Below, piece by piece: positions 1 through 64,000 of a stretch of DNA of 64,000 nt. Source of the stretch: an uncultured Planctomycetia bacterium (lineage in GTDB: Bacteria > Omnitrophota > Gorgyraeia > CAYVEO01). The position numbers were made by a program, and so were the translations under genes. Under the pieces are notes generated by a model. It saw nothing but the letters and a program-made list of their open reading frames with translations. It was not told where the DNA came from and did no database searches. Positions within the stretch are counted from its first letter, which is position 1. Each line of letters starts with the position of its first letter. Location of the stretch: contig CAYVEO010000001.1 in the NCBI GenBank assembly GCA_964449965.1, forward strand, positions 15,189 through 79,188, in the 5' to 3' direction.

Positions 1-829
1 CCATCTGGCTGATAGAAGCGGGATTGGATGTAGAATGGTCCTGAAGATTATTAATTGCCCCTGCTATCTCCTTAGGTGCACCAATATAGCCTATCCGCCA
101 CCCTGTCATCGCATAACTCTTAGAGACGCCATTCACAGTAATCGTCAGGTCATATATTGCCTTCCCGAGGGCACCTATAGAATGATGTTTATTATCTTCA
201 TAGACGAGTTTTTCGTATATCTCATCACTGAGGACATAGATACCTTCACCCTTTGCTATTTCACATACCATCTTAATCTCATCTAAAGAATAGACACACC
301 CTGTAGGATTAGACGGACTATTTAATATAATCACCCGCGTATTCTCTGATATGGCTGCAAGGAGCATCTTTTCCGTAAGTTTAAAATTATTCTCCTGGAG
401 TGTATCAACTATCACAGGTGTAGCCCCTGTCAATTTTACCATCTCAGGATAACTCACCCAATAAGGCGATGGGATAATCACCTCATCCCCTTCTTCACAT
501 AATACCTGAAGGACATTATATATGGAATGCTTTGCGCCGCATGATACTACAATCTGGGATGGCTCATAATTTAGGTTATTATCTTTCTGGAATTTCTCTA
601 CTATTGCCTTTTTCAATTCTGGTATCCCGGTGCTTGGCGTATATTTGGTATTCCCTTTATTTATCGCGTTAATGGCAGCCTCTTTGATATGTTCCGGCGT
701 ATCAAAATCAGGTTCGCCAGCACCGAAACTAACCACATCTATACCAGATTCCCTCATCTTCTTAGCCCTGGAAGTAATACCCAATGTGGCAGACGGCGCT
801 ATATCTATAACCCTTTTCGCAAGTCTCAT
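1..829 (-). CDS. class I (aspartate/aromatic) aminotransferase, PLP-dependent; 3' end runs off window
   Basis: Minus-strand ORF not in the track because it is partial. ATG at 827-829 (rc) with AGGAGG 8 nt upstream. Translates MRLAKRVIDIAPSATLGITSRAKKMRESGIDVVSFG... and further on ...VNGVSKSYAMTGWRIGYIGAP, the PLP-lysine region of class I aminotransferases. Confidence 0.75.
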   Translation of the reverse strand, partial: MRLAKRVIDIAPSATLGITSRAKKMRESGIDVVSFGAGEPDFDTPEHIKEAAINAINKGNTKYTPSTGIPELKKAIVEKFQKDNNLNYEPSQIVVSCGAKHSIYNVLQVLCEEGDEVIIPSPYWVSYPEMVKLTGATPVIVDTLQENNFKLTEKMLLAAISENTRVIILNSPSNPTGCVYSLDEIKMVCEIAKGEGIYVLSDEIYEKLVYEDNKHHSIGALGKAIYDLTITVNGVSKSYAMTGWRIGYIGAPKEIAGAINNLQDHSTSNPASISQM

Positions 830-901
830 CTCTACTTTTACCTCCTGTTTTACTTAACTATATCAAATCCATTACAATAAGTCAATAATTTTTTGCACGC
901 C

Positions 902-938
902 TAAAAAATACCCCGTCAGATTTTGTTATCTAACGGGG
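902..938 (-). terminator. Rho-independent terminator after the Spy-like gene
   Basis: On the minus strand: CCCCGT-(16 nt loop)-ACGGGG followed by TATTTTTTAGG, immediately downstream of the stop at 961. Confidence 0.55.
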
Positions 939-960
939 TAAGGGAACTTTCTATATGTAT

Positions 961-1605
961 TTACTGCTCAGGCTCCATACCTTCAGGTGATGGAATATCT
1001 AACCCTTCTTTTTCCATAGGCTTAGGTGTTGGAATATTTGCTCCTTCTCTTTCCTTGAATCGTCCATCACGGGCATGTCCTATCATCTTTCTAATATCTT
1101 TCTGGAAATCCTCTGCAAATAGTATATATTTCGCCTGTTGTTCTACACTTAATACACCCTCAAGATATTTGATTAAGGTCTCATCCTGGTCCTTTATTGA
1201 CACGGCCAGATTCTTTATATTTTCCACGGATTTTTTTACGTCTTCTTCGTGAGCACCAGAATCAATCAATTCCCTCAAGTTCTGTATAGCCTCTATCTTC
1301 TTTTTTTGCAGGACTTTCTTTTCCCTTTCAATTTGTCCTATCTTTGTAAATACCTTAATGGACTGTTCTTCCGAAAGATTCAATGCCTCAGTCATCTTTA
1401 CGATACGCAGCGACTCTATAAGTTTTTCTATTTCTCCCCTATCCTTCCCTGCCCATCTATCCCTGACAGATTTTCTTTCCTTTAATCCTTCCCTCTCTCC
1501 CTGCTCCTGAGCAAATGTCTTGCCCATAGACATTCCCCAAAATCCAACTACAAGAAAAATACAAACCGATACAAACAAAACCCTTCTCATACCAATCACC
1601 TCCAT
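961..1605 (-). CDS. periplasmic LTXXQ-motif protein (Spy/CpxP-like stress chaperone family), signal peptide
   Basis: N-terminal signal peptide (MRRVLFVSVCIFLVVGFWGMSMG). Charged, helical, Lys/Glu-rich body with LSEEQ (an LTXXQ-type motif). Lies downstream of the sigma/anti-sigma pair. Confidence 0.45.
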   Translation of the reverse strand: MEVIGMRRVLFVSVCIFLVVGFWGMSMGKTFAQEQGEREGLKERKSVRDRWAGKDRGEIEKLIESLRIVKMTEALNLSEEQSIKVFTKIGQIEREKKVLQKKKIEAIQNLRELIDSGAHEEDVKKSVENIKNLAVSIKDQDETLIKYLEGVLSVEQQAKYILFAEDFQKDIRKMIGHARDGRFKEREGANIPTPKPMEKEGLDIPSPEGMEPEQ

Positions 1606-1621
1606 TTTTTAGATTGCCACC

Positions 1622-2260
1622 CTATGACCTCAATTCCCTTAATAGATTAACCCTTAATACATCCCTTTCCTCTTCACTTAATTCGTCTAACAATGGCACT
1701 ATGTCCCCATTCTCATGAGATATGAGTCCGTTTACGTTACTTATCTCATAAACAATATTCATGGTCAGGTATTCCTTCGCTTCAGAGTTTTCCTCTAATT
1801 CATCTAAAAGGTCTCCTTCTCCATTATCTACCCAGACATACCCTTCCGTATCCATTGTATTATCAGGGAGGGTATATTTAACCTTCTTTGGAAGATATAT
1901 GCTAAATGCTATGCTTATAAGTAAAATAAATAATGCAATTGAACTTGCCAGTCTTGGAAGTTTTAATTGCCATGGTATCGGATGGTATTCTGGTAAGATG
2001 TTTCTTTCAAGAGTTGACCCTTCCTCTAACCTCTTGCGGAAATTAGTGACATAATTGTCCCAGAAACTATCAGGTAATTCAGGGTCTTTGAGTCCCCTCA
2101 CCTTTTCTAAAACCTCTTTGATATTATCATGGTAAGATTTACATTTATTGCATTTCAAGAGGTGCCCTTTTACTAATTGTGCCCCTTCTTCTTTTAGGCT
2201 ATTCTCAAGGTAGTCAACTAAAAGTCTCTTTATTCTTTTGCATCTTCTATTTAACAACAT
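1622..2260 (-). CDS. anti-sigma factor, zf-HC2 type, single-pass membrane protein
   Basis: N-terminal HLLKCNKCKSYHD putative zinc-finger motif. Central transmembrane segment (LASSIALFILLISIAFSIYL). Overlaps the sigma-factor stop by 14 nt. Confidence 0.6.
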   Translation of the reverse strand: MLLNRRCKRIKRLLVDYLENSLKEEGAQLVKGHLLKCNKCKSYHDNIKEVLEKVRGLKDPELPDSFWDNYVTNFRKRLEEGSTLERNILPEYHPIPWQLKLPRLASSIALFILLISIAFSIYLPKKVKYTLPDNTMDTEGYVWVDNGEGDLLDELEENSEAKEYLTMNIVYEISNVNGLISHENGDIVPLLDELSEEERDVLRVNLLRELRS

Positions 2261-2795
2261 CTTTTAAATACTCCCTGAGTTTGTTAACCGCATGAAAATA
2301 ATTTGCCTTAGCAGCCCCTACAGATATGCCCATAACCCTGGAAATATCATCGTAACGCAAATCATCAAAAATCCTCATCATAAAGACAGTCTTCTGCCTA
2401 ATGGGTAACCTATCCACCGCCTGATTTATATTGCCATTCAACTGTGCGGATTCAAAAGAATCCCTTGGGTTACTCCATCTATCGGTTGATTCTAATATCA
2501 CCTTATCCATATCCACTTTCTCATAATGAGACTCTCTTTTGATATGATTTATAGACAGGTTGATTGTTATCCTATAAAGCCACGTATATAGACTTGAACT
2601 TCTGTTAAAATATCTAATGGATTTATAAGCCCTTATAAATACCTCTTGAGAAATGTCCATAGCGTCCTCGTGATTTTTTACCATACGGTATGCCGCATAG
2701 TAGATACGTTTCTTATGTCTCTCTACTATTTCGTTAAATGCCCCTTCGTCGCCATCAAGGAAGGATTCTATAAGTTCAGCATCTGCCTTATCCAT
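2247..2795 (-). CDS. ECF (sigma-70 family) RNA polymerase sigma factor; track ORF extends to 2885 but the likely start is the ATG at 2793-2795
   Basis: MDKADAELIESFLDGDEGAFNEIVERHKKRIYYAAYRMV (region 2), then region 4 HTH (YDDISRVMGISVGAAKANYFHAVNKLRE). The GGAAGG RBS precedes the internal ATG. The 30-aa N-terminal extension in the track has no sigma-like sequence. Confidence 0.8.
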   Translation of the reverse strand: MDKADAELIESFLDGDEGAFNEIVERHKKRIYYAAYRMVKNHEDAMDISQEVFIRAYKSIRYFNRSSSLYTWLYRITINLSINHIKRESHYEKVDMDKVILESTDRWSNPRDSFESAQLNGNINQAVDRLPIRQKTVFMMRIFDDLRYDDISRVMGISVGAAKANYFHAVNKLREYLKDVVK

Positions 2796-2895
2796 ACGGA
2801 TTCTTTTCCTTCCCTCTTCTATCTTATTAGACAATAAAAGATAAAAAAGGTTTAATGCTACTATAAAATAATGGGACAGTCCCATTCTACCGCTT

Positions 2896-3228
2896 TCAGC
2901 CGGTAAATTGGGACAGTCCCCCTTTGCTTAATTTTTTCTCTATGTTCAACAATTCTTTCTTGAGGTCCAGCCCAAGACTGAATCCTCCCAAGGAACCCGG
3001 TTTTGAGGATACTACCCTGTGGCATGGAATGAGAAGGGGTAATGGATTCTTCCTTAGTGCCTGGCCAACTGCACGTGCGGCATTGGGCTTGCCTATTTTC
3101 TTCGCAATCCATTTATATGAGCGTGTTTGTCCGAAAGGTATGCTTAAGGCAGCCATATAGACATTTCGCTCAAAAGGGGTTATCTTGGCGAGTTTGTTCC
3201 AGTCTATGGGTATTTTTGTTTTTTTCAT
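2896..3228 (-). CDS. ogt: methylated-DNA-protein-cysteine methyltransferase (MGMT/Ogt), short single-domain form
   Basis: Active-site motif LIPCHRVV with the Cys retained (not the Trp of alkyltransferase-like proteins), then GGxxLGxxxKxxLLxxE. 110 aa; no N-terminal domain. Confidence 0.8.
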   Translation of the reverse strand: MKKTKIPIDWNKLAKITPFERNVYMAALSIPFGQTRSYKWIAKKIGKPNAARAVGQALRKNPLPLLIPCHRVVSSKPGSLGGFSLGLDLKKELLNIEKKLSKGGLSQFTG

Positions 3229-3256
3229 AACGGCAAGGGGACAGTCCCCGGTGTTC

Positions 3257-4687
3257 CTATTTATTGAAGTATTCTTTAATATTCCGGGCGGATTTTTTAT
3301 TCATGCCTGCTACCCTTGTCAGGCTCTCTATATCAGCATTCTTTATATTCTCAATAGAGCCAAAGTATTTTACCAGATTTACTTTTCTCTCCTTTCCAAT
3401 CCCTGGTATATTATCTAACTCCGACTCCATCGGGATTTTGCTTCTTAAGCCCCTATGGTAGGTTATAGCAAATCTGTGAGCCTCATCCCGTATTCTCATG
3501 ATAAGGTGTAATACCCTGGAATTGGGTGGCAGGATTATAGGGGATGGCTTATCTTTTAAAAATATTGTCTCATGACCTTTGGCTATACCGATAACAGGGA
3601 CAGTTTTTAGATTTAACTTGTTCAACTCTTCACAGGCAGATGAGAGATGCCCCTTACCCCCGTCAATGATTATGAGGTCAGGTAAATCCAGCCCTTCTTC
3701 TGTTGACAGACGAGACGTCTGTCCTACCAATATTCTCTTATACCTCCTGTGCACCACCTCTTTCATCATGGCGTAATCATCTATCCCTTCTACCCATTTT
3801 ATTTTGAATTTCCTGTACCTGCCCCTGTCAGGTTTTCCATTGAGGAATGTCACCATTGACCCTACAGCCTCTTTTCCATATATATCAGAGATATCAAATG
3901 CCTCAATCCTCCTTGGAGCCCTGGGTAAACTTAGCACCGCTTTGAGTTCTTCTGTTTCATCTATTGCCCTGTATCTTTGTGCCCTGGTAACGATAGTAGT
4001 CAATGCCTTTATCTGGTCCCTTATCCGGGCAGCCTTTTCATACTCTAATTGTAAAGCCATGCTGTTCATCTTCTTAAAAAGATATTTCAAGAGTTCCTCT
4101 TTCTTCCCTTCTAAGAACAGGCAGGCGTGTCTAACAATCTCATTATAATCCTCTTCTAAAATCTTGCCAACGCAAGGACCTGCACATAATCCTATGTGAT
4201 AATCCAGACATGCTGTTTTACATATAGACGGACATGCCCTTATAGGGAATACCTTTCTGAGCATCTTAACAGATTTTCTTAAGAGTTTGGCATCTGTCCA
4301 TGGCCCATAGTATTTAGCCCCGTCATCTCTTTTACCTCTTGTTACGAATATCCGAGGGAGGCGTTCGTTGGTTGTAATCTTAATTAGCGGATAACTCTTA
4401 TCGTCCTTTAGCGCTGCATTGTACCGGGGACTATGTTCCTTGATGAGACTTGCTTCAAACAATAGTGCCTCTGCCTCAGAGCCTGTCCTGATTACCTCAA
4501 TGTCACTGATACAAGAAACTAATTTATCTAATTTCGTAGATAGTTTTCGTGAGGCATAAAAGTATGAGGAAACCCTCTTTTTTAAAGACGATGCCTTACC
4601 TATATAGATTATCCCGCCTGTCTTATCTTTCATTAAGTATACGCCGGGTGAGTCGGGTAATTCTTTTATCGTCTCTTTAAGAGCCAT
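3257..4687 (-). CDS. uvrC: excinuclease ABC subunit C (short, 476 aa)
   Basis: GIY-YIG N-terminus (GVYLMKDKTGGIIYIGKASSLKKRVSSYF), UVR helix, RNase H-like endonuclease region and C-terminal HhH (NIPGIGKERKVNLVKYFGSIENI). Confidence 0.85.
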   Translation of the reverse strand: MALKETIKELPDSPGVYLMKDKTGGIIYIGKASSLKKRVSSYFYASRKLSTKLDKLVSCISDIEVIRTGSEAEALLFEASLIKEHSPRYNAALKDDKSYPLIKITTNERLPRIFVTRGKRDDGAKYYGPWTDAKLLRKSVKMLRKVFPIRACPSICKTACLDYHIGLCAGPCVGKILEEDYNEIVRHACLFLEGKKEELLKYLFKKMNSMALQLEYEKAARIRDQIKALTTIVTRAQRYRAIDETEELKAVLSLPRAPRRIEAFDISDIYGKEAVGSMVTFLNGKPDRGRYRKFKIKWVEGIDDYAMMKEVVHRRYKRILVGQTSRLSTEEGLDLPDLIIIDGGKGHLSSACEELNKLNLKTVPVIGIAKGHETIFLKDKPSPIILPPNSRVLHLIMRIRDEAHRFAITYHRGLRSKIPMESELDNIPGIGKERKVNLVKYFGSIENIKNADIESLTRVAGMNKKSARNIKEYFNK

Positions 4688-6225
4688 AGTAATAATTCCT
4701 TAGTCTCCTGGACCCTGAAAATAAAAGAGGCTAATAAGAATGCCGCAATGCCTGCCGGTATTGACACTGCAAGACCTGCTATCTTATTTTGTGATAGGAT
4801 TAGACATGCCGCACCCATTATCAGGCTGGAAAGCAGTATACGAACAAATGAATCAAGAAGTTTCATCCCCCCAAGATTACCTATTTTCTTTCTCAATAAC
4901 ATGAACAGCATAGAGAAGTTTATCATACTTGAAATACTTGATGCCAATGCCAGTCCTCCTATTTTCAAAGGATTCATCAGGAGCAGGCTCAATACCACGT
5001 TGATAATTAATGCGAACGCAGCTGTCTTAACAGGGGTCATCGTATCCTGGAGAGAATAAAATACGGGGACAAGTAAATTTACCCCTGTAAATGCAAATAG
5101 ACCCATAGAATAATAGAATAAGGCAGAAGATGTTATGCCGGTTGAATAACTGTTAAACGCCCCCCTTTCAAATAAGACATGAGTAATCTCACGACCCAGT
5201 ACCATAAGGCCTATACTTGCGGGGATGGTAATAAATAAGACCGCCCTTAATGAAAAGAGCAGTGTGTTCTTTAGTTTTTCCATATCATTCCTTGCCGCAT
5301 GGATGGACATTTGAGGGAATGCAGCCGTAGCAATGGATATACCAAATACAGCCATAGGCAGTTGAAATATCCTGTTGGCATAATACAGGGCAGCAACGCC
5401 CCCCTCTCCTACGATAGAGCCAAAAGAGGCTAAAGCCGAACTTATAAATACGTTAAGTTGATAAACACACGAACCTATCCCCCTCGGTATCAATAGAAGA
5501 CCTATCCTTTTGGCTGCCGGATGATAAAGTTTCATACTCGGTCTTAAATCCATACCCTTTTTCCGCAGGATAGGAATCTGAATGATAAGTTGGACAACCC
5601 CTCCGAGAAGGACGCCTATTGCCAGCCCCATTGCCCCTATCTTATATTTCTGGCATAGTAACAAGGCAGATAGTATCAAAAATATATTGAACAGGCAAGG
5701 TCCAATGGCAGGGATAGAAAAATATTTCAATGAGTTAAGTATACCGCTGCCATACGCAGTCAAACCCACTAAAAGGAGGTACGGGAACATCACCTGTGTG
5801 AGTCTGACTGTAAGATGAAATTTTTCAGGGTCACTGACAAAACCGGGGGCGATAAGGCGGACTATTACAGGTGAAATGAGTATACCAACTATGCTTATAC
5901 TTGCCAATATAACGAGCATCAGATTCATAAGGACATTGGCAAGTTCCCAGAATTCCTTCTTATCTTTCTTTGTAAGATACTCTGCAAAGACCGGGATAAA
6001 TGCGGCATTGGTAGCACCCTCACCCACAATGTCTCTTAATAGATTGGGGATTCTGAACGCCTGGAAAAAAGCCTGTGCAGGAGAACCTGTTCCGAAAAGC
6101 CGGGCAATTATCATATCCCTGACATAACCGAGTATACGACTTGCCATTGTCCCAATGGCTATTACGCCTGCCGACTTAGCGATGGATTTGTTACTAAAAG
6201 AATCTTTTTTATTGACAATTTGCAT
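4666..6225 (-). CDS. murJ: lipid II flippase MurJ/MviN
   Basis: 519 aa, polytopic. N-terminus AGVIAIGTMASRILGYVRDMIIARLFGTGSPAQAFFQAFRIPNLLR is the MurJ signature region. Confidence 0.85.
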   Translation of the reverse strand: MQIVNKKDSFSNKSIAKSAGVIAIGTMASRILGYVRDMIIARLFGTGSPAQAFFQAFRIPNLLRDIVGEGATNAAFIPVFAEYLTKKDKKEFWELANVLMNLMLVILASISIVGILISPVIVRLIAPGFVSDPEKFHLTVRLTQVMFPYLLLVGLTAYGSGILNSLKYFSIPAIGPCLFNIFLILSALLLCQKYKIGAMGLAIGVLLGGVVQLIIQIPILRKKGMDLRPSMKLYHPAAKRIGLLLIPRGIGSCVYQLNVFISSALASFGSIVGEGGVAALYYANRIFQLPMAVFGISIATAAFPQMSIHAARNDMEKLKNTLLFSLRAVLFITIPASIGLMVLGREITHVLFERGAFNSYSTGITSSALFYYSMGLFAFTGVNLLVPVFYSLQDTMTPVKTAAFALIINVVLSLLLMNPLKIGGLALASSISSMINFSMLFMLLRKKIGNLGGMKLLDSFVRILLSSLIMGAACLILSQNKIAGLAVSIPAGIAAFLLASFIFRVQETKELLLWLLKRR

Positions 6226-6240
6226 CTTATATGGTATGCT
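6212..6240 (+). promoter_or_regulatory. sigma70-type promoter of rpsT (TTGACA-N17-TATGCT); the -35 lies inside the first codons of the divergent murJ
   Basis: TTGACA at 6212-6217, 17-nt spacer, TATGCT at 6235-6240, then AGGAGG RBS at 6255-6260 and ATG at 6268. Confidence 0.5.
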
Positions 6241-6267
6241 ATCACCCTATAGATAGGAGGTAATTAA

Positions 6268-6534
6268 ATGCCAATCCAAAAGGCATCATTTAAGAGTTTA
6301 AGGCAAAGCAAAAAAAGACACCTGAGAAACCTGGCGATAAAGTCCGAATTGAAGACAAAGACAAAAAAATTCATTGCCTCACTTACAGGCAGTGATACCC
6401 AGGCAGCAAAAACAGGGGCGCAAGAATTGATAAAAAGATTAAATAAGGCAAAATCAAAAGGCATAATTCATAAAAAGACAGCATCACGTAAGATATCCCG
6501 CATTATGAAAAAAGTCAGCAAGCTTGCTGCTTGA
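6268..6534 (+). CDS. rpsT: 30S ribosomal protein S20
   Basis: 88 aa, very basic. KKRHLRNLAIKSELKTKTKKFIASL...AKSKGIIHKKTASRKISR is typical S20. The only convincing plus-strand gene in the window. Confidence 0.9.
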   Translation: MPIQKASFKSLRQSKKRHLRNLAIKSELKTKTKKFIASLTGSDTQAAKTGAQELIKRLNKAKSKGIIHKKTASRKISRIMKKVSKLAA

Positions 6535-6579
6535 ATTAAGCCGACCAAGGTCGGCAACTACAATATTTTGAAATTCCTG
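6535..6579. repeat. 45-nt conserved intergenic hairpin element, copy 1 (6-bp stem plus CAAG/CUUG tetraloop, then AACTACAATATTTTGAAATTCCTG)
   Basis: Near-identical to 32643-32687. The only internal differences are a compensatory pair in the stem (GCCGAC/GTCGGC here, GCCGAG/CTCGGC there) and one flanking A/G. Confidence 0.7.
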
Positions 6580-6582
6580 CTA

Positions 6583-7527
6583 TTAAGTTATAGTACAAAG
6601 ATTTATTATTAACCACTCCATTGCGACATTCTCAGGTATCCGGCTTGTTTTAAGGAAAGAGTCTACGCTTAACAGGATTTCCAATTTTCTTTCTATTTCT
6701 CCTTTATGAAGATTCCTTGCCTGTCTTATGAATTCAGGAAATCGTTCTCTCTTCATCCACAATACCCTGCTAATACTATCAACCGAATATCCTTTACTCA
6801 ACATATAAGAAGCTATGTATAGCCTTCTTATATGCCATGCGATTAAACCTATGGTCTCATGCGGCTTTTTCCCTTCTCGCGCCAGTAATAAAGAAATCTT
6901 TAATGCAGCCTGAACATCGTTCTTTCCTATAGCATCTCCCAGGTCAAATATATTATCAATGCCGCCCTCTACTACAACCTTTTCTATATCTTCCGCACTA
7001 ATCTCATCCCTTTCCCCGGTATAACAGGTCAATTTATCTATTTCATGAGAAATGGACTCTAAATCGTTAGGGGCAAATTCCTTCAGTGTCTCTATAGCAG
7101 TAGAAGATATACTCTTTCCCCTTGTTCTCACCTCACGGGATATCCACGAGTCTATTCCCGGTTTATTGAGCGGCTTGCAATCTATTGCCTTTGCATTTCT
7201 TATTGATGCAAACGACTTGTCTTTAAGGAATTCTTTCCCGCCTATCAAAACCATGCACGTGGTCTCTTTTAAAGAAGCACAGTATCCGGCTAACACTTCT
7301 CTGTCCTGTGCTCTTAATTTGTCTGCGTCCTTTACAACCACCATTCTCTTATCCGCCATAAATGGAAGGGTATTAGCGGCATCTAAAATATTAGAAATCC
7401 CGGCATCTTTTCCAAAAAAGATGTTGTAATTAAACTCCTTAAATTCACCCCCTATCAATTCCTTCTTGACTCTCTGAAATGCCTCTTCTTTTAGAAAATC
7501 CTCTTCCCCGCCGATGAGTATTACCAT
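6583..7527 (-). CDS. holA: DNA polymerase III delta subunit
   Basis: 314 aa. N-terminal DNA pol III delta fold (MVVVKDADKL...), downstream of lptE in the conserved lptE-holA arrangement. Confidence 0.7.
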   Translation of the reverse strand: MVILIGGEEDFLKEEAFQRVKKELIGGEFKEFNYNIFFGKDAGISNILDAANTLPFMADKRMVVVKDADKLRAQDREVLAGYCASLKETTCMVLIGGKEFLKDKSFASIRNAKAIDCKPLNKPGIDSWISREVRTRGKSISSTAIETLKEFAPNDLESISHEIDKLTCYTGERDEISAEDIEKVVVEGGIDNIFDLGDAIGKNDVQAALKISLLLAREGKKPHETIGLIAWHIRRLYIASYMLSKGYSVDSISRVLWMKRERFPEFIRQARNLHKGEIERKLEILLSVDSFLKTSRIPENVAMEWLIINLCTIT

Positions 7528-8054
7528 CCTTCAACTACCCTGTCTGCAATACGTCTTGCCAGGTCCTTTATAGCATCATCCACTGCCTGTGCCTCGCTCT
7601 TTGCAAGAGTTCCTGTGGCAAAATATGTCGTATCCCCTATCAGTCCCTCTTCAATCCACATAACTTCATTCTTCCTTGTATTCTTAAGGGTTATATCCAC
7701 AACCAGATTCAATCTGAATTCCTCCACGTTGCCGGCACTTGTGGTTCTGAGCGGCTGCCTTATAAAATCCTTCAGTTCCCCTGTAAGCAAGAGGTCGGCG
7801 TTCTTTTCCTTAACGACCTTCAGACTCCCATAATATATAAAGCGATTGATGACCGCATTGGTTATATCCACTTCTAATAGAGGTCTATATGTCCTGTAAC
7901 TATATCTATCGTATGACTCCTCCGTGATGGGAATTTTATTCACAAATGTCTCTATATGTATGGTCTTTATGTCCGGAGGAAAATTAGACCTTACCGTATA
8001 TCCGCAGCCAAAGAGTATAAAAGGCAATACAATGATTAAGAATTTATTTATCAT
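7521..8054 (-). CDS. lptE: LPS-assembly lipoprotein LptE; track start 8150, likely start at the ATG 8052-8054
   Basis: MINKFLIIVLPFILFGCGYTV gives a lipoprotein signal with a lipobox Cys. A GGGGGG RBS precedes the internal ATG. That start sits 10 nt after the upstream stop, whereas the track start would overlap by more than 100 nt. Gene order upstream-lptE-holA. Confidence 0.6.
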   Translation of the reverse strand: MINKFLIIVLPFILFGCGYTVRSNFPPDIKTIHIETFVNKIPITEESYDRYSYRTYRPLLEVDITNAVINRFIYYGSLKVVKEKNADLLLTGELKDFIRQPLRTTSAGNVEEFRLNLVVDITLKNTRKNEVMWIEEGLIGDTTYFATGTLAKSEAQAVDDAIKDLARRIADRVVEGW

Positions 8055-9021
8055 CCGTCCCCCCAAGTATCTCCAAACGCTTCTTTGCCTCTTCTGCCCA
8101 CGTAGTTTCGGAATAATCCCTGACAAGAGACTCATAATATATTTTTGCACTCGTCAGTTTTTTTCGTTTTTCATAAAACCTTGCTATATTAAATATCTTC
8201 TCAGCCTCTTTATTTTTTAGTTGTGCCTTTATACCCTTAACATCCTCTTTTAATTCACTTTCAGGATACTCTGCCTTGAATTCTTCTGATACCTTTATAC
8301 CGCTATCTGTTCCCTCCTGGTCATAAGGGGTATTGAGTGATATAAGAGAAGACGCAAGGACTATCTGATATTTTGCATCGTCTGTTAATGAACTTTTCGG
8401 ATATTCATTGATAAGTTTCTCAAACTCTGCCTTCGCCTCCTCATAATTCTTTTCCTTCATGTGGCATAACCCTATTTTATACTGCGCTATGTCTGCATAT
8501 TCGCCGTAGGGTGCATTCTCTATAACCTTCCGGAATATATCTATCGCCTTATCAACGGTCGGGATAAATAATACCCCCATAACCCTCCTCCTCTTCCCTT
8601 CATAAAAGAGGTTGGCAATTTTAAATTCCCTGCCTATAATCTCATTAACCCTCTCAGTGGACGGATACTCTTCTATAACTTTCTGATAAGATTTAAACGC
8701 CTCGTAATATTCTCCCTTATCCTCATATATCAGCCCTATGGTATACTGTGCCTCCGGGGCCTCTTCAGAAGAAGAATAATTTTTTATCAATTTTTTAAAT
8801 TCCAGTATCGCCTTGTCATAATCCCTGGAATTATATAATTCCATTCCATACTTAAATTGTTCCTTAGAGGTAGCTTTGACCGCATGTTTGGGATTTATCC
8901 ACTTACCTGTCTTTGGCGTCCATTCCCAGTAGGCTTCTGCTATAACTGTGCAAAAAATTCCCATAGTCAAAATAGACACTGCTATAATAATTCTTCTAAT
9001 CATAATACCTTTATGCTCCAA
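8044..9021 (-). CDS. TPR-repeat outer-membrane-associated protein, BamD/YbgF-like
   Basis: Signal peptide, then repeated TPR units (AQYTIGLIYEDKGEYYEAFKSYQKVIEEYP; AQYKIGLCHMKEKNYEEAKAEFEKLINEYP). Confidence 0.5.
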   Translation of the reverse strand: MEHKGIMIRRIIIAVSILTMGIFCTVIAEAYWEWTPKTGKWINPKHAVKATSKEQFKYGMELYNSRDYDKAILEFKKLIKNYSSSEEAPEAQYTIGLIYEDKGEYYEAFKSYQKVIEEYPSTERVNEIIGREFKIANLFYEGKRRRVMGVLFIPTVDKAIDIFRKVIENAPYGEYADIAQYKIGLCHMKEKNYEEAKAEFEKLINEYPKSSLTDDAKYQIVLASSLISLNTPYDQEGTDSGIKVSEEFKAEYPESELKEDVKGIKAQLKNKEAEKIFNIARFYEKRKKLTSAKIYYESLVRDYSETTWAEEAKKRLEILGGTDDK

Positions 9022-10273
9022 ATTTTTTCAATCTTAGTCCATTAGCCAATGCCAATGGCATGATATTAACCGCAGGAAACACGCCGAGCAGACCTTTGTG
9101 ACAGGCTGACTCTGAAAATGCAGAGACGTCGTCAGGTCTGCAGTATTTTGAGTACAGAAGGAATGGGACAGGGTGCCAACTATGTGACTTCAATACTGAA
9201 GGTGTAGAGTGGTCACCTGTAACCACTATTACGTCTGGTTTTAAATCCATCAATTTAGGAATATAACCATCCAATTCTTCTATTGCCTTGACCTTCCTGT
9301 CAAAATCTCCGTCCTCACCTGCTGAATCTGTCTTCTTAAAATGGACAAAAAAGAAGTCGTGGTTCCTGAAGTTTTCTTTTAATAATTCAAATTCATCCTT
9401 AATGGTATCACATCCGTCTAAGACCTTCATCCCTAACAGGCGTGCTATACCTTTATACATGGGATAACTCGCCAACGCCAGTGACCTCAATTTATACAGT
9501 TTATCAAACTGTGGCAGGTCCGGATAACTTGCAAAACCTCTGAGCAGGATGGCATTTGCCGGGGCTTGAGACTTAAGTAATGATATGGATTCCCGTATGA
9601 ATCTATTTACAAAAGAGGCTGTCCTTGATGCTTGAGGTTCGGTTGCCTTAACCTCTAAAATGCGTAATCCTTCTTTTTGAGGGTCGCTATCGGTAAGTTT
9701 ATCTGATAACCCTTCTCCTCTAAATATTACCACGGCCCTGTGTTCCTTCTCAGCGCGTAATATGAGTTCTATGCCTGATAATTTAATGCCTTCCAACATA
9801 GAGCATAGCTCCCTCGTCTTTTCAGTGGGTAATCTGCCTGCCCTCCTGTCACGAACCACGCCATTATTATCAATTGCAGCAAAATTGATTCTGGCTGCAA
9901 CATCATGTTGACCTTGTTTTAACCCGACCCCTGCTGCGGATAATGCCCCGCGCCCTATTTGATATTTTACCGGGTCATAGCCAAATAGTGAGAGATGAGC
10001 AGGTCCGCTGCCCGGCGTTATGCCAGGGCCAATAGGCTCGCTCATGCCGCAGATAGAACTTTGTGCCAATCTGTCAAGATTTGGCTTATGGGCAGATTCA
10101 AGCTCTGTCTTCTCCAATTCACCCGTCTGAGGCAGCCCGCCAAGCCCATCAGCAATGAGGAATACTATCTTGCTTTCTGACTCTATCACCAACTCAGATA
10201 ATAATTCTATTATCTCCCCACCCCTCTCTGTGAGGTTTTCATAAAGTCTATGAGGATAGAAAGTTCCGGACAC
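9011..10273 (-). CDS. apgM: 2,3-bisphosphoglycerate-independent phosphoglycerate mutase, archaeal-type (ApgM family)
   Basis: 420 aa metalloenzyme-superfamily pattern: VFLIADGLGG, VVTGDHSTPS, HSWHPVPFLL. Confidence 0.75.
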   Translation of the reverse strand: MSGTFYPHRLYENLTERGGEIIELLSELVIESESKIVFLIADGLGGLPQTGELEKTELESAHKPNLDRLAQSSICGMSEPIGPGITPGSGPAHLSLFGYDPVKYQIGRGALSAAGVGLKQGQHDVAARINFAAIDNNGVVRDRRAGRLPTEKTRELCSMLEGIKLSGIELILRAEKEHRAVVIFRGEGLSDKLTDSDPQKEGLRILEVKATEPQASRTASFVNRFIRESISLLKSQAPANAILLRGFASYPDLPQFDKLYKLRSLALASYPMYKGIARLLGMKVLDGCDTIKDEFELLKENFRNHDFFFVHFKKTDSAGEDGDFDRKVKAIEELDGYIPKLMDLKPDVIVVTGDHSTPSVLKSHSWHPVPFLLYSKYCRPDDVSAFSESACHKGLLGVFPAVNIMPLALANGLRLKKFGA

Positions 10274-10980
10274 TTCTCTACCTCAGAGTCTATCCTCTCA
10301 AATGCAGTGTTTAAAGAAAGTCCTGAATGGAATAGTATGCGAAAGGCGCGTTTCAGAGAAGAGACGGATTCATGGGATATACCTGCCCGTTTCAGACCTA
10401 TACTATTTAATCCATAAACCTTTGTAGGATGCCCATCTACGGTAGAATAAGGAGGGACATCCTGAACAACCTTGGAGCATCCTCCTATGATAGCCAGCAT
10501 GCCCACGCGAACAAATTGATGTATCGCTGCAAGACCTCCTACGATAGACTTATCCCCTATACGGACATGACCGGCCAGTGTCCCTGCATTTGCAATAATA
10601 ACCCTGTTACCGACATTGCAATCATGCGCCACATGGGCATATGCCATTATAAGATTATCATCACCTATAATAGTCTCTCCCCCTTCCCCTGTGCCAGGGT
10701 TGATTGTAACGTATTCTCTAATAACATTATTATTTCCTATCTTAAGGAAACTCTTTTCACCCTTGTATTTGAGGTCCTGGGGGATGCTGCCAATAACGGC
10801 ACCTGTAAATGCCCTGCAGTTCTCTCCGATAGTCGTCCTGCCTTCTATGACGCAAAAAGACCCTATAACAGTGCCCTGCCCCATAGTAACGTTCTCGCCA
10901 ATAATAGAATAGGGCCCAATCTCTGCATCACGAGCGACATTGGCACCTTTATTAATTATCGCCGTAGGATGAATTTTCAT
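10210..10980 (-). CDS. lpxA: UDP-N-acetylglucosamine O-acyltransferase
   Basis: 256 aa left-handed beta-helix with hexapeptide repeats. MKIHPTAIINKGANVARDAEIGPYSIIGENV and the LpxA C-terminal helical domain. Confidence 0.85.
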   Translation of the reverse strand: MKIHPTAIINKGANVARDAEIGPYSIIGENVTMGQGTVIGSFCVIEGRTTIGENCRAFTGAVIGSIPQDLKYKGEKSFLKIGNNNVIREYVTINPGTGEGGETIIGDDNLIMAYAHVAHDCNVGNRVIIANAGTLAGHVRIGDKSIVGGLAAIHQFVRVGMLAIIGGCSKVVQDVPPYSTVDGHPTKVYGLNSIGLKRAGISHESVSSLKRAFRILFHSGLSLNTAFERIDSEVEKCPELSILIDFMKTSQRGVGR

Positions 10981-12773
10981 ACCTTTGCCACCATAATATC
11001 AGAATTTACCACAGGGAATAACATTGCATTAGCAAATTCTTCCTGGAAATCCGGCCTGCCGGACAATTCAATCTGCTCTGTATTTCCGGCTATCTCTATT
11101 GATTCTCTTATTGCGTCCTTTGAACAGAGTGCCATTTTTGAGCCTACAAATGCAGCATTACCTATAGACCTTACCCTTTCCAGTCCCATAGATGGTATAA
11201 GCCCGAGCCTCAATGCACTCTCTTTCTTTATGTAATTACCGAATGCCCCTGCCAGAAGTATTTCAGAGATAGATTCAGTCTTAATGTCTAACTCTTTCTT
11301 CAATATCTCTATCCCTGCCTGGATGGCACCTTTTGCCACCTGTATCTCTCTAACGTCTTTCTGTGTAATTGCTATATCCTTATGGTCATCTTTGAACAGG
11401 GAGAAACTCGGCACTGCCATCCGTCCGGTTTCATCTATAAGATGTTCTTTTAACATTTCACTTATAGCATCTACTATCCCGCTGCCGCATATTCCCACCG
11501 GGACACCCCCGCCGATAACACCTAACTGGACCTTCCCATCAATGATATGAACGGATTCTATGGCACCCGCTGACGCCCTCATCCCATGTCTTATATGTAT
11601 GCCTTCAAATGCAGGTCCGGCAGCAGTAGATGAGGCAAGAATGCGGTCCTTGTTTCCAAGCATTATCTCACCATTCGTACCAATATCTATAGCCAATCTT
11701 ATATCATCACCCCTGTGAAGTTGGCTTGCAAGCATGACCCCTACAGAGTCAGAGCCGACAAATGCTGATATGTTTGGCAGGACGCGCAGATTCGCATTGG
11801 GATGAATCTCTATGCCTAAGTCATGGGCCTTTATTTTAACCAGTTCCTTTACCACAGGTATATATGGGGCAGAGGCTATAAACTGCGGAGGTATACCAAG
11901 TAAAAGGTGGTGCATAGTCGTATTCCCCACAGCTGTCATAGAATATATCTTGTTACGGCTTATCCCGGCCTGCAGTGCAGCATCTTCTATAATAGTATTT
12001 ATTACCTCTATGACTTTATTATGCAATTTTGAAAGACCATTTTTATCATTGATGGTAAGATTAATCCTGAATATTATATCGTCGCCATATATCACCTGGT
12101 CATTCATCCTGGAAGAAATGGCAGCCTCCCTGCCTGTGTTAAGGTCAACTATAGCACCAACTACAGTCGTCGTCCCTATATCAAAACACATTCCATAACA
12201 TTCGTTCCTGGTATCATGAGGTTCTATATTTATAAGTTCACTATCATCTAAAGTAGCAGTTATTTTAAAATCTGAAGACCTTATTATATGCGGCAATTCC
12301 CGAATGGCTTTGAGATTGGCATATATGGGTTTACCGGTTGATTTAATGACATTTTCCTTCAGGTTTTCAAAATCCGAAACCTGGTAGTTAAGCGCTGGCG
12401 GGGTGAGTTCTAAAAATATCTTCTCAACTGTGGGATTGACTTTGAATTCCTTCTCTTCACCATGCGTCAGTATCTTTTGCACATGGAGGCGCGTTTCATC
12501 AGGGATACGAACCACTAAGTCAGCAGATGACTTCAACATACAGCTCAGCCTGTACCCTTCTAATAATTCATCCTCAGACAGGAACTTCCTATCTGATAGA
12601 CTGATTTCAGTAGAGCCGCTTATCACCTGAACCAAACACTTGCCGCAGGTGCCTGTGCCGCCGCAAGGGGTATCTATGACTATACCGGCAAGCCTCGCAG
12701 CCTCTTTTACAGTCGTGCCGCCTGGCACATGTATCACACGACCATCAGGCTGGAATTTTATCTTAAACGTCAC
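10977..12773 (-). CDS. 2Fe-2S ferredoxin plus ASKHA-ATPase fusion, RACo-like (DUF4445 family)
   Basis: N-terminal plant-type ferredoxin (CGGTGTCGKCLVQV...LSCM). C-terminal actin-fold ATPase motifs DIGTTTVVGAIVDL and DIGTNGEIMLGN...AAGPAFEG. 598 aa. Confidence 0.6.
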   Translation of the reverse strand: MTFKIKFQPDGRVIHVPGGTTVKEAARLAGIVIDTPCGGTGTCGKCLVQVISGSTEISLSDRKFLSEDELLEGYRLSCMLKSSADLVVRIPDETRLHVQKILTHGEEKEFKVNPTVEKIFLELTPPALNYQVSDFENLKENVIKSTGKPIYANLKAIRELPHIIRSSDFKITATLDDSELINIEPHDTRNECYGMCFDIGTTTVVGAIVDLNTGREAAISSRMNDQVIYGDDIIFRINLTINDKNGLSKLHNKVIEVINTIIEDAALQAGISRNKIYSMTAVGNTTMHHLLLGIPPQFIASAPYIPVVKELVKIKAHDLGIEIHPNANLRVLPNISAFVGSDSVGVMLASQLHRGDDIRLAIDIGTNGEIMLGNKDRILASSTAAGPAFEGIHIRHGMRASAGAIESVHIIDGKVQLGVIGGGVPVGICGSGIVDAISEMLKEHLIDETGRMAVPSFSLFKDDHKDIAITQKDVREIQVAKGAIQAGIEILKKELDIKTESISEILLAGAFGNYIKKESALRLGLIPSMGLERVRSIGNAAFVGSKMALCSKDAIRESIEIAGNTEQIELSGRPDFQEEFANAMLFPVVNSDIMVAKV

Positions 12774-13099
12774 TACGCAACTGCCTCCAGTTTTTTTGCA
12801 ATCTTATCCTTGGGCATGACACCCACAAACCTTTCCACTTCTTTCCCGCCTTTAAAAAGTATCAATGTGGGAATATTCATAACATGCTGGCTCGTTGCAG
12901 TCTTCGTATTCTCATCCACGTCTAATTTCCCAACCTTTATCCTGCCTGAATAATCACGCGCCAGTTCCTCAACGACAGGTGCTATAATCTTGCACGGCCC
13001 GCACCAGCCTGCCCAGAAATCCACAAGCACAGGCATATCTGATTTTATAACCTCATCCGAAAAATTCCCGTCCGTAATCTGCACAACCCCTTCAGCCAT
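12773..13099 (-). CDS. trxA: thioredoxin
   Basis: 108 aa with WAGWCGPCK active site. Confidence 0.9.
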   Translation of the reverse strand: MAEGVVQITDGNFSDEVIKSDMPVLVDFWAGWCGPCKIIAPVVEELARDYSGRIKVGKLDVDENTKTATSQHVMNIPTLILFKGGKEVERFVGVMPKDKIAKKLEAVA

Positions 13100-13148
13100 T
13101 TTATTGCCTCCTCATTAAATTATCGTTATTCTATCACAGTAGCCACAA

Positions 13149-14333
13149 TTAGTCAAATGAATATTGCGCCCTCTTTATCTCTATCCCGGGATAATAAAAC
13201 TTGAGAATGTCTTCTGCCTTGTAGCCTGCATCTGCCATGTAGTAGGCACCCCACTGGCACATCCCTACGCCATGTCCCCATCCAAATCCTTCAAAATAGG
13301 CATAGCCCCTTTCTATGGTTACTTTAAAATTAGTGCTGCGGATAGTATCAGGACCTACTATAAGGCGGAAATCCTTGGCTGGAATTGTAAGATTACCATT
13401 AGAGTGACTTATTTTTAATGCCTTTATGCGGCCAGAATCGGTTTTGCCTACTGGTGTTATGGACCTTATCCTTCCTACATACTTGCCATTTCTCTCTAAT
13501 AGATTCTCTATCTCACGTAAAGGAACCTTTCTGAGCCACTGGTAAGAAGGAGAGTCTTTACACCAGTCACACTTGACTTTTGGTATAGGGTATCTGAAAT
13601 CCAGTTCCCATAACTGATTGGCATTCTCTGTCCATCCGCCGCATGCCCCATGAAAGAAGGCTAATAGAGGTTTGTCATCATAGAGCATAATCTTACCCTC
13701 TGTCTCTTTTACTGCTGCAGCCACCCTGCGGTCTTCAACCTTTTCACCCTTATAGACCATAGAGTAGACAGAGGATTTCACATCATAATCTTTATCACTA
13801 TTTTTTAAAAGGTGATATGTTAAATATGTCCTTGAGGCTATGGCTTGAGCCTTGAGTGCTTCTATGGGCCAATCTGCAGATATCTCGGAAGCCACTACAC
13901 TATGCAGGTATTCTTCACTATCTAAGTGGTTGATTATTAGGAGTCTTTTATTGCTCTGCCTGATTATTTCTACAGAACCTCTAAGGCGCGTATCGCCAAT
14001 GTCCATAGCAGGTTCCCGCTCCGGTTTAATCCTTATGCCAAAAATCTTATAATCAGTATTGCCTATCCTTACACCTGCCATTGTGGGATAGACATCTGTG
14101 TGTCTCAGGTATGTCCCTTCACCTAACAGTTCGTTTGTATATGGTGTCGTAATCTTATAAGGGCTGCTTATCCTGATATTTATCTTCTTTGCATTCTCAA
14201 GTAAAGCCACTCTGACATCTTGAGGATATGTGACAGTGTTTAGTAATAAAGTCAGAATGACAGAAGGAAATGTTATACTAAAACATCTCTTTCTGCGGCT
14301 CTTTCTTTGGAGGGACTTTTTTGAAATGTTCAT
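13149..14333 (-). CDS. SpoIID/LytB-domain protein (amidase enhancer / lytic transglycosylase family)
   Basis: Signal peptide. AIASRTYL...HGACGGWTE...[15 protein letters not shown], characteristic of SpoIID/LytB. The start is uncertain because it overlaps the ruvB 3' end by 55 nt. Confidence 0.75.
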
Positions 14334-15357
14334 ATGCCAATCTTGTTGCCTCTCTGCCTCGTGATGTGCGTTTTAAAAATCCAATCTTTAAGAGGAATGG
14401 TTCTACAATATCAACTATAGTATCGGTCTCTTCATTCAGGGATGCTGCCAACGCCTCAATCCCAACAGGGCCGCCATCATAAAATTCCATAACAGTGTTA
14501 AGGACCTTCCTGTCAAGAATATCCAGCCCCTTCTCATCTACGCCCTGCATATTTAATGCCTCATGTGCTACAACAGCAGTCACCTTCCCGTCAGATTTTA
14601 CTTCAGCATAATCCCTTACCCTCCTGAGTAACCTATTAGCCACACGCGGTGTTCCTCTGGAACGGCGAGAGATTTCCCATGCACCTTCTTCCTCCATTGT
14701 AATCTCTAATATCTTCGCAGAACGACTAACTACGGAAACGAGTTCTTCTACAGAATAATAATCCAGATAGTAGAACATGCCAAATCTCCCGCGAAGCGGG
14801 GCTGTTAATAGCCCTGCCCGTGTAGTAGCGCCTACAAGCGTAAAAGGCTTGAGGTTAAACTTGATGGTCTTTGCATAGGGACCTTTATCTATTACAAAAT
14901 CTATGTGAAAACTCTCCATGGCAGGATATAGGAATTCCTCTACCACTTTTGATAATCTGTGGATTTCATCTATAAAAAGTATATCCCCCTCGCCAAGGTT
15001 AGTAAGAATTCCTATCAGGTCCCCGGCCCTTTCTATCGCAGGACCAGAGGTAGAAGTAACCTTTGTCCCCATTTCGTGGGCTATGATATGCGCCAATGTA
15101 GTCTTGCCTAATCCAGGCGGCCCTGCCAGAAGTATGTGTTCTAACGGTTCGTACCGTTTTTTTGCAGCAGTAATGGCTATAGAAAGATTCTCTTTCAGAC
15201 TCGTCTGGCCGATAAAATCTTTTATATTACCCGGCCTGAGAGACAGGTTTAGTATAACATCATCTTCTGTCTCACCTGCTCCTATTAACCTTTCCCTTAC
15301 GTCCTTAAGTTTTGATACATCATCCATCAGAGTTTCTCTTCTGCCTGTAAATCTCAT
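14278..15357 (-). CDS. ruvB: Holliday junction helicase RuvB
   Basis: [22 protein letters not shown] Walker A, AAA+ fold, winged-helix C-terminus. Confidence 0.9.
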
Positions 15358-15967
15358 TCAATATGTCTTCAACAGTTGTAAGACGACAATCTCTGCTTGT
15401 GGTTTTCTTAACCATCTCTTCTGCTTCGTACCTGGTATATTCTAATTGCAATAAAACCTCTATAGCCTCTTTTCTGATATTTTCTGCTTTTGATGGAGAT
15501 TCTATTACCTCACCGTCTTTCTTGACCCTTTCCTGGAGCAAACCAAATTTACCCACCTTGCCCTGGAGTTTTGCAATAATCTCTCTTGCCCTCTGTTCTC
15601 CTATACCCGGGAGTGATTTCAAAAGGGAGTAATCTGCCGAGTCAATCGCTCTGGCAATCGTTGGTATCGGCAGACTCAATGCCCTGACCGCAGCCTTAGG
15701 CCCTATACCTGAAACCGTTATGAATTTTTCAAAGAATTCTTTTTCTATCTCGTTCAGGAAACCTACCATGACAGGGATACTTCTTGAAGGCTCAATCTGG
15801 TGGTAATGAAAAATAACGAGTTCCACTACATGGTCATCGCCGATTCTGGATTCCATAGGCTCCAGAATAGCCTTGGGAACGAGGACTTCGTAGCAGAAGT
15901 TGTTCACTTCAATGATGACCTTGTTTTCTCCCTTTTCTCTCAGTTTACCGCGAACCCGTGATATCAT
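15320..15967 (-). CDS. ruvA: Holliday junction DNA helicase RuvA
   Basis: MISRVRGKL...OB domain, two HhH motifs ([12 protein letters not shown]; [15 protein letters not shown]) and a C-terminal RuvB-binding domain. Confidence 0.85.
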
Positions 15968-16443
15968 CTTTTGCCATTATAAAAGGCATGTGCAATCGCC
16001 AGTGCCAGTGCATCTGTAAGGTCCAGAGATTGAGGGCATTCTTTTATATTAAGGAAATGCTGGACCATCCTCTGAATCTGCTCTTTGCTCGCTTTACCAT
16101 TGCCGGTTATTGATTTCCTGACATGTGTAGCAGAATATCCTACAAGAGGTACTCTCATCATGGAGGCTGCCAGACAGACCACGCCCCGAACGTGCCCCAT
16201 CAATATGGCAGTCCTGGGATGTTTGTAATGTGAATATAGTTCCTCAAGGACGATAATCCTCGGTTTATATTCCTTTACTATCTCAACTATTCCATTATAA
16301 ACTTTATTGAGCCTTGCGGGGATGGTTTTGGTAGATGGGTTTTTTATAACGCCGGCTTCTATTAGACGAAAATCTCTTCCTTCTGAATTTATAATACCAT
16401 AACCTGTAACATGTAATCCAGGGTCTATGCCCAAGATACGCAT
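15964..16443 (-). CDS. ruvC: Holliday junction resolvase RuvC
   Basis: MRILGIDPGLHVTGYGII with the RNase H-like catalytic acidic residues. 159 aa. Confidence 0.9.
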   Translation of the reverse strand: MRILGIDPGLHVTGYGIINSEGRDFRLIEAGVIKNPSTKTIPARLNKVYNGIVEIVKEYKPRIIVLEELYSHYKHPRTAILMGHVRGVVCLAASMMRVPLVGYSATHVRKSITGNGKASKEQIQRMVQHFLNIKECPQSLDLTDALALAIAHAFYNGKR

Positions 16444-16446
16444 AAA

Positions 16447-17193
16447 TTACCCTGCCTTTGCAAGCACTTCATCAGGTATATCAAAGTTTGCATATACATT
16501 CTGGACATCTTCATGCTCTTCCAGAGCCTCAACTAACCCGAGTACCTGGCTCGCTAAACCCTTGTCCACCTTTACAGTGGTCTGGGGCAGCATTGTAATC
16601 TCAGCCATCTGATAGGGGACATTATTCTCATGGAGTTTGGTTTTTATCTTCTCAAGGTCCTTAGGGTCTGTAATAACCTCATAGGTATCACCTTCAGTCT
16701 TCAAATCCTCTGCGCCGCTTTCAAGGACTATGGACATCAATTTATCCTCATCCGCTGATTTCTTATCAATAAGGATAAAACCTTTTTTATGAAAGAGCCA
16801 GCTGACAGAACCCGTTCCTGCCAGGTTTCCCCCCCTCTTGGAAAATATGTTCCTTATCTCTGCCGAGGTCCTGTTCTTATTGTCTGTAGTAACCTCAACC
16901 AGGACAGCCACACCGCCATGGGCATAGCCTTCATATACCACTTCTTCATAAACAACACCAGGCAGTTCCCCTGTCCCTTTCTTGATTGCCCGCTCTATAT
17001 TTTCATTAGGCATATTTGCCTCTCTTGCCTTACTCAATATAGTCCGCAGCGTAGGATTTGAATCAGGACTGCCTCCTCCGTGCTTGGCAGCCACTGTTAT
17101 ATCTTTAGTTAATTTGGAAAATAGTTTACCTTTCTTTGCGTCTGCCAAACCTTTCTTATGCTTTATCCCAGCCCATTTAGAATGTCCTGACAT
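16447..17193 (-). CDS. yebC: YebC/PmpR family DNA-binding regulator
   Basis: MSGHSKWAGIKHKKG...GGGSPDSNPTLR signature. Heads the yebC-ruvC-ruvA-ruvB operon. Its first 7 codons and RBS lie in the 33-bp left att core. Confidence 0.9.
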   Translation of the reverse strand: MSGHSKWAGIKHKKGLADAKKGKLFSKLTKDITVAAKHGGGSPDSNPTLRTILSKAREANMPNENIERAIKKGTGELPGVVYEEVVYEGYAHGGVAVLVEVTTDNKNRTSAEIRNIFSKRGGNLAGTGSVSWLFHKKGFILIDKKSADEDKLMSIVLESGAEDLKTEGDTYEVITDPKDLEKIKTKLHENNVPYQMAEITMLPQTTVKVDKGLASQVLGLVEALEEHEDVQNVYANFDIPDEVLAKAG

Positions 17194-18311
17194 ATCATTG
17201 CTCCTCTATTAGCAATCTTTTCTAACCTGTTATTATTATATATAGTTCCGTGTTCTACCTTTTCATGGACTTTATCTCTGTTACCATCAAGTGTCCAAAA
17301 AGTGTCCACATCCCTGTATAGAAGCTCCACTGCTGAGTGTTTGTGGTTAGGTGAAAGGTGAGAATACCGAAGCGTCATATCCAGGCTCTTATGTCCCAAT
17401 AATTCTTTAACAGTCACTATATCAACCCCTGCCATAACCATATGCGAGGCAAAAGTGTGGCGACAATCGTGTAGATGGAAGTCTTTTATACCAACTCTCT
17501 TTACTGTTAGTCTAAATGCACGTGATAAACTATCCTTATGGATTCTATTGCCCTGTGTGTCACAGAAAACATAAGGACTATCAGTAGGACAGCGTAGCCT
17601 TAACGTCTCAAGTGCCTTTCTTGCTTCGGTATTCATTGGGATATGACGTTGTTCATAATTCTTTGTATCTCTTAAAGTGATTATATCACGAACAAAATCA
17701 ACATCATCCCATCTTAGGTTTAATATCTCGCTCCGTCTCATCCCCGTATTAAACGCCACTACTACAATCGGCTTCAGGGAATCAGAACAGGCATCTAATA
17801 ATGCTTTTATTGCACCTTTCTCTAAAAATCGTATCCGTCTGTTATTTACCTTAAACAACTTTACTTTCTTCACAGGATTCTCATTTGCTTTACCCCATTC
17901 AATCGCTTTTGTAAACATATGTTTCATACAAGCAATCTCACGGTTGACTGTTGCTGCGAGACGGCCATCACTAATACGTCTTGCTTTATAGTCTTCTATC
18001 ATTAGAGGGGTTATTTCATATAGATACCTATTCCCGAACAAAGGAATAAGACGTTTCAAAATACTTTCATCTTTATCAGAGGATTTCTTATTCTGTCGTG
18101 AATATCTCTCTACGTATTCCCTTGCCATGTCCCTAAAAAGTATCTTATGCTGTTTTTGGACATCTAAAAACCTGTTCTCCGCTATGCTGACCTTGATTTT
18201 ATTCAATACTGACTCTGCCTGGCGTCTGCTTGGCCCAACCTTTTGCCTGTGCCGTTTACCACGATACCAGTAATCTATAAAATAATTATCGCCTTTCTTA
18301 CGGACACCCAT
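17163..18311 (-). CDS. int: tyrosine recombinase / phage-type integrase
   Basis: MGVRKKGDNYFIDYWYRGKRHRQ N-terminus. Catalytic HDCRHTFAS...LLGH...LRYSHL with Tyr. The ORF continues about 50 aa past the catalytic Tyr, through the arm repeats and att core, into yebC. Confidence 0.85.
   Translation of the reverse strand: MGVRKKGDNYFIDYWYRGKRHRQKVGPSRRQAESVLNKIKVSIAENRFLDVQKQHKILFRDMAREYVERYSRQNKKSSDKDESILKRLIPLFGNRYLYEITPLMIEDYKARRISDGRLAATVNREIACMKHMFTKAIEWGKANENPVKKVKLFKVNNRRIRFLEKGAIKALLDACSDSLKPIVVVAFNTGMRRSEILNLRWDDVDFVRDIITLRDTKNYEQRHIPMNTEARKALETLRLRCPTDSPYVFCDTQGNRIHKDSLSRAFRLTVKRVGIKDFHLHDCRHTFASHMVMAGVDIVTVKELLGHKSLDMTLRYSHLSPNHKHSAVELLYRDVDTFWTLDGNRDKVHEKVEHGTIYNNNRLEKIANRGAMICQDILNGLG
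17173..17205. repeat. attL core (33-bp direct repeat containing the yebC RBS and start)
   Basis: Identical to 30031-30063. Confidence 0.8.
17291..17308. promoter_or_regulatory. integrase arm-type binding repeats, left (2 x GTGTCCA, 11-bp register)
   Basis: GTGTCCAAAAAGTGTCCA, 86 nt inside the element from the core. The same 18-mer recurs at 29905-29922. Confidence 0.55.
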
Positions 18312-18338
18312 TTTATCCCTCCACCTTAAATTATCATA

Positions 18339-18536
18339 CTAAAAAATCTTGTCAATGTCAAATGTTTTCTTCTTGTTTTCCTCAATCCACCTGTCAACAT
18401 CTTTTAAATCAAATTTTGTCAGTCGCCCCACCTTAACAAAAGGTATTCTCCGCTGGCATACCCACGCATACAAAGTATTCTTGCTTAATCCAGTATACTC
18501 AGCAACTTCATCTATGTTCAACAATCGTCTTTCCAT
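18339..18536 (-). CDS. xis: excisionase / AlpA-family HTH DNA-binding protein
   Basis: 65 aa. IDEVAEYTGLSKNTLYAWVCQRRIPFVKVGRLTKF is typical of the excisionase/AlpA HTH. Immediately upstream of int. Confidence 0.6.
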   Translation of the reverse strand: MERRLLNIDEVAEYTGLSKNTLYAWVCQRRIPFVKVGRLTKFDLKDVDRWIEENKKKTFDIDKIF

Positions 18537-18673
18537 AACCTAAAGGTCCTCTTTAACATTAGTCTCTTGTAAAAATTGCTTATCCCCATTGGCATTAGCC
18601 TCTACAATGCCTTTTCTTGCTGAGTTTCCTTGAATCAGCCTATACTTTTTCAAAGCATCAGGGTTACCCCTGC

Positions 18674-20944
18674 CTAATCTCTTTTGTCTAATGCTTCCTC
18701 TAATGCCTCTTGCTCCGCTTGCTCTTTGGTAAGTCCACCTTCATATTGCATAATCCCTGCCCGTTCATCAAAATCTTCTCGCTTAGTTTCTGATAAATTT
18801 TCAATATTTTTCACCCCACCTCCGTCATCACTATTTCTTTGGTCTTGAGAAATAGTGAGTTGAAGGGTGGGGTAAATAAGTATTCTCCTTTTATCGTTGG
18901 GGTCTGCCTCTTGGGTTATTAGTCCTGCCGTCTCAAGCATCGGCAAAATCTGTTGGCGGAGTTGGTTCGTGTCCAACATCCTGCCATACACCTCGTAATG
19001 TTTTTGAAATATATCCTGACGTGATAGTCCGAGCACTTCCGTTGTCTCAACAAATCCTTCGTTGTAGTTCCCGTTTTTATCTTTCCACGCTTTCAGAATG
19101 ACTTCTTGATAGAGATTGTAGATGTATGGCGGCAGATTAAGTTCCTGACTGACCGAAATGGCATCCCAAATCCTGAATGCTTCCTCAATATCTTCTTCAT
19201 TAGCCGTAATGGTTGAACCGTTCCTTTCTCGCCACCAGAGGTTGAGTAGGGCGAGAGACTTTATGAGGGATATGAGGCGTTTTATGTCTCGCTGGTGTTT
19301 TGGCTTGAGTATCTTATTCTTGCTCAAAAATCGTTCCTCAACCCTCTTGAAATTAGCAATCTTTATCTCACGGATATTTTCAAGTTTTATCGCCCGTATC
19401 CTTTCCTTCAGCAACTTCCTTTCCGGGTTTTCTTCAAGCCAGATACTGTATCTCTCGGCGTCTGATTCTTTCCTCACGCTTTCCGAAACTCCTTCCCGTA
19501 TCTTTTCTTGACTAACCTCTGGACTCAAAAGCAAAAAACGTGTTGCCTCCTGCTCGGCAATCTGCAGTCCTGCAGTGCAGAAAATTACCGAAGGGAAACC
19601 TTTTATAATCACAGTTTTTGTCCGATTTCCGCCTTTTTGATTTTTATCAGTAATTTTGGAACGCATTTCTTTTTCATCGTGCGATAATAGCGAACGCAAT
19701 CGCTCCAAAAGAGCGGTGTGTGGCTGGTCTAAAAAGATAATTATTTTTCTCGATAAATCTACTGTGATGGTGTTTGTATCTTTATCGTATTCCCCTTGTT
19801 CGTGAAAAAATGCAGTAGGGGAACAATTACCCAATTTCATAACATCTTCGTTCGGAAATAGGTTAGAAATCTCCAGAGGGATATAGCTTTTGCCAGTTGA
19901 GGATGGAGCATTGTAACTGATGTTGAACTGAGCATTGTCCGTGTATGCTGAAAGTTCACAGAGAAAGGTTACAATCTTATTCTCCTCATCTGATTTTATG
20001 GTCAGTCCGAGTATCTTCACCAATTCTTGTGAGGAGAGCGGTTTAAATTGCGAGGTATCAATTCTTTCGGGATGCTCTTTCTCATACTTACCAAATAAAT
20101 CATCTGCATTGCCATTGAGCTTTACGAAATAGTCCGTTATATCTCCACCTTTACCGACTTCTTGAGGTAGGGTGGTAATGTATATCTTATTTTCAGTATT
20201 TTCCAGTAATTTTGCCGCCCGTTGGGCACCCTTCTTACCCGTTTCATCATTGTCAAAACAGATGTAAATTTTCCTACCTTTTCCTATCTTTTCGCACCAC
20301 TCTTGTTTAAAGGTCATCGCACCGTGCGTTGAGGTAATTGCAGGTATCCCTTTAGAAAGTAAAGACAACCTATCCAATTCGCCTTCGCAAAGCACGACCT
20401 TATCGGTATCAGATTGGAGTGTGTCCCATCCGTAAATCTGTGCCTCCACACCCTTAGGGTAAGTAATTTTTTTATCCCCTGCATTCGGGTCTTGTCTTAA
20501 CTTGAAAAACCGAAAAGCCCCATAAATATCCTTTATGGGTATAGTAATCCACCACTTGCCGTAAAATTTGCCCCAACCTAACTTGTATTCATCTATAACG
20601 GTGTCTATAATGCCTCTTGCATTCAAATACTGGCGGATGTGAGTTGGGAGTGCTTGATGACAAGTTTCAACTAATTCTGCATCAAACTTGGATTTTGGCT
20701 GTTTGTTCGTGGAATTTCCTAGATTGGGAATGTTGTCCCCGAAGTGCTTGGCGAGGGTAATAAGGTTACCTTTAGCCCCGCACTTCTTGCATTCGTATTG
20801 TCCCGTTTCTGCGTTAAAGTAGAGATGGGCTTCGGTGCCTCTACTGCCATCATCGCACCCATTAAAGAGGCAATGAGTTATTAGTTCGTTCCCTCTTTCA
20901 CGGAATGTAATACCTTCTCGTATCAGATATTCTTTAATTTCCAT
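18674..20944 (-). CDS. phage/plasmid primase: DnaG-type CHC2 zinc finger plus Toprim plus C-terminal P-loop NTPase domain
   Basis: HCLFNGCDDGSRGTEAHLYFNAETGQYECKKCGAKG zinc finger. Toprim VVLCEGELD...ICFDNDETGKKG. Walker A-like NAPSSTGKSY. 756 aa. Confidence 0.7.
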   Translation of the reverse strand: MEIKEYLIREGITFRERGNELITHCLFNGCDDGSRGTEAHLYFNAETGQYECKKCGAKGNLITLAKHFGDNIPNLGNSTNKQPKSKFDAELVETCHQALPTHIRQYLNARGIIDTVIDEYKLGWGKFYGKWWITIPIKDIYGAFRFFKLRQDPNAGDKKITYPKGVEAQIYGWDTLQSDTDKVVLCEGELDRLSLLSKGIPAITSTHGAMTFKQEWCEKIGKGRKIYICFDNDETGKKGAQRAAKLLENTENKIYITTLPQEVGKGGDITDYFVKLNGNADDLFGKYEKEHPERIDTSQFKPLSSQELVKILGLTIKSDEENKIVTFLCELSAYTDNAQFNISYNAPSSTGKSYIPLEISNLFPNEDVMKLGNCSPTAFFHEQGEYDKDTNTITVDLSRKIIIFLDQPHTALLERLRSLLSHDEKEMRSKITDKNQKGGNRTKTVIIKGFPSVIFCTAGLQIAEQEATRFLLLSPEVSQEKIREGVSESVRKESDAERYSIWLEENPERKLLKERIRAIKLENIREIKIANFKRVEERFLSKNKILKPKHQRDIKRLISLIKSLALLNLWWRERNGSTITANEEDIEEAFRIWDAISVSQELNLPPYIYNLYQEVILKAWKDKNGNYNEGFVETTEVLGLSRQDIFQKHYEVYGRMLDTNQLRQQILPMLETAGLITQEADPNDKRRILIYPTLQLTISQDQRNSDDGGGVKNIENLSETKREDFDERAGIMQYEGGLTKEQAEQEALEEALDKRD

Positions 20945-20974
20945 CGCAGCCTCCCAAACTATCTTTTGGAAATC

Positions 20975-21229
20975 CTACTCCGTTTGAGAGCGGGGGGGGC
21001 AGGGCGACGCACCTTCTCCCTGTTTAATCCCCTCCGCTCCCCCACGTGGTATTCTCCCTGTAAGCAAACTAATCATCTCGGCTTTGTGCCTGTTGGTGTA
21101 TCTACGCCAGTTATTGTGGTCCCGAAATGAAGGAGAAATCAATCCTCTTTTTTCAAAATGAATCACTGTCTTGGCAGAAATGCCCATTTCTGCTCCTAAT
21201 TTTCCGGCCGTGTAGAATAAACGTGGCAT
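20975..21229 (-). CDS. MerR-family HTH protein (small); C-terminal tail contains a C8 homopolymer
   Basis: LGAEMGISAKTVIHFEKRGLISPSFRDHNNWRRYT is a MerR-type HTH. The tail ...ASPCPPRSQTE is encoded across G8/C8 at 20992-20999. Confidence 0.45.
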   Translation of the reverse strand: MPRLFYTAGKLGAEMGISAKTVIHFEKRGLISPSFRDHNNWRRYTNRHKAEMISLLTGRIPRGGAEGIKQGEGASPCPPRSQTE

Positions 21230-21314
21230 ATTAACCTCCCAATATAGATAAGGATTATTGTAAAATCATAGGGAGATAGCGGACAAAACGGTAATTTTGA
21301 GGTTTTAACAGTGG

Positions 21315-21632
21315 TTAGACTTTGTTACGCTGGTAGGATTTTTGGCAGGCGTCACAACAAAATTGTCTTCTTTTATCTACTACTTTGAATTTTGGATGTG
21401 GTATCATTGAAAAACAGGCAGGGTTCTCACAAGGTCTACTGGTCTTATAGACAAGATCCAGGGCATCCTCATAGGGTATTGAGCGGGTTTTTGCTACCTT
21501 ATCGGCTGCTTTGTCTATAAGACTGTCTATCTTATAACCTCTTTTCAAATTATCCTCACAGACAATTTTTGCATTAGCCGGTAATTTCTTAATTCTTTTG
21601 CCATCTGTAGGTCTGAAATTCACTTCATACAC
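21315..21632 (-). CDS. hypothetical protein with C-terminal zinc ribbon (CENPAC...CCDAC)
   Basis: 105 aa. Cys pattern CX4C...CCX2C. No recognisable family. Confidence 0.35.
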   Translation of the reverse strand: MYEVNFRPTDGKRIKKLPANAKIVCEDNLKRGYKIDSLIDKAADKVAKTRSIPYEDALDLVYKTSRPCENPACFSMIPHPKFKVVDKRRQFCCDACQKSYQRNKV

Positions 21633-21637
21633 ATTAG

Positions 21638-22099
21638 TTAAAATTTTATAAATGCCTGCCTTTTCTTGCCAATGATTCTTCTTGTATATTCATACTGCGG
21701 TTTTTCTTCTTTCTGTTCCGTAAGAGGTAATGCTTCTGGGATGGTCTTTTCCTTAAATTGTAAAAGCACATCTTTAGGGACCTTGTTTTCTGGGCTAACC
21801 GTGACATCTTCTTGTAAATCAGGAATCTGGTATCTATGGTATGAATCCCATATTAGTCCATCATCGCCAGTATTTTCCCGCCAGTGAAAAACCTCATTCC
21901 ATTGGGTAACCCTCGGGCAGTTTACCTTACAGATTTTTTTATCGTATTTGGGACAACTATTACAAGGGATATTTTTTAGATACTGGTCAAGTTTCTGGCA
22001 GGATGTTCTTCTGCATTTGGTAGTGCCTTTGTATTGGCAAACAAGAGGGCAATTTTTGACTTCCTTTAGTGGCTTGAGTTTATCTTGTGCGTCTTTCAT
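21638..22099 (-). CDS. hypothetical Cys-rich protein (8 Cys in the first 61 aa; two probable Zn sites)
   Basis: CPLVC, CRRTSC, CNSC, CKVNC arrangement. Acidic, proline-rich C-terminal half. Confidence 0.35.
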   Translation of the reverse strand: MKDAQDKLKPLKEVKNCPLVCQYKGTTKCRRTSCQKLDQYLKNIPCNSCPKYDKKICKVNCPRVTQWNEVFHWRENTGDDGLIWDSYHRYQIPDLQEDVTVSPENKVPKDVLLQFKEKTIPEALPLTEQKEEKPQYEYTRRIIGKKRQAFIKF

Positions 22100-22161
22100 T
22101 GTGCGTCCTGTAATTAAAAATCACTGGTTAAGCTTCAACTAATGCTTTCGTCTTTAAGAGG

Positions 22162-22815
22162 TCACTTATTTGGAAAATCAGGTTTAGTCTCATGTTCACT
22201 ATTTCCACCATCGTTTTCACTAAACCACTCGCCCTCCGTCTTACCGGTCAGCCTCTTTATCTCCTTCCTGTTGCGGCGCTCTAGCGCCTTGAAAATGATG
22301 TCATCCAGTTGCCGTTCCTCTTCAGGTGTCATATACTGGGTCCAATTGTCATCCTTAACCCCCATCTCCTCCGGTGGCTTCTTTAAGAACCCGAGCTCCA
22401 TAAACTTCTCTATCATGTTAACCTCTATCTGCCATGCCAGGCGGTAATCCTCTTTAGCCATTGCTTTCTGCCTAAGATTACGAGCCTCGTGGAGGAACGT
22501 GCCGATTATCCTCTTGTAGTCAAGAACCGTAAGCATGTTCATGTAATTTCTTTCTATTGCCTCAAGGTCATACCTAATTGTCCTAACCGAGACATGCAGA
22601 CGGTTCGCAATCTCTTCCTGGCTCATTTCACCTTGCCGGTTGAAATAATCCACACAGACCTGCCTCATCTGTGGCGTCAAGTCTTCATAAGGGAGGACTC
22701 CGTCCTCCAAGTTCTTCAGGATTATCAAAGCGTTGTCTTCAATTATATCCATTTCGGCAAGTTTTTTGCCTGTTAGTTTAATCGCCAAGTTATCTGCTTT
22801 CAGTAAATTAGACAT
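22162..22815 (-). CDS. HTH protein with a sigma-70 region-4-like helix-turn-helix (element regulator, or small-terminase-like)
   Basis: LTPQMRQVCVDYFNRQGEMSQEEIANRLHVSVRTIRYDLEAI resembles a region 4.2 HTH, but it sits at residues 45-90 of a 217-aa protein. Confidence 0.45.
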   Translation of the reverse strand: MSNLLKADNLAIKLTGKKLAEMDIIEDNALIILKNLEDGVLPYEDLTPQMRQVCVDYFNRQGEMSQEEIANRLHVSVRTIRYDLEAIERNYMNMLTVLDYKRIIGTFLHEARNLRQKAMAKEDYRLAWQIEVNMIEKFMELGFLKKPPEEMGVKDDNWTQYMTPEEERQLDDIIFKALERRNRKEIKRLTGKTEGEWFSENDGGNSEHETKPDFPNK

Positions 22816-22893
22816 CGTTTCTGTGCGTTGCCTATTTTTGCCTATAAACGAACACGTGTTCGCCCTCTACCGACTCGTCTTTTCCTTACTTGC

Positions 22894-23136
22894 TCATCCA
22901 CCATAATTACCCCACATAAGTTCTTTCTTTCTCGGCTCAAACCTTATCCCGTTGTCGCCCTTGAATGGCTTCTTATGGTCGTGCACTTCACCAAAAATAT
23001 CAAGCGGTATCTGGTCTGGGAACGCCTTGCAAGAATGCCATGTGCTGTCGTCAAAATGTTCGCACTTCATGCATTGATTTTCTCCGAAAGTATCAAGGAT
23101 ATATTCCTTCGCATAATTCTTGTCTTTTTCATTCAT
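22894..23136 (-). CDS. hypothetical small protein (CxxC...HxC)
   Basis: 80 aa, same strand as its neighbours. The 129-aa ORF on the other strand is the less likely of the two. Confidence 0.3.
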   Translation of the reverse strand: MNEKDKNYAKEYILDTFGENQCMKCEHFDDSTWHSCKAFPDQIPLDIFGEVHDHKKPFKGDNGIRFEPRKKELMWGNYGG

Positions 23137-23253
23137 TTTTTTATCACCTTTCCATATGAACTATATCAGGGTCATCATCCCTTTCATAATCCCAACCCGG
23201 CGGGGCAAAATCCCTGAAAATTTTCAGTTTTCTAAGTCAATATTTCCCCTATC

Positions 23254-26200
23254 TTAATTTACCAACCCAACCACAGGCTTTAATATAAATCTCACCATTG
23301 ACCTTAAGTATTCATGTCTTGCGATAAAGTCTGCAATAGGTGGGCTCATCCTGTAATAGAACGCCACTAATCTCTTCCCAATCGGGTTAGTCAATAGATG
23401 TGTATCCCTGAATCGGCTCAATGTGACTACATCACTTGCCATTGGTGTTCCATAAGCAGCAGTTGCTATAAAACAGCCTCCGCCCCCACCACCTCCACCA
23501 CCAGACGAACCTTGAGGTGTAGCACTTGACTGAGCACCAGTGGAATAGTTCGGCACTTCATCATAGGCAAAGATTGTGTAGTAACAGGCTGTCCCATTGG
23601 TTAATCCTGTATCTGTCTTGCTCGTCCCTGTCCCTGAATATACCTCTGTCCCGTCTGTTACACTTGCAGGATACCCGCCTGTCTTTCTGATTACCTTTAC
23701 CCCTGCAAAATCTGTATCAGCCGGGTTCGTCCATGTTAGGCTTACCTGTCCATCTCCTGCTGTTGCACTCAATCCTGATGGTGCTGACGGCGCTGCAGTA
23801 TCCTCTGAACCTATTGCAAAGTCACTTAAGTGTCCTACTTTTGCCTTTACCTGCTTATTGGTCGTGTCTACTTCTGTATCAGAAATCTTCTCCCACTTGC
23901 CTGTTGTTGTGTTATACCACCAGAGTTTGAGGTCTTTCTCTGGTATATTCGTCCCATCTACTATACCATTATTATCTGTATCATCGTATGGAATGGTTAC
24001 TGTCACTGATTTCTCCAACGTTGGGTTACCTTCTAATTCTATCTTCCTGAATTTGTCAAGTGATGAATTTGCACCCTCAGTTGTGTTTTGTGGATTCGCT
24101 GGAAGGGCTGTTACTGTAAGTGTAGCATCCTGGGTTAAAGTTCCATATGGTATCTCTACTGATGTGTAGTCCTCCATACTTGATTCTGTAGTCTCATCTT
24201 TGTCTATCTTCTGCTTCTTCTCCCGATTACCACTGTTATCCACACCATCATTTACATCTGGATTCGTCTGAGTTACTGTTACTGTGATGATTTCAGAGTT
24301 GACTGTATTGTCGCTTGTATCTTTCCCTACTGCACGAAGTTGATAGTCACCTTCAGTTAATCCTGTCACATTCCACGTTGTGCTAAAAAATGAATTCGGC
24401 GGTGGGAACATCTCGCTTCCTATGTCTGTCCAGTCTGTGGTTACACCTTTATATTGAAACTTCACGCTCTTGGTAAGATTCCCCGGGGCTGTATTGGCAT
24501 GTAATGTTACATCTGTCCCCCATATACTATCTCCATTCTTCGGCACTGAAATCCAGACCTTTAGGTTAGACGGACTACTTACTGTAAGTGCCACAGAATC
24601 TGTATCTGTTAATCCGTTACTATCCACTACCATTACTGTGGGTGAGTATGAACCCGGCTTGTCATAGACATGGGTTGTTGTTCCTGTTGTTGATGCCCAG
24701 TCATATTCTCCATCTCCTTCATAATCCCAGATATATGCTATGTAACTGCCACTTCCTCCTATTGCTGACCCGGTTAAAGTGACTATTTCTCCTACTGTTA
24801 CTGAAGAAGGACTGCAATTCGCATCGGCAACGAGTGGATTTGTATTGGTTGGATTGGATACAGATATAGTAACACTTGCAGTCCCACTTAATCCATCATT
24901 ATCCGTTACTCTTAGAGTAGCAGTATAACTACCTCCCTGCCCATAGATGTAGCTGACGCTCCCAGAACTTGTTGAGACAAAATCATAAGTGCCATTTCCA
25001 TCAAAATCCATCTCATACTGTTTGATAGTCCCATCTGTATCTGTGCCACTGTAGGTAAATGTTACTGTAAGCGGTGTAGTGCCACTTGTAGATGACGCTG
25101 AGATAGAAGCAGTTGGAGATTTTTTATCTACAGGTGGTGAACTTACAGTTATGGTAACTGAGGCAGTTGCTGTTAGACTATCATTATCGGTAACCCTGAA
25201 ATTTGCTGTCCATGTCCCCGCAGACGAATAGGTTTTAACAGTATTTCCACCTGTATTTGATGACCAATCATAGGTTCCATTCCCATCAAAGTCCCATTCG
25301 TATTTGGTAATACTTCCATCATCTGTCGCACTCCCTGTAAAACTTACTGCGAGTGGTGCAGTTCCACTTGTAGGTGTAGCACTGGCTGTGGCAGTTGGTG
25401 GGTTACTCATTGGCTTGGCACTTACTTGAGATGAATAACTACTCTCATTTGAAGCGAAGTCAACTGCTGTAACCACGTAATAATACGTAGTTCCATTTGT
25501 TAAACCACTATCATTATATTGACTCGCAGTAACTGTGCTCGTATTGATTTTGTTATATCCACTACCACTTGCAGAACTCCGATAAACATTATAACCTGAT
25601 AAATCAGATTCTGTATTATTATTCCAGTCAAGACTTACTGTAGTATTTCCAGCACTGGATGTTAATCCAGTAGGCACTAATGGTGGTATGCTATCCTGGG
25701 GAGTAACACTAACTTCTGAAGAGGCAGTGCCTTCATTTTTTTGAATATCTACAGCCTTTACCACATAATAATAAGTGACACCGTTAGTGAGCCCTGTATC
25801 CTGGTATTGGCTATAAACCTGGGTTGCTGTATTGATTTGACTATACGTTCCGCCACTTAACAGGCTTCGGTATATATTATACCCGGCGAGGTCTGCCTCA
25901 GTATTATCATTCCAGTCAAGACTTACAGTCTCGTTCCCTGAAGTGGCAGTAAGCCCGGTTGGCGAGTTTGGAGGTAAATCCACAGTAGCAGAAGTTGTTA
26001 CGACTTCCAAATAAGGCACTAAATTCCCCCTATAATCAATGGGGACACTGTTATGGTATTCAGTTGAGGCAAAACCCGTAACTAACCACCATGATGAGGT
26101 CTTACTAATGCCATTTGGAACCAATGCCAACGTGAGATAGTTGGAGTTGTCTTTTGGTCCGTTGACTGTGAAACTTCCGGGAGAGAACTCCCACTTATAC

Positions 26201-27147
26201 CAGCCCTGATAATCATTCTGGTATTCAGTGGCGAGAAGGTTACTATAGCCCACCTGATTGTCCCATGTCATCCCGTCAAGTGGGTCCGGTGAGTCTATCA
26301 CCGTCCAACTCCAGTAGGTGCCTTCCCTCCACTGGTCGTTTGATGCATAGTAAACGCCAGTCTTTACGTCTCCTGTCACGGCATCCCCCTGGGCAAAATT
26401 ATGGTCACTATAAGCCCAGAGTTTGTAGCCAACAACTGCCTCGCCATCTGCCAACCCCTGAACAAAGTCGGGGTTGATGGTGAGGTTAAACCCCAAGTAA
26501 GAAATATGCTTAGTCCTGTATCCGTCGTTTGCGATAGTAGTGTGGAGCAAATAGTTTATACCCTGGTTGGTCTTCGTCTGGTTCGCCCACTGCGTCCCAG
26601 TAGTCACACCAGTATCCTGTTCGCATTCAACCCGATAAACTTTACTCTCCAGATTAACCGTAACTGTAACAGTAACTGTCCCCCAGTTGTTTCCGTAGTC
26701 CGTGTCATTAAACGCAAGCGTAAACAACCCGCTCCCGCTCACCGTCCCTGTCATGCCAGTCCCTACGTAGAACCATCTTCCGTCCCCGAATCTACCTATA
26801 AGCGCCGCCACTGGCATCCCGGCGCCTGGATACCCACTTGCTATGTTCTCGTGCGGGTTGCCTCCGGGTCCAAATGTAAGGTCAGAAGAGTTACCCCAAC
26901 TCCCTTCCGCCATGACCGTTATCCTGTCGCCATCCGTCACCTCTATCTTGGTGTCAAGCGGGACAGACACAAAGTCTGGGGCGCCACCCGCCACGTAGTA
27001 TATCTGGCTCGCCGAGTTCCTATCAGCATGAACCTGGTATGTCCCCTGTATTTCCACTGCTTGAGCCTCAACCACCCATAATAAGACCGCAACCGCTATG
27101 TAACGGTGCATATATTTACTTCTACACATCTTCAGCCACCTCCTCAT
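23254..27147 (-). CDS. giant secreted surface protein: N-terminal lectin-like domain, multiple PKD and fibronectin-III domains, poly-Gly linker and conserved CFIATAAYG C-terminal module
   Basis: Signal peptide (AVAVLLWVVEAQA). PKD units (ATPTSGTAPLAVSFTGSATDDGSITKYEWDFDGNGTYD; TYSSAGTWTANFRVTDNDSL). FN3 units (PSGLSATAGDGQVSLTWTNPADTDFAGVKVIRK). C-terminus GGGGGGGGGCFIATAAYGTPMASDVVTLSRFRDTHLL...YYRMSPPIADFIARHE. Confidence 0.7.
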   Translation of the reverse strand: MRRWLKMCRSKYMHRYIAVAVLLWVVEAQAVEIQGTYQVHADRNSASQIYYVAGGAPDFVSVPLDTKIEVTDGDRITVMAEGSWGNSSDLTFGPGGNPHENIASGYPGAGMPVAALIGRFGDGRWFYVGTGMTGTVSGSGLFTLAFNDTDYGNNWGTVTVTVTVNLESKVYRVECEQDTGVTTGTQWANQTKTNQGINYLLHTTIANDGYRTKHISYLGFNLTINPDFVQGLADGEAVVGYKLWAYSDHNFAQGDAVTGDVKTGVYYASNDQWREGTYWSWTVIDSPDPLDGMTWDNQVGYSNLLATEYQNDYQGWYKWEFSPGSFTVNGPKDNSNYLTLALVPNGISKTSSWWLVTGFASTEYHNSVPIDYRGNLVPYLEVVTTSATVDLPPNSPTGLTATSGNETVSLDWNDNTEADLAGYNIYRSLLSGGTYSQINTATQVYSQYQDTGLTNGVTYYYVVKAVDIQKNEGTASSEVSVTPQDSIPPLVPTGLTSSAGNTTVSLDWNNNTESDLSGYNVYRSSASGSGYNKINTSTVTASQYNDSGLTNGTTYYYVVTAVDFASNESSYSSQVSAKPMSNPPTATASATPTSGTAPLAVSFTGSATDDGSITKYEWDFDGNGTYDWSSNTGGNTVKTYSSAGTWTANFRVTDNDSLTATASVTITVSSPPVDKKSPTASISASSTSGTTPLTVTFTYSGTDTDGTIKQYEMDFDGNGTYDFVSTSSGSVSYIYGQGGSYTATLRVTDNDGLSGTASVTISVSNPTNTNPLVADANCSPSSVTVGEIVTLTGSAIGGSGSYIAYIWDYEGDGEYDWASTTGTTTHVYDKPGSYSPTVMVVDSNGLTDTDSVALTVSSPSNLKVWISVPKNGDSIWGTDVTLHANTAPGNLTKSVKFQYKGVTTDWTDIGSEMFPPPNSFFSTTWNVTGLTEGDYQLRAVGKDTSDNTVNSEIITVTVTQTNPDVNDGVDNSGNREKKQKIDKDETTESSMEDYTSVEIPYGTLTQDATLTVTALPANPQNTTEGANSSLDKFRKIELEGNPTLEKSVTVTIPYDDTDNNGIVDGTNIPEKDLKLWWYNTTTGKWEKISDTEVDTTNKQVKAKVGHLSDFAIGSEDTAAPSAPSGLSATAGDGQVSLTWTNPADTDFAGVKVIRKTGGYPASVTDGTEVYSGTGTSKTDTGLTNGTACYYTIFAYDEVPNYSTGAQSSATPQGSSGGGGGGGGGCFIATAAYGTPMASDVVTLSRFRDTHLLTNPIGKRLVAFYYRMSPPIADFIARHEYLRSMVRFILKPVVGLVN

Positions 27148-27183
27148 TATGAATAGGTCAATACCTGACCTACAACCACCATT

Positions 27184-28449
27184 TTACTCTTGTTTTTGCC
27201 ATAGTTCAAGTTCTTTTTCTTGAACGGGTATTTCTTTCTTTACTTCTTGACGTAATACAAATCTTTTATCTAAAATGTCCTGCACCGTTACAAGTTCAAT
27301 CTCTATGCCTTCTTTTTTCACTCTCGCCACTTCTTCATAAGCCCCCTTACCAAAGCTGAACGCTACGATGTAACCTTTCATGTTGTTGGTCTGTGTTCTA
27401 TAATGCCGTCTTAAAGCGGTCTCAAAATTGTCTATAACATTCCGTCCCACTCCTTCTGATTGTTTAACCTGTATCGGGGCATGTTCCATAAAACTAAGTC
27501 CGTCTATACCCATATCACCCGATTTACGAGGAGCCGGAGTTCCGTGCATTTCAGTTACCACCCAATATTGGAATTCAAAGGGTTTAAACCTTCTTAAGTC
27601 CTCTACTCTCTTGGGCATGCCAATAAGGTCAAACTCTTCCTCACCCACACCTATTTTCTTAAGACGATTTTTAACTAAAGCAACTGCCGAAGGAGAAATA
27701 TCTATACCTATCCAGTGCCTTCCCAACATTTCTGCTACTGCTAAGGCTGTCCCGCATCCACAGAAAGCGTCTAATACAATATCACCTTTATTACTACTTG
27801 CTTTGATTATTCTTTCTAAAAGTGCTTCGGGTTTTTGAGTGGGATAACCAAGACGTTCTTTTGCCTGACTATTTATAAATGGAATTTCCCAGACGTCCTC
27901 AGGGACTTTTCCTAATGGATGCGTTTTTGTTATTCGTCCAAAAGAAATAGTTTTGTGTTTCGCTTGTCTAACCGTGCCCTCTTTATAAGGAGTTCGGACT
28001 GCATCTAAATTAAAATTATGAGCATCTGCTTTCTTTGAATAGAAAAAGATAGTATCATGTTTTTTCTTAAATCTATCTCTAACAGTCCCCGCAGGGTCGT
28101 GATACCACCATATAATCTCATTCAAGAGATTTTTATATCCAAACACCTCATCACACATCACCTTTAGGTAATGCCCAGCGTGCCAATCACAATGCAAGTA
28201 AAAACTACCTGTAGGTTTCAATACCCTATGTAATTCAATTACTCTTTGCTTCATCCAGTCAATATAAACATTTATTCCGCCCTCCCATCTATCCTCAAAA
28301 CTCCTTATCTCCGCCTCGTCACCCCAGATAATCTCATAATGACGGTTGCTGAAAAATGGTGGGTCAATATAGATAAGGTCAATGCTCTCTTTCTCCATAG
28401 TAGCCAGGATTTCTAAGTTATCGCCACAATATAGTTTGTTCTTAAACAA
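27184..28449 (-). CDS. beta-class N6A/N4C DNA methyltransferase fused to a C-terminal Mrr-like (PD-(D/E)XK) nuclease domain; TTG start
   Basis: Motif IV IDLIYIDPPFFSN precedes motif I VLDAFCGCGTALAVA, which is the beta-class order. C-terminal about 130 aa have KSGDMGIDG...IQVKQ, the Mrr_cat-type D-(G)GIDG/QxK pattern. Confidence 0.75.
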   Translation of the reverse strand: MFKNKLYCGDNLEILATMEKESIDLIYIDPPFFSNRHYEIIWGDEAEIRSFEDRWEGGINVYIDWMKQRVIELHRVLKPTGSFYLHCDWHAGHYLKVMCDEVFGYKNLLNEIIWWYHDPAGTVRDRFKKKHDTIFFYSKKADAHNFNLDAVRTPYKEGTVRQAKHKTISFGRITKTHPLGKVPEDVWEIPFINSQAKERLGYPTQKPEALLERIIKASSNKGDIVLDAFCGCGTALAVAEMLGRHWIGIDISPSAVALVKNRLKKIGVGEEEFDLIGMPKRVEDLRRFKPFEFQYWVVTEMHGTPAPRKSGDMGIDGLSFMEHAPIQVKQSEGVGRNVIDNFETALRRHYRTQTNNMKGYIVAFSFGKGAYEEVARVKKEGIEIELVTVQDILDKRFVLRQEVKKEIPVQEKELELWQKQE

Positions 28450-28635
28450 TTTAGCCCGTCCTCATCACCTCGCCAAAGGATTTTATATCCTGGAATTAAC
28501 CAGGACAGATGAAAACGGGCTATGCCCGCTTCACGCTACCTTTGGCGAGGTTTTTGTGTTTAAAGCGTGTGTCAGTTCTACTATTTTTCTAAAATTTTAC
28601 ATTTCCATTATCACCTTATTTAACTTACCCTTATA

Positions 28636-29157
28636 CTACGGATGAAATCCTATCCGCCTCTTTGGTTTTTCTGCTGTAGTTGGCGGTGTCATAAGTTGAC
28701 GAATCGCTTCAAAGATTGTTTTGATTTCCTCATCATGCTTTTCTATCTTTCTTTCAAGTTGCTCTAACTTATGGGCAAGTTCTTTATGGGTTGAGAGCAT
28801 CTCCTTGAGTCTTACAAATACACGCATGATAGCAATATTTACCTGTATCGCCTGCTTGCCATTGAGGACACTTGAAAGCATTGCCACACCCTGTTCTGTA
28901 AAGGCATAAGGGTTAGCGCCTCCAAAATAAGATTTAGATGGTATGCCATTTTGGCATACCAGTATTTTAACTTCTTTATCATTAAGAATAAACATAAAGT
29001 CTTCAGGAAATCTCTCAATATTTCTTTTCACTTGTCTTTTTAACTGAGCCGTTCCAACTCTGTAAAGAGAGGCTAAATCTCTATCCAGCATAACCTTTTG
29101 CCCTCTAATCAAGAATATCTTTCTCTCTATTATTTCTTGTGGAATTAAATTCGGCAT
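28636..29157 (-). CDS. ORF6N-domain protein (KilA-N/Bro-N-like DNA-binding, phage antirepressor family)
   Basis: IRGQKVMLDRDLASLYRVGTAQLKRQVKRNIERFPEDFMFIL matches the ORF6N signature. Coiled-coil C-terminus. Confidence 0.6.
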   Translation of the reverse strand: MPNLIPQEIIERKIFLIRGQKVMLDRDLASLYRVGTAQLKRQVKRNIERFPEDFMFILNDKEVKILVCQNGIPSKSYFGGANPYAFTEQGVAMLSSVLNGKQAIQVNIAIMRVFVRLKEMLSTHKELAHKLEQLERKIEKHDEEIKTIFEAIRQLMTPPTTAEKPKRRIGFHP

Positions 29158-29185
29158 TTGCGGTTCACCACTCTCTAAAATAAAA

Positions 29186-29211
29186 CAGAGGGTTGAACGA
29201 GCAACCCTCTG
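29186..29211 (-). terminator. Rho-independent terminator downstream of the toxin-antitoxin-like operon
   Basis: Perfect 10-bp stem CAGAGGGTTG/CAACCCTCTG with a 6-nt loop, then TTTTATTTTAG on the minus strand. Confidence 0.6.
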
Positions 29212-29376
29212 GAGTTAATTATCCCATCTTTGTTCTTTGCAAAAATGGGGAGTTCATGAAAGATTCCCTCTTACCATCTCATATCTCTTATATTTCAATG
29301 TAGCCATCTTTTGTTTTACAATCACTATATAATTTCCCTTTGGAAAGAAAACTTTCAAAACCTAAAAGCAGTGTCT

Positions 29377-29574
29377 TCAACTTGCACGTCTGGCAAGCAA
29401 TTCCCGAACCTTAGGAACTAACTTGTTGGGAATCTCCATGAATGTTTGTGAAGTGTCCTCGTAAGCAGCCTCGTCTTCGGCAAGGGCTTCTTCTTCCGAT
29501 TGGCTTTCGTAGTACATGAGAACCTTCCGTACTCGTTCTTCATTCCAACCAGGTGGAAACTTACTTTGTTTCAT
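29377..29574 (-). CDS. small acidic protein, putative antitoxin partner
   Basis: 65 aa. Start overlaps the upstream gene's stop by 4 nt. Acidic (EEEALAEDEAAYED). Confidence 0.35.
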   Translation of the reverse strand: MKQSKFPPGWNEERVRKVLMYYESQSEEEALAEDEAAYEDTSQTFMEIPNKLVPKVRELLARRAS

Positions 29575-29858
29575 ATTTTCCCTTTCCGGCGACGTCGCCG
29601 CCGATATGCAATCAATGGTTTCCCTGTCAATTCATATCCAGTAATCACGAAAACGCTATCTGGTTCTGGGCCCGGCACATAAATAATCCGAAGATACCTT
29701 CCAACCTGAGTCTGTCCAATAGCCACTCTTGAATCTTCTGCACCAGGACGGTCCTCGCCAGAATGCCGGAGGATATTCTCAACCTCGGACTCTCTCACAT
29801 TGTGATTGTATATGTGTGGTAGCCCTGTGTTATGGTCAATGTAGTATCGTATTTTCAA
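29571..29858 (-). CDS. putative toxin (DUF4258-like small basic protein)
   Basis: 95 aa with an Arg/Lys-rich tail. 4-nt overlap with the downstream small ORF, which is typical type II toxin-antitoxin architecture. Lies just inside the right end of the element. Confidence 0.35.
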   Translation of the reverse strand: MKIRYYIDHNTGLPHIYNHNVRESEVENILRHSGEDRPGAEDSRVAIGQTQVGRYLRIIYVPGPEPDSVFVITGYELTGKPLIAYRRRRRRKGKI

Positions 29859-29903
29859 AGAATATCTTCCTTATAAACCGGCCCCATACATATCATCCAC
29901 CTG

Positions 29904-29932
29904 ATGTCCAAAAAGTGTCCACTTTGTGTCCA
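29904..29932. promoter_or_regulatory. integrase arm-type binding repeats, right (3 x (G)TGTCCA, 11-bp register)
   Basis: ATGTCCAAAAAGTGTCCACTTTGTGTCCA, 98 nt inside the element from the right core. Confidence 0.55.
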
Positions 29933-30030
29933 AAATCATACGAATTCATATAAATTGGTATAAGTGCTATTTTGCCTTTTTATCGTCGGTAAAACCATTC
30001 TGAGACGGAGGTTCCGACTTGTCATGTTTT

Positions 30031-30063
30031 CCATTTAGAATGTCCTGACATATCATTGCTCCT
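30031..30063. repeat. attR core (33-bp direct repeat) with the remnant yebC start
   Basis: Identical to 17173-17205. Remnant ORF ATG TCA GGA CAT TCT AAA TGG AAA ACA TGA at 30022-30051 (minus). Confidence 0.8.
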
Positions 30064-30158
30064 TCTTTAAATTAATTATACACCATAAATAAGATTTTGC
30101 AAGAAAATTCCTGACTTCGCCTATACGAGTTTCTTTGAATACATCCTCCCATTCGGTA

Positions 30159-30854
30159 TCATTTTCTCTTCTCCTTCGGGACAATCTCCTGTTCCTGTTT
30201 CAACTTTACTATAGAATCCGGAGGGCAATATCCCCTCCATGAAATATTTGTATATAGCCTGCTTCTTTTCCCTATCAGGGAGCCTGGATTCAGGATAGAG
30301 TCACAACCTATCTCAACCTCATCCCCTATAATCGCTCCGAATTTCACAAGCCCTGTTTTATACCTCCTGCCTTTTATATTAATAACTATGGGTTCCTGGG
30401 TTAATTTTATATTGGATATCTTTACGCCTGCACCTAAATGCGTTCTCCAGCCAAGTATGCTGTTACCAACGTAGGCAAAATGCGGGACATTTGATTCATT
30501 AAACAATATGGAATTCTTAAACTCACAGCAATGTCCGAGTATGACTCCATTACCTGCGATAACGTTTTCACGGATATAAGCCCCATGCCTGACAATGGAG
30601 TTATCACCGATAATAGCAGGACCGCTTATAAAAGCGCCCGGTTCCACGATTGTGCCTTTTCCTATATAAACGTTATCTGATACTATCGCTCCATCCATTA
30701 CCCTGCCATATATACCTGGTTTAAGGCGTTTTTGGACGTAACCTTCTAAACCCTTTAATGCATCCCATACATATTCCACATTCTTAAACATGTCCCTGAA
30801 TTCAAATTTCGTTAAGTCAAAAAAGTCTGCAGGCTTTAACATTTCACGTTCCAA
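30159..30854 (-). CDS. hexapeptide-repeat (left-handed beta-helix) transferase family protein
   Basis: Repeated [LIV]-G-x-x-x-x-I hexapeptides (IGKGTIVEPGAFISGPAIIGDNSIVRHGAYIRENVIAGNGVILGH). Confidence 0.5.
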   Translation of the reverse strand: MEREMLKPADFFDLTKFEFRDMFKNVEYVWDALKGLEGYVQKRLKPGIYGRVMDGAIVSDNVYIGKGTIVEPGAFISGPAIIGDNSIVRHGAYIRENVIAGNGVILGHCCEFKNSILFNESNVPHFAYVGNSILGWRTHLGAGVKISNIKLTQEPIVINIKGRRYKTGLVKFGAIIGDEVEIGCDSILNPGSLIGKRSRLYTNISWRGYCPPDSIVKLKQEQEIVPKEKRK

Positions 30855-31650
30855 TCTTTACGGGTGACAATATCCCCCTTAACATAGCAATGGCAGAAAG
30901 AATAGCCAGATAACTTGTCTTTGGATTATCAGGTGAAGGGATGTTCTCTGTCTTAGTGGTCAATTTCCCAAATTCACCTTCTGCCTCTATTTCATGGGTA
31001 TTGAATTTATAATCAGGTGAAGTAATAATCCTCACCCTTGTTTTATCAACACCGAGCCCGGCAAGGCTCAATGCAACTGATACATTTATATTCTGGGGGA
31101 ACCCTTCTATAGCCTCTCTTGCGCTCCCTTGAAATATGAGGGTCTCACCTTTTATGCTGTTGAGGTCAATCCTGTTCTGGACAATATACGGTGCACCATT
31201 TAAAGAAAGAGGCGGCTTTCTTGTGGTAAGAACTACCATCTTTATTCCACCTATAAGCGCCCCTTTTATCCCATCTAATCCGCATATGGCTCCACTCGGG
31301 ACATAGATGCGGCAGGATTTCGTTTTAGCCTCTTCAAAGAGGTCTATAGAGTCAATTAACCCTCCTACGCTCATAACCATTATATCCTTACCCTTAGATA
31401 TAGCGGCTCTTGCTATCTTTGCGCAAGCTTCTTTGGAGGCAGATTCAATTATTAAATCGGCTGAACAAGTGAGTTCTTCCTGGGACAATATGGGGGGATG
31501 GGGATTAATAGATTGAGATAAGGCTTGGGATTTATTTCTGTCTATATCATATATGCCTATAAGGCGAGAGTCTCCCGGGAAATTTTCCACAATAGCCCTG
31601 GCAAGTTTAGAACCAATTGTCCCGCAGCCTATAATGCCTATTTTGAGCAT
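30844..31650 (-). CDS. nadX: L-aspartate dehydrogenase
   Basis: MLKIGIIGCGTIGSKLARAI Rossmann N-terminus. About 268 aa NadX family. Adjacent to nadA. Confidence 0.75.
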   Translation of the reverse strand: MLKIGIIGCGTIGSKLARAIVENFPGDSRLIGIYDIDRNKSQALSQSINPHPPILSQEELTCSADLIIESASKEACAKIARAAISKGKDIMVMSVGGLIDSIDLFEEAKTKSCRIYVPSGAICGLDGIKGALIGGIKMVVLTTRKPPLSLNGAPYIVQNRIDLNSIKGETLIFQGSAREAIEGFPQNINVSVALSLAGLGVDKTRVRIITSPDYKFNTHEIEAEGEFGKLTTKTENIPSPDNPKTSYLAILSAIAMLRGILSPVKIGT

Positions 31651-31653
31651 ACA

Positions 31654-32625
31654 TTAGTATCCTGCCACTGCAGCCCACTTTTTATCGCCTGAAATCTCAA
31701 GCATCCTGTCCAATGACCTTTTGGCACGCACCCTTACCTCTTCAGGAACTTCAATGACGTTAGTCATAGTCTCAAGTGCATGTGCCACCCAACCCAGCGT
31801 AGTCAGTTTCATCGTTGGGCAGACTAACTTATCAGTGGGTATGTAAAAGGACTTATCAGGATTTTCTTTCCTGAGTCTATATAACATACCGGATTCCGTG
31901 CCGATGATAAATTTTCCCGCCCCGGATGCCTGGACATACTTGAACATCCCTCCTGTAGAACATATATGGTCTGCGCGGTTGAGCACCTCAGGATTACATT
32001 CAGGGTGGGCAACAAATTCTGCATCAGTATGTTCGCTCTTTGCCTGGACAACGTCCATTTCAGTGAGCCTTATGTGCGTGGGGCAAAATCCATTCCATGG
32101 AATTATTTTCTTTTCGGGAACCTTTGACTGAACGTATTTTGCAAGGTTTTTATCAGGGACGAAGATAACCCTTTTATGGGGTATGGAACGAACCACCTCT
32201 ATGGCATTGCTTGAGGTACAGCATATATCACTTTCAGCCTTAATCTCAGCCGATGTATTCACATAGCATACGACTGCGGCATCAGGATATTCCAGCTTCT
32301 TTGCCTTTAATTTCTCAACGGTTATCATGTTCGCCATCGGGCACCATGCCTCTTTTACAGGCAGGAGCACCGTCTTTTCCGGATTAAGTATTGAGGCGCT
32401 CTCTGCCATGAAATCCACTCCGCAGAATACAATCACATCCGCATCCGTGCCAACGACAGCCTGGCTCAATGCCAATGAATCGCCGCTTACGTCTGCTATA
32501 TCCTGCACCTCATCCCTCTGATAATTATGGACGATGATTATCGCATTTCTTTTTTCCTTGAGTTCCATTACCTTCTGTTTCAGGTCTTCTTTGTATTCTT
32601 TATCACTCTTCTCAAATCCTGTCAT
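31654..32625 (-). CDS. nadA: quinolinate synthase A
   Basis: 323 aa. IIVHNYQRDEVQDIADVSGDSLALSQ and three-repeat NadA fold with the conserved Cys triad. Confidence 0.85.
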   Translation of the reverse strand: MTGFEKSDKEYKEDLKQKVMELKEKRNAIIIVHNYQRDEVQDIADVSGDSLALSQAVVGTDADVIVFCGVDFMAESASILNPEKTVLLPVKEAWCPMANMITVEKLKAKKLEYPDAAVVCYVNTSAEIKAESDICCTSSNAIEVVRSIPHKRVIFVPDKNLAKYVQSKVPEKKIIPWNGFCPTHIRLTEMDVVQAKSEHTDAEFVAHPECNPEVLNRADHICSTGGMFKYVQASGAGKFIIGTESGMLYRLRKENPDKSFYIPTDKLVCPTMKLTTLGWVAHALETMTNVIEVPEEVRVRAKRSLDRMLEISGDKKWAAVAGY

Positions 32626-32642
32626 GTCATTTCACTCCTTAA

Positions 32643-32687
32643 ATTAGGCCGAGCAAGCTCGGCAACTACAATATTTTGAAATTCCTG
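32643..32687. repeat. 45-nt conserved intergenic hairpin element, copy 2 (in the nadA leader, downstream of panD)
   Basis: ATTAgGCCGAgCAAGcTCGGCAACTACAATATTTTGAAATTCCTG. The stem pair is flipped relative to copy 1. Confidence 0.7.
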
Positions 32688-32714
32688 TACTCTGAATTAG
32701 ATTCTCGTTATCTT

Positions 32715-32739
32715 GACAGGCGGGACGCCTGTCCTACTT
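32715..32739. repeat. GC-rich post-stop hairpin element, copy A (GACAGGCGGGACGCCTGTCCTACTT); the panD stop codon lies inside it
   Basis: On the minus strand TAGGACAGGCG-TCC-CGCCTGTC gives an 8-bp stem and 3-nt loop. Matches 51173-51197 at 24 of 25 positions. Confidence 0.65.
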
Positions 32740-33090
32740 TATCTTTTTTATCTTATTCCTTTCATCCAAAAATACAATCTTTGGCTTAAGAGACTTAGCA
32801 TCATTGGTTTCCATAAGGCAATAAGAGATTATAATCACAATATCTCCAATTTCAGCCCAGCGTGCAGCAGCCCCATTCATACATATCGTGCCTGAGCCGT
32901 TTGGACCCTCCATAACGTAAGTTTCTAATCTTGAACCATTGTTCAGATTGACAATCTGCACTTTTTCATTTGGCAGTATATCCGCGGCAGCAAGTATCTT
33001 CCTGTCTATCGTGACACTACCCATATATTTAAGGTTCGCATCAGTAACAGTGGCATGGTGTATCTTTGACTTGCACATTATCCTTAACAT
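32734..33090 (-). CDS. panD: aspartate 1-decarboxylase
   Basis: [33 protein letters not shown] with the Gly-Ser self-cleavage site. Confidence 0.9.
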
Positions 33091-33099
33091 ATTGTCCTC

Positions 33100-34215
33100 T
33101 TACAATATCACCAGATTGTCCCTGTGGACAACCTCATCGTAATACTTATAGCCGAGTATTTCCTCTATCTGGCGCGTCTTGGCGCCTTTAATCTTACGGA
33201 GTTCTGAAGAGGAATAATTTACAAGTCCCCTTGCAAATTCTATGCCGGACCCTTCCTCTATGAGCACCATATCCCCCGGTTCAAAATCTCCTTCTAAACC
33301 TACTATACCGGATGAAAGCAGACTCTTACCTCTGTGTATTAATGCCTCCTTTGCACCGCTATCAACGATAACCTTGCCTTTTGATCTGGACGTATAGGCA
33401 ATCCAGTGTTTCTTTGCATCTAACTTGTCAGGGCTTGATAAAAATAGCGTCCCTACATCTTCACCACTGATTATTCTTAAAATTATATCCTTCTCCCTGC
33501 CGTTTGCAATCACAAGTGAAATGCCGGCATGGGTAGCTATTTTCGCAGCCTCTATCTTTGTAGCCATACCCCCGACGCTTACGTGCCGGGCAGTCCCATC
33601 TGCCATTTTCTCTATTTCAGGAGTAATTTTCTTTACCAGACTCACCAAATCGGTTCTTGAACCCGCAGCAGGATTTCTCGTATAAAGACCATCAACATCT
33701 GACAGGATTATCAATAAATCTGCACCAATCAGGTTTGCTACCAGACTGGACAGCCTGTCGTTATCCCCGAATTTTATTTCATCTACAGCAACAGTATCAT
33801 TCTCATTAACTACAGGGACTATGCCGTGGTCAAGAAGCGTCATTAACGTATTTCTTGCGTTTAGATACCTTGTCCTGTCTTTTAAATCTTCCCGTGTCAG
33901 AAGTATCTGTGCGGTAAGGCACCCCCTCTTCCTGAAGGATTCCTCATAAAGCCTCATCAATCTGCTCTGTCCTATGGCTGCAGTAGCCTGCTGTTCCGGC
34001 AGTGACCCGGGCCGCCTTTTAATTCCCAGAAGCCCCATCCCGGCTCCAATAGCCCCTGATGTAACTAAGACTACTTTCTTATTGTCCTTCAATGCAGATG
34101 AGACCTGTTCTGCCAGATTATCAATCATGGAAACGGACAATTGGTTGTTATCTTCTGTAAGTATGCTCGTCCCCACTTTAACGACTATTTTCTTGATTTT
34201 TAAAAAATCCCTCAC
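33100..34215 (-). CDS. proB: glutamate 5-kinase (with PUA domain)
   Basis: [14 protein letters not shown]-terminus, amino-acid kinase fold and C-terminal PUA. Confidence 0.9.
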   Translation of the reverse strand: MRDFLKIKKIVVKVGTSILTEDNNQLSVSMIDNLAEQVSSALKDNKKVVLVTSGAIGAGMGLLGIKRRPGSLPEQQATAAIGQSRLMRLYEESFRKRGCLTAQILLTREDLKDRTRYLNARNTLMTLLDHGIVPVVNENDTVAVDEIKFGDNDRLSSLVANLIGADLLIILSDVDGLYTRNPAAGSRTDLVSLVKKITPEIEKMADGTARHVSVGGMATKIEAAKIATHAGISLVIANGREKDIILRIISGEDVGTLFLSSPDKLDAKKHWIAYTSRSKGKVIVDSGAKEALIHRGKSLLSSGIVGLEGDFEPGDMVLIEEGSGIEFARGLVNYSSSELRKIKGAKTRQIEEILGYKYYDEVVHRDNLVIL

Positions 34216-35170
34216 GCTTCAATTCCCTGGCTATATCATCTATCAGATTGTCTATTCCTTCTTCTGTCTTGCACGATATAGGATAGACCTTAACTTTCAC
34301 TTTTGATTTGAAATCCTTTAGATTTTCCTTTGCCTGAGAAAGGTCCATCTTATTCGCTGCTACTATCTGTGGTTTCCCGGCAAGTTCTTCTGAGTAAAGT
34401 TTCAATTCCATGTTAAGGGATTTATAATCCTCAACGGGATTTCTACCGTCCACCCCGGCCATGTCTATTATGTGTAATAATAGATGAGTTCGTTCAATAT
34501 GTTTAAGGAAATTTATGCCTAATCCCCTGCCTGAGTGAGCACCTTCTATTAATCCGGGAATATCCGCAGCAACAAAATGTTCCTCATCAACATTTACAAT
34601 ACCCAGGACAGGTGCAAGCGTAGTAAAAGGAAAACTTGCAACCTTCGGATGTGCATTAGAGATACGGGAAATGAGTGAGGATTTACCTGAATTTGGATAG
34701 CCGATAATACCTGCGTCAGCTAACAATTTTAATTCTAAATATAGGTGCCTCTCTTCTCCTTTCCCGCCATCAGTAACTGTGCGGGAGCCGCTGTTACCCC
34801 TGCCGCCCCTGCCGCCATTAACAACAATCACTTCATCATTTATTACAACCATATCACGCAGGAGATACATCGTGCCGGCATCTTTCACCACGGTCCCAGG
34901 CGGGACTTTGATGATGCAATCCTTGCCGCGTCTTCCTTTTTTGTTCTTTCCGCTGCCATGTCCGCCAGATTCTGCGCGAAAATGCCTCCGGTACTGAAAA
35001 TCCATCAGCGTATGGACATGACTATCTACCTTTATAATAACGTCTCCCCCATCACCGCCGCCGCCGCCGTCCGGTATAGGAAACCTCGTGAATTTGTCCC
35101 TGTAAAAACTTGTTACCCCTTTTCCGCCATCACCTGCCTTAACGTATATCTTTGCAGTGTCTATGAACAT
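34178..35170 (-). CDS. obg: GTPase Obg/CgtA
   Basis: [24 protein letters not shown] Obg fold with Gly-rich repeats. G1 motif [10 protein letters not shown]. Confidence 0.9.
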
Positions 35171-35406
35171 TGAACAATACTGACTTTACCACCATTGCTG
35201 AATTCCACTTTCCCGTCTGTCAGGGCATAGATTGTATAGTCCCTGCCTAATCCTGCATTTAACCCTGGCTTGAAAATAGTCCCTTTCTGTCTCAGTATGA
35301 TATTCCCTGCCTTTACCAATTGGCCGCCAGAACATTTAAGACCAAGCCGTTTGGAATTGCTGTCCCTGCCATTCCTTGTGCTGCCCATTCCCTTTTTATG
35401 CGCCAT
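35161..35406 (-). CDS. rpmA: 50S ribosomal protein L27
   Basis: [24 protein letters not shown]. Confidence 0.9.
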
Positions 35407-35421
35407 TTAAATACCCTCCTA

Positions 35422-35733
35422 TCAGACTTTTATTTCCTTTACCATCAATTTAGTCAATCTCTGCCTATGGCCTTTCTTTGACTTAGAAGATTTTCTCCTG
35501 CGATATTTAAAGGCTATTTTCTTTTTATCCCTTATCTGAGAAACCACCTCACAGGAAATACTTACCCCGCTTAAAAATGGTTTCCCAATCTCAATGTCTC
35601 CATCACGGGATAATAATAAGACCTTATCCAGCGTTATTACATCCCCTTTGTCGGCATTGATTTTCTCTACGTCAAGTAAATCCCCCTGTGCTATCTTATA
35701 CTGTTTGCCTCCGGCCTCTACAATCGCATACAT
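35422..35733 (-). CDS. rplU: 50S ribosomal protein L21
   Basis: MYAIVEAGGKQYKIAQGDLLDVEKI. Confidence 0.9.
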   Translation of the reverse strand: MYAIVEAGGKQYKIAQGDLLDVEKINADKGDVITLDKVLLLSRDGDIEIGKPFLSGVSISCEVVSQIRDKKKIAFKYRRRKSSKSKKGHRQRLTKLMVKEIKV

Positions 35734-35768
35734 GTTTTAACTTGCTCCTTTCATTTAATTTAAGTATA

Positions 35769-37277
35769 TCACGTTACAGGATGTTTGTCAATTATCTTTA
35801 TGTCCTCAATATGGCAGTTGATGTCAGGGCGGACCATAATCTTTGCTCCAAAGATATTCTCAAGGCTCCTTAAATGCTCCCTGTCCTCATTCAATATGCG
35901 GGATGCGATATTGGGATGCACTGAGACTTCTGCCGCCTTTTTGCCTGTATCTTTAAGATATTTCTTTACCTGCCGTAAGGCGAGTATAGACATAGTAATC
36001 TGAGACTTAACCTTGCCCCTTCCTTCGCAATACCAGCAGTCTTCATAAGAGACGCTCTCTAAGCTCTGTCTCATCCTCTGCCTCGTCATCTCTACTGTTC
36101 CAAAATTGGAGAACGGCATCAAATTTGTCTTTGCCCTGTCAGACTTCAATGCATCTTCAATAACGTTGAATACCTTCGTCCTGTTACCCGGATTTTCCAT
36201 GTCTATAAAATCTATAACGATAATCCCACCTAAGTCCCTTAACTTCAACTGCCTTGCTATCTCTTTTGCAGCCTCTAAATTGGTATGGAGAACGGTCTCT
36301 TCTAAACTCCTCCTCCCCACAAATCTCCCGGTATTTACGTCAATGGCAATCAAACTCTCTGTAGGCTCTATGACTATATGGCCGCCGCTCTTTAAGAATA
36401 TCTTTCTCTCATATATCTTCTCTATGTCTCTCTCTATATTATACTTCTCAAAAAGTGCTACCTGTCCCTGGTATAATTCTATCCTGTTTTTTAAATGCGG
36501 CGCCAGGGAATTTATAAAATGAATCACCTTAACTATCTCATCCTTTGAGTCTATAATTAACTTACCTACCTCTTCCGTAAAATAATCCCGAACGATTCTC
36601 AGCATAAGGTCATACTCCTCATGGACAAGAGACGGGGCAGATTGTTTTTCGGAGTTTATCTTTATCTTTCTCCAGAGTTTTAATAGATATCTAATGTCCC
36701 TTATCATCTCCCGCTTGCCATGCCCTGTCATTGCAGTCCTCAGGATAATGCCCATGCCTTTGGGAAGACCTATGGTCTTCATTATGCCTTTGAGTCTCTC
36801 CCTTTCTTTTACGTCTTCTATCCGTTTGGAGATGCCGCTCTTTTCTTCGGTTGGCATAAGGACAAGGTATCTGCCGGGAAGGCTGACCTGAGTAGTAAGC
36901 CTTGCCCCTTTTGTCCCTATCGGCTCTTTTATTACCTGAACTATCACATCCGCACCCTTCTTCAGGATATTCTGGATTAAATGCTCGCCCCGTCTATCAT
37001 CTTTCCTATGAGACGCCTTAGAAGGAATTACTTCCTCATAGTCAACAACAGGTTCAATGATGTCGCTCACGTATAAAAACCCGTGTTTCTCCAACCCTAT
37101 GTTAACAAATGCAGCCTGTATACCGGGCACTATGGATTCTACCCTGCCTTTATAAATATTTCCTACAATCTTTTGATAGCCTGTCCTTTCAATGTAAAAT
37201 TCTTCCAGGACACTATCTTCTAAGATTGCCACACGTTTTTCTAATTCTTCAACATTTATCAATATCTCTTTCAACAT
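35769..37277 (-). CDS. rng: ribonuclease G/E family endoribonuclease
   Basis: S1 domain (GNIYKGRVESIVPGIQAAFVNIG), DNase I-like catalytic core, C-terminal zinc link (CWYCEGRG). Confidence 0.8.
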   Translation of the reverse strand: MLKEILINVEELEKRVAILEDSVLEEFYIERTGYQKIVGNIYKGRVESIVPGIQAAFVNIGLEKHGFLYVSDIIEPVVDYEEVIPSKASHRKDDRRGEHLIQNILKKGADVIVQVIKEPIGTKGARLTTQVSLPGRYLVLMPTEEKSGISKRIEDVKERERLKGIMKTIGLPKGMGIILRTAMTGHGKREMIRDIRYLLKLWRKIKINSEKQSAPSLVHEEYDLMLRIVRDYFTEEVGKLIIDSKDEIVKVIHFINSLAPHLKNRIELYQGQVALFEKYNIERDIEKIYERKIFLKSGGHIVIEPTESLIAIDVNTGRFVGRRSLEETVLHTNLEAAKEIARQLKLRDLGGIIVIDFIDMENPGNRTKVFNVIEDALKSDRAKTNLMPFSNFGTVEMTRQRMRQSLESVSYEDCWYCEGRGKVKSQITMSILALRQVKKYLKDTGKKAAEVSVHPNIASRILNEDREHLRSLENIFGAKIMVRPDINCHIEDIKIIDKHPVT

Positions 37278-37285
37278 AATTACTC

Positions 37286-37582
37286 CTATTTTATAACCTC
37301 TCTTATCTCTATCCCTTTTGGCAGATTAGCCTGTAATTCAGCCTTGAATTGAGCAGGGTCAATTTCTTCCTTCAGGACAAATTCTGCCCATTCCGACTCA
37401 CTCTCCACCCCTAATTTAATCGCCCGGTCAAAATAGATTAAGGGATGAGGATTAAACCCTTTTGAAAAATCTATCGGAATCCCTGAGCGGCGCAGTGCCC
37501 TCTGGAAAAGCCTGAGAAGGTCAAGATGTGATATAAACCTCATCAGCCCTGATTTCGTAAATTTAATCCTCAAGGTTTCCAA
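37286..37582 (-). CDS. DUF2344/TIGR03936-like small protein commonly encoded upstream of rng
   Basis: 98 aa. MRFISHLDLLRLFQRALRRSGIP pattern. Positional conservation next to rng. Confidence 0.4.
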   Translation of the reverse strand: METLRIKFTKSGLMRFISHLDLLRLFQRALRRSGIPIDFSKGFNPHPLIYFDRAIKLGVESESEWAEFVLKEEIDPAQFKAELQANLPKGIEIREVIK

Positions 37583-38287
37583 TCACTCACCCAGATATGC
37601 CTTCTTGACCATCTCATTGGTCAGGAGTTCATTCGCAATTCCGGAAAGGACTATTCTGCCTGTTTCAAGTATATACCCTCTATCGGCTATCTTAAGTGCC
37701 ATATGGACGTTCTGTTCAACTAATAGTATTGTAGCACCACGGACTTTAAGGGTCTTGAGACAATTGAAGATAGTTCCAACAAGCATAGGGGCAAGTCCTA
37801 ATGAAGGTTCATCCAGAAGCAATAATTTAGGCCTTGCCATCAATGCCCTGCCTATTGCCAGCATCTGCTGTTCGCCGCCGCTAAGCGTCCCTGCAATCTG
37901 CCGGGCCCTTTCTGTAAGAATAGGGAAAAGAGAGAAAACCTCTTCCTTATCTTTTGCAATCTCCTGTTTGTTGGTTCTTGCAAATCCCCCCATCTCCAGA
38001 TTCTCCATGACGGTAAGTTTTGGAAATACCCTGCGCCCTTCCGGAACCTGGGATATGCCTTTCCTGACTATAATATGCGGAGGAAGTTTACCTATATCCT
38101 CTCCACGAAATTCTATCTTGCCTCCGGACGGTTTGACTAACCCCGATATTGTCATCAGGGTAGTGCTCTTACCTGCCCCATTGGCGCCAAGCAGGGTTAC
38201 AATCTCTCCTTCCTTAACCTCTAATGATATTCCTTTTAGGCATTCTATATTCCCGTAATGGGCATGAAGGTCTATCAATCTGAGCAT
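37583..38287 (-). CDS. livF: branched-chain amino acid ABC transporter ATP-binding protein LivF-type
   Basis: Walker A GANGAGKST, signature LSGGEQQMLAIGRAL, Walker B LLLLDEPS. Confidence 0.8.
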   Translation of the reverse strand: MLRLIDLHAHYGNIECLKGISLEVKEGEIVTLLGANGAGKSTTLMTISGLVKPSGGKIEFRGEDIGKLPPHIIVRKGISQVPEGRRVFPKLTVMENLEMGGFARTNKQEIAKDKEEVFSLFPILTERARQIAGTLSGGEQQMLAIGRALMARPKLLLLDEPSLGLAPMLVGTIFNCLKTLKVRGATILLVEQNVHMALKIADRGYILETGRIVLSGIANELLTNEMVKKAYLGE

Positions 38288-38290
38288 AAA

Positions 38291-39058
38291 TTAATGTCCC
38301 TTCCCAATGTATGCCTCTATGACCTTCTCATCATTCTGAATCTCTACTGGGGTGCCCTCGGCTATCTTTACGCCATAATCCAGGACCACTACTCTCTCTG
38401 AAATAGGCATAACTATCTTCATATCGTGTTCAATCAACAGGACTGTAATATTCTTTTTTCTTATCCTGTCTATAAGATGCAGGAACTCTTTTTTTTCTAC
38501 CGGGTTCATGCCTGCCGCAGGTTCGTCCAGCAGCAAGAGCTGCGGCTCTGTAGCAAGCGCCCTTGCCACCTCAAGTTTCCTCTGGATTCCATATGGCAAA
38601 TTCATTGCAAGTTCGTTTGCTTCATCGGCAATACCTGTAAATTGAAGAAGTTCTATTGCGTGCTTCTCAATCCTTTTCTCTTCCTCTCTCACCCATCCTG
38701 ACCGCATGACCGCACCCCATAGTCCCGCCTTTGTTCTCGGATGTGCCCCAACCATTACGTTCTCTAAAGCGGTCATGTTTGCAAACAGGCGTATATTCTG
38801 AAATGTCCTGGCAATGCCTCTACTTGTGATTTCATGGGGTTTAAGCCCATTCAATCTTTCCCTGTAATCACCGAAGAATATGGAGCCTTTATCAGGTTCA
38901 TAGATGCCGGTAACACAGTTAAATAACGTTGTTTTACCTGCACCATTCGGACCTATAATCCCAACGATTTCGCCTCTTTCTACTGAGAAGGTTACGTCTT
39001 CTATCGCCTGGACTCCGCCAAAATGTTTATTCAACCCCGATATTTCCAGAATCGCCAT
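38291..39058 (-). CDS. livG: branched-chain amino acid ABC transporter ATP-binding protein LivG-type
   Basis: [12 protein letters not shown]. LivG-type insertions. Confidence 0.8.
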
Positions 39059-39067
39059 TTCCGTGTA

Positions 39068-40159
39068 TTACTCACCCAATATCTTACGGTCTTCGTCCAG
39101 ATAGATCCCTTTCATGTTCATCTTTAGCCCCTCAGGGTTGGCAGACTTGGACAATGCATCTTCAAGCATTATCAACTTATTATTTATAAGTTTTGCCAGA
39201 GACATGTTGAATGTCTGCATTCCATCCTCTGTGCCGCTCTGCATCGCTGCCACGAGTTTGCCTATTCTATTCTCCCTTATCAATTTTGCTACTGCAGGGG
39301 TAAGCATTAATACCTCAACCGCTGGTATTAAACCATTACCTGAGGCGCGGGGTATCAATCTCTGGCATATGACAGCCTTCAGGTTCAATGCCAACTGCAT
39401 CCTTACCTGCTGATGTTGTGTCTGGGGGAAAAAATCCAGTATCCTGTCTATTACCTGTGTGACATCAGTAGAATGGAGTGTGCTGAATACCAGATGCCCG
39501 GTCTCTGAGGCAGACATGGCAGCCATGAAGGTTTCCTCGTCCCGCATCTCGCCTATCAGTATAATGTCAGGGTCCTGCCTTATAACATGGCGTAACGCTA
39601 TACCAAAAGAATCCGTATCTAAACCTACCTCCCGCTGGTTAATAAGGGACATTTTATCATTGTGTAAATATTCTATCGGGTCTTCTATGGTCATGATGTG
39701 ACGCTTCTTATTGGAATTTATATAATCAACCATAGCAGACATCGTAGTAGACTTGCCGCTGGAACTCGTCCCTGTAACTAAGACTATGCCCCTTTCAGAC
39801 AGGGCTATATTCCTAAGCACAGGCGGAAGACCTAACTCTTCAAAGGATGGGATATCCTCTCGTATCCTCCTCATAACTATACCGATTTCGCCTTTCTGCC
39901 TGAATATATTGGTGCGAAATCTCCCTCTCCCGGGTAGGACATAAGCGAAATCTATCTCTTTTTTCTTTTCAAACTGGTCCTTCTGGTATTCATTCATCAA
40001 GAGATATGCCGTTTCCCTTATCCCTTCTCCCGAAATACGAGGGAGGTCTTGTCCAACAAGTTCTCTTCTAATCCTCAAGACAGGCGGACTGCCTACCTTG
40101 AGATGAAGGTCAGAGGCGTCTTTCTCAATCATTGCCTTAAGTAATTCTTTAATGTCCAT
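39068..40159 (-). CDS. pilT: type IV pilus retraction ATPase PilT
   Basis: [23 protein letters not shown] Walker A, Asp box and His box of the PilT/GspE family. 363 aa. Confidence 0.8.
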
Positions 40160-41021
40160 CTAATCCCTTTAATATCCCAAACCAGTTCTTCACACAAACC
40201 CTTGTAGATTCCTCCCCTGCTTCAGAGAATGCAGGACCAGCAGGTCTGTTTAATAATTCCGTAGAAAGTCCCTTGCTTACCCGCCAATGCGTCTCAAGCG
40301 AGATATAGCCATCGTATTCATCCTCAAGTAATCTTCTGAGATGTTCTTTATAATCTATGACGCCTTCCCCTACAGCCACACACTCTACCTCACCCTTTTT
40401 ATTCTTCTTTGCATCCTTCAGGTGCATGTGGACCATATCTTCTTTTATAGCCTCATAGCCTTGAGGAAATGGATTATATCCGCCATTGGCAAATACCTCA
40501 TTACACGGGTCCCATATAGCCTTGACATTTTTTGAGTTGAGTCTCTTCAGGAGTCTATTCACCTCGTCTCCTGTCCCTAAAAAACAACTGTGCTCATTCT
40601 CAATGCCGAGTATTATCCCTTCTGATTCAGCAATCTGGACAGGCTGAGCAAACCTATCAATCATCTTTTCCCAATATTTATCCAGACCTTCTTTCTTCCA
40701 GAACGTAAATCCTCTGACAATCCTTGTCCCCAGTTGATTCGCAAGTCTTATACACTTACCCAGTATTTCCAGATGCTGGACGTATTCCTCATTGTTATCT
40801 ATATCGCATTTAAAAAATGGCGCGGCAATAGCGCATATCTTTAAACCATTGTCTTTCAGAACCTTCTTTATCCTTTCTATATCATCATTATTCAGGTCCT
40901 GCGGGGACTTATTCCATGTGCTCCTTATCTCTATGCTGTCAAGTCCCAGCTCCTTTGCAACCGCTGCCACCCTCTCAAAATCCTGCGATATCTCATCCCC
41001 TATCACACCTGTCTTAAACAT
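40149..41021 (-). CDS. sugar phosphate isomerase/epimerase (xylose isomerase-like TIM barrel)
   Basis: 290 aa. AP-endonuclease-2/xylose-isomerase-like TIM barrel with conserved His/Glu metal ligands. Confidence 0.55.
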   Translation of the reverse strand: MFKTGVIGDEISQDFERVAAVAKELGLDSIEIRSTWNKSPQDLNNDDIERIKKVLKDNGLKICAIAAPFFKCDIDNNEEYVQHLEILGKCIRLANQLGTRIVRGFTFWKKEGLDKYWEKMIDRFAQPVQIAESEGIILGIENEHSCFLGTGDEVNRLLKRLNSKNVKAIWDPCNEVFANGGYNPFPQGYEAIKEDMVHMHLKDAKKNKKGEVECVAVGEGVIDYKEHLRRLLEDEYDGYISLETHWRVSKGLSTELLNRPAGPAFSEAGEESTRVCVKNWFGILKGLDGH

Positions 41022-41022
41022 A

Positions 41023-41424
41023 TTATTTTGCCCAGTTTTCCGTTTTTAATCCAGGAACTCTTTTAAATTCGCTTTCATTATTAGTTATTAATATCAAATT
41101 TATAGATACGGCATGAGCCGCAATTAACATATCTAATGACCCAATAATAGTTCCCTTTTTCTCTAATTCTGATCTTATTATTCCATATTTTTGTGCTGCA
41201 AGGTCATTATAGTCATAAATTTCAATCGGAGATAAAAACTCTAACAATGCTATTCTATTTTTTTGAGGAAATTTGCTTTTTTCAACCCCGTATTCCAATT
41301 CACTTAAAGTGATTGAAGATATTCCTATATCTGAGATGTTCATCCGGGTTAATTTATGCAGAAGACGCAGTGGCTTTTTCTTAATAATATAAATACATAT
41401 GTCAGTATCAAATAAGTATTTCAT
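41023..41424 (-). CDS. vapC: PIN-domain toxin VapC
   Basis: MKYLFDTDICIYIIKKKP. PIN acidic residues. Confidence 0.8.
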   Translation of the reverse strand: MKYLFDTDICIYIIKKKPLRLLHKLTRMNISDIGISSITLSELEYGVEKSKFPQKNRIALLEFLSPIEIYDYNDLAAQKYGIIRSELEKKGTIIGSLDMLIAAHAVSINLILITNNESEFKRVPGLKTENWAK

Positions 41425-41651
41425 CAGAATAATTTTCTTTTCTTGTCCTTGGGTTGATTCCTTTCTGCCATAAAGTCTTCTGTGAATTTATCCAGACTAT
41501 CAATCACGCTTGTCCATGGACTCTCTTTGGGTATTAGCATTATAACACTATCTATTTTGTTTATATATACCTCCTTAGTATTGAATCTGAAATCTTTTGG
41601 TAAGCGAACTGCCTGACTTCGTCCATTCGCAAACACTTTTGCCGTATTCAT
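41424..41651 (-). CDS. vapB: AbrB/MazE-family antitoxin VapB
   Basis: MNTAKVFANGRSQAVRLPKDFRF swapped-hairpin fold. 1-nt overlap with vapC. Confidence 0.7.
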   Translation of the reverse strand: MNTAKVFANGRSQAVRLPKDFRFNTKEVYINKIDSVIMLIPKESPWTSVIDSLDKFTEDFMAERNQPKDKKRKLF

Positions 41652-41659
41652 TTTGCCTC

Positions 41660-41711
41660 CTTTCTCAAATAAAAGTTATGATATATATTATGATATATAT
41701 CTTGACACTTG
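41660..41711 (-). promoter_or_regulatory. vapBC promoter/operator: palindrome CTTGACA-N2-TGTCAAG overlapping a -35, plus direct repeats TTATGATATATAT x2
   Basis: The perfect 7-2-7 inverted repeat contains TTGACA, about 18 nt from ATAATA on the minus strand. Confidence 0.5.
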
Positions 41712-42140
41712 TCAAGGACTTTTTGTGGGTTCAGCCGGTTTTCCCTCTGGTTTTTCTGCAGCGGGTTGGGGTTCTGCTGTTTTTTCAACCTCCATGGCTT
41801 TTTCTTCCACTACAGGAACGTTACTGTCCTTAGCCGGTACACTATTTCCCTCTGTACTGCTTTTAACAGGTGCACTTTTTTCTCCTATTGGTGCGACCTT
41901 TACTATAGACCTTGTCTTCTGTGTAGAAAGCCATCCTAATAAAAGGCAAGAGACTATGAATAATACCGCAAATACTGCGGTAGCCCTCGTCAGCCATGTC
42001 CCTGCCCTTGAGCCGAGAATGGTCTGTGCAGCGCTCCCGCCGAACGTCTCGGTAAGCCCCTCTCCTTTACTGGGCTGTATAAGTATTATCAGCACCAATA
42101 ATATACATACCAACAAATGAAACAACATCAAAAATATCAT
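41712..42140 (-). CDS. secG: preprotein translocase subunit SecG (with extended Pro/Glu/Lys-rich C-terminus)
   Basis: LVLIILIQPSKGEGL...GGS motif. Two TM helices. Position after tpiA. Confidence 0.7.
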   Translation of the reverse strand: MIFLMLFHLLVCILLVLIILIQPSKGEGLTETFGGSAAQTILGSRAGTWLTRATAVFAVLFIVSCLLLGWLSTQKTRSIVKVAPIGEKSAPVKSSTEGNSVPAKDSNVPVVEEKAMEVEKTAEPQPAAEKPEGKPAEPTKSP

Positions 42141-42141
42141 A

Positions 42142-42942
42142 TCATGCCCCTCCTTTCACTATCTGAACAAACGACTCTAACTTAAGACTTGCACCGCCAA
42201 CCAATGCACCGTCAATGTCTTTTTCTTTCATTAAATCCTCTATATTGTCAGGCTTGACGCTACCGCCGTATTGTATCCTTATAAGTCCGGAAACCTCTTC
42301 ATTATACATATTAGATATGAGTTTCCTGATAAAGGAATGAACCTCCTGCGCCTGCTCCGGTGCAGCTGTCCTTCCGGTCCCTATAGCCCATACAGGTTCG
42401 TAGGCTATTACAATCTTTACAATCTCTTCCTTGCTTATTCCTGATAATCCTTTTTTCATCTGTCTCTCTATGACTTTAAACGTCTCGCCCTTTTCCCTCT
42501 CACTCAAGGATTCCCCTGCACAGATTATGGGAATTAATCCGCATGTGAGCGCAGCCCTCGCCTTCCTGTTTACCATATCATCGGTCTCGTCAAATAACGT
42601 CCGCCGCTCTGAATGGCCTACAATGACGAACCTCGCACCTGCATCCTTTATCATATCACCAGATACCTCACCTGTCCAGGCGCCTTCTCTTTCCCAGTAC
42701 ATATCCTGTGCCCCTGAGTCTATATTGGACCCCTTGACTATTTTATTTACCTCATAGAGGGCAGTAAAAGGAGGGCATAGAACTATATCAATGTGAGACA
42801 CATTATACAATTCCCTGCGTAAGCCCTTTGCTAATTCAACTGCCTCTCCTATGGTCTTGTTCATTTTCCAATTTCCAGCAATTATTCGCCTGCGCATTAT
42901 TACCTCCCGAGAAAATTGGGACGGTTCTATTTTTTGCAGCAA
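42142..42942 (-). CDS. tpiA: triosephosphate isomerase
   Basis: IAGNWKMN, VGHSERR, IAYEPVWAIGTG. Confidence 0.9.
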   Translation of the reverse strand: MLQKIEPSQFSREVIMRRRIIAGNWKMNKTIGEAVELAKGLRRELYNVSHIDIVLCPPFTALYEVNKIVKGSNIDSGAQDMYWEREGAWTGEVSGDMIKDAGARFVIVGHSERRTLFDETDDMVNRKARAALTCGLIPIICAGESLSEREKGETFKVIERQMKKGLSGISKEEIVKIVIAYEPVWAIGTGRTAAPEQAQEVHSFIRKLISNMYNEEVSGLIRIQYGGSVKPDNIEDLMKEKDIDGALVGGASLKLESFVQIVKGGA

Positions 42943-44129
42943 AAAATAGAACCGTCCCTTAACGCTGCTATTCCCGGCAGTTCTTTACCTTCCAGGAATT
43001 CTAATGACGCCCCGCCGCCTGTAGAGACGTGTGATACCTTGTTCTCCAATCCAAATTGTGAAAAGGCACTCGCGGTATCACCCCCGCCTATTACGGTCAC
43101 CGCATCCAGCCCCGTTATAAATTCCGCCACTTCCCTCGTCCCCTTGCTGAAAGGTTCAATTTCAAATACACCTAACGGGCCATTCCACAGGATAGTTTGT
43201 GCATCTCCAAGCGCCCTTTTAAATAGATGGACTGTCTCAGGGCCTATATCTACACCAAGCATATCTTCCGGAATATCTCCAGAGACTATCATGGACTCTG
43301 CTTTTTTATCCAGTTCCCTGACTACCACATGGTCAGTTGGTAATATAAGTTCACCCCCCATATTGGTTACCTTGGTTAATAAATCCTTTGCGTATTCTAT
43401 CCTGTCCTTTTCTAATTTTGATTTACCTATCCTTTCACCTCTGGCTGCCAGGAACGTATAAGCCATGCCGCCGCCTATAAGGAACTTATCCACTTTATCA
43501 AGGAGGTGTTCTATAACGCCTATCTTATCTGATACCTTTGCCCCGCCTAAAATAACCGCAAATGGTTTCCGTGGAGAATCAATTGTCTTCTGTAGATATC
43601 CTATTTCTTTCTCCATTAAAAACCCGCCTACGGCAGGCAGGAATCCAGCGACCCCGCACGTTGATGCATGGGCACGATGGGCTGTGCCAAAAGCATCATT
43701 TACGAATATATCACCAAGGAGTGAGAGTTTCTTTGCAAAATCCCTTTCGTTTTTCTCCTCTTCCAGATGGAACCTGACATTCTCAAGTAACAGGACGTCC
43801 CCGTCCTTCATCTTCCGGACAGCATCCTCTACCTCCTTACCCACGCAATCAGATGTGTACGTAACTCTTTTATTAAGCAGTTCCTCTAATCTCAGGGCAA
43901 TAGGCTTTAGCCTCAATCCTTCTACTACCTTGCCATCGGGTCTGCCCAGATGGCTCATCAAGATAACCTTTGCCCCTTTATCTAATGCATATTGGATAGT
44001 TGGCAGTGCTGACTTTATTCTCGTGTCATCGGTAATCTTAAGTTCCTTATCCATTGGAACATTAAAATCAACCCTCATTAATAAACGTTTGCCTTTTATA
44101 TCTACATCTTTTATGGTCTTTTTGTTCAT
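42927..44129 (-). CDS. pgk: phosphoglycerate kinase
   Basis: [23 protein letters not shown]. Confidence 0.9.
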
Positions 44130-45136
44130 AACCCCTTACCTGCAAGAAAATTTATCAAATCTACGACACGTGAGGAATATCCCCACTCATTATCGTACCA
44201 GCCAAGGACCTTAACAAGCCGCTTATCTACAACGTACGTCAATTCTGCGTCAAATATGCAGGATTTTGGATTACCATTGAAGTCATGAGAGACCAATGGC
44301 TTATCGCAATATTCCATAATATGGCTTAAACTCCCCGTAGCAGCCTTCTTAAACACCCCCTTTACCTCATCTACAGTAGTATCTTTCTCCACATCACATA
44401 CAAGGTCAACTAAAGATACATTGGGGGTAGGCACACGAATAGACAATCCATCCAATTTTCCTTTAAGCTGGGGCAAAACTAATGCCACTGCCTTTGCCGC
44501 TCCGGTAGTAGTGGGAATCATGGACAGTGCTGCCGCCCTCGCCCTTCTCAAATCCTTATGGACAAGGTCAAGCACCCTCTGGTCATTCGTATAGGAATGA
44601 ATCGTAGTCATTAAACCCCTGACTATGCCAAAATTCTCTAATATAATCTTTGCCATAGGTGCAACGCAATTCGTGGTGCAGGAGGCATTGGAGATGACAT
44701 TGTGTCTTTTGGGGTCATATGCGTTATCATTTACACCCAATACTATGGTTATATCCTCATTCTTTGCCGGGGCAGATATTATGACCTTCTTTGCACCTGA
44801 ATTTATATGTCCTATTGCCTTATCTTTGTCAGTAAATACACCTGTAGATTCTACCACTATCTGGACGCCCAAATCCTTCCATGGTATCTCTGCAGGGGAT
44901 TTATAATTCAGGATTTTTATCTCTTTGCCATGGACCACTAAGGAATTATCCTTTGCCTCTACCGTAGCATCCAGTTCCCCTAATATGGAATCATACTTTA
45001 ATAGATAAGCGAGCGTTGCCGGCGGGGTTGGCAAATCGTTGACTGCTATGAAGTCTATGTTTTTGTTGTTCAAACCTGCCCTGAATACATTCCTCCCTAT
45101 CCTTCCAAATCCGTTTATCCCAACTTTCACTGCCAT
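44126..45136 (-). CDS. gap: glyceraldehyde-3-phosphate dehydrogenase
   Basis: [26 protein letters not shown] catalytic Cys. Confidence 0.9.
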
Positions 45137-45137
45137 C

Positions 45138-47360
45138 TTACTCTTCCTCCTTTTTAAATGTCATTGAACTCACACCTGTATTCCCTGCCTCATCCATTAC
45201 CTTCACACTGACTGTATTCTCACCCTCTTCAACTTTTTCTAAGATAATAGAGAACCTCTCAGATTTGGAATCAAATATTCCATCATCAGGTCCAAACGTC
45301 CGCCATTCCTCATTGTTCAGACAATATTCCCCTTGGACAATTATACTCATATTATCCAAAGCTGCGCCATTTATATGGACTCTCCCTTCTTTAGAAGGTT
45401 CTGCGTCCCTGAGCATTACCTGGGGCGGAGTATTATCAATAATAAGTTCTTCGGATATCTTCTCAACCTGCAAGGCATTATCCTGGATATTGGAAGGGCG
45501 GTCGCTTGCTGTTACCTTTATAAGATACACTCCATCGGGAAATTTCACAGTATCCATAGAATAAGGCATGGTTTTTACCCCCTTTTCCAATTCCTTCCAT
45601 TTTTCATCCTTTATGTTTTTATAATAAAGGTCGTATATCAACGTATCGTTATTCGGGTCAGTGGCAGACCATGTAATATTGCGTTCCTTAGATAATACAT
45701 ACCTTCTCGGACTCTGAAGATTGCCGGGAACTGCTTTCCCTTCAGATTGCTGAGAATCTTGTGGGACTTTCCCATCTGGTTCCGGCTTGCTTAAGGAAGG
45801 CGGCTGGTTCTTGGTAAGGTATATAAGTCTCACCTCTCTCAAGAGCGGCGTCCAATTCCCATCTTGTGTCCGGAGATTAGTGCGGAATTGTCCAAACCTT
45901 GCACCAGGGCTTGTTATATTAGAGCCTTTCGGGTCATTATATTCTTCTGACCAATCACTCCATAGTTCACCGGGTTCATCTGTGTTGCCAGTCCGTGTCT
46001 GGACTGTTATAGATGTTTTATCCGGTAAATCAGCATCCCATTCCACCTTACCCCATGCAGAAAGAAACTGCCCGTCATGGACAGATGACGTATATGTCCC
46101 GCTAAGGGCATAACCTGTTAAAAGTTTGTGTATCCCGCCAGGATTCCCTGTCCCGAAATAAAGTTCCTTATTAAAAGGCAGTATTGAAAGCACCTCGTGA
46201 CTTTCTGAATCACAGAGTGTCACAATCTCTTCTCTAGGCGTTATTTTATATAGTATTCCCTTATCCCCGCTGCCTGCATAGATATTATCATCTTTATCTA
46301 CAGCGAGTGCAAGAAATCTAACAGGCACCTCAGTCTCTGCAACGGTCTTTGGTGGAGTTATAGGAGCAGGGGGAAATGAGATTGGACCGGTAACGGGCGG
46401 CGGCATAGAAGATATAATACTGGCTATCACGTCACTATCCACTGTCTCTGGAGAAATTCCTTCAGGATGAGGAAACTGTGGCTGTGCAGAAGGCGCCTGA
46501 GGAGGCATACCAAAGACTACCTTAACGTCTCCTTCTGTAGTTATCTTATATATCTTGGCAGAAGACGGCTTGGCATCGGCAAAGGGCGCCGCCCCTGGCA
46601 GCGTAGGTGAAGTAGCAGCATATATATTACCCTTGCTATCCAATGCCAATGCACGAACCTCTGGTTCAGAGGTATCATATATACAAAATACCTTATTCTC
46701 TTTTTGTGTAACCTTATACACCCTTCCTTCATTTCCGCTGCCGGCATATACATCTCCTTCACCATCCAATATTATGGAGAGAATATGAGGTTCAGAAGAG
46801 TCGGACAGGATTTTTGATTTACCATCAGGCGTGAGCCTTATAATCATTCCGCCATCACCTGTCCCTGCGTATAAGTTATCACCCTTATCTATGGCCAAAG
46901 CCCATATATAACTCTCTGATGAATCATAAAATACAGAACCAACGCCATCTGGAGTGACCTTGTATATTATGCCTTCCTTAGAAGTCCCTGCATATAGATT
47001 ACCTTTACTATCAACTACCATTGCATGAACACCAATCTGGTGTGAATCAAAGAATACCTTTGCCTCTTCATCTTTAGATTCTATCTTATAGATGACGCCA
47101 TTTGTGAGGCTACCTGCATAGATATTTCCCTTCCGGTCATTTACCAATGACCAGATATAAGGCTCTGAAGATGAAAATAAGACCTTATGCTGCGGCGAGA
47201 GCATAATAACCCCCTCACTCGTCCATGAGGCATTCTCTATCTTTCCGTTTTTAAAATCCGCCTCTGTAGATTCAGTCCATGTCTCAGGGCTGACTGCGTA
47301 AGAGGTAGAGGATAAAAATAAATAGAGCATGAAGAATATGATGCAACTAAAATTACGCAT
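45138..47360 (-). CDS. secreted beta-propeller repeat protein (YAG-x3-G-x-IYK blades) with C-terminal Ig/FN3-like region
   Basis: Signal peptide. At least 6 repeats of GN[IL]YAG[ST]xxxGxIYK[IV]. A Pro-rich linker. C-terminal beta-sandwich ([17 protein letters not shown]). Confidence 0.5.
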
Positions 47361-47362
47361 AT

Positions 47363-49150
47363 CTATCTCCCTTTTTTCTTCTTTACGACTAAATTAAGCG
47401 TCTTAATACCTGATATTACCCAGTCTGTGGGTTCACTAACCTTTAATTCATCCCTCATCTCTATCCTGACATTCGTATCAGTAGAATTCTTCATAATCTC
47501 TATCATGGATGCAGGTAAAGAGGAGAGTTTCTCGCCGAGGACATCCACCCTGTTCCTCGGTATAGAAGCGACTACTACAAGGTCATTATTCTTCTCTTCC
47601 TTTTCCATCAGTCTTATCAACTGATTTAAATTATAGGCATTATATTCACCCGTTTCCCAGAATAAGAACCTCATGGGTCTTGTTGGCGGAAGCCCTAACA
47701 TCGCCTCCAGATTCATCAATTCACTACCGCCGCATGAGCCGAGTAAGACTATACCCGGGGGCGTATCATCCGGTAATTTTATCGTGACTTCTTTGTCTAC
47801 AATTTCTCCACTAAAAGCCTTTAAAGTTATGCCAAGTTTCACCTCGTCACCCGGCTCCGCCTCTATCTTCTTCAGATATATATTTTCAACCCTTGCTGTC
47901 TTGCGGCTGTCTTTAATCTCAATTTCCCACCGGACCTTCCGGAATTTCACCTCGCCAAACTGATTGTCCATCAATAAATGGATTGGTCTTGTCCAACCTC
48001 CGGATGATATGAATTCAAACAGGTTGGCAGAACCATAAAATAGATTTTCTAACTTTATAGGCTCCATCTTGTCAAGCAATATCTCCTGGGTTGCCTTTAT
48101 TGTATTCTCTCCCACGACTTTAGAAACCCCCATTATAGCACTCGTTACAGCCCATTCCATAAGCATAGGGGTAAATACCTTTGAATCTAACACCTCTACC
48201 TCGTAATTTCTATGATTATTTAACTCATCATCCCTTATAGTAATACTCACAGGGATAAGATTCGGGAATTCATTTAACCTGCCGCCTATACCATAAACCC
48301 TGTCCTGGTTTATCCTGCCAACCATATCAAGCGAAGATGCAAGTTTAAACGATATCTCCTGGCTCGGCAATATAGTATGGACGTATGCCCCTGTCAAAGG
48401 AAAATCTGACCTTCCCATCCACAGGAATGGATGGCCAAATGCTGCTATATTATCACCGTCCCTGTAAGTCAATGTGCCAATAGCAGACATCTCCATGTCC
48501 CCTCTCATCAGTTGTACCCCCACTGCTGAACCAGGCAGGATAGACGTCTCCACTTTTTCATGAACTCCTCCACCCCCCGCCATCGGGATAATATTGAACT
48601 GTTTAAATCTATCCTTCATAAGTTCCAATATCCTGTTGTCAAACCCATTCACCATTAATATCGTCCCTAAAGGGGTTAGTGGCTGACCATGGTCTGATTT
48701 AGAAGGCGCCACATTTTCTGTATCTACAGAAGCCAATCTTAACATATCCTCTATAGGTGTTATACCGCAGATAGGTTCTTTAGAAAACCCCCACGCATAA
48801 GATAATGCACCTATGAGTCTCCCATTTATGTATATGGGACTTCCGCTCATGCCTGCAATGACCCCTGTCTTATCAAGAGGACCACCGCTCAGACTCGCGA
48901 GTATCAAATCTCCGCCGCCTGGCAGGACCTTTTCCAGTACGCCAAGTATCTTCACGTTGAATTCCTCAATCTTAACGCCTTGAAATACTGTCTTACCAGT
49001 CCCTTCCATCCCGGGTTTTACCTCAACCTTAGGCATGATATCATCCAGCGAGAAAGCACTACCTATCCCGTGAAATATGAGGATAAATACCAAAAAATAA
49101 AGAGATATATTTGTCTCTTTTCTCATTATATCTTCGCTTTCCTCAAACAC
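47363..49150 (-). CDS. SpoIVB-type peptidase S55 domain protein, secreted
   Basis: N-terminal TM/signal segment. GMSGSPIYINGRLIGALSYAW serine-protease motif of the S55 family. Confidence 0.55.
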   Translation of the reverse strand: MFEESEDIMRKETNISLYFLVFILIFHGIGSAFSLDDIMPKVEVKPGMEGTGKTVFQGVKIEEFNVKILGVLEKVLPGGGDLILASLSGGPLDKTGVIAGMSGSPIYINGRLIGALSYAWGFSKEPICGITPIEDMLRLASVDTENVAPSKSDHGQPLTPLGTILMVNGFDNRILELMKDRFKQFNIIPMAGGGGVHEKVETSILPGSAVGVQLMRGDMEMSAIGTLTYRDGDNIAAFGHPFLWMGRSDFPLTGAYVHTILPSQEISFKLASSLDMVGRINQDRVYGIGGRLNEFPNLIPVSITIRDDELNNHRNYEVEVLDSKVFTPMLMEWAVTSAIMGVSKVVGENTIKATQEILLDKMEPIKLENLFYGSANLFEFISSGGWTRPIHLLMDNQFGEVKFRKVRWEIEIKDSRKTARVENIYLKKIEAEPGDEVKLGITLKAFSGEIVDKEVTIKLPDDTPPGIVLLGSCGGSELMNLEAMLGLPPTRPMRFLFWETGEYNAYNLNQLIRLMEKEEKNNDLVVVASIPRNRVDVLGEKLSSLPASMIEIMKNSTDTNVRIEMRDELKVSEPTDWVISGIKTLNLVVKKKKGR

Positions 49151-50130
49151 TCGGCAGCATCTTCAGGCGTAGTGGGGTTGATGTAAAATCCCGAGCCCCA
49201 TTCAAATCCCGCTACGTGAAACAGTATAGGCATTATCTCTATATGCCAATGGTAGTCGTCTCTCTCCCTGTCTTCTACAGGAGAGGTATGAATTATGAAA
49301 TTGTATGACGTATCTCTCAGGGTATTCTTTATTCTTAAGAGCACCTCTTTTAATATCCTTGCCAGATCTATAACCTGGTCCTTATTAATGTGACTAAAAT
49401 CTGCACAATGCTCCCTGGGGATAATCCATGTCTCAAATGGGAATCTTGAAGCAAATGGGGTAAAGGATATAAAACCCTTATTCTCGGTAACGACCCTCTC
49501 TGCCTCCTGAAGTTCCTGGCTTATCATGTCACAGAATACGCATCTCTCGCGATATTCAAAATAGTATTCAGCCCCTTTCAATTCCTCGTTCACAATAATA
49601 GGAACAGCAGGAAGTGCTATTAACTGGGAATGGGGATGTTCCAATGATGCCCCTGCACTCTCTCCATAATTCTTAAAGAGCAATATATACTTAAACCGTT
49701 TGTCCCCTCTTAAATCTATGCTCCTGTCACGATAAGCCCAGATTACTTTTTCCACTTCATTGTCAAGAAGGTCAGCTAACGATTTTTCATGGTCAGGGGT
49801 TTCTATAATAACTTCATGGGCGCCTATACCGTTCATCGTATCATACAAACCCACTCCCATCCTCTTCATGTCCCCTTCAATCCTCAGTGCCGGAAATTTA
49901 TTTGGCACCACCCTCGTGGACCATCCTGAGGTATTGGGCTTGGTCCCGCCTACCCTGTGGGCATATATCTCAGGCGGCGTCTTATCCTCATTGCCATAGC
50001 AGAACGGACACATACCGCCTTTAGTAACATGCGGCTCTACGTCAAAATCAGCAGGATGCCTCCCCTCTTCTACGGCAATGATTACCCATCTACCATTTAT
50101 CGTGTCCTTCCTTAACTCAGGCATTTTCAT
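49126..50130 (-). CDS. galactose-1-phosphate uridylyltransferase-family (GalT/HIT) nucleotidyltransferase, paralogue 1
   Basis: Zn site CPFC. HIT-like active site HPHSQLIA. 334 aa. Confidence 0.7.
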   Translation of the reverse strand: MKMPELRKDTINGRWVIIAVEEGRHPADFDVEPHVTKGGMCPFCYGNEDKTPPEIYAHRVGGTKPNTSGWSTRVVPNKFPALRIEGDMKRMGVGLYDTMNGIGAHEVIIETPDHEKSLADLLDNEVEKVIWAYRDRSIDLRGDKRFKYILLFKNYGESAGASLEHPHSQLIALPAVPIIVNEELKGAEYYFEYRERCVFCDMISQELQEAERVVTENKGFISFTPFASRFPFETWIIPREHCADFSHINKDQVIDLARILKEVLLRIKNTLRDTSYNFIIHTSPVEDRERDDYHWHIEIMPILFHVAGFEWGSGFYINPTTPEDAAECLRKAKI

Positions 50131-51148
50131 TAACCTCCCTTAGATATTTTGCAGCATCCTCCGGCGGCGTCGGATTTATATGACATCCTGTTCCCCATTC
50201 AAATCCTGCTACCTTTGTCAGCCTCGGCATTATCTCTATATGCCAGTGATAATCCTGCTCTACCGTCCTCCAGTATCCCGCTTTTGGAATTCTAAACGGG
50301 GCTGTATGTATCACATAATTATAAGGCGGGTCTCCGAGGGCAACCTTCAGCTTGCGCATAATGGTTCTGAGCATCTTTGCTAAATATTCAATACTGGGTT
50401 TCTTTATAGCAGAGAAATCACAGGAATGCTCCTTGGGAAGTATCCATACCTCAAAAGGAAACCTTGGTGCAAATGGAGTAATTGCCACGAATCCATCCAG
50501 GTCCATGACTAATCTTTCCTGGGAATCCATATCCTGCTTTATTACGTCGCAGAAGATACACCGCTCTTTGTAGTCGTAATATCTTCTTGCCCCCACAAGC
50601 TCCTCCTTGACCAATTTGGGATTGACAGGGGTTGCTATAAGCTGGGAATGGGAATGCCTTATGGAACTTGCCCCTGCGAGGGAGCCATAATTCTTAAATA
50701 CCAGGACATATTTAAATCTGCGGTCCTTGTGAAGGTCATTTATCCTCTCTATGTAGGTAAGGAGCACCTTATTTATCTGTCCATCATCCAGGTCTGCGAT
50801 ACCTGATACGTGTTTAGGCGTCTCTATTATTACCTCATGTGCACCGACACCGTTCATCATATCATACATCCCGGACCCTCTTCTACCCAGGTCCCCTTCT
50901 ATTTTAAGGACAGGGTGAATACTCGGAACGACGCGTATCTGCCATCCACGGGTATCCGGCTTACGCGCATCCGGGTTTCTGACAGCATATATCTCATGAG
51001 GCGTCCCTCCCTCATTCCCTTCGCAGAAAGGACATTGCCCCTGCATCGGGGGTTCAACGTTCTTGGAAAAGTCGTTTGGGCGTTTTGCGCGTTCTGTAGA
51101 GATAATTACCCATCTACCAACTATCGGGTCTTTCCTTAATTCCGGCAT
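50117..51148 (-). CDS. galactose-1-phosphate uridylyltransferase-family (GalT/HIT) nucleotidyltransferase, paralogue 2
   Basis: CPFCEGNE. RHSHSQLIA. 343 aa. Tandem with paralogue 1; the two overlap by 14 nt. Confidence 0.7.
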   Translation of the reverse strand: MPELRKDPIVGRWVIISTERAKRPNDFSKNVEPPMQGQCPFCEGNEGGTPHEIYAVRNPDARKPDTRGWQIRVVPSIHPVLKIEGDLGRRGSGMYDMMNGVGAHEVIIETPKHVSGIADLDDGQINKVLLTYIERINDLHKDRRFKYVLVFKNYGSLAGASSIRHSHSQLIATPVNPKLVKEELVGARRYYDYKERCIFCDVIKQDMDSQERLVMDLDGFVAITPFAPRFPFEVWILPKEHSCDFSAIKKPSIEYLAKMLRTIMRKLKVALGDPPYNYVIHTAPFRIPKAGYWRTVEQDYHWHIEIMPRLTKVAGFEWGTGCHINPTPPEDAAKYLREVNENA

Positions 51149-51172
51149 ATTTCCTCCATGATATTGTTAAAT

Positions 51173-51197
51173 GACAGGCGGGACGCCCGTCCTACTT
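51173..51197. repeat. GC-rich post-stop hairpin element, copy B (GACAGGCGGGACGCCCGTCCTACTT)
   Basis: Begins 1 nt after the TAA stop of the upstream minus-strand gene. Lies in a 48-nt spacer before the next gene. On the minus strand GACGGGCG-TCC-CGCCTGTC forms the same stem as copy A with one G.U pair. Confidence 0.65.
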
Positions 51198-52497
51198 ATA
51201 TTTTCTGCAAAAGATACAGAAAATCACTTGGGTTTATAACACCCAGGACATTCTTCTCCTCGTCCTGGACGACTATCAATCCTGCTGGTTCTTCTTTTGC
51301 TTTATTCAGGGCAACCTTCAAAAGTTCATCTGGTGAAACAACTGTGACCGTTCTTTTCATTACCTCTTCCACGCGCTTTTCTAATCCGTCAAGGACAGGC
51401 TGAACAACATGGGGATAAAGACTCACAATACTGTTCACCTTATTTTTAATGTACCGGTAAAATACGCTCGTCAATATCTTGTTGTAACTAATTGCTATCG
51501 GGTAGAATGGTTTGCCTTCAATAAAATTCAAATGGCTTGATAGGGCAGTCTGCCCTGTATCTTCGTCTATAGCCAGGAAATAACGCAGACTGCTGTCAGG
51601 GATGTTGTTTTCTTCATCTTCAGGTATAGCCGCTAAATAAGTCATCTGGTAAACTTCATCCATTGAGGTATTCAACTCCTTGTAATTCTTGCCAATATAA
51701 TCTGCTAACTCGTCATCCTGGTCCCGGAAAATCGTAGAATATTTTTCTAACGTATCTATGGCATCGCTCAAAAATATCCCTAAGGCAACATCCTCTGCGT
51801 ATAATAAACCCCCGGCTATAAGGGCGGCATCATCGGATTGTCCGGGCCCAATCTTGTGGCGGATATAAAGATACCTGACCTCGCCCTTTTTAAACTTATA
51901 TAAATCCGCCTCGTCAATAATTAACCCCTTCTTCTTGTAGATATAGAGTTGGTCTATATGTTCCTGATGCGCCAGTAATTCTCCGTCTAAACCCATCTCC
52001 TCCATAACGTTTATGTTGATTAGATAACATTTGCCATATCCAATCCTGATATTATATCTATTCTCAGCCTCGTGTCTTATGAAACTATCATCTCTCAGGC
52101 CGCCGATGTACATCCCTTTTAGAACGTCCCTTGGAACAACCGCTCTTTTTTTGAAGAGAGGCACCCCCAAAAATGGAACCCCATTTCCATTTACAAGTTT
52201 GTCCCGAACTTTGCCATTTATAACGTCCCTGGCAAATTCCGTTATATCGTCTATCAATGACTGCCTTTTCCTCTTCACTACCTCAGGTTCCATTCCTACA
52301 GCCTCCACGATGTCATCTATCGTGGTATTTACATAGCGATATTTGCGGAAACTGCCGGCACCATTATGCGCCCTGCCTTCAATGGATTGAACGAATAGCA
52401 GTTCTTCTATATCCGGTGACGTATTAAGATGTTCCTGTCTCTTTAAATGTTTAAAATCCTGACGGATTAATTCCGGAGGAGCTACCCCTTTTAACAT
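51196..52497 (-). CDS. hypothetical protein with C-terminal CBS-like domain
   Basis: 433 aa. C-terminal GLIVVQDEEKNVLGVINPSDFLYLL resembles a CBS pair. No confident family for the body. Confidence 0.3.
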   Translation of the reverse strand: MLKGVAPPELIRQDFKHLKRQEHLNTSPDIEELLFVQSIEGRAHNGAGSFRKYRYVNTTIDDIVEAVGMEPEVVKRKRQSLIDDITEFARDVINGKVRDKLVNGNGVPFLGVPLFKKRAVVPRDVLKGMYIGGLRDDSFIRHEAENRYNIRIGYGKCYLININVMEEMGLDGELLAHQEHIDQLYIYKKKGLIIDEADLYKFKKGEVRYLYIRHKIGPGQSDDAALIAGGLLYAEDVALGIFLSDAIDTLEKYSTIFRDQDDELADYIGKNYKELNTSMDEVYQMTYLAAIPEDEENNIPDSSLRYFLAIDEDTGQTALSSHLNFIEGKPFYPIAISYNKILTSVFYRYIKNKVNSIVSLYPHVVQPVLDGLEKRVEEVMKRTVTVVSPDELLKVALNKAKEEPAGLIVVQDEEKNVLGVINPSDFLYLLQKI

Positions 52498-52498
52498 A

Positions 52499-53458
52499 TC
52501 ACTCCTTCCATAATATGGTCCCTGAATCTATCTTACGGCCAATAGCAAACTGGTAAGCAGAAACCCTTCTCCCTCCTTCTATCTGGAGTTCCTTTAACAG
52601 TAATTTGCCATTACCAGTCTGGACCGTTATACCATCCTTACTTACTTTTGTTATCCTCCCTGGCTCAAAACCAGAAGTGCCTTCGCTATTCAGGACAATG
52701 GACGTCTGCCAGACCTTTAACAATCTCTTTATCCCATCCTCTTCCATATACGTGAAAGCCCCTGGCCGCGGCATCATCCCCCTTACCATATTGTGAATCC
52801 GGTATGCACTCATCCTCCAATCTATAAGCCCGTCACTCTTTTTCAGTTTAGGTGCATAAGATGACTCAGTTTCATTCTGGGGACTGAATACAACCTCTCC
52901 CTGCTCTATAAGATTAATTGTATCAAGTAATAGTCCTGCACCTGCATTAGAAAGCGCGTCCTCCAGATTACCAGCCGTATCATTTATACCTATATCTACT
53001 TCACGGGAAGATAAAATATCCCCGGCATCCACCTTTTCTGTCATCTTTAGGACAGTAACCCCGGTCTTATCCTCTCCATTGATTATTGCCCAGTTTATAG
53101 GGGCAGCCCCTCTATATTTGGGTAAAAGAGACCCGTGCAGATTTATGGAATAGAGTTTAGGTATAGCCAGAACATTCCTGCTTAGAATTTTCCCGTAGGA
53201 GATTACGACAAAGAGGTCCGCTTTTATAGACCTTAATAATTCAAATGTTCTTTTATCACTTAGAATGTCTTCCGGCTGCTCTATCTTTAATCCAAGTCTA
53301 TGGGCCTCTTCTTTTACAGGATTATATCCATACTTTAACCCCCTGCCGCTTCTCCTATCAGGCTGGGTTACTACGGTTTCTATTTGATGCGTAGAATTGT
53401 ATATCTTTATAAGACCTGGAATAGCAAACCGCGAAGTCCCCCAAAAAATCAGCCGCAT
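52499..53458 (-). CDS. fmt: methionyl-tRNA formyltransferase
   Basis: MRLIFWGTSRFAIPGL. Formyltransferase N and C domains. Directly downstream of def. Confidence 0.85.
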   Translation of the reverse strand: MRLIFWGTSRFAIPGLIKIYNSTHQIETVVTQPDRRSGRGLKYGYNPVKEEAHRLGLKIEQPEDILSDKRTFELLRSIKADLFVVISYGKILSRNVLAIPKLYSINLHGSLLPKYRGAAPINWAIINGEDKTGVTVLKMTEKVDAGDILSSREVDIGINDTAGNLEDALSNAGAGLLLDTINLIEQGEVVFSPQNETESSYAPKLKKSDGLIDWRMSAYRIHNMVRGMMPRPGAFTYMEEDGIKRLLKVWQTSIVLNSEGTSGFEPGRITKVSKDGITVQTGNGKLLLKELQIEGGRRVSAYQFAIGRKIDSGTILWKE

Positions 53459-53943
53459 CGCTTTTTTAGTTCAGCAAGAACCTTTCTTCTCTGAAAGAAC
53501 GGCAATCTATCTACAAATAATATACCGTCCAAATGGTCTATCTCGTGCTGGATTATCCTTGCTGTAAGGCCCTTAACGTCTAATCTAATCTCTTTACCTT
53601 CTATATTCAGACCTTCAATCCTCAAGGTATTAGCCCGGCGCAGTTCCCTGCTCACACCTGGTACGCTCAGACACCCTTCCTGACCCGTCACCCTACCCCC
53701 GGTATGTACAATCTTTGGATTTATAATGACTAATTCATCACCCTTTTTCTGAGTATCATTTAATACTATTATCCTGCGGTCTATCCCAACCTGTGTAGCA
53801 GCCAGTCCTACCCCGTTATTGAAATACATAGTCTCAATCATATCTTTTATAAGTATATTTTCAGCCTCTGTAAGGCTCGTCAATGGCTTTGCCTTCTGCC
53901 GCAATATAGGCGCCGGATATTTAACTACCTCAATAACCGCCAT
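53449..53943 (-). CDS. def: peptide deformylase
   Basis: GVGLAATQVGI, EGCLSVPG, HEIDHLDG. Confidence 0.9.
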   Translation of the reverse strand: MAVIEVVKYPAPILRQKAKPLTSLTEAENILIKDMIETMYFNNGVGLAATQVGIDRRIIVLNDTQKKGDELVIINPKIVHTGGRVTGQEGCLSVPGVSRELRRANTLRIEGLNIEGKEIRLDVKGLTARIIQHEIDHLDGILFVDRLPFFQRRKVLAELKKRCG

Positions 53944-54051
53944 AGTTTCAAAATATTACCATATTCCGTTTAAAAAAGCAAGAAAATTCCTATTTAAACT
54001 TATAGAATTAGAAGGATTTTAAAAAGACATGAACTTAGGCGGGGTGTGCCT

Positions 54052-54561
54052 CTATCTTTCTTCCATGCACAATTTCTCAACAAACCTGTTTACCTTTTCT
54101 CTATGAGAGGAATCTATTCTAAGGAAGGCTACGGAGGTCCTGTATGAACTGTTATGGCGTTTTACCCTTATTATCCTTGCCAGTGTCCTTAATACCTCTG
54201 TCGTATCAGGCAGGATTATATTCGTCTCTATTATTGTGCTTACCGAGGCATACTGTTCTGATTCAAATAACATACCGCCGCCGCCTATATCACAGGTAAA
54301 AGCGGAAGCCAACCCTTCTGATGAACCTGATAAAAGGAGTTCAAAACAAATCTTGATAGGCAGCCTTATTTCCATACGCGGGTCTTTTCTTCTCTCAGGT
54401 CCTAAATAAGGTTGAGGAGTGCCAATCTGGTACAATTTCATTCTATCATCTTTGGGAAATTCGGTTTCCACTAACCATGAATTGCATATATTGCATACGG
54501 TAAGAGGTTCATTAACCCCCTCTAATACGATTTCCTTGCTACACAGAGGACATATCCTCAT
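54052..54561 (-). CDS. PilZ-domain c-di-GMP-binding protein with N-terminal zinc ribbon (track start 54672; likely start at ATG 54559-54561)
   Basis: CPLC...CNIC ribbon. PilZ motifs RRKDPR and D-x-S-x-GG-like DIGGGGMLF. AAGGGAG RBS before the internal ATG. Confidence 0.6.
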   Translation of the reverse strand: MRICPLCSKEIVLEGVNEPLTVCNICNSWLVETEFPKDDRMKLYQIGTPQPYLGPERRKDPRMEIRLPIKICFELLLSGSSEGLASAFTCDIGGGGMLFESEQYASVSTIIETNIILPDTTEVLRTLARIIRVKRHNSSYRTSVAFLRIDSSHREKVNRFVEKLCMEER

Positions 54562-54828
54562 TCTATTTTTCTCCCTTTTATTAATTTTATCCAGTATAAG
54601 TATACCTGATAAAATCTCCTTTGTCAACCCCGTTAGAAAATTTACACTATATCTTACCTTATATAGTAGCAATTACTATACCACAGATATTTTCTGCTTT
54701 GAGGAATTTTAACATGCTCAAAAAAGGTAGTTTTTGGGTTACACGAATATGTTACTATTACACGAAAATGTTATCATTAGCAGCATAGCGAAGGGATGAT
54801 GAAGGATAATTTCTTGATAGGTTTATAT

Positions 54829-56226
54829 CTATTCCATTTTAACACTATCAGGGGGTTTAATATTCAGCCTTTTTATATTCTTCCTAAGAGTATTGTAGTG
54901 GATACCTAATATTTGGGCGGCTTTCTTACTGTTCCACTTTACCTTTTCCAAGGCATTGATAATACGTTGTTTTTGAAACTCATCCACTGCATTCAGCAAA
55001 GTAGCATCTTCACGAATAAAATCAGTCTTATTCTCCATTCCTCCAATTATAATATCCAACGGCAGACTTTCAGGAGATATAACATCTTCTTTTCCCAATA
55101 CAACTAACCTTTCTATTATATTCTGTAATTCTCTAACGTTTCCCGGCCATTTGTATTCGGTAAGATATTCCATGGTATCGTAAGAAAATCCCTCTATCTT
55201 TTTATTGAATTTCTGATTATATTTTGCGAGAAAATGATTGGCGAGCAGCAGAATGTCTTCACTGCGTTCACGTAATGGCGGTATCTCCACAGGTACTACA
55301 TTCAGCCGGTAATACAAATCTTCTCTGAACTTACCCTCTTTTAACGCCTTTTTAAGGTCAACATTGGTAGCAGATATCAACCTTATGTCAACTTTTATTG
55401 TCCTTTCCCCGCCTACCTTTTCTATCTCTCTCTCCTGTAATGTCCTCAGTATTTTCACCTGTGTATCTAATCCTAAGTTTCCAATTTCATCAAGAAATAA
55501 CGTCCCGCCATGAGCCAGTTCAAATTTACCGGTCTTCTCTTTCGTAGCATCCGTAAAGGAACCTTTTTCATGTCCGAAAAGTTCACTTTCTATCAGGGTA
55601 GGAGTAAGTGCAGCACAATCCACGGCAATGAACGGTTTATCCTTTCTTTTGCTGTTATAATGGATGGCACGAGCCACCATCTCTTTCCCTGTACCGCTCT
55701 CACCCAATATCAGCACCGTCGCATCGTGCATGGCAACTTCCTTAATTGTTTCAAAAACCTTCTGCATTTTTTCACTTGTGCCAACCATACTTTCAAAATC
55801 AATCCTCTCGGTTAATTCGGAACGGAGATATTCCACCTCTTTTATTAATGTCTGTTTCTCTATCGCTTTCTTTATGGTAACCATCATCTCATCTACGTTG
55901 AATGGCTTGGAAATATAATCATGGGCACCTAACTTCATGGCTTCAACAGCCGTTTCTATGGTCTTGACAGCAGTTATCATAATAACCTCTATATTGCTGT
56001 CAAATTCCTTTATTTTTCTTAATATTTCCATACCATCCATTCCTGGCAATCTTATGTCAAGGAGGACTAAATTTACCCATTTCTTTTTAATCGTCTCCAG
56101 GGCATCCTTACCATTAGAAGCGGTTAACAGCTGATATTTATCATCTAAGAATAGCTTAAAAGACTCTAATACGCTAACTTCATCATCAACTGCCAGGACA
56201 ATAGGTTTAAAGGTTTTTGTATCCAT
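54829..56226 (-). CDS. sigma-54-dependent response regulator (NtrC family: REC plus AAA+ plus Fis-type HTH)
   Basis: REC VLAVDDE...D. AAA+ ILGESGTGKEMVARAIH, GAFTGA-like and ESELFGHEKG. C-terminal HTH. Confidence 0.85.
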   Translation of the reverse strand: MDTKTFKPIVLAVDDEVSVLESFKLFLDDKYQLLTASNGKDALETIKKKWVNLVLLDIRLPGMDGMEILRKIKEFDSNIEVIMITAVKTIETAVEAMKLGAHDYISKPFNVDEMMVTIKKAIEKQTLIKEVEYLRSELTERIDFESMVGTSEKMQKVFETIKEVAMHDATVLILGESGTGKEMVARAIHYNSKRKDKPFIAVDCAALTPTLIESELFGHEKGSFTDATKEKTGKFELAHGGTLFLDEIGNLGLDTQVKILRTLQEREIEKVGGERTIKVDIRLISATNVDLKKALKEGKFREDLYYRLNVVPVEIPPLRERSEDILLLANHFLAKYNQKFNKKIEGFSYDTMEYLTEYKWPGNVRELQNIIERLVVLGKEDVISPESLPLDIIIGGMENKTDFIREDATLLNAVDEFQKQRIINALEKVKWNSKKAAQILGIHYNTLRKNIKRLNIKPPDSVKME

Positions 56227-56240
56227 ACTGACTTTCTAAT

Positions 56241-56337
56241 TGGCGGAGAGGCCGGGATTCGAACCCGGGCTAGATCCTTTCAGACCTACTAACGGTTTAG
56301 CAAACCGCCCCCTTCAACCGTACTTGGGTACCTCTCC
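56241..56337 (-). tRNA. tRNA-Ser (anticodon GCU), class II with long variable arm, CCA encoded
   Basis: rc reads GGAGAGG-TA-CCC-AAGTACGGTTGAA-GGG-G-GCGGT-TTGCTAA-ACCGT-(23-nt variable arm)-CCGGG-TTCGAAT-CCCGG-CCTCTCC-G-CCA. Cloverleaf with U33, anticodon GCT, A37, T-loop TTCGAAT. Confidence 0.85.
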
Positions 56338-56346
56338 TTTGTATCT

Positions 56347-56820
56347 TCAATTATTAGAACACCTCTTTCTTCTGAAGAATTCCTGCATCAGAAGACGGCA
56401 TTCCTCTTCCATTAACCCCTTTTTAACCGTAATTGAGTGGTTAAGGCGCCTATCCTGCACTATATTCATCAATGAACCGCAGCTGCCCGACTTAGGGTCA
56501 GATGCACCATAGAATAATCTCTTTATCCTTGACAGGACCATCGCCCCTGCACACATGGGACACGGCTCTATCGTAACATAGACTGACGTATTTACCAATC
56601 TCTCATTCTTGAGATAGTCTGCTGCCTGTGTAATGGCTATCATCTCGGCATGGGCAGTAGGGTCGTGTAACAGGACGATTTGATTATGGGCACGGGCAAT
56701 AATCCTGCCCTCATAGACAATAACAGCCCCGACAGGAACCTCATCCTTATCAATTGCCTTCCTTGCCTCACTTATAGCCACTTTCATATAGTCATTATTA
56801 CTCATTGAAATAGGAGGCAT
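56347..56820 (-). CDS. tadA: tRNA-specific adenosine deaminase
   Basis: HAEMIAITQA...PCPMCAGAM CDA zinc motifs. 157 aa. Confidence 0.85.
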   Translation of the reverse strand: MPPISMSNNDYMKVAISEARKAIDKDEVPVGAVIVYEGRIIARAHNQIVLLHDPTAHAEMIAITQAADYLKNERLVNTSVYVTIEPCPMCAGAMVLSRIKRLFYGASDPKSGSCGSLMNIVQDRRLNHSITVKKGLMEEECRLLMQEFFRRKRCSNN

Positions 56821-56960
56821 ATTTATCTTTCAGAGGCATCTTTTGTGTGAGCGGGCACGGTGTCCGCCATTTCTTTTGGCGGACGAGCGAGCGCAAAAAC
56901 TGAGTGCGGTTTGCCACGCAGGGGCAAACAAACGACCGATGAAAGACAAATATGCCTCCT
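56812..56960. repeat. 20-bp imperfect inverted repeat (AGGAGGCATATTTRTCTTTC) flanking a 109-bp GC-rich structured core; the 3' arm contains the tadA start codon
   Basis: IRs at 56812-56831 and 56941-56960 (19/20 complementary). The core contains GTCCGCC/GGCGGAC and GTTTGCC/GGCAAAC hairpins. Core GC about 58% against a window background of about 40%. Confidence 0.5.
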
Positions 56961-57925
56961 CACGCCCACCACATCTTCCCTTTTTCCTCTACCATGATAA
57001 TCTCCTTGAGAAACTTCACAGCTTTGTTTAACCCTTCACTCATACTCATAAGACTGTCTTCATGTTCTATAGACAGGACATGGTCATACCCGACCATACG
57101 CAGGGTACTAATAAAATCCTTCCAGAAAGGAAAACCGTGTCCATAACCAACGGTGCGGAAAATCCACGAACGGTGCAATTCATCACCATAGTGCTTATTG
57201 TCTAAGACGCCGTTAATTGCGGTATTATACGTATCAATCTTTGTATCCTTGGCATGGACGTGGTATATAACGCCTTTTAATTCACGTATAGCAGCAATCG
57301 GGTCTATGCCCTGCCAGAATAAGTGGCTTGGGTCTAAGTTGGCGCCTATCTCTTTACCAACTGCGGCCCTTAACCTGAGCAATGTCTCAGGATTATAGAC
57401 CACAAATCCCGGATGCATCTCAAGGCAAATCATACTTACCCCATGGTCACGGGCATAAAGAGCAATCTTTTTCCAATATGGGACTACCTTTTTCTCCCAC
57501 TGCCATTTAAGGACGTTAGAATAATCCGGCGGCCAGGGACACGTTACCCAATTAGGATACTTAGCATTATCCGAGTCTCCGGGACAGCCGGAGAATGCGA
57601 TTACCCTCTTCTGACCCATCTGTTCTGCCAGAAGAATAGTCTGCCGCATGACACGGTCATTTTCCCGTGCAATCTTTTTATCCGGGTGCAGCGGATTACC
57701 ATGACAACTTAAACCGCTTATGATTAAGTCCCGTTTCTCAAATTCATCTTTAAATCTCTCCAAAGCATCCTTGTCCTTAAGCAGGATATCCGGGTCACAG
57801 TGTACCTTACCCGTGTAATTCCCACAGCCGATTTCCACAGCTTCACATCCGGCCCCGGATATATAATCCAGAGCCTCATGTAAAGGCTTTTGACTTAATA
57901 AAACCGAAAATACTCCAAGTTTCAT
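56960..57925 (-). CDS. sugar phosphate isomerase/epimerase (xylose isomerase-like TIM barrel)
   Basis: 321 aa TIM barrel with a conserved His/Glu/Asp metal-site pattern (HVHAKD...EHED). Confidence 0.55.
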   Translation of the reverse strand: MKLGVFSVLLSQKPLHEALDYISGAGCEAVEIGCGNYTGKVHCDPDILLKDKDALERFKDEFEKRDLIISGLSCHGNPLHPDKKIARENDRVMRQTILLAEQMGQKRVIAFSGCPGDSDNAKYPNWVTCPWPPDYSNVLKWQWEKKVVPYWKKIALYARDHGVSMICLEMHPGFVVYNPETLLRLRAAVGKEIGANLDPSHLFWQGIDPIAAIRELKGVIYHVHAKDTKIDTYNTAINGVLDNKHYGDELHRSWIFRTVGYGHGFPFWKDFISTLRMVGYDHVLSIEHEDSLMSMSEGLNKAVKFLKEIIMVEEKGKMWWA

Positions 57926-57926
57926 A

Positions 57927-58955
57927 TTATTTTTTCATCCTATCCATATCCCTGTCCCTGTTATCCATCAGATACTTTATCGCTTTTTCTTCAGGATAGC
58001 CTTCATGCACTACTTTGGTTACTGCCAACGCTACTGCCAACGGGTCATCTTTTCCGGGGAAATGGACATTCCTGCCTACAAGTGCCCCGCGAACATTTGC
58101 ACCTGCACGCATACCCCTTGAAAATTCTCCTATTATACCTGTAGGGTCACCTTTGGATTCCCCGCCCAGCATCAACAGCGGCAGTGTAGTAGCCCTGACC
58201 ACCCTATCGTAACCATCTACGTACGGTATCTTAAGCCATAATCCCTTTGAAGAATCACCCAACGCAGAGGCTACGCCAATAACCTTAATAAGGTCATCAG
58301 GGGTCTTCCTGACCTTGTTAGTCCCCTCTTCTATAGGTAGTGGTTCAAGAAAGGCAGGGATATCAAGTCTATTCAACTCATTTATAGCCTGTGCACAATA
58401 ATACAATGTCTTTGCAGAACCTTCATTTGTAAGGTCAAGCCGGAACATCATCTTTGCACCGTCCAGCCTCAAATCATATATGCTGGCTGCTGTCCATGAG
58501 GTCATAGTATCATCCATTTCAAACTTTGCCCCGGCAAGTCCTCCCCTGTTCATGCAGCCTAATATTACCTTGTTATCAAGGAAACCTTTTATGCCCCTCT
58601 TTTTCAGGATGTGCTGGACAACAAACAGGTCTTCAATTATGTCTGTCGTGCCCATCACGCCATCAAATTCAGGGCTCGTTATCACCCGTAATATCCTCCC
58701 TAAGTACTGATAGCGGTCCCCCATTCTAATAGGGTCATCACCTGACTTCACGACATTTCGCGCAGGATGGTCACATGCTAATACGGTAAGCCTGCCATCG
58801 GTAGTGAGTTTCTTACGCCGGACACGTGTCTTCGCTTCTTTTTCTATGACCTTATTATCATTCACTCTTATTTCTGTAATCTCTTCAAATATATCCTTTG
58901 GGAAGAAATCTTCCAGTATAAATTCATAGTTTCCTATAGAATACCCATTACTCAT
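57927..58955 (-). CDS. class I aldolase-like protein (DeoC/LacD/Cgl0159-like family), low confidence
   Basis: 342 aa with a beta/alpha-barrel-like pattern. Neighbour of a sugar isomerase. Assignment made from memory, not verified. Confidence 0.3.
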   Translation of the reverse strand: MSNGYSIGNYEFILEDFFPKDIFEEITEIRVNDNKVIEKEAKTRVRRKKLTTDGRLTVLACDHPARNVVKSGDDPIRMGDRYQYLGRILRVITSPEFDGVMGTTDIIEDLFVVQHILKKRGIKGFLDNKVILGCMNRGGLAGAKFEMDDTMTSWTAASIYDLRLDGAKMMFRLDLTNEGSAKTLYYCAQAINELNRLDIPAFLEPLPIEEGTNKVRKTPDDLIKVIGVASALGDSSKGLWLKIPYVDGYDRVVRATTLPLLMLGGESKGDPTGIIGEFSRGMRAGANVRGALVGRNVHFPGKDDPLAVALAVTKVVHEGYPEEKAIKYLMDNRDRDMDRMKK

Positions 58956-60432
58956 TTTTATGAATATCTCCTTTCCTGCTTTTTATCTTTTCTCTAACCT
59001 TCTCTTGTTTGGAGTCTATCTCTAATGACCTTTCCCACTCTTTGAGCGCTTTTTCTATAAGTCCCTTCTTAGAGTATATATCACCCAGATGGTCCCTTAC
59101 GACAGGGTCATCTTTCAAAAGATTGGCTGCCTTCTCAATCTGTACCAGCGCCTCATCCACCATCCCCTTCTTATAGAACGCCCATCCAAGGCTGTCAATA
59201 TACGCCCCGTTATCAGGTTCAATCTCTAATGCCTTTTTTATTAACTCTATCGCCTCATCTAAGTTTTCGCCATCCTCTGCCCACATATAGCCAATGTAAT
59301 TATATGCATTGGCATTCAGAGGGTTAAGTTGAATCACTTTTTTTAGTTCTTCCACCGCCTTCTTCTTATCCTTAACCTTCTCGTATAATGCCCCGAGGTA
59401 AAAGTGAGGCGCGTCATCCTCCGGATTGATCCGGCTCGCTGCCTCATAAGAAGAGATGGCATCTTCTTTTCTGTCTGCCCCTTCGTATGCCGTCCCCAAT
59501 AACATATATGAGTAAGCATCACCTGTGTCTTTTAATTTAACAGCCTTCTCAAGGACTTCAACTGCCTCCTGGTATCTGTTTTCTTCAAGGTAAATAGACC
59601 CTAATTCCCTGTATCCTGCTAAGTTCATGGGTTCTATCTGCAAGAGCTGCCTGTACTGCTCAATTGCCTTGTCTGCCATTTTCATCTCATAGTATATCTG
59701 GGCTAACCTGTGATAGACACCTGCCGCAAGAGGTTTCAGTTCAAATGACTTTTTGTATTCACCTTCTGCCTTTTCATCCTCACCTTTTAATTCATGCAAA
59801 ACCCCCTTGTAGAGATGTGCCTCTATATTACCCGGTTCAAGTTCAAGCGTCTTATCAAGATATACAACGGCATCGTCATACCTATTCAACCTGATGTAGA
59901 TTGTAGCCAGGTTAAAATAAACGCTGGGCATGTCTTTTTTCTCTTCAATAATCCTCTCATAAACAGGAATCGCCTCTTCATACCTTTCACTCAAGACGTA
60001 GAAATCAGCGAGAAATATAAGCGCCTCTATGCTGCCGGGGGATAATTTGAGCACCTCTTTATACTCTAATTCTGATTCCTCATACTTTTTTAGATGAAGG
60101 TATAACCTCGCCAATATAAGGTGTGCTGCTGCGTTCCCAGAGTCAAGCCCTATTGCAGCCTTTAACTCTAATATACCCTCATCCATCCTGCCTGAGCTAA
60201 TATAGTCAGCCCCTAATCTTGTATGGATACTTGGGGAATCACGGTCGTATTCTAATGCCTTCCTATATTCATCTATAGCATCATCCCGCCTCCCATAAAT
60301 ATCGTGAATCAAACCCAGCGCATAATGGAAATAGGGATTAGCATTATCAGCAAAGGCACGAGGACCGGCAACCCCGGTTACTAATATCAACGCCGCACAC
60401 GATAATAGTATTAAAGATTTATATTTTTGCAT
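58948..60432 (-). CDS. TPR-repeat protein, secreted/periplasmic
   Basis: Signal peptide, then at least 12 TPR units (A..Y..LG..Y...G.Y.EAI..Y..AL.L.P). Confidence 0.6.
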   Translation of the reverse strand: MQKYKSLILLSCAALILVTGVAGPRAFADNANPYFHYALGLIHDIYGRRDDAIDEYRKALEYDRDSPSIHTRLGADYISSGRMDEGILELKAAIGLDSGNAAAHLILARLYLHLKKYEESELEYKEVLKLSPGSIEALIFLADFYVLSERYEEAIPVYERIIEEKKDMPSVYFNLATIYIRLNRYDDAVVYLDKTLELEPGNIEAHLYKGVLHELKGEDEKAEGEYKKSFELKPLAAGVYHRLAQIYYEMKMADKAIEQYRQLLQIEPMNLAGYRELGSIYLEENRYQEAVEVLEKAVKLKDTGDAYSYMLLGTAYEGADRKEDAISSYEAASRINPEDDAPHFYLGALYEKVKDKKKAVEELKKVIQLNPLNANAYNYIGYMWAEDGENLDEAIELIKKALEIEPDNGAYIDSLGWAFYKKGMVDEALVQIEKAANLLKDDPVVRDHLGDIYSKKGLIEKALKEWERSLEIDSKQEKVREKIKSRKGDIHKNE

Positions 60433-60435
60433 CTT

Positions 60436-60534
60436 TTTTTATCTTATTCTCTTCTTGTGTCTGTTAGCTCTGAGCTTCTTCTTCCTCTTATGCTTGGCCA
60501 TCTTGGCCCTTTTTCTCTTTTTACCACTCGGCAT
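60436..60534 (-). CDS. unannotated 32-aa highly basic peptide ORF (MPSGKKRKRAKMAKHKRKKKLRANRHKKRIR) with a strong SD
   Basis: GGAGGTG 6 nt upstream of the ATG. 19 of 32 residues are K or R. Stop is 3 nt before the TPR gene start. Below the 60-aa track cutoff. Confidence 0.4.
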
Positions 60535-60549
60535 CTTTAATCACCTCCA

Positions 60550-61419
60550 TCAATAGATTACCTTATTCAGCGGGTACTCAATAATCCCCTCAGCACCTGC
60601 ACTCTTTAATCTTGGTATTAACATACGGACTGTCTTTTCATCTATTATGGTATCTATGTCAAACCACCCCTTCTCGCTCAATGAAGAAATCGTGGGTTTC
60701 TTCATCGCAGGCAGGATAGAAAGCACCCTTTTCAGGTTTTTTTCTGACACGTTCATCTTCAACCCTACTTTCTCCTCTGCCAGGATTGCACCATTGAGCA
60801 GAAGAGATACGTTTTCTATCTTTCTCCTCTTCCAGGGGTTCTCCCATGACCTCTTATTGGCAATAAGGCGGGGTGTAGATTCTAATACTGTATCTATGAT
60901 TCTCAGATTGTTTGCCCTGAGAGAACTACCTGTCTCTGTAGCCTCTACAATGGCATCTGCTAATTCAGGAGGCTTCACCTCAGTAGCACCGTAAGAATAT
61001 TCCACCTCTGCCTTTATCCCGATTCTACGAAGATATTTCCGGGTGAGGGTTACCAATTCAGTGCTAATCCTTAAACCCGCAAGGTCCTTTGGAGACCTTA
61101 TCTTAGAACCATCTGCCACAGCCACCACCCATTTAACGGGCCTCAGGCTCTGCTTGGAATATATGAGTTCTGCCACCTCTACCACTTTAGAACCATTCTC
61201 TAAAATCCAATCCTTCCCGGTAATACCTGCATCCAGGACGCCATCTTCTACGTAACGTGACATCTCCTGCGGCCTTATAAGTATAGCCTTGAGTTCTTCG
61301 TCATCAACGATAGGAAAATACGACCTCTCACTTATGGAGATATTAAATCCTGCCTTTCTAAACATCTTCATAGTAGAATCCTGCAAACTACCCTTAGGCA
61401 AACCTATCTTCAGTATCAT
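60550..61419 (-). CDS. hisG: ATP phosphoribosyltransferase, long form with C-terminal regulatory domain
   Basis: [20 protein letters not shown], and a C-terminal His-binding ACT-like domain. 289 aa. Confidence 0.85.
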
Positions 61420-61574
61420 AAAATTAACCTCTTTCCTCTTTTATCTCTCTTTGCTGCTCCTGTTTATTCCTCTTCCTTGAATATGCCTTGAGGCTTTCTT
61501 TTACCCTTACCCGCGGGTTAATCTTCCACGAGCGCCTTATCTTAATCTCTTTGGAACGAATCATTATCGTAAGA

Positions 61575-61603
61575 AGTATATCATATAAAAAAATTACCGT
61601 CAA
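61575..61603 (-). promoter_or_regulatory. candidate sigma70 promoter for hisG (TTGACG-N17-TATACT) with a leader of about 150 nt
   Basis: rc of 61598-61603 = TTGACG. rc of 61575-61580 = TATACT. 17-nt spacer. Confidence 0.4.
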
Positions 61604-61627
61604 GATTTTTTTCCAGTTGGGTTTTTG

Positions 61628-63409
61628 TTACACCTGAACCGGTTCTGCTGCTTTGTATTGTTCTTCGTAAAGCCTTGCATAGAGTCCGCCGGATTTGAGG
61701 AGGCTTTTGTGGACGCCTTTTTCTATAATCTCTCCCTTCCTCATTACGATAATCATGTCAGATTTCATAACGGATGATATGCGGTGTGATACTATAAAAC
61801 ATGTCCTGCCTCTCATGAGTTTGTCTAAGGTTTCCTGCAGCCTTGATTCTGTCTCTGCATCAAGGGATGAGGTGCAGTCGTCCAATACCAGCACTTGAGG
61901 ATTCGTAAGGAGTGCCCTCGCAATGGCGAGCCTCTGCCTCTGTCCGCCGGAGACTGTCACGCCCCGTTCTCCAATCTCTGTATCGTATTTGTCAGGCAGT
62001 GTGTATATAAAATCATGTATCTCTGCCGCCCTTGCCGCTTCAATCACCTCTTCGTCTCGTGCATCCTCACGCCCATACTTGATATTGGATTTTATGCTCC
62101 CGGAAAATAGAACACTCTCCTGAGGCACAAAGCCTATCTTCTGCCTGAGAGAGACAATCCTGACATCCCTTAAATCGTACTCATCAATGAATATCGCGCC
62201 TTCAGTTATCTCATAGAAACGTGGTATTAAAGAAAGCAGAGTGCTCTTACCAGAGCCGCTCGGGCCTACTATGCCTACAATGGTGCCTGGCATCACTTCT
62301 AAATTTATATTCTTGAGTATCACCCTGTCACCAAACTTATATTTAAAAGATACCCCCCTGAAAGAGACCTGCCCGATAATCTCTTTGAGTTCCACGGCAT
62401 TATCTGAATCTTTTATGGTAACCGGTTCATCCATTATCTCAAATATTCTGTCAACCGATACCATGACCCACTGGACAGTTGTATTTATCTGCGTAAGCCT
62501 GACGATAGGGCCGTACAGGTATCCGATAAACGAATAAAATGCTATCAGGCTTCCTACTGTAAGAGCACCATTTATTATTAACCTTCCGCCGTACCAGAGG
62601 ACAAAACCTGTCCCCACGCCGCTTATGACTCCTGCAATCGCACCCAATATGGTATTAAGAACGGCATTATCTATGTTCAATTCTCTGTGTTCTGATACCT
62701 TCTTTGAAAACTGATTTATCTCATAATTTTCTCGCGCAAAAGATTTGACAATCCTGATGGCAGAGACCCTCTCTTCCAATAAGCCGTATATCTCTGCCAC
62801 CTTGTCACGAATTTTCTTATTTATAATGCGTATCTTGTTGACGAAGAAGTTATAATTTAATGCGTAGAATGGTAATGTCCCAAGTGATATTACTGCCAAT
62901 TCCCTCCTTATTGATACCATAATACCAACAACTAATATGAGCATGACGACGTCAGTAAACATTGTGATAAAACCGCCTGTAACCATATTCTGGACGACAT
63001 TTACGTCATTGACAACCCTTGCCATAATCTTACCAGGCAGCCTTGTATCATAGAATGCCAGCTGTAATTCCTGCAATTTCTCATGAAGCTTCCTTCTCAG
63101 GTGAAATACGACCCTCTGGCCAAGAAAGTTTATGACATACTGGAGCCCGAAGGAAATAAGGTTTCTGGATAGATGGACTATGACGAATAAAAGAAATATA
63201 ATCACTACCATCTTAACGTCTTTCTCAGGGACAGCCCTGTCAATGAGGGCCTTTGTAAGAAAAGGAATTGGCAAGAGCAGGGCTGTGAGGATAAGCATCA
63301 GGAGTGAGGACCACACTACCAATAGCCAGTAAGGTCTTATGAATTCCCGCATGAGCCTGGAAAAGTTAGATTTTTTAGACTGGTGCGAATTGGAGTTTGT
63401 AGATTGCAT
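61628..63409 (-). CDS. ABC exporter, fused permease plus ATPase (MsbA/heterodimeric multidrug exporter type)
   Basis: 6-TM N-terminal domain. Walker A GPSGSGKST, signature VSGGQRQRLAIARAL, Walker B VLVLDD. Confidence 0.85.
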   Translation of the reverse strand: MQSTNSNSHQSKKSNFSRLMREFIRPYWLLVVWSSLLMLILTALLLPIPFLTKALIDRAVPEKDVKMVVIIFLLFVIVHLSRNLISFGLQYVINFLGQRVVFHLRRKLHEKLQELQLAFYDTRLPGKIMARVVNDVNVVQNMVTGGFITMFTDVVMLILVVGIMVSIRRELAVISLGTLPFYALNYNFFVNKIRIINKKIRDKVAEIYGLLEERVSAIRIVKSFARENYEINQFSKKVSEHRELNIDNAVLNTILGAIAGVISGVGTGFVLWYGGRLIINGALTVGSLIAFYSFIGYLYGPIVRLTQINTTVQWVMVSVDRIFEIMDEPVTIKDSDNAVELKEIIGQVSFRGVSFKYKFGDRVILKNINLEVMPGTIVGIVGPSGSGKSTLLSLIPRFYEITEGAIFIDEYDLRDVRIVSLRQKIGFVPQESVLFSGSIKSNIKYGREDARDEEVIEAARAAEIHDFIYTLPDKYDTEIGERGVTVSGGQRQRLAIARALLTNPQVLVLDDCTSSLDAETESRLQETLDKLMRGRTCFIVSHRISSVMKSDMIIVMRKGEIIEKGVHKSLLKSGGLYARLYEEQYKAAEPVQV

Positions 63410-64000
63410 TGTAAAATCCTTTTGGGTTCTGGATTAGTTCGTCATGCCTGCCAGATTCTACTATCCTTCCATTGTCAAGCACGAGGATTAAATCTGCATG
63501 GACAACTGTAGATAACCTGTGGGCTATCACAAAACACGTCCTGCCTCGCATCAGGTTCTCCATCGCCTTCTGTATAAGTGATTCTGATTCAGAATCCAAG
63601 GAAGAGGTTGCTTCATCAAGGACTATGATACCCGGGTGACCTACCACTGCCCTCGCTATGGCTAATCTCTGTTTCTCCCCGAGAGATAATTTAATCCCTT
63701 CTTCTCCTAATCTTGAATTATATCCTTCCGGAAGAGAAGTAATGAAATCATGGAGTTCTGCAATCCTTGCTGCCTCTGTGATTTCATTCAGCGTCGCATC
63801 CTCTTTTCCATATCTTATGTTTTCTTCAATCGTCACATTGAATAACAGAGGGTCCTGCAGAACAACGCCAACCTGACTTCTTAACGAATGAAAGGTCACC
63901 GTAGAAATATCATGCCCATCTATGATTATCCGCCCATTTAGAGGGTCATAAAACCTTAATAAGAGACTAACAATACTTGACTTCCCGCTGCCTGTCTTGC
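63375..64000 (-). CDS. ABC exporter partner subunit (permease plus ATPase), 5' part beyond window end
   Basis: C-terminal ABC domain LSLGEKQRLAIARAV...IIVLDEATSSLD. The frame stays open to 64000. Overlaps the downstream exporter gene by 35 nt, which suggests a heterodimer. Confidence 0.8.
   Translation of the reverse strand, partial: KTGSGKSSIVSLLLRFYDPLNGRIIIDGHDISTVTFHSLRSQVGVVLQDPLLFNVTIEENIRYGKEDATLNEITEAARIAELHDFITSLPEGYNSRLGEEGIKLSLGEKQRLAIARAVVGHPGIIVLDEATSSLDSESESLIQKAMENLMRGRTCFVIAHRLSTVVHADLILVLDNGRIVESGRHDELIQNPKGFYNAIYKLQFAPV

What the first reader, a model, noticed from the sequence alone, without database searches (positions are those of the whole stretch)
6535..6579. Two copies of a 45-nt intergenic element: CUUG-tetraloop hairpin with a compensatory stem mutation plus an invariant 24-nt tail
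Copy 1 (6535-6579, between convergent rpsT and holA) and copy 2 (32643-32687, between panD and nadA) are identical apart from a flanking A/G and a flipped base pair in the 6-bp stem (GCCGAC/GTCGGC against GCCGAG/CTCGGC). A covarying pair preserves a hairpin whose loop is CUUG on the minus strand. The neighbouring genes are transcribed from that strand in both places. The pair is followed by an invariant AACTACAATATTTTGAAATTCCTG. This indicates selection on RNA or DNA secondary structure plus a sequence-specific partner. The hairpin lacks a U-tract, so it is not a canonical intrinsic terminator. It could be a REP-like element, a processing or stability element, or a protein-binding site. Copy 2 sits within about 20 nt of the nadA RBS.
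Basis: seen in the sequence. Interest (0 to 1): 0.65.

Follow-up and report, generated by a model that had tools for sequence, protein, structure and literature searches.

The report
GTAG-tagged REP-like mobile hairpin repeat
The two 45-nt copies are real, and they belong to a small family of REP-type "GTAG + hairpin" selfish repeats that have recently landed in tight gene junctions of one Candidatus Omnitrophota lineage, which makes them a new example of a known kind of element rather than a new regulatory RNA.

Summary
Copy 1 lies at 6535-6579 and copy 2 at 32643-32687. They share a 6-bp GC-rich hairpin and an identical 24-nt tail, and they differ by one flipped stem pair. None is expected by chance.

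On the minus strand the unit reads GTAG-TT-GCCGAS-CTTG-STCGGC-YTAAT. This is the architecture of GTAG-tagged REP elements: a perfect palindrome, a 4-nt loop, and 2 nt between the tag and the stem.

The same 44-nt unit sits at four different loci in this species-level lineage. Close relatives have empty sites at three loci:
- rpsT/holA is empty in a relative at 92% nucleotide identity.
- panD/nadA has stop and start 1 nt apart in five relatives.
- ptsN/cofD is filled in a strain at 95% identity but empty in the window's own genome.

Another Omnitrophota MAG carries the hairpin with a second compensatory pair but without the tail. A neighbouring hairpin family (D4) is a bona fide REP that flanks RAYT transposase genes in other genomes.

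The invariant tail is explained by recent copying and needs no trans-acting partner. No terminator, promoter or Rfam match was found. The mobilising enzyme and the genome-wide copy number could not be determined.

Verdict: a new member of a known kind, of modest interest.

The parts
6534..6579 (-). Copy 1 of the element. It fills the 48-nt gap between the convergent rpsT stop (6532-6534) and holA stop (6583-6585).
   Evidence: The same junction is empty in L010 and L008.
6540..6555 (-). Copy 1 hairpin GCCGAC/CTTG/GTCGGC (minus-strand reading). This is the derived C-G closing pair.
6556..6561 (-). GTAGTT on the minus strand: the GTAG tag (6558-6561) plus a 2-nt spacer.
6562..6579 (-). AT-rich tail of copy 1 (AATATTTTGAAATTCCTG on the + strand).
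32642..32700 (-). Copy 2 of the element including its longer right end (...GAAATTCCTGTACTCTGAATTAG). It lies in the panD-nadA spacer, and the hairpin foot is 8 nt from the nadA Shine-Dalgarno sequence.
   Evidence: The spacer is absent in L011-L015.
32648..32663 (-). Copy 2 hairpin GCCGAG/CTTG/CTCGGC, the majority variant.
32664..32669 (-). GTAGTT tag plus spacer of copy 2 (CTAC at 32666-32669 on the + strand).
32695..32707 (.). 13-nt remnant (AATTAGATTCTCG) of the long-hairpin 'H3' repeat. The full H3 repeat abuts the element in L007.
32715..32737 (-). Neighbouring D4 REP, GTAG-GACAGGCG-TCC-CGCCTGTC. It is part of the same inserted spacer, and its TAG is the panD stop codon.

Best explanation
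The element is a member of the GTAG-tagged REP (repetitive extragenic palindrome) superfamily. On the window's minus strand it consists of a short AT-rich leader, then GTAG, a 2-nt spacer, a perfect 6-bp GC-rich palindrome with a 4-nt loop, and YTAATT.

**Shown**
- It is a dispersed repeat, copied nearly unchanged to at least four gene junctions in one species-level Candidatus Omnitrophota lineage.
- It is absent from the same junctions in close relatives, and at one locus in the window's own genome.
- It keeps its stem through compensatory changes.
- It lies among other GTAG hairpins. One of these (D4) flanks RAYT genes in other genomes.

**Inferred**
- It is a non-autonomous element moved as folded single-stranded DNA by a RAYT or IS200-like HUH tyrosine transposase. 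That enzyme would read the hairpin plus the GTAG 'guide'.
- The GTAG-bearing strand is the presumed lagging-strand template, as for IS200/IS605-type elements.
- The identity of the tail reflects recent copying of a 44-57-nt unit, not selection by a partner.
- Any RNA-level effect is a by-product. Possible effects are a stable G(CUUG)C hairpin at the 3' end of the holA message and in the nadA 5' leader.

The 0.65 confidence is for 'REP-type mobile hairpin repeat'. Confidence in the RAYT step alone is about 0.45.
For: **Architecture**
- GTAG + 2 nt + perfect palindrome + 4-nt loop is seen in every copy.
- This matches the group-3 REP(Mb) layout described in PMC8266576.
- It also matches the GTAG-1/-2 layout in PMC3733652, which has a dinucleotide between tag and stem and a conserved motif on the far side.

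**Dispersal (four loci)**
- rpsT/holA: window, L001, L002/L006.
- panD/nadA: window, L004.
- Downstream of groEL: L005.
- ptsN/cofD: L007.

**Empty sites**
- L010 (92% nt identity) and L008 at rpsT/holA.
- L011-L015 at panD/nadA, where stop and ATG are 1 nt apart.
- L135, from the window's own assembly, and L136-L138 at ptsN/cofD.

**Stem covariation**
- G-C to C-G in copy 1.
- G-C to A-T in L131, from another Omnitrophota MAG.
- 100% of cells are paired.
- REP sub-families with complementary stem changes are typical.

**Context**
- Other GTAG hairpins occupy the same kind of junction (L009, L131, L042).
- D4 flanks a Y1_Tnp/RAYT ORF as an inverted pair in L103, and lies beside a RAYT-like ORF in L018.
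- All five GTAG hairpins in the window have GTAG on the minus strand, which is the G-rich, gene-rich strand.
Against: - No RAYT or IS200-like gene lies in the window, and no cognate transposase was found for this hairpin.
- Copy number looks low:
  - 2 copies in about 72 kb of this genome.
  - Only 3 contigs in the one JGI metagenome that has the element.
  - No exact tail in 185,579 GTDB species genomes.
  - Classical REPs number over 100 per genome (PMC2817692).
- Copies are singletons, not inverted pairs (BIME/REPIN).
- A 22-35-nt conserved AT-rich tail moving together with the hairpin is not part of the standard REP definition.
- Insertion sites are not clean. Several small elements are juxtaposed, so a single transposition event cannot be reconstructed.
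- Compensatory changes in a DNA palindrome can also arise without selection, by templated (quasi-palindrome) mutation or by conversion from a sub-family variant.
Confidence: 0.65

Rival explanations
1. It is a cis-acting RNA element kept by selection. The candidates are a 3'-end stabiliser or weak terminator for holA/rpsT, and a 5'-leader stabiliser or translation modulator for nadA. In this reading the tail is the binding site of a protein or sRNA.
For: - In all loci the tail-to-hairpin orientation matches the direction of transcription of at least one flanking gene.
- The majority variant forms G(CUUG)C. By general knowledge, not tested here, this is a stable tetraloop context.
- The hairpin lies 8 nt from the nadA SD sequence. 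In L005 it is about 10 nt from the SD of the downstream gene and sits downstream of a TTGACA-17-TATATT promoter-like site.
- REPs are known to act as RNA elements (PMC3733652).
Against: - The same junctions work without it in close relatives, and in the window's own genome at ptsN/cofD.
- There is no U-tract and no terminator call.
- There is no Rfam match, even at E<=10.
- The tail is not conserved with the hairpin in L131.
- Copy 1 flips the tetraloop closing pair.
- The orientation bias equals the gene and replication strand bias of the region.
- In L007 the likely true start codon is about 75 nt away.
Confidence: 0.15
2. It is a classical MITE moved by a DDE transposase, with short AT-rich terminal repeats (TTAATTA) and an AATTA-type target-site duplication.
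For: - Every copy starts with AATTAR.
- An (A)ATTA[AG] recurs to the right of the tail: copy 1 ATTAAG...ATTAAG, copy 2 AATTAG...AATTAG, L002 AATTAA...AATTAA.
- The H3 long-hairpin repeat next to it has true inverted termini.
Against: - The filled-versus-empty comparison at ptsN/cofD (L007 versus L135) shows no AATTA in the empty site. The AATTA ends therefore belong to the insert and are not a duplication.
- There are no terminal inverted repeats beyond the self-complementary TTAATTAA.
- The distance to the right-hand AATTA varies between copies.
Confidence: 0.1
3. The tail is a DNA-binding site for a nucleoid or regulatory protein (IHF-like, as in the E. coli RIP/BIME-1 elements), and it travels with a REP.
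For: - The tail contains CAA-N4-TTG (CAATATTTTG), a partial match to the IHF core WATCAANNNNTTR. This rests on my reading of the sequence and on general knowledge.
- Some REP families are regularly associated with other conserved tracts (PMC3733652).
Against: - The WAT part of the IHF core is not matched.
- There is no dyad symmetry.
- The tail is absent next to the homologous hairpin in L131.
- There is no evidence of conservation beyond what recent copying would give.
Confidence: 0.07
4. It is a chance local duplication or gene conversion between two spacers, with no family behind it.
For: There are only two copies in the 64-kb window.
Against: - Further copies exist at two other loci in a sister strain.
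- The hairpin has a homologue in another Omnitrophota MAG.
- Zero matches are expected by chance.
Confidence: 0.02

Closest known systems
Group-3 GTAG REPs such as REP(Mb) of Marinomonas sp. MWYL1, and the GTAG-1/GTAG-2 families of Di Nocera et al. 2013 (PMC8266576, PMC3733652)
   Same: - Short perfect palindrome with a 4-nt loop.
- GTAG tetranucleotide separated from the stem by 2 unpaired bases.
- Conserved short motif on the far side of the stem.
- Sub-variants with complementary stem changes.
- Location between convergent or co-directional ORFs, within 20 nt of ORF ends.
- Coexistence with other REP families.
   Different: - The stem is 6 bp rather than 5.
- A conserved 22-35-nt AT-rich tail is copied along with the hairpin.
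- Copies are singletons.
- Copy number is apparently low.
- No cognate RAYT has been identified.
- The host phylum (Candidatus Omnitrophota) is not among the eight phyla that paper reports.
REP(Sm)/SMAG-type REPs, represented here by the neighbouring D4 hairpin
   Same: - D4 has GTAG directly abutting an 8-bp perfect stem with a 3-nt loop, the layout described for S. maltophilia REP(Sm).
- D4 flanks RAYT genes as inverted pairs (L103).
- D4 shares the inserted panD-nadA spacer with copy 2, in the same orientation.
   Different: - D4 has a different stem, loop and spacing from the element under study.
- D4 is spread over many phyla, whereas the element is confined to one lineage, with a hairpin homologue in one other MAG.
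IS200/IS605-family ends and their miniature derivatives (PATEs)
   Same: - Subterminal hairpin read on one strand, with a 5' tetranucleotide 'guide'.
- No inverted termini.
- No target duplication.
- Strand bias consistent with the lagging-strand template.
   Different: - There is only one hairpin instead of distinct left-end and right-end hairpins.
- No TnpA/TnpB partner with these ends was found. The exact tail is absent from the GTDB and IMG/VR scans.
BIMEs of E. coli and intragenic palindromic elements of Rickettsia (RPE)
   Same: - Mosaic junctions are built from several small palindromic modules (L131, L002, L007, copy 2).
- A D4-like unit lies in frame inside uvrC, as reported for REPs in uvr genes.
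   Different: - There is no regular alternating Y/Z arrangement.
- The element itself has not been seen inside a gene.

Membership tests
GTAG-tagged REP superfamily | Short (about 20-40 nt) extragenic palindrome forming a GC-rich stem-loop (stems of 6-13 bp, short loop) | tested here: met
   - 6-bp perfect stem (5 of 6 pairs G-C) and a 4-nt loop, at about -10 kcal/mol on either strand.
- Both copies are intergenic.
GTAG-tagged REP superfamily | Conserved unpaired GTAG (or GTRG) tetranucleotide at one end, 0-2 nt from the stem | tested here: met
   - GTAG-TT precedes the stem on the minus strand in all 5 distinct copies and in the L131 homologue.
- About 0.08 such GTAG-N2-stem6-CTTG-stem6 sites are expected by chance in the 0.97 Mb searched. 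This is my own estimate.
GTAG-tagged REP superfamily | Dispersed at many loci; classically more than 100 copies per genome | tested here: inconclusive
   - Dispersed to 4 loci in the lineage.
- Only 2 copies in about 72 kb of this genome.
- Only 3 contigs in the one positive JGI metagenome.
- The full genome was not available to the tools.
GTAG-tagged REP superfamily | Sub-families differing by complementary stem changes | tested here: met
   2 of 6 pairs have double-sided changes and 100% of cells are paired. 38 of 500 shuffles reach this in a sample of only 4 distinct rows.
GTAG-tagged REP superfamily | Dynamic presence or absence between close relatives | tested here: met
   Empty sites at rpsT/holA (L010, L008), panD/nadA (L011-L015) and ptsN/cofD (L135-L138).
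GTAG-tagged REP superfamily | Cognate RAYT gene flanked by inverted copies of the same REP (REPtron) | not testable with these tools
   - No Y1_Tnp-like ORF was found in the window or the related loci.
- The rest of the genome could not be scanned.
- The feature is met only for the neighbouring D4 family, in other genomes (L103, L018).
GTAG-tagged REP superfamily | Frequent arrangement as inverted dimers (BIME/REPIN) | tested here: not met
   - All copies are singletons. Neighbouring hairpins belong to other families and have the same orientation.
- Families dominated by singletons do exist (PMC3733652), so this feature is not obligatory.
Intrinsic (Rho-independent) terminator | GC-rich hairpin immediately followed by a U-tract | tested here: not met
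   - The hairpin is followed by UUAAUU on the minus strand and AACUAC on the + strand.
- It is not called by the terminator scan at either copy.
MITE (DDE-type) | Terminal inverted repeats plus a target-site duplication | tested here: not met
   - There are no TIRs beyond the AT-rich TTAATTA.
- AATTA is absent from the empty ptsN/cofD site, so it is not a duplication.
Any Rfam 15 RNA family | Score at or above the gathering threshold | tested here: not met
   - The only gathering-level hit in the window is a tRNA-Ser.
- In E-value mode only chance-level hits appear (E>2).

The most novel reading that the evidence does not exclude
The 44-57-nt unit (GTAG hairpin plus the AT-rich tail with TTAATTA ends) may be a distinct composite miniature element. 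In this reading it is co-mobilised with the H3 long-hairpin repeat, because the same junction is found at two unrelated loci. Its tail would carry a function of its own, for example the cleavage or target-recognition segment for an undescribed HUH enzyme, or a protein or sRNA site that rewires the leaders of genes such as nadA. That would make it a REP variant that delivers a regulatory module in a phylum where none has been described.
Probability: 0.1. Interest if true: 0.55.

Novelty: new member of a known kind. Interest (0 to 1): 0.3.

Why it matters
- The finding shows that very compact Candidatus Omnitrophota genomes, with stop and start codons 1 nt apart, are being colonised by several families of small hairpin repeats. 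The insertions split overlapping or abutting genes, re-create stop codons and ribosome-binding sites, and change protein C-termini. holA is 314 aa here against 325 aa in the empty-site relative.
- For annotation, it warns against reading near-identical intergenic motifs as regulatory RNAs.
- The three filled-versus-empty site pairs at 92-95% identity offer a natural system for studying recent REP movement. The mechanism of REP movement is still unsettled.
- The side observation on D4 is probably the more interesting lead. It is a 23-nt REP shared almost exactly across at least ten phyla, together with a RAYT clade 60-93% identical across several phyla.

Tried and rejected
1. **Exact 22-mer tail scan, genomes.** The scan of 185,579 GTDB species genomes gave 0 hits. 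The species genome is therefore not in that collection, and no genome-wide count was possible.
2. **Tail scan, IMG/VR.** A related tail 22-mer (CGGCAACTACAATATTTTGAAA) gave 0 hits, so nothing points to a phage or att origin.
3. **JGI metagenome scan.** Only 3 contigs were found, all from one sample.
4. **Rfam.** Gathering mode and E-value mode both gave nothing.
5. **Promoter and terminator scans.** The hairpin was not called. One weak + strand promoter-like site at copy 2 points antisense into panD and is not shared by other copies.
6. **Motifs checked by eye.** Sigma-54, integron attC, dif/Xer and CRISPR-repeat readings of the tail do not fit their consensus sequences.
7. **attL/attR idea.** The two direct copies, 26 kb apart, might have been attL/attR of an island. 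This is rejected. The island between them (17173-30063) has its own 33-bp repeats, and the copies differ in the stem.
8. **TSD idea (AATTA).** Rejected by the L007 versus L135 comparison.
9. **Tail-like 19-mer inside uvrC (3800-3818).** It encodes the conserved YRKFKIK motif and is judged coincidental.
10. **Logan contig ends.** Logan contigs L003 and L004 both end inside the element. This is suggestive of a repeat-induced assembly break but not interpretable, because the two known copies share only 29 nt, below k-1.
11. **Look-up of a window-edge protein.** The look-up made to extend the contig leftwards found nothing.
12. **Homologues of the D4-associated RAYT.** None of the top 120 was labelled Omnitrophota.

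Full report
**1. Observation**

Both copies are present exactly as described.

- Copy 1 has the hairpin GCCGAC-CAAG-GTCGGC at 6540-6555 and the tail AACTACAATATTTTGAAATTCCTG at 6556-6579.
- Copy 2 has the hairpin GCCGAG-CAAG-CTCGGC at 32648-32663 and the same tail at 32664-32687.
- The 24-mer occurs twice in the window even when 3 mismatches are allowed. None occurred in 100 shuffles.
- The repeat finder returns the pair as a 53-nt family at 91% identity.

- rpsT (6268-6534) is on the + strand and holA (6583-7527) on the minus strand. Copy 1 therefore fills almost the whole 48-nt gap between two convergent stop codons.
- Copy 2 lies in a 108-nt spacer between the panD stop (32734) and the nadA start (32625), both on the minus strand. 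The hairpin foot is 8 nt from the nadA Shine-Dalgarno sequence.
- The hairpin is in the minimum-free-energy fold of either strand, at about -10 kcal/mol. A single-sided change would cost about 3 kcal/mol.

**2. Source organism and further copies**

- The rpsT, nadA and obgE proteins are exact matches to proteins that NCBI names as from Candidatus Omnitrophica/Omnitrophota MAGs. They lie on a 110,651-bp contig.
- An exact-protein look-up recovered the same locus from GCA_016193245.1 (L001). It also recovered the locus from a sister strain (L002, ENA) that is 95.4% identical in DNA.
- A scan of JGI metagenomes with the 22-mer tail found three contigs from one sample.
  - L006 is the rpsT locus of the sister strain.
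  - L005 is a new locus, downstream of groEL.
  - L007 is another new locus, between ptsN and a cofD/yvcK-like gene.
- Aligned, all copies share AATTAR-GCCGAS-CAAG-STCGGC-AACTACAATATTTTGAAATTCC (44 nt). Some continue with [A/TG]TACAATWAATTA, giving about 57 nt.
- Every copy except window copy 1 has the GAG/CTC stem, including the orthologous rpsT copy of the sister strain. Copy 1 therefore carries the derived double change.

**3. The sites are empty in close relatives**

- *rpsT/holA.* In L010 (holA 93% identical in protein, 92% nt) and L008 (62%) the two genes abut or overlap, and there is no element. In L009 the same junction carries a different hairpin, GTAGA-GGTCGGA-TTTG-TCCGACC, in the opposite orientation.
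- *panD/nadA.* In five relatives whose nadA falls in the same 90%-identity cluster (81-84% nt overall), the panD stop and the nadA ATG are 1 nt apart. The whole 108-nt spacer of the window is therefore inserted DNA.
- *ptsN/cofD.* The sister strain (L007) has a 77-nt long-hairpin repeat (H3) followed directly by the element. The window's own genome (L135, contig JACPSO010000128.1 of GCA_016193245.1) reads ...TTGAGATTC|AAAGTGCA... with neither.
  - This filled/empty pair also shows that the AATTA ends belong to the insert. They are not a target duplication.

**4. What the hairpin is**

- Read on the minus strand, each copy is ...AAAATATT-GTAG-TT-GCCGAS-CTTG-STCGGC-YTAATT.
- A GTAG tetranucleotide next to a short perfect palindrome defines the GTAG-tagged REP superfamily (PMC3733652).
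  - That paper notes stems of 6-13 bp and short loops.
  - It describes families (GTAG-1/-2) with a dinucleotide between tag and stem and a conserved motif on the other side.
  - It reports sub-families with complementary stem changes.
  - It reports GTAG termini that supply TAG stop codons, and REPs inside uvr genes.
- The REP(Mb) of Marinomonas is described as a small perfect palindrome with a 4-nt loop, separated by 2 bases from GTAG (PMC8266576). That is the same layout as here.
- Among 24 GC-rich perfect hairpins in the window, four have CTAC just downstream on the + strand: the two copies and two units of a second family, D4. None has the opposite orientation.

**5. The neighbouring D4 family is a bona fide REP**

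- D4 reads GTAG-GACAGGCG-TCC-CGCCTGTC. It occurs at 32715-32737, where its TAG is the panD stop. It also occurs at 51173-51195, and in frame inside uvrC at 3705-3727.
More than 118 stretches were returned, from Acidobacteriota, Verrucomicrobiota, Cyanobacteria, Nitrospirota, Atribacterota, Planctomycetota, Omnitrophota and others.
- In L103 an inverted D4 pair flanks an ORF with HVH and Y motifs that matches Pfam Y1_Tnp (E = 1.8e-8).
- L018 has a homologous ORF next to a D4 unit.
- Homologues of this ORF are 60-93% identical across several phyla, and JGI calls them 'REP element-mobilizing transposase RayT'.
- REP/RAYT systems therefore exist in genomes that carry the hairpins found next to the element.

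**6. A homologue of the hairpin elsewhere**

- Among the 0.97 Mb fetched, one site in another Omnitrophota MAG (JAHJUB01, L131:1715-1736) reads GTAGTT-GCCAAG-CTTG-CTTGGC.
  - It has the same tag, spacer and loop.
  - One further stem pair has changed on both sides, G-C to A-T.
  - It lies in a cluster of three different GTAG hairpins.
- The flanking sequence there is unrelated to the tail.
- On the six-sequence alignment, 6 of 6 pairs are always paired and 2 of 6 have double-sided changes. Only 38 of 500 shuffles reach this, but the sample has just four distinct rows.

**7. What the invariant tail does and does not show**

- The two strains that share the rpsT copy differ at 4.6% of positions. 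That predicts about 2 differences in 44 nt and about 1 in the 22-nt tail.
- The observed pattern is 2 differences, both in one stem pair, and none in the tail. The probability of zero differences in the tail is 0.36.
- The stem result is non-random: P is about 0.002 for a compensatory pair given two substitutions. The tail result is not.
- Identity between paralogous copies is expected if they are recent copies, which the empty sites indicate.
- I therefore see no need for a sequence-specific partner. One is not excluded.
- The compensatory change can reflect selection for the hairpin, whether for mobilisation or as RNA. It can also arise by templated mutation within a palindrome, or by conversion from a sub-family variant. 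These alternatives cannot be separated here.

**8. Other readings tested**

- Rfam finds only a tRNA-Ser in the window, and only chance-level hits around both copies.
- The terminator and promoter scans do not call the hairpin.
- The two copies are not att sites. The 12.9-kb integrase island between them has its own 33-bp perfect repeats.
- There are no inverted termini and no target duplication, so this is not a classical MITE.

**9. Mechanism**

*Shown.* The element is a dispersed unit of 44-57 nt that is polymorphic by insertion or deletion. It has REP architecture and a maintained stem, and it lies in a genomic setting rich in other GTAG hairpins.

*Inferred.*
- It is mobilised as single-stranded DNA by a RAYT or IS200-like HUH transposase that uses the hairpin and the GTAG as a guide (model in PMC8266576).
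- All GTAG hairpins in the window have the tag on the minus strand. That strand carries nearly all genes and is G-rich (GC skew of the + strand is -0.18). It presumably has the sequence of the lagging-strand template.
- This fits the known strand preference of IS200/IS605-type enzymes, which I take from general knowledge. It is confounded with the direction of transcription.

*Not shown.* The enzyme, the copy number, and any RNA-level effect.

The juxtaposition of element and H3 end recurs at two unrelated loci: L007, and the 13-nt remnant at 32695-32707. This suggests composite copying or a shared target.

**10. Verdict**

It is a new member of a known kind, in a phylum where such repeats have, to my knowledge, not been described. 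Its atypical features are the co-copied tail, singleton copies and apparently low copy number. Interest is modest.

Noticed in passing
window 3705-3727, 32715-32737, 51173-51195; L134:710; L016-L133: A second hairpin family (D4: GTAG + 8-bp stem GACAGGCG + 3-nt loop).
- It flanks a RAYT (Y1_Tnp) gene as an inverted pair in L103 and sits beside a RAYT-like ORF in L018.
- The RAYT clade is 60-93% identical across several phyla.

A REP/RAYT pair this conserved across phyla looks horizontally spread. No paper in the library contains the sequence string.
   Followed up: partly
window 3705-3727 (inside uvrC, 3257-4687, minus strand): A D4-like GTAG hairpin lies in frame inside uvrC, where it encodes VGQTSRLS. 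The L103 RAYT ORF has the equivalent VGQASRLS from its 5' D4 unit. REPs inside uvr genes are reported in PMC3733652. Whether this is an insertion relative to uvrC of relatives was not checked.
   Followed up: partly
window 17173-30063: A 12.9-kb integrated element bounded by a 33-bp perfect direct repeat (17173-17205 and 30031-30063) that contains the RBS and first codons of yebC.
- It encodes a tyrosine integrase (17163-18311), a Toprim primase-like protein, a MerR/excisionase-like protein, an N6/N4 DNA methylase, an ORF6N protein and a 1297-aa PKD-repeat protein.
- It is absent from relatives L012 and L014, where the hexapeptide-repeat gene is followed directly by yebC.
   Followed up: partly
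L007:275-351; L011:9560-9640; L012:5659-5740 and 10987-11069; L013:3590-3660; remnant at window 32695-32707: A 65-85-nt long-hairpin, MITE-like repeat (H3: AGATTCTTCGC...GCGAAGAATCT), always with AATT on one side.
- It occurs in several relatives at different gene junctions.
- It abuts the element in L007.
- A 13-nt piece of its end abuts copy 2 in the window.
   Followed up: partly
window 42918-42958: A 41-nt perfect palindrome (GGGACGGTTCTATTTTTTGC-T-GCAAAAAATAGAACCGTCCC) inserted at the pgk/tpiA junction. It is absent from the relative L011, where the two genes overlap. It has no GTAG tag.
   Followed up: partly
L009:930-980; L131:1650-1740; L042:4930-4980: Other GTAG hairpin families occur in relatives and in another Omnitrophota MAG.
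- GGTCGGA-TTTR-TCCGACC occurs at the rpsT/holA junction of L009 and again in L131.
- GGGCTCGA-TTTA-TCGAGCCC and GCAAAGC/GCAGAGC pairs also occur.
- They form BIME-like clusters.
   Followed up: partly
window 6583-6600 versus L010:1017-1047 and L002:953-1030: The insertion changed the holA C-terminus.
- holA is 314 aa in the window.
- It is 325 aa in L010, overlapping rpsT.
- It is a called 339-aa ORF in L002 that reads through the element.
- L002 also has an extra hairpin, CGCCC-TTCG-GGGCG, beside the element.
   Followed up: partly
window 49126-51148: Two adjacent paralogous genes (334 and 343 aa) with about 74-84% identical stretches at a spacing of about 1021-1024 nt (repeat families D1, D5, D6, D17). 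This is a tandem gene duplication. Its function was not examined.
   Followed up: no
L003 end (1933) and L004 end (3423): Two Logan contigs from SRR4343428 both stop inside the element, within 2 nt of each other. This may mean further copies or strain variants in that sample, but it could not be interpreted.
   Followed up: no

What the first reader, a model, noticed from the sequence alone, without database searches (positions are those of the whole stretch)
17173..30063. 12.9-kb integrative element inserted into the 5' end of yebC, with perfect 33-bp att direct repeats
The 33-mer CCATTTAGAATGTCCTGACATATCATTGCTCCT occurs exactly twice, at 17173-17205 and 30031-30063, in direct orientation. 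It contains the RBS and first 7 codons of yebC. The left copy is continuous with the full yebC-ruvCAB operon. The right copy is followed by a different sequence and gives only a 9-codon remnant (MSGHSKWKT*). Between the copies lie a tyrosine integrase, AlpA-type excisionase, DnaG/Toprim primase with a P-loop domain, small HTH and zinc proteins, a 1297-aa surface protein, an MTase-nuclease fusion, an ORF6N protein and a toxin-antitoxin-like pair. That is the gene content of a P4-like or integrative island. The element carries its own copy of the target gene's 5' end and so restores yebC on integration. A protein-coding 5' end is an uncommon target compared with tRNA 3' ends. The cargo region (20975-29858) is where novel defence or surface functions would sit.
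Basis: partly seen in the sequence, partly recalled or inferred. Interest (0 to 1): 0.8.

Follow-up and report, generated by a model that had tools for sequence, protein, structure and literature searches.

The report
Integrative island at yebC gene start

Summary
The 33-mer occurs exactly twice, at 17173-17205 and 30031-30063, with none expected by chance. It holds the yebC ribosome-binding site and codons 1-7. Four contigs from related populations (L082, L083, L114, L115) carry promoter, 33-mer and yebC with nothing in between. The attB predicted from the window matches L115 with one mismatch in about 110 nt.

The 12,858-bp unit is a mosaic integrative island:
- a tyrosine integrase, an HTH_17 excisionase and an attP with phased GGACAC arm sites in both arms;
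- a Toprim/P-loop replicase that is 66-78% identical to proteins in other phyla;
- cargo: a CFI-box-CTERM surface protein, a methyltransferase fused to an Mrr-like domain, and an ORF6N protein.

No capsid, packaging or conjugation gene was found.

A 60%-identical integrase (L086) sits at yebC in a distant host. Other close relatives of the integrase sit at the 5' halves of tRNA genes. Of 68 long integrase tails, 26 read through a tRNA gene, all in the forward direction.

Precedents exist: dusA 5'-end islands, the roughly 4% of tRNA-gene islands that leave a 5' fragment, and tycheposons. yebC appears to be a previously unreported target. Verdict: a new member of a known kind, of moderate interest.

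The parts
17173..17205 (-). attL core: the 33-nt identity block (RBS plus yebC codons 1-7), continuous with the full yebC gene
30031..30063 (-). attR core: the second exact copy, preceded by the native yebC promoter and followed by element DNA
17206..30063 (-). The mobile unit, 12,858 bp including one core copy. All of its genes are on the minus strand. Its tetranucleotide usage is foreign to the host although its GC content is the same.
16447..17193 (-). yebC, the target gene, restored at attL. Its first 31 nt overlap the end of the integrase ORF.
17163..18311 (-). Tyrosine integrase, 382 aa as integrated. The ORF runs through the core into yebC. In the predicted circle it would be 400 aa.
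17291..17309 (-). P-arm candidate arm-type site: two GGACAC half-sites 11 nt apart, embedded in the integrase codons for DTFWT
   Evidence: (D14)
29904..29931 (-). P'-arm candidate arm-type sites: three phased GGACA(C/T) half-sites in non-coding DNA. Of these, 18 nt are identical to the P-arm copy.
   Evidence: (D14)
29967..29989 (-). Conserved P'-arm block CCGACGATAAAAAGGCAAAATAG, shared with the tRNA-Gln element in L084. Conservation is at the DNA level, not the protein level.
   Evidence: reading-frame check
18339..18536 (-). HTH_17 (AlpA/excisionase-type) protein, the candidate directionality factor. It is 63-70% identical to the gene next to the related integrases.
18333..18361 (-). Promoter-like site TTGACA-17-TATGAT just upstream of int. 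It is the likeliest source of transcripts reading into yebC-ruvCAB.
18674..20944 (-). Replication protein of 756 aa: zinc-ribbon-like N-terminus, Toprim primase domain and P-loop NTPase
20975..21229 (-). MerR-type HTH protein of 84 aa
21315..22099 (-). Two cysteine-rich ORFs (105 and 153 aa) with no significant family
22162..22815 (-). 217-aa protein with an HTH similar to DeoR and sigma-70 region 4
22894..23136 (-). 80-aa ORF (phrog_33375, unknown function)
23254..27147 (-). 1297-aa secreted or surface protein with PKD repeats and a C-terminal CFI-box-CTERM domain
27184..28449 (-). Beta-class N6/N4 DNA methyltransferase fused to an Mrr_cat-like C-terminal domain
28636..29157 (-). ORF6N (KilA-N-like) protein. 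It matches the untested defence candidate PDC-S05 and PHROG anti-repressor families.
29186..29211 (-). Terminator-like hairpin (10 pairs, followed by a T-run) downstream of the small gene pair
29377..29858 (-). Overlapping 95-aa and 65-aa gene pair, the first genes downstream of attR. A toxin-antitoxin nature is unverified.
30022..30051 (-). Displaced yebC start, now a 9-codon ORF MSGHSKWKT*
30075..30102 (-). Native yebC promoter-like site TTGCAA-16-TATAAT, conserved at the empty sites. It now points into the element.

Best explanation
This is a site-specific integrative island of 12,858 bp in an Omnitrophota-like groundwater bacterium. A heterobivalent tyrosine integrase recombined the element's attP with an attB that covers the ribosome-binding site and codons 1-7 of yebC. 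The attP consists of the 33-nt core flanked by arms that carry phased GGACAC sites. The element carries its own copy of that 33-nt stretch, so yebC is rebuilt at attL. The original promoter and start are left 12.9 kb upstream at attR as a 9-codon stub.

Shown here: the repeats, the four empty sites, the gene content, the conserved arm motifs, and a second yebC-specific integrase in another host.

Inferred:
(a) Excision by the integrase plus the HTH_17 protein gives a 12,858-bp circle.
(b) The circle is replicated by the Toprim/P-loop protein.
(c) After integration, yebC-ruvCAB is transcribed from element promoters. No terminator-like site lies between the promoter-like site upstream of int (P_int) and yebC. 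The displaced yebC promoter instead reads into the small gene pair at the right end, up to the hairpin at 29186-29211.
(d) The target was chosen because the 21 nt encoding MSGHSKW is the most conserved DNA at the start of yebC, much as tRNA genes are conserved targets.

The island belongs to an integrase clade that always places itself upstream of, and co-oriented with, its target and restores the target's 5' part. Most members use tRNA genes. This lineage switched to yebC. How the island moves between cells is unknown, because it has no conjugation or capsid genes.
For: Exact 33-nt direct repeats, none expected by chance. Four empty sites, with attB equal to the outer arms plus the core. The predicted attB differs from L115 by 1 nt in about 110. 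Intact integrase with the R...HxxR...H...Y residues, and an Arm-DNA-bind_2-like N-terminus with weak support (E=0.0014). An 18-nt motif identical in both arms. The same motif at the same place in three related elements, and the P' arms of the window and L084 are 80% identical in non-coding DNA. L086 has an integrase 60% identical, again arranged HTH_17-int-yebC-ruvC-ruvA with the same 31-nt overlap, in a host whose YebC is 51-56% identical. L084 has a 38-nt repeat equal to tRNA-Gln positions 1-38 flanking a 10.3-kb element. Of 68 long integrase tails, 26 read through a tRNA gene, all forward from about position 1. Tetranucleotide distance of the element from the host is 0.207, against 0.074 +/- 0.006 for host segments of the same size. 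Promoter and terminator scan. The ATG..TGG stretch is the most conserved 21-nt window among 80 yebC genes.
Against: No excised circle or attP junction was found: the 33-mer scans returned only attB contigs in metagenome contigs and nothing in viral contigs. Activity is therefore inferred, not shown. Promoter and terminator calls are consensus matches only, and the promoter count is barely above the shuffles (38 against 29.3 +/- 5.2). The exact crossover point within the 33 nt is unknown. GC content does not differ from the host (0.421 against 0.425). The arm-binding domain hit is below Pfam's threshold. The closest reference genomes share only 68% YebC identity, so the empty sites come from unbinned metagenome contigs, not from named sister genomes.
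Confidence: 0.85

Rival explanations
1. It is a helper-dependent phage satellite (P4-like, PICI-like or a PICI-type tycheposon). It would excise, replicate with its primase and be packaged in the capsids of an unknown helper phage.
For: It has a satellite-like size (12.9 kb) and an int-xis-primase layout. The ORF6N protein matches PHROG anti-repressor families (6e-26). A related integrase in L085 lies next to a Terminase_2 gene. Tycheposons with the same modules are found in capsids and vesicles (bioRxiv 10.1101/2020.12.28.424599).
Against: No PHROG or Pfam hit to a small terminase, capsid, Sid/Psu/Delta, Cpm/Ppi or any packaging function was found in any ORF. The primase is absent from the viral contigs. 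Its close homologs sit in islands with serine recombinases and restriction-modification cargo, not in phage-like contexts. No helper phage is known.
Confidence: 0.2
2. It is a regulatory switch ('active lysogeny' type). Integration and excision would toggle expression of yebC-ruvCAB by swapping its promoter, as SpyCI elements do for mutL (comparison recalled from memory).
For: The native promoter-like site is separated from yebC by 12.9 kb and now faces the element's small gene pair. yebC lies directly downstream of int with no terminator-like site, and its RBS lies inside the int ORF tail. The same geometry recurs across the whole integrase clade.
Against: The element rebuilds an intact RBS and start, which argues for preserving expression rather than switching it. 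There are no expression data. The promoter predictions are weak. dusA islands with the same geometry showed no detectable phenotype (PMC4482086).
Confidence: 0.12
3. It is a fixed, no longer mobile remnant. The empty sites would then reflect ancestral absence, with no current excision.
For: No attP junction or circular contig was found in the collections that could be searched.
Against: The 33-nt repeats and the 18-nt arm motifs are perfect. The int and xis genes are intact. L115 is an empty site in a lineage that shares the window's private aminotransferase deletion, so gain or loss is very recent.
Confidence: 0.1
4. It is an assembly artefact: a chimeric join at a short shared 33-mer between the host chromosome and an unrelated contig.
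For: A 33-nt repeat is close to common assembler k-mer sizes. The Logan contig L001 breaks exactly at the edge of the core. One NCBI assembly has the integrase on a short contig that ends near attL.
Against: An independent assembly from another sample and host (L086) shows the same int-to-yebC junction within one contig. Both junctions have the structure expected of attL and attR, with matching arm sites. A chimera would not carry the RBS and 7 codons of yebC at the end of an integrase gene by accident.
Confidence: 0.03

Closest known systems
dusA-associated integrase islands and prophages (Farrugia et al. 2015, PMC4482086)
   Same: A tyrosine integrase targets the 5' end of a conserved housekeeping protein-coding gene. 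The element replaces that 5' end with its own copy, so the gene stays intact, and it supplies new upstream sequence with promoter-like sites.
   Different: The target gene differs (yebC, not dusA), as does the host phylum. Membership of the DAI integrase clade was not tested. Here the identity block also includes the RBS, and the integrase ORF reads across it.
tRNA/tmRNA-gene islands that leave a 5' fragment (Islander database, PMC4383910: 159 of 3919 islands)
   Same: The nearest relatives of this integrase show exactly this arrangement. In L084, tRNA-Gln positions 1-38 are duplicated, and the island lies upstream of and co-oriented with the restored gene.
   Different: The window's target is a protein-coding gene, not a tRNA gene.
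Tycheposons of Prochlorococcus (Hackl et al., bioRxiv 10.1101/2020.12.28.424599)
   Same: Small modular islands built from a tyrosine or large serine recombinase, an excisionase, a primase/helicase replication module and cargo. Here too the same replicase is found with either recombinase type.
   Different: Tycheposons sit at tRNA or tmRNA genes in cyanobacteria. No sequence relationship was tested. No evidence of vesicle or capsid transport exists for this element.
Mx8 IntP and SSV-type integrases, whose ORF extends across attP (cited in PMC4383910)
   Same: The integrase ORF crosses the attP core, so integration changes its C-terminus (400 aa down to 382 aa).
   Different: Only the tail beyond the catalytic domain is affected. 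That tail is not conserved as protein: in L084 it is a translated tRNA and would stop 7 codons after the core in the circle. No functional role is implied. SSV-type splitting of the catalytic gene does not occur.
P4-like satellites
   Same: An integrase, an AlpA-type HTH protein and a large protein combining zinc ribbon, Toprim and P-loop.
   Different: There are no Psu, Sid, Delta or cos-related functions. The primase scores far below the NCBIfam PRK07078 cut-off (37.8 against 1014 bits). The target is not the 3' end of a tRNA gene.

Membership tests
Tyrosine-integrase site-specific integrative island | Encodes a tyrosine recombinase with a complete catalytic domain | tested here: met
   Pfam Phage_integrase 1.9e-39 covering profile positions 2-171 of 172; phrog_1 1.2e-82; the R, HxxR, H and Y motifs are visible in the sequence
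Tyrosine-integrase site-specific integrative island | Flanked by direct repeats (attL and attR) that share the core with attB | tested here: met
   33-nt exact repeats; alignment A3 with four attB sequences
Tyrosine-integrase site-specific integrative island | The uninterrupted target site exists in related genomes | tested here: met
   L082, L083, L114 and L115
Tyrosine-integrase site-specific integrative island | Excised circular form with an attP junction | not testable with these tools
   No reads are available. The 33-mer scans gave only attB contigs in metagenome contigs and nothing in viral contigs.
Heterobivalent (lambda-type) integrase with arm-type sites | N-terminal arm-binding domain, and repeated arm sites in both attP arms | tested here: inconclusive
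   Arm-DNA-bind_2 E=0.0014, 19 bits against a cut-off of 22. Phased GGACAC repeats lie in both arms and are conserved in three related elements. Binding was not tested.
5'-end-restoring islands (dusA-type; 5'-fragment tRNA-gene islands) | The element lies upstream of the restored target and carries the target's 5' portion; the displaced fragment is a 5' fragment | tested here: met
   The displaced stub MSGHSKWKT* is at attR and the full gene at attL. The relative L084 shows the same with tRNA-Gln positions 1-38.
dusA-associated integrase (DAI) family | Integration within dusA | tested here: not met
   The target is yebC
P4-like satellite | Capsid-size and helper-manipulation genes (sid, psu, delta), cos, and a P4 alpha-type primase-helicase | tested here: not met
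   No such PHROG or Pfam hits in any ORF. PRK07078 scores 37.8 bits against a cut-off of 1014.
PICI / capsid-forming satellite | Packaging or capsid-remodelling genes (terS, cpm/ppi, capsid genes) | tested here: not met
   No hits. Distant or novel versions cannot be excluded.
Integrative conjugative or mobilizable element | Relaxase, coupling protein or type IV secretion genes, or an oriT | tested here: not met
   No relaxase or type IV secretion family appears among the Pfam or NCBIfam hits for any ORF. oriT was not searched.
Type II toxin-antitoxin pair (29377-29858) | Both partners match known toxin and antitoxin families | tested here: inconclusive
   Only DUF4258 at E=0.03 for the 95-aa ORF, and nothing for the 65-aa ORF in Pfam, NCBIfam or PADLOC. 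The 4-nt overlap of the two small ORFs is the only positive sign.
Methyltransferase-endonuclease fusion (Mrr_cat C-terminal domain) | C-terminal PD-(D/E)xK domain with catalytic residues | tested here: met
   The window protein itself gives no Mrr_cat hit. However, 17 of 31 full-length homologs (62-81% identical) do, with a best E-value of 3.4e-8. D312, D316 and Q327-x-K329 are invariant. The model shows an alpha-beta-beta-beta-alpha-beta order in residues 290-390. Nuclease activity was not tested.
CFI-box-CTERM surface proteins | C-terminal CFI-box-CTERM domain above the NCBIfam cut-off | tested here: met
   NF041770 2e-28, 98 bits against a cut-off of 40, residues 1225-1293

The most novel reading that the evidence does not exclude
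This integrase clade may have evolved a systematic promoter-swap mode of integration. It always inserts between the promoter and the body of a highly conserved gene (tRNA genes, and here yebC). The host's strong constitutive promoter is captured to drive the element's right-end genes. The host gene, here the whole yebC-ruvCAB operon for translation rescue and Holliday-junction resolution, becomes dependent on the integrase promoter and on arm sites that double as -35-like boxes. Host gene expression would then report and depend on the state of the element.
Probability: 0.12. Interest if true: 0.6.

Novelty: new member of a known kind. Interest (0 to 1): 0.35.

Why it matters
The finding adds yebC to the list of protein-coding integration targets. 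yebC encodes a conserved translation factor and heads the ruvCAB operon. No paper in the searchable library combines yebC with attB or integration site and integrase. The case is precisely mapped, with empty sites, in Omnitrophota-like groundwater bacteria whose mobile elements are barely described. It also shows that a large integrase clade keeps a fixed geometry, upstream of the target and restoring its 5' part, while switching from tRNA genes to a protein-coding gene. This is useful for island-finding software, which mostly expects 3' fragments. It is also useful for sourcing integrases with defined att sites: the core, the arms and four natural attB sequences are given here. The near-identical replicase shared with Patescibacteria and Thermodesulfovibrionia islands points to replication modules that move between phyla in aquifers.

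Tried and rejected
1. Conserved integrase C-terminal tail across attP (Mx8-like regulation). Rejected. The tail after TFWT(L/P) is not conserved. In L084 it is a translated tRNA and would stop 7 codons after the core in the circle. The conserved P' block is therefore a DNA-level feature.

2. Upstream synteny or this integrase next to yebC in 80 reference genomes. No reference genome has the integrase or the hexapeptide/aspDH/nadA genes beside yebC. The best YebC identity is only 68%, so this collection could not provide an empty site.

3. Exact-protein look-ups for the hexapeptide protein, P0001 and P0121. None is on record.

4. Viral contigs. There was no 33-mer, no primase relative, no close integrase relative and no arm-motif-plus-yebC pattern. 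The 80 distant integrase loci had a tRNA gene downstream in only 3 cases, all co-oriented, which is too few to add weight.

5. Similarity between the P' arm and yebC codons downstream of the core. It is weak (shuffle p about 0.009) and is absent for L084 against its own tRNA, so it is left unexplained.

6. Fold search of the methyltransferase model. The methyltransferase domain dominated the matches, so nothing was learned about the C-terminal domain.

7. GC content as a sign of foreign origin. There is no difference from the host. Tetranucleotide usage does differ.

8. Rfam. The only match in the window is the tRNA-Ser at 56244-56337.


Full report
OBSERVATION

The 33-mer occurs exactly twice in direct orientation, at 17173-17205 and 30031-30063. 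No further copy appears even with three mismatches allowed, and none was found in 100 shuffles (family D2). All genes in the region lie on the minus strand. On that strand the repeat reads AGGAGCAATGAT ATG TCA GGA CAT TCT AAA TGG, that is a Shine-Dalgarno sequence plus MSGHSKW.

The left copy continues into a 248-aa YebC (TACO1_YebC_N 6.7e-33; Transcrip_reg 2.2e-58), followed by ruvC, ruvA and ruvB. The right copy continues as AAA ACA TGA, giving MSGHSKWKT*. Upstream of the right copy lies a promoter-like TTGCAA-16-TATAAT at 30102-30075.

THE DECISIVE TEST: EMPTY SITES

A scan of public metagenome contigs for the 33-mer returned two contigs from a groundwater assembly (ERZ1292645).
- L082 carries ruvB-ruvA-ruvC-yebC at 95% nucleotide identity to the window. 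The core follows, and then 18 nt of the window's right flank, with no element.
- L083 carries the yebC start, the core and about 90 nt of the right flank. It then has an aminotransferase gene and hexapeptide, aspartate dehydrogenase and nadA genes that are 93-97% identical in protein to those at 30159-32625.

Two further contigs holding YebC proteins from the same 90% cluster are also empty sites: L114 (SRR22388267) and L115 (ERZ4903185). In the six-way alignment, attB equals the outer arm of attR, then the core, then the outer arm of attL (A3). The attB predicted by deleting the element from the window differs from L115 at one position in about 110 nt. L115 also shares a private deletion of the aminotransferase gene with the window (see below). 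It therefore comes from a very close lineage without the island, and the gain or loss is recent.

The element has the same GC content as the host (0.421 against 0.425). Its tetranucleotide distance from the rest of the window is 0.207, against 0.074 +/- 0.006 (maximum 0.085) for 26 host segments of equal length.

THE INTEGRATION MODULE

The integrase (17163-18311) is a complete tyrosine recombinase (Phage_integrase 1.9e-39; phrog_1 1.2e-82). Its N-terminus has weak similarity to an arm-binding domain (Arm-DNA-bind_2, E=0.0014, below threshold). Next to it lies an HTH_17/AlpA-type gene (1.3e-16; phrog_66 'excisionase and transcriptional regulator' 1.6e-12).

A second exact direct repeat, TGTCCAAAAAGTGTCCAC, lies at 17292-17309 and 29905-29922 (D14). 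On the gene strand these are GGACAC half-sites spaced 11 nt apart. There are two in the P arm, 86 nt from the core, and three in the P' arm, about 110 nt from the core.

The P-arm copy lies inside the integrase codons for D-T-F-W-T. The identical DNA motif occupies the same position in three elements whose integrases are only 55-62% identical (L084, L085 with one change, L086). In the window and in L084 it also occurs in the non-coding P' arm. Those two P' arms are 80% identical over 170 columns, including a block CCGACGAnAAAAAGGnAAAATAG. I read these as arm-type protein-binding sites. That reading is an inference, because binding was not tested.

The integrase ORF runs through the core and stops 28 nt inside yebC. 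In the predicted circle it would be 400 aa rather than 382. The tail is not conserved as protein: in L084 it is a translated tRNA and would end 7 codons after the core. I therefore attach no function to it.

RELATIVES AND TARGET CHOICE

The integrase has more than 3000 homologs at E<=1e-20.
- The closest informative homolog, P0002 (60% identical, also 382 aa), lies on L086. The arrangement there is HTH_17-int-yebC-ruvC-ruvA, and its ORF again overlaps the yebC start by 31 nt. The host's YebC is only 51-56% identical to the window's. A yebC-specific sub-lineage therefore exists.
- P0003 (62% identical) lies on L084, at the end of a 10.3-kb element bounded by a 38-nt exact repeat that equals positions 1-38 of tRNA-Gln. 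The intact tRNA gene lies downstream of int and co-oriented with it.
- P0004 (55% identical) lies on L085 and reads into tRNA-Lys in the same way.

Among 68 homologs with long C-terminal tails, 26 tails are translations of tRNA genes. All 26 read in the forward orientation, starting at about tRNA position 1, and none reads in reverse.

The clade thus keeps one geometry: the island lies upstream of its target, co-oriented with it, and restores the target's 5' part. This is the minority arrangement for tRNA-gene islands, seen in 159 of 3919 islands in Islander (PMC4383910).

In 80 diverse yebC genes, the 21 nt from ATG to TGG form the most conserved 21-nt window of the first 150 nt (0.85 identity to the window against a mean of 0.62; 67 of 80 encode MSGHSKW). 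This offers a plain reason for the target choice, the same one usually given for tRNA genes.

CONSEQUENCES FOR EXPRESSION (INFERRED)

The native yebC promoter now faces the 9-codon stub and the overlapping 95-aa and 65-aa gene pair (29858-29377). A terminator-like hairpin follows at 29211-29186. A strong promoter-like site, TTGACA-17-TATGAT, precedes int at 18361-18333. No terminator-like site lies between int and yebC. yebC-ruvCAB is therefore probably read from element promoters. These are consensus matches only, and promoter-like sites are barely enriched over shuffles.

THE REST OF THE ELEMENT

Replicase. The 756-aa protein has a Toprim primase domain (Toprim_2 1.1e-12; phrog_239 and phrog_47 primase or primase/helicase; PDB DnaG and T7 primase hits). 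It also has a P-loop: Walker A (APSSxGKSY) and hhhhDQPH are invariant in 40 homologs. It has 2282 homologs. The best are 66-78% identical over the full length and are labelled Patescibacteria (several classes), Thermodesulfovibrionia and others. Their precomputed Pfam hits include PF27228, which is named after a protein with an MTBMA_p locus tag; from memory, that tag belongs to a Methanothermobacter plasmid.

In three contexts examined, the primase lies in islands that use a large serine recombinase. It is flanked there by a conserved DUF5659/65-aa/about 175-aa/about 208-aa set that is absent from the window. The window's element shares only int and xis with L084-L086, and only the primase with L108-L113. 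It is a mosaic of an integration module and a replication module.

Cargo.
- A 1297-aa protein with PKD repeats and a CFI-box-CTERM domain (NF041770 2e-28).
- A beta-class N6/N4 methyltransferase (1.3e-59; related to M.RsrI, CcrM and MboIIA). The C-terminal domain of its full-length homologs matches Mrr_cat in 17 of 31 cases, and D...QxK is invariant.
- An ORF6N protein that matches the untested PADLOC candidate PDC-S05 (1.2e-58) and PHROG anti-repressors.

The toxin-antitoxin label for the small gene pair is not supported at threshold. No capsid, terminase, relaxase or secretion gene was detected in any ORF.

COMPARISON WITH KNOWN SYSTEMS

In mechanism, the closest precedent is the dusA-associated integrase islands. 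They insert in the 5' end of dusA, replace it with their own copy and provide upstream promoter-like sequence (PMC4482086). In lineage, the element belongs with 5'-fragment tRNA-gene islands. In architecture, it resembles tycheposons, which combine a tyrosine or serine recombinase, an excisionase, a primase/helicase and cargo. It is not a P4-like satellite by any defining feature tested. Integrase ORFs crossing attP are known from Mx8 and SSV (PMC4383910).

No paper in the searchable library links yebC with attB or integration site and integrase. The target therefore appears to be unreported, within the limits of that library.

VERDICT

The feature is a well-delimited, probably still mobile integrative island with a new target site in a poorly studied phylum. 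It is a new member of a known kind, and I score interest at about 0.35. The host is Omnitrophota-like: the best YebC matches are 60-68% identical to Omnitrophota MAGs, while the source proteins are labelled 'Planctomycetes bacterium' MAG in NCBI.

The most novel reading still open is that the clade's fixed geometry is a deliberate promoter swap, placing yebC-ruvCAB under element control. I give it a probability of about 0.12.

Noticed in passing
window 30121-30162 (minus strand): A 13-codon ORF, MIPNGRMYSKKLV*, lies here. It is the remnant of a 440-aa class-III aminotransferase gene, keeping the first 3 codons and about the last 9. The gene is intact at this position in L083 (287-1609) and L114. 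L115 carries the same deletion as the window.
   Followed up: partly
window 18674-20944; L108-L113: The Toprim/P-loop replicase is 66-78% identical over its full length to proteins labelled Patescibacteria, Thermodesulfovibrionia and others. In three contexts examined it sits in islands with a large serine recombinase and type III restriction-modification or reverse-transcriptase cargo. This conservation across phyla is unusually high.
   Followed up: partly
L087-L107 (IMG/VR contigs): The exact 17-mer GGACACTTTTTGGACAC occurs in 21 viral contigs. In about nine of them it lies just 3' of a distantly related integrase gene (22-32% identical). The site may therefore be shared far beyond the close clade.
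   Followed up: partly
L086 1702-2443: The yebC downstream of the second yebC-specific integrase is hit in two different reading frames (1702-2337 and 2282-2443). This is either a frameshifted gene or an error in the Logan contig.
   Followed up: no
L001 position 1 (Logan SRR4343430): This contig has yebC-ruvC-ruvA 100% identical to the window. It starts exactly at the first base of the 33-nt core, which suggests a branch in that sample's assembly graph at the att core.
   Followed up: no
window 29967-30001 against 17122-17157: The P' arm just inside attR resembles yebC codons about 13-24 (26 of 35 aligned positions; shuffle p about 0.009). It could be chance, or a trace of how the yebC site was adopted.
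   Followed up: partly
L053 17446-17652: A contig labelled as a Bathyarchaeia MAG carries a bacterial-type yebC-ruvC. About 7 kb away it has a CFI-box-CTERM domain 55% identical to the C-terminus of the window's 1297-aa protein. The contig is possibly mis-binned.
   Followed up: no
window 56241-56337 (minus strand): This tRNA-Ser(GCT) is the only tRNA and the only Rfam match in the 64-kb window. No paralog of the integrase lies next to it or anywhere else in the window.
   Followed up: yes

Follow-up and report, generated by a model that had tools for sequence, protein, structure and literature searches.

A GC-rich hairpin at stop codons of an uncultured Omnitrophota bacterium is very probably a GTAG-tagged REP element

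Structure and position of the hairpins

In the stretch of DNA analysed here (the window, 64 kb), the sequence GACAGGCGGGACGCC(T/C)GTCCTACTT occurs on the plus strand at 32715-32739 and 51173-51197, and in both places it touches the stop codon of a gene encoded on the opposite strand. The question raised by this locus is whether the hairpin is a signal placed at stop codons, as a previous sequence-only reading had proposed, or an element that came to lie there by other means. Our scan of the window confirmed both copies and gave no further match to the 25-mer with up to 3 mismatches (0 expected in shuffles). On the minus (coding) strand both of them read GTAG, then GAC(A/G)GGCG, the loop UCC and CGCCUGUC, which makes an 8-bp stem with a 3-nt loop. 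The element proper, named REP-A here, has 23 nt (32715-32737 and 51173-51195), the last 2 bases of the 25-mer being flank. In copy 1 the head GTAG occupies 32737-32734, the 5' arm GACAGGCG 32733-32726, the loop TCC 32725-32723 and the 3' arm CGCCTGTC 32722-32715; in copy 2, also on the minus strand, the head lies at 51195-51192 and is followed by the 5' arm GACGGGCG, the loop TCC and the 3' arm CGCCTGTC.

The GC-richness that had been pointed out is evident (74% in REP-A vs. 42% in the window), and the 8-bp GC stem with its UCC loop was recovered by minus-strand folding, at -13.9 kcal/mol for copy 1 (z = -5.1) and -13.2 kcal/mol for copy 2 (z = -3.0). The single difference between the copies changes an A-U pair to a G.U pair, the only one in the stem of copy 2, and the fold is kept; this previously described conservation of the structure holds for the minus strand only, since the plus strand has an A.C mismatch at this position and does not keep the fold (-8.9 kcal/mol, z = -1.3).

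The contact with stop codons is real in these two copies, whose stems begin 0 and 4 nt past the stop. The panD ORF (32734..33090, minus) ends with the TAG at 32734-32736. These are bases two to four of the GTAG head, and this TAG, which was correctly seen as part of the conserved sequence, directly abuts the REP-A stem. In the case of the CBS-domain ORF (51196..52497, minus), the stop TAA (51196-51198) is followed by GTAG and then by the stem. The earlier minus-strand formula TA[G/A]-GTAGGAC is a little inaccurate at the panD junction, which reads AAG-TAG-GAC. Both copies are located within operons: copy 1 is followed by a second type of hairpin (REP-B, see below) and then by the nadA ribosome-binding site, and between the end of copy 2 and the downstream GalT-like start codon, at 51148, there are 24 nt.

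No U-tract was found 3' of the copies on the coding strand, as had been noted, where the sequences that follow are AAGAUAACGAG and AUUUAACAAUAUC, and no terminator was predicted on the minus strand at either of the two stop-codon sites. On the plus (antisense) strand, CTACTTTATC comes after copy 1, which a simple scan flagged as terminator-like; for copy 2 the scan gave no full-stem terminator and flagged only a 5-pair sub-hairpin on the plus strand. A gathering-level search of the window with Rfam 15 matched only a tRNA, and around copy 1 a permissive search yielded nothing but noise (E >= 2.2); a CRISPR-DR29 match (E = 2.2) was rejected as part of this noise, with no repeat array present. 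A tRNA-Ser(GCU) is located at 56241-56337, minus.

The family had been described as having two copies; both exist, but a third one had been missed. We looked in the window for GC-rich hairpins preceded by GT[AG]G, first with perfect stems only and in a second pass with one G.U pair permitted. The first pass gave 7 matches corresponding to 4 distinct hairpins, against 0.37 expected from shuffles; the second added REP-A copy 2, with a total of five elements having stems of at least 7 bp, all of them on the minus strand. REP-A copy 3 (3705..3727, minus) reads GTAG GACAGACG TCT CGTCTGTC and lies inside uvrC; its stem carries a G-C to A-T change that is fully compensated. The REP-A stems of the window, all with 8 bp and 3-nt loops, have stabilities from -12.1 to -13.9 kcal/mol. 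The other two elements belong to REP-B: copy 1 (32648..32669, minus; GTAG TT GCCGAGC TT GCTCGGC) is in the panD-nadA spacer, 45 nt downstream of REP-A copy 1, and copy 2 (6540..6561, minus; GTAG TT GCCGACC TT GGTCGGC) is found after holA and differs by a compensated G-C to C-G change. Furthermore, a contig 100% identical over 5,660 bases (L253) extended the window by 8.2 kb at its high end, and it carries REP-A copy 4 (L253 710-732, 7.5 kb past the window; loop TCT), which is antisense to its operon and begins 2 nt past the stop of an upstream gene with the Pfam domain Oxidored_q2 (PF00420). About 72 kb of the genome thus contain 4 REP-A and 2 REP-B copies. All the copies of the window present the 5' GTAG head, unpaired, on one strand only. 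Inverted doublets (REPINs), the arrangement typical of families that are actively spreading, occur frequently in these same families elsewhere; none was found in the window, where the copies are singletons and the panD spacer has REP-A and REP-B arranged head-to-tail.

The window is strongly asymmetric, with ORFs of at least 150 aa covering ~58 kb on the minus strand vs. ~7 kb on the plus strand. The GC skew of the plus strand is ~-0.18 throughout, and all five GTAG hairpins are on the G-rich minus strand. As the coding strand is also the G-rich strand, orientation with respect to transcription is here inseparable from orientation with respect to replication. A replication-related orientation bias is expected for REP-type (Y1/HUH) transposases (PMC6006769).

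Empty sites in relatives and position with respect to genes

All five GTAG elements of the window are absent at the orthologous sites of relatives whose flanking proteins are 77-97% identical (~93% DNA identity where measured). These alignments show that the REP-A copies of the window are recent insertions and not conserved regulators. Close relatives are present in the groundwater samples ERZ1292645, ERZ1292646 and ERZ1292660.

One copy is intragenic: uvrC (ORF 3257..4687, minus) carries copy 3 in frame. The insert has 27 nt (3705-3731) and adds 9 residues without a frameshift (VGQTSRLST in the alignment), the hairpin itself encoding VGQTSRLS. These residues are present only in the window protein and in one 97%-identical homolog, and they are absent in 38 other Omnitrophota UvrC proteins (the 89% and 77% homologs and 36 further ones). 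The UvrC homologs place the organism in Candidatus Omnitrophota. At the DNA level, the empty sites of L242 and L243 show a clean 27-nt insertion; that of L242 reads AT-AGTAG-AA, with GTAG at the junction, a single case that hints at possible targeting. The comparison with L242 (5.2 kb aligned, 93% identity) showed three window-only indels of at least 27 nt, namely the 50-nt block with REP-B copy 2 after holA (6545-6594), the uvrC REP-A and a 33-nt block with a GGGGACTGTCCCC palindrome; apart from these, no window-only indel reaches 6 nt except an 8-nt gap where the alignment ends.

The panD-nadA junction offers a before-and-after comparison. In the relatives L244 and L247 (PanD identity 94% and 87%, respectively) the panD TGA is embedded in the nadA ribosome-binding site and the distance between both genes is 6 nt, vs. 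108 nt in the window. There, ~100 nt (REP-A, spacer and REP-B) stand between ...GAT and TAAGGAGTGA, and this whole block is absent in L244 and L247. The window PanD is thus one residue shorter at its end. The insertion removed the final codon together with the ancestral TGA, and the stop of the gene is provided by the TAG in the head of the REP. The nadA ribosome-binding site remains intact at ~100 nt from panD, and the comparison suggests that panD and nadA were probably translationally coupled before being separated by the insertion. REP-A copy 1 is also absent at this junction in L245 and L246. In these contigs (L245 1532-1556; L245 PanD identity 91%) another GTAG hairpin, GTAG CG GTCGGAT TT ATCCGAC, lies exactly at the panD stop, and its head likewise supplies the TAG. 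This could be the result of either a repeated insertion at one site or the replacement of one hairpin by another.

As for copy 2, the CBS-GalT junction is empty in L252, in which the TAA stop overlaps the ribosome-binding site, and in L249-L251 (CBS-domain protein 97% identical) it is occupied by an unrelated ~100-nt repeat. There, a ACAGGAATTTCAAA module (L249 ~5525-5540) precedes a different palindromic repeat, GAGATTCTTCGGCTGAGCCTCAGAATGACA... The same module, ACAGGAATTTCAAA(ATATT), precedes REP-B in the window (32670-32688 and 6562-6580), in L209 (2024-2042) and in L223; both window copies of REP-B share an upstream ACAGGAATTTCAAAATATT stretch reaching 32688 (copy 1) and 6580 (copy 2). In L209 the module/REP-B unit is located between a promoter-like TTGACA/TATAT pair and the ribosome-binding site of the next gene.

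Other repeats were observed in the region. Three GGGACAGTCCC palindromes (2873-2883, 2910-2920 and 3238-3248) flank a methyltransferase-like (ogt-like) ORF (2896..3228, minus), and the 33-nt block missing in the 93%-identical relative L242 (3229-3261) contains one of them. The sequence comparison indicates that they form a separate, third repeat family whose presence varies between relatives. A link between REP-A and these palindromes, which had been suggested from an echo between their half-sites, was rejected as a family relation: the palindromes have no GTAG head and only 5 bases in common with REP-A. In addition, L242 (~1880-1965, near window 6250) and L249 (5505-5610) carry ~80-100-nt repeats of the types GTCATTGCGAGGA... 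and GAGATTCTTCGG...CAGAATGACA, at intergenic positions where the window has no repeat. L249 presents, opposite window ~53263, a 33-nt in-frame insertion, CTATGCGAAAGCTCGACCGAAGGTCAGGCAAAG, which contains a small palindrome and lies inside a formyltransferase gene; the window does not have this insertion. The longest palindrome of the window (42918-42958) is an inverted repeat of 20 bp without mismatch, GGGACGGTTCTATTTTTTGC / GCAAAAAATAGAACCGTCCC, whose arms are 1 nt apart.

The position of the hairpins with respect to genes was evaluated in other loci. In 58 low-GC loci (419 kb) we found 117 GT[AG]G-tagged hairpins, vs. 4-8 with control tetranucleotides. Between genes of the same direction, 34 were sense and 15 antisense; 5 lay between convergent genes, 3 between divergent genes and 33 inside called ORFs. 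The distance from the stop to the head went from -4 to 630 nt, being of 20 nt or less in 15 of 39 cases; a distance of -4, observed three times, means that the head supplies the stop. In the GC-rich loci 23 convergent and 11 divergent positions were counted with crude gene calls; it should be noted that these calls are stop-to-stop ORFs, which overcount intragenic matches, and the low-GC loci were hence preferred. The GTAG hairpins thus have a bias to 3' ends and to the sense strand, as published for REPs, and follow no rule. The association with stop codons and strand exists elsewhere as this bias, but the idea of a signal placed at stops did not hold: 15 of the 49 hairpins between same-direction genes are antisense at the mentioned range of distances, and in the organism itself one copy is in frame within uvrC, another is antisense (L253) and the sites are empty in relatives.

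Distribution in other genomes and search for a transposase

REP-A was searched for in a genome collection with one genome per species, using only a 17-nt core in which two variable stem positions were left free. Among the matches listed there were contigs (41-74% GC) of Planctomycetota, Verrucomicrobiota, Acidobacteriota, Thermodesulfobacteriota, Cyanobacteria and Schekmanbacteria. The identical 23-mer was present, among those matches, in contigs labelled Acidobacteriota, Verrucomicrobiota, Thermodesulfobacteriota, Schekmanbacteria and Oscillatoria (Cyanobacteria), in addition to this Omnitrophota genome, which is not itself among the matches listed, and close variants were common in Planctomycetota. 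The sole conserved flank among the matches listed was G-T-R-G at positions -5 to -2 of the strand with the TCC loop (G 113, T 94, A 45 plus G 73, and G 102, in 133 listed matches), and one further complementary pair closes the stem beyond the scanned core. An exact GT[AG]G was observed in 74 of 134 listed matches, vs. 3 of 133 at the mirror position; the free stem positions were complementary in 109 of the 134, and G.T pairs were biased 10:1 toward the GTAG strand. Many listed matches are inverted doublets with a related hairpin, and some, with neither head nor complementarity, are chance matches in GC-rich coding DNA. All-against-all clustering of the ORFs from 120 loci of the listed matches gave no recurrent neighbour gene family, such as a RAYT.

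The fetched loci were searched for RAYT transposases with E. coli RayT as seed. RAYT-like ORFs appeared in eight of them, and 7 of 7 tested matched Pfam Y1_Tnp (PF01797) above the cut-off. No Y1_Tnp/RAYT is encoded in the 64-kb window, and none of the fetched loci, among them the 120 from the matches listed, showed a RAYT with REP-A itself at its flanks, which is the main weak point of the assignment to the REPs. L096 and L071 hold a RAYT-like ORF, the one of L096 being flanked by inverted GTAG hairpins of another family.

A metagenome scan with REP-B gave at least 120 loci, 81 of them with a palindromic match and 39 with non-palindromic chance matches in GC-rich coding DNA. In 5 of the 81 listed palindromic loci, REP-B lies inside a Y1_Tnp/RAYT gene (L153 250-834, L185 1626-2282, L193 4182-6029, L195 2-274 and L199 7618-8148). 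In these genes REP-B (TTGTAGTTGCCGAGCTTGCTCGGC) encodes IVVAELARL, in the first helix of the RAYT, and aligns without gaps with E. coli RayT and other RAYTs; the hairpin stays perfect through compensated changes while the flanks diverge. The RAYT gene of L153 has a second REP-B in another reading frame (SCRACSAK).

REP-A and REP-B co-occur on contigs retrieved with the REP-B pattern alone (L122, L169, L200 and L209), and in L209 GGGACTGTCC precedes a REP-A copy by 16 nt. The organism of the window is also present in the Logan assembly of SRR4343428. One of its Logan contigs (L121 5235-5304) ends inside the REP-B copy after panD, and several metagenome contigs end <100 nt from a REP-B match (e.g. 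L123, L125, L128, L138 and L151). These contig ends in or near REP-B fit with repeats that break assemblies.

Identity of the element, alternative explanations and significance

Taken together, the hairpin is very probably a GTAG-tagged REP, that is, a 23-nt non-autonomous mobile DNA element in which an unpaired GTAG head precedes a perfect, GC-rich palindrome of 8 bp with a loop of 3 nt; it is an ordinary REP of a known class and not a dedicated stop-codon signal. The GTAG-tagged REP superfamily was defined by an unpaired GTAG or GTGG beside a short GC-rich palindrome (Di Nocera, De Gregorio and Rocco 2013, PMC3733652). According to that survey, the superfamily includes families of the PVC group (Planctomycetes-Verrucomicrobia-Chlamydiae), such as GTAG-17, -19 and -20 of Opitutus terrae, in which heads are mutated to GTGG, and those of Rhodopirellula baltica. 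Its members show frequent G-T pairing, often supply a TAG stop, are found for the most part 3' of ORFs, where the neighbouring genes run in the same direction or converge, and insert in uvrABC and other repair genes (PMC3733652). REP-A shares with them the unpaired GTAG/GTGG at one end, a GC-rich stem of 6-13 bp with a 2-3 nt loop, complementary stem subfamilies, G-T pairs, the TAG stop taken from the head and the in-frame insertion in an excinuclease gene. On the other hand, the REP-A copies here are singletons and not dimers, and the survey did not cover Omnitrophota; REP-A is placed here in the superfamily as a whole, rather than in one of its 24 numbered families (PMC3733652). The REP-A sequence had no match in the supplements of PMC3733652 or in the text of PMC2817692, and a full-text literature search for the element sequences returned only an unrelated human-genetics paper.

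An identical architecture is that of the REP of Stenotrophomonas maltophilia (REPSm / SMAG, group 3 RAYT), described as "23 nts... 8-bp perfect palindrome and a 3-nt loop" (PMC8266576). The RAYT of that species cuts this REP as single-stranded DNA, leaves the complementary strand intact and depends on GTAG for the cleavage (PMC8266576). The 23-nt layout is the same, but the stem and loop sequences differ, and for REP-A no cognate RAYT was found in the window or in the fetched loci. The REP/BIME of E. coli (RayT = YafM) also have a GTAG head 5' of a GC-rich hairpin and are extragenic, after stops; in contrast, they are longer (~35 nt), their activity depends on an imperfect, bulged stem, and they commonly form BIME clusters in which the orientation alternates. 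The subterminal hairpins of IS200/IS605 are similarly accompanied by a 5' tetranucleotide, the "guide", which is read as single-stranded DNA by a Y1/HUH transposase, and the orientation of the window copies on the G-rich strand fits a lagging-strand template; unlike these elements, REP-A is a solitary 23-nt unit, with no transposase or tnpB between paired ends. Rho-independent terminators are also GC-rich stem-loops downstream of genes, but REP-A lacks a U-tract on the transcribed strand and lies inside operons.

On the basis of the REP literature, the GTAG strand would fold as single-stranded DNA, and a RAYT (Y1/HUH) encoded elsewhere in the genome would recognize, cut and copy it. Insertions would survive mainly in short spacers past stops or in tolerant protein linkers, because there they would do the least harm. 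The overlap between TAG and the stop is a consequence of the REP head being GTAG, as already described (PMC3733652). Once transcribed, a hairpin of -13 kcal/mol may block 3'-5' exonucleases, and at 0-4 nt from a stop it may hinder terminating ribosomes, by analogy with the E. coli REPs located within 15 nt of the stop, which lower translation (Liang et al. 2015, as summarised in PMC12306157). Such mRNA effects, as stabiliser or by interference with termination, are plausible as side effects of individual insertions.

Among the alternatives, the one that survives best accepts a REP origin and assumes that the panD and CBS copies have since been co-opted to tune operon expression and are kept by selection, whether because panD is uncoupled from nadA or because the upstream cistron is made more stable; we consider this quite unlikely. 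The intact nadA ribosome-binding site moved away from panD, the stable hairpins and the different GTAG hairpin that L245/L246 independently carry at the panD stop, again using TAG, would agree with it, as would the documented influence of E. coli REPs on the decay of mRNA and on its translation (PMC12306157; PMC3733652). Nevertheless, recurrent insertion is equally explained by target preference plus tolerance, and even relatives with flanking proteins identical at 94-97% do not all have the element, which leaves little time for selection.

The reading from which the question started, a dedicated cis-acting RNA signal selected at stop codons (a 3' stabiliser, a ribosome-release or termination signal, or an RNA-binding-protein site), is less probable still, with only a very slight chance of being correct. 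It accounts for the copies 0, 4 and, in L253, 2 nt past a stop, for the G.U substitutions tolerated only on the GTAG strand and for the 34:15 preference for the sense orientation in the low-GC loci, and the lowering of translation by stop-proximal E. coli REPs (PMC12306157) could be added in its favour. However, a selected signal is difficult to reconcile with orthologous sites that lack it in relatives with 77-97% protein identity, with one coding copy (uvrC) and one antisense copy (L253), with distances of up to 630 nt, with the lack of any gene-family association across the 120 loci from the matches listed, or with the lack of an Rfam family match; moreover, the conserved GTAG head would have no role in it, yet it is the known determinant for the transposase. 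As for a non-mobile DNA-level site or terminator (an antisense terminator, or a site for a nucleoid protein or gyrase), it is hardly conceivable: apart from the terminator-like CTACTTTATC after plus-strand copy 1, copy 2 offers only the 5-pair sub-hairpin and an A.C mismatch in the full stem, the family consensus has no T-run, and the insertion polymorphism, the intragenic copy and the GTAG head are left unexplained.

That the hairpin is a GTAG-tagged REP has consequences for annotation, as these hairpins should be labelled REP elements and not terminators or regulatory RNAs. This label explains the TAG stop foreign to panD, the 9-residue insert of UvrC, operon spacers longer than those of relatives and the assembly breaks at the repeats. 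The capture of stops and the insertion in uvrABC by REPs are already described (PMC3733652), and existing knowledge of REPs is unchanged; what the window provides is a set of clean before-and-after pairs for REP insertion in the uncultured phylum Omnitrophota. In the panD pair, the insertion destroys a stop embedded in a ribosome-binding site and supplies its own, which illustrates how REPs come to abut stops.

The less ordinary aspect is the occurrence of nearly identical 23-mers across phyla, among the matches listed. REPs are often species-specific, and near-identical 23-mers in distant phyla are unusual for them. It is a rather doubtful proposal that REP-A (GT[A/G]G + [G/C]AC-N-GGCG + TCC + CGCC-N-GT[C/G]) constitutes an unusually conserved family spanning many phyla. 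If this were true, it would point either to a single RAYT lineage that spreads horizontally and keeps a fixed substrate, or to recognition of the G-UCC-C hairpin by a conserved host factor; in both cases REP-A would be actively changing operon junctions and stop codons, as well as a DNA-repair protein, of uncultured bacteria.

Follow-up and report, generated by a model that had tools for sequence, protein, structure and literature searches.

The 149-bp unit that fills the whole gap between a xylose-isomerase-like TIM-barrel gene and tadA in the 64,000-nt stretch of DNA analysed here (the window) is, with a probability that we put at roughly 0.8, a copy of a dispersed, insertion-polymorphic, non-coding, MITE-like palindromic repeat family of Candidatus Omnitrophota, recently inserted where the upstream stop codon and the tadA start codon overlap in a GTGA tetranucleotide. 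A previous, sequence-only reading had offered two explanations for the unit: a cis-regulatory switch for tadA of the thermometer or riboswitch-like kind, and a MITE-like insertion with terminal inverted repeats that had captured the start region. The second turned out to be essentially right, and copies, the outcome favouring a MITE, were found at unrelated loci in other groundwater and metagenome assemblies. The first did not hold, as the element is missing upstream of tadA in four syntenic close relatives and is present at unrelated loci. By the source names of its TadA homologues, the window belongs to Candidatus Omnitrophica. The features of the locus are:

56960 to 57925, minus strand: xylose-isomerase-like TIM-barrel gene, 321 aa, upstream of tadA in the same operon
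56806 to 56963, minus strand: all DNA that is extra relative to the relatives' empty site, 158 nt including a possible target duplication of 4-5 bp
56959 to 56963, minus strand: GTGAG, left copy of the possible target-site duplication, holding the ancestral tadA GTG (56963-56961), which overlaps the stop TGA (56962-56960)
56940 to 56960, minus strand: 5′ arm, AGGAGGCATATTTGTCTTTCA, with an SD-like AGGAGG at its beginning; it adjoins the TGA stop (56962-56960) of the upstream gene
56833 to 56939, minus strand: conserved core, 107 nt, 58% GC, with hairpins 1 and 2; its 5′ half pairs with its 3′ half in a rod-like fold
56862 to 56884, minus strand: hairpin 2, GTCCGCC-AAAAGAAAT-GGCGGAC, stem conserved
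56812 to 56832, minus strand: 3′ arm, TGAAAGATAAATATGCCTCCT, with TGA (56832-56830) and TAA (56825-56823), which close two frames running across the element; ATG 56820, also in this arm, is in frame with tadA
56806 to 56811, minus strand: 6-nt tail ATTTCA after the 3′ arm, also missing from the relatives' empty sites
56801 to 56805, minus strand: ATGAG, right copy of the possible target-site duplication; its ATG (56805) is homologous to the relatives' GTG
56347 to 56805, minus strand: tadA (tRNA adenosine-34 deaminase), likeliest start ATG 56805, with the in-frame alternative ATG 56820 inside the stem

The repeat search placed the arms at 56812-56832 and 56940-56960, each 21 nt long, complementary at 20 of 21 positions (95%) and separated by 107 nt. 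The near-complementary arms described earlier (56941-56960 and 56812-56831, 19/20) are real, and each extends by one further base. The sole mismatch, G56947 opposite U56825, is a G·U wobble on the minus-strand RNA, so that the RNA stem consists of 21 uninterrupted pairs. The arm occurs at only two sites in the 64 kb when up to three mismatches are allowed (chance expectation 0.01), and the GC content of the core is 57.9%, compared with 42.4% for the window. Folding of the minus-strand RNA gave a highly stable structure (-69.1 kcal/mol, z = -4.88), with none of 200 dinucleotide shuffles as stable; the plus strand of the element folds equally stably, as is expected of a palindrome. The two 7-bp hairpins previously proposed for a GC-rich core are both present in the sequence (hairpin 1, GTTTGCC/GGCAAAC, 56929-56909; hairpin 2, GTCCGCC/GGCGGAC, 56884-56862) and the GC richness was confirmed, whereas the core is 107 nt long and the minimum free energy and consensus folds contain hairpin 2 only. 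A promoter and terminator scan of the element revealed no promoter-like site, no sense-strand terminator, and no IHF site; its only terminator-like site is weak and lies on the opposite strand.

Comparison with four relatives defined the empty site. Gene order in L007 (GCA_016193245.1, TadA 98% identical), L008 (93%), and L005 and L006 (93%) is that of the window (Cgl0159-like gene, TIM-barrel gene, tadA, sigma-54 response regulator gene), and the element is lacking in all four, the TIM-barrel gene and tadA overlapping or lying 14 nt apart as annotated. The L007 and L008 junction reads GGGCGTGAATGAT, in which the tadA start GTG and the upstream stop TGA share GTGA. L007 is 98.1% identical to the window at the nucleotide level up to 56960 and 98.4% identical from 56804 on; the alignment breaks at these two positions, and three L007 bases align on both sides. 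From 56805, the window sequence ATG AGT AAT AAT GAC TAT ATG matches the relatives' GTG AAT GAT AAT GAT TAT ATG codon for codon, indicating that 158 nt (56963-56806) are extra in the window. The NCBI-derived annotation P0001 (152 aa, 100% identical) likewise starts at 56805. The element was therefore inserted recently into the GTGA overlap of the upstream stop and the tadA start. To the left of the insert stands GTGAG and to its right ATGAG, a sequence match that suggests a target-site duplication, although agreement at four of five bases could be due to chance. On the other side of tadA, a tRNA-Ser(GCU) gene (56241-56337, minus strand) follows the tadA stop after 10 nt and closely precedes the sigma-54 response regulator gene; the arrangement of tadA, a gap of ~120 nt, and the regulator is kept in the relatives.

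These comparisons bear directly on the proposal that the unit evolved as a conserved cis-regulatory RNA, be it a thermometer, a riboswitch, or a translational switch, which controls tadA by hiding its start codon. A very stable stem does bury an in-frame AUG together with an SD-like AGGAGG, and the 5′ arm has an alternative pairing partner at 56833-56843. However, the structure is not conserved upstream of tadA in relatives, being missing from L005, L006, L007, and L008, one of which is 98% identical at the nucleotide level, and the same element is found beside ccsA/ccsB, rodZ, and pseudopilin genes. Rfam searches, at the gathering thresholds and at E ≤ 10, of the window region and of two further copies (L009 and L011) on either strand yielded no family match, only tRNA-Ser and noise, and the homologous AUG 56805 lies outside the stem. 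A dedicated regulatory RNA is very improbable on this evidence, and the burial of ATG 56820 is incidental to the insertion.

The repeat nature of the element is apparent from the assemblies. Two independent Logan assemblies (L001 and L002) contain the identical upstream gene; each breaks off at window position 56915, within the core, and at the opposite end they differ. The shared break suggested a graph branch at a repeat. Position 56915 lies ~30 nt past the point where the L010 copy, described next, and the window copy become identical, and a de Bruijn graph breaks in just this way on meeting a repeat. A scan of a metagenome collection for an exact 22-mer of the core revealed two further copies, L009 (a Hainich groundwater assembly) and L010 (JGI contig Ga0209514_10002504), both cut by a contig end. 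A protein-database search with the concatenated translation of five of the six element frames retrieved P0121, which led to a complete copy in L011. The element is all that L009, L010, and L011 share with the window, and at each of them it is surrounded by housekeeping genes. The L009 copy lies 3 nt past the stop of a cytochrome c assembly gene (ccsA/ccsB), and the L010 copy ~6 nt past the stop of rodZ, a gene downstream of ftsK. The L011 copy is found 12 nt past a gene's stop codon and extends into the start of a prepilin-type (pseudopilin) gene.

Empty alleles were found at three loci (tadA, ccsA/ccsB, and rodZ), in relatives that are 90-99.6% identical. The ccsA/ccsB locus is empty in L013 (94.5% identical at the nucleotide level) and L015, where the start of hemA follows 3-6 nt past the stop; the empty junctions read TTTTTTTAAAATATG in L015 and TTTTTCTAAAAATATATG in L013, and the filled junction of L009 reads TTTTTTTAAAA|GCAGTAGACATATTT. 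The rodZ locus is empty in L012, which matches L010 with 99.6% identity along the 5,770 nt that end at the stop and then passes into an unrelated 48-nt spacer, and in L014 (same MAG as L007), where a gap of 7 nt precedes the next gene. Just past the rodZ stop, L010 (from 10638 onward) and L012 (5771-5819) diverge completely, and the 48-nt AT-rich spacer of L012 is missing from L014; this junction thus appears to be a hotspot for small indels or insertions.

Two further relatives were recognised at the protein level, by searching the frame-2 translation against all protein-cluster representatives. P0243 is 98% identical over 104 aa to the PgpA of L014 (L014 7701-8135), and past that match it continues as the frame-2 translation of the 3′ half of the element, RFLRSLVRHKTWRTPCPFAQKMPLKGKHVS. 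Judged by its protein sequence, P0243 probably represents a fifth, intragenic copy in pgpA, in which the hairpin-1 segment is deleted and which truncates the host gene; the native pgpA DNA at the switch point, CTCTTCAGGTTATTTGACATATG, resembles the element arms. P0245, a 157-aa ORF rich in Ala, Gly, and Arg, contains two diverged translations of the core (FAGTFVCPCAADRTQ...PCPL) spaced 68 aa apart, which may point to a related but more distant repeat family, perhaps arranged in tandem, in another, GC-rich organism. The other two frame-2 matches, P0242 and P0244, proved on inspection to be spurious tandem-repeat proteins.

Additional searches were negative within their respective scopes. A profile of the copies (nhmmer) detected no further or degenerate copies in the window and all fetched loci, three core patterns had no match among viral contigs, and blastn had none in plasmid and phage collections. 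An arm-pattern scan of genome contigs, in which the source species is apparently not represented, gave two single matches inside coding sequences of unrelated MAGs, which are taken to be chance. One copy lies in the 64-kb window, and the evidence for multiple copies within a single genome consists of the assembly breaks.

The core is ~95% identical among the window, L009, L010, and L011, and two types of arm occur, GGCATATTTGTCTTTCA in the window and (A)GACATATTTACCCTTCA in the other three, whose 5′ arms read (A)GACATATTTACCC and contain neither AGGAGG nor UUG. The arms of L011 are ~18-21 nt long, and its fold is more extreme than that of the window copy (z = -7.3). Between the window and L011 arms, two pairs have changed in a compensatory manner (G-C to A-U and U-A to C-G), and one G·U has become A-U. 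The outer extension of the stem is AGGAG/CTCCT in the window and AAAGGAA/TTCCTTT in L011, so that its sequence differs and its complementarity stays. The stem of hairpin 2, GTCCGCC/GGCGGAC, is kept in L011 around a different loop, ATAAATCTT, and L009 has a shorter version of the hairpin, GTCC-TTC-GGAC. Pairing of the 5′ half with the 3′ half gives a rod-shaped consensus fold; the core, nearly invariant across the 3-4 sequences, shows no covariation. The unit measures ~150-158 bp with terminal inverted repeats of ~21 bp, ends that are approximate, as they are drawn from two complete copies and, for L011, from an inferred empty allele.

The position and orientation of the copies are also uniform. 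All four DNA copies and P0243 are co-oriented with their host genes, an orientation bias of p ~0.03-0.06 with five copies, and the copies are located at tight gene junctions, no more than ~10 nt from the downstream start codon wherever the junction could be judged. In the window, 51 of 55 long ORFs lie on the minus strand (by a crude first-ATG scan), so that the co-orientation of this copy carries no information by itself.

Conservation is higher in the core than in the arms, the reverse of what is seen in a typical MITE, which hints at a functional core. Uniform co-orientation with host genes is, similarly, not predicted for a simple cut-and-paste DNA element. Both observations could be explained if the core were a functional mobile module of structured RNA or single-stranded DNA that must be in the sense orientation within a transcript, such as an unrecognised small ribozyme, a protein-binding RNA, or a strand-specifically transposed or retro-mobile element. 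Such a module would also fit the ~95% identity of cores whose arms differ, the retention of the hairpin 2 stem while its loop varies or a shorter hairpin is substituted, and the presence in P0245 of two copies of a more distant relative of the core translation. Against it, no Rfam family, ribozymes included, was matched, both strands fold equally well, and the case is built on 3-4 sequences with nil core covariation and on an orientation bias computed from five copies. We consider a functional module of this kind unlikely. A related and similarly doubtful proposal is that the family is an orientation-dependent "portable intercistronic module", which lands at, or survives only at, the start regions of operon-internal genes, brings along one or more start codons within its 3′ arm (in the commoner subfamily, AAGGUAAAUAUG), and carries a conserved structured core that is recognised by a cellular or element-encoded factor.

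The MITE-like assignment is derived from size, ends, and distribution. The 149-bp unit, well below the ~300-500 bp that bound a MITE, accounts for most of 158 extra nt and has no capacity to encode a transposase, being crossed only by frames of at most 53 codons; the window arms match at 20 of 21 positions, with the 6-nt non-repeat tail following the 3′ arm; and the family is dispersed and polymorphic over four DNA loci (window, L009, L010, and L011) and, probably, P0243. A duplicated target is seen at four of five bases in the window (GTGAG/ATGAG), the 3′ ends of L009 and L010 being missing and the empty allele of L011 being only an inferred one. No second arm-like sequence, as would mark a parent IS or transposase gene, was detected in the window or the fetched loci; (A)GACATATTTACC is proposed as the end sequence with which a parent IS could be matched.

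Several established classes of element were considered and set aside. The arms AGGAGGCATATTTGTCTTTCA and TGAAAGATAAATATGCCTCCT have neither the R″ (RYYYAAC) nor the R′ (GTTRRRY) motif of an integron attC site, and the flanks are syntenic housekeeping genes rather than cassettes. A REP or BIME mobilised by a RAYT transposase was rejected since the unit is ~150 bp and GTAG occurs only at the 5′ end of L009 (GCAGTAGAC), and is not found in the window, L010, or L011. A target of the IS200/IS605 type would show a common 5′ flanking tetranucleotide, and the left flanks differ (GTGA, AAAA, ATAG, and AAGG). Membership in the Correia family was likewise excluded, as the sequence and the phylum are different and there is no TA duplication, leaving a resemblance that is architectural only. 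Because sequence, host, and target site all differ, the element belongs to neither the Correia nor the Rickettsia palindromic element (RPE) families; the family is a new one of MITE, Correia, or RPE-like type, with no match in Rfam or in the phage and plasmid collections. A full-text literature search returned no paper on miniature inverted-repeat elements in Omnitrophica or on MITEs in Omnitrophota.

The closest architectural parallel is the Neisseria Correia repeat-enclosed element (CREE, or nemis). The Correia element is 153-157 bp long and has inverted repeats and a conserved core; internally deleted variants occur, and its transcripts are cut by RNase III (PMC2649163). Like CREE, the element described here is ~150 bp long, has terminal inverted repeats (21-26 bp across CREE and the present family) around a conserved directional core, occurs in length variants, shows insertion polymorphism between close strains, and is positioned beside or inside genes. 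CREE is co-transcribed, and its arms form a long hairpin that is an RNase III substrate in Neisseria (PMC2649163), whereas cleavage of the present element is only putative. There is no sequence similarity between the two, the phyla differ, and the Omnitrophota element carries no promoter-like or IHF site. CREE further differs in its clear TA (or CA) target duplication and in its abundance (>100 copies per genome), the duplication being uncertain here and the copy number no more than one per 64 kb.

RPEs, which are ~150 bp long, insert in frame into genes (PMC10969869). In a similar manner, an open frame crosses the L011 copy and continues into a prepilin-type gene, an in-frame status that depends on the inferred empty allele, and P0243 is a PgpA fused to an element translation. 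Unlike an RPE, the window copy is intercistronic, the frame of the old start ends in the 3′ arm, and there is no sequence relation. If the native L011 gene began MKG|FMLLE, the insertion would comprise 156 nt (52 codons), and its location in a leader that is removed by prepilin peptidase would explain why it is tolerated.

REPs located near stop codons affect neighbouring mRNA and its translation. ERIC and REP-type repeats are imperfect palindromes found in operon junctions and 3′ UTRs, which are transcribed and affect mRNA stability or the translation of neighbours (PMC10969869). The present element shares with them the form of a palindrome at an operon junction. However, REPs measure 20-40 nt and depend for their mobility on RAYT transposases, which recognise a GTAG end that is not conserved here, and ERIC is enterobacterial and unrelated in sequence to the Omnitrophota element.

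The insertion changes the setting in which tadA is translated. The sequence-only reading placed the tadA AUG and two Pro codons in the 3′ arm, and held that the start is sequestered. ATG 56820, followed by CCT CCT, is indeed in the tadA frame within that arm, and in a 381-nt transcript model its probability of being unpaired is 0.003. The homologous start, by contrast, is ATG 56805, which lies 6 nt outside the stem and is largely accessible (P(unpaired) 0.82), although, with only 6 nt separating the two, a ribosome that initiates there would need to melt some of the stem as well. Roughly half of the genes of this organism use SD sequences, and neither AUG 56820 nor AUG 56805 has a good one. 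The 5′ arm had been described as a decoy SD plus AUG; the AGGAGG is there (P(unpaired) 0.014), but there is no AUG, the nearest start-like codon being UUG 56949, 5 nt after the SD. The old tadA starts, GTG 56972 and GTG 56963, remain coupled to the upstream stop, and frames 0 and 1 are each closed by a stop codon within the 3′ arm, shortly ahead of the in-frame AUG 56820. Two ORFs of the element are relevant here:

56823 to 56972, minus strand: proposed relay ORF of 46-49 codons, from the ancestral tadA GTG 56972 or 56963; it crosses the whole element and stops at UAA 56825-56823, 2 nt before ATG 56820
56830 to 56949, minus strand: 39-codon ORF LSFIGRLFAPAWQTALSFCARSSAKRNGGHRARSHKRCL, with AGGAGG, 5 nt, and UUG 56949, running to UGA 56832-56830 and ending 9 nt before ATG 56820

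The mechanism preferred here, a model inferred from these features, is a termination-reinitiation relay. The element would be co-transcribed with the operon and would form a long hairpin that buries AGGAGG and AUG 56820. Ribosomes might initiate either at the old GTG, through its coupling to the upstream stop, or at the element's SD-UUG, and would melt the hairpin in their passage. On terminating at the UAA or UGA in the 3′ arm, these ribosomes could reinitiate at AUG 56820 or AUG 56805. As an alternative or additional route, RNase III could cut the 21-bp stem, and would thereby free the downstream tadA start.

The second of these ORFs also raised the question of whether the unit is a type I toxin-antitoxin-like or leader-peptide cassette, the product of which would be the 39-codon peptide LSFIGRLFAPAWQTALSFCARSSAKRNGGHRARSHKRCL, silenced by fold-back of the 5′ and 3′ ends. 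The SD is strong and has a 5-nt spacing to UUG, the N-terminal half of the peptide is hydrophobic and the C-terminal half basic, and the SD is fully sequestered by long-distance pairing, as in the hok and AapA1 mRNAs. The AGGAGG and UUG are, however, specific to the window copy and not a family feature, for they are absent from the (A)GACATATTTACCC arms of the other three, and a different frame is open in L011. Translation searches yielded no small-protein family, their matches comprising two host fusions (P0121 and P0243), P0245, and the two spurious proteins. Because the SD and UUG are unique to the window copy, the cassette reading, which we regard as exceedingly improbable, was rejected.

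The insertional origin of the unit removes a false lead, in that there is no tadA riboswitch or thermometer here, and adds an apparently undescribed family of small mobile repeats to Omnitrophota, a phylum known almost only from metagenomes. The element breaks assemblies, as three fetched contigs and two Logan contigs end inside it (the ends of L001, L002, L009, and L010 represent at least four samples), and it misleads gene callers, as exemplified by P0121 and P0243, in which host proteins are fused to element translations. tadA is essential in E. coli. By splitting a translationally coupled junction before tadA, the insertion provides a natural experiment on how coupling is rescued. The consistent orientation and the start-codon-proximal position, together with the unusually conserved core, are the remaining curiosity of the family.

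A second short repeat was observed in the same genomes. A 65-nt sequence, CAGGAATTTCAAAATATTGTAGTTGCCGAGCTTGCTCGGCCTAATTTA, which contains a GCCGAGC/CTCGGC hairpin, is present as a single copy in the window (32635-32699, minus strand) and at an unrelated locus in L014 (8768-8831), the two being 94% identical. In both cases it ends at the SD of the downstream gene, which is the ORF at 31654-32625 in the window and a ybaB-like gene in L014; this repeat may be a portable 5′-UTR or promoter cassette.
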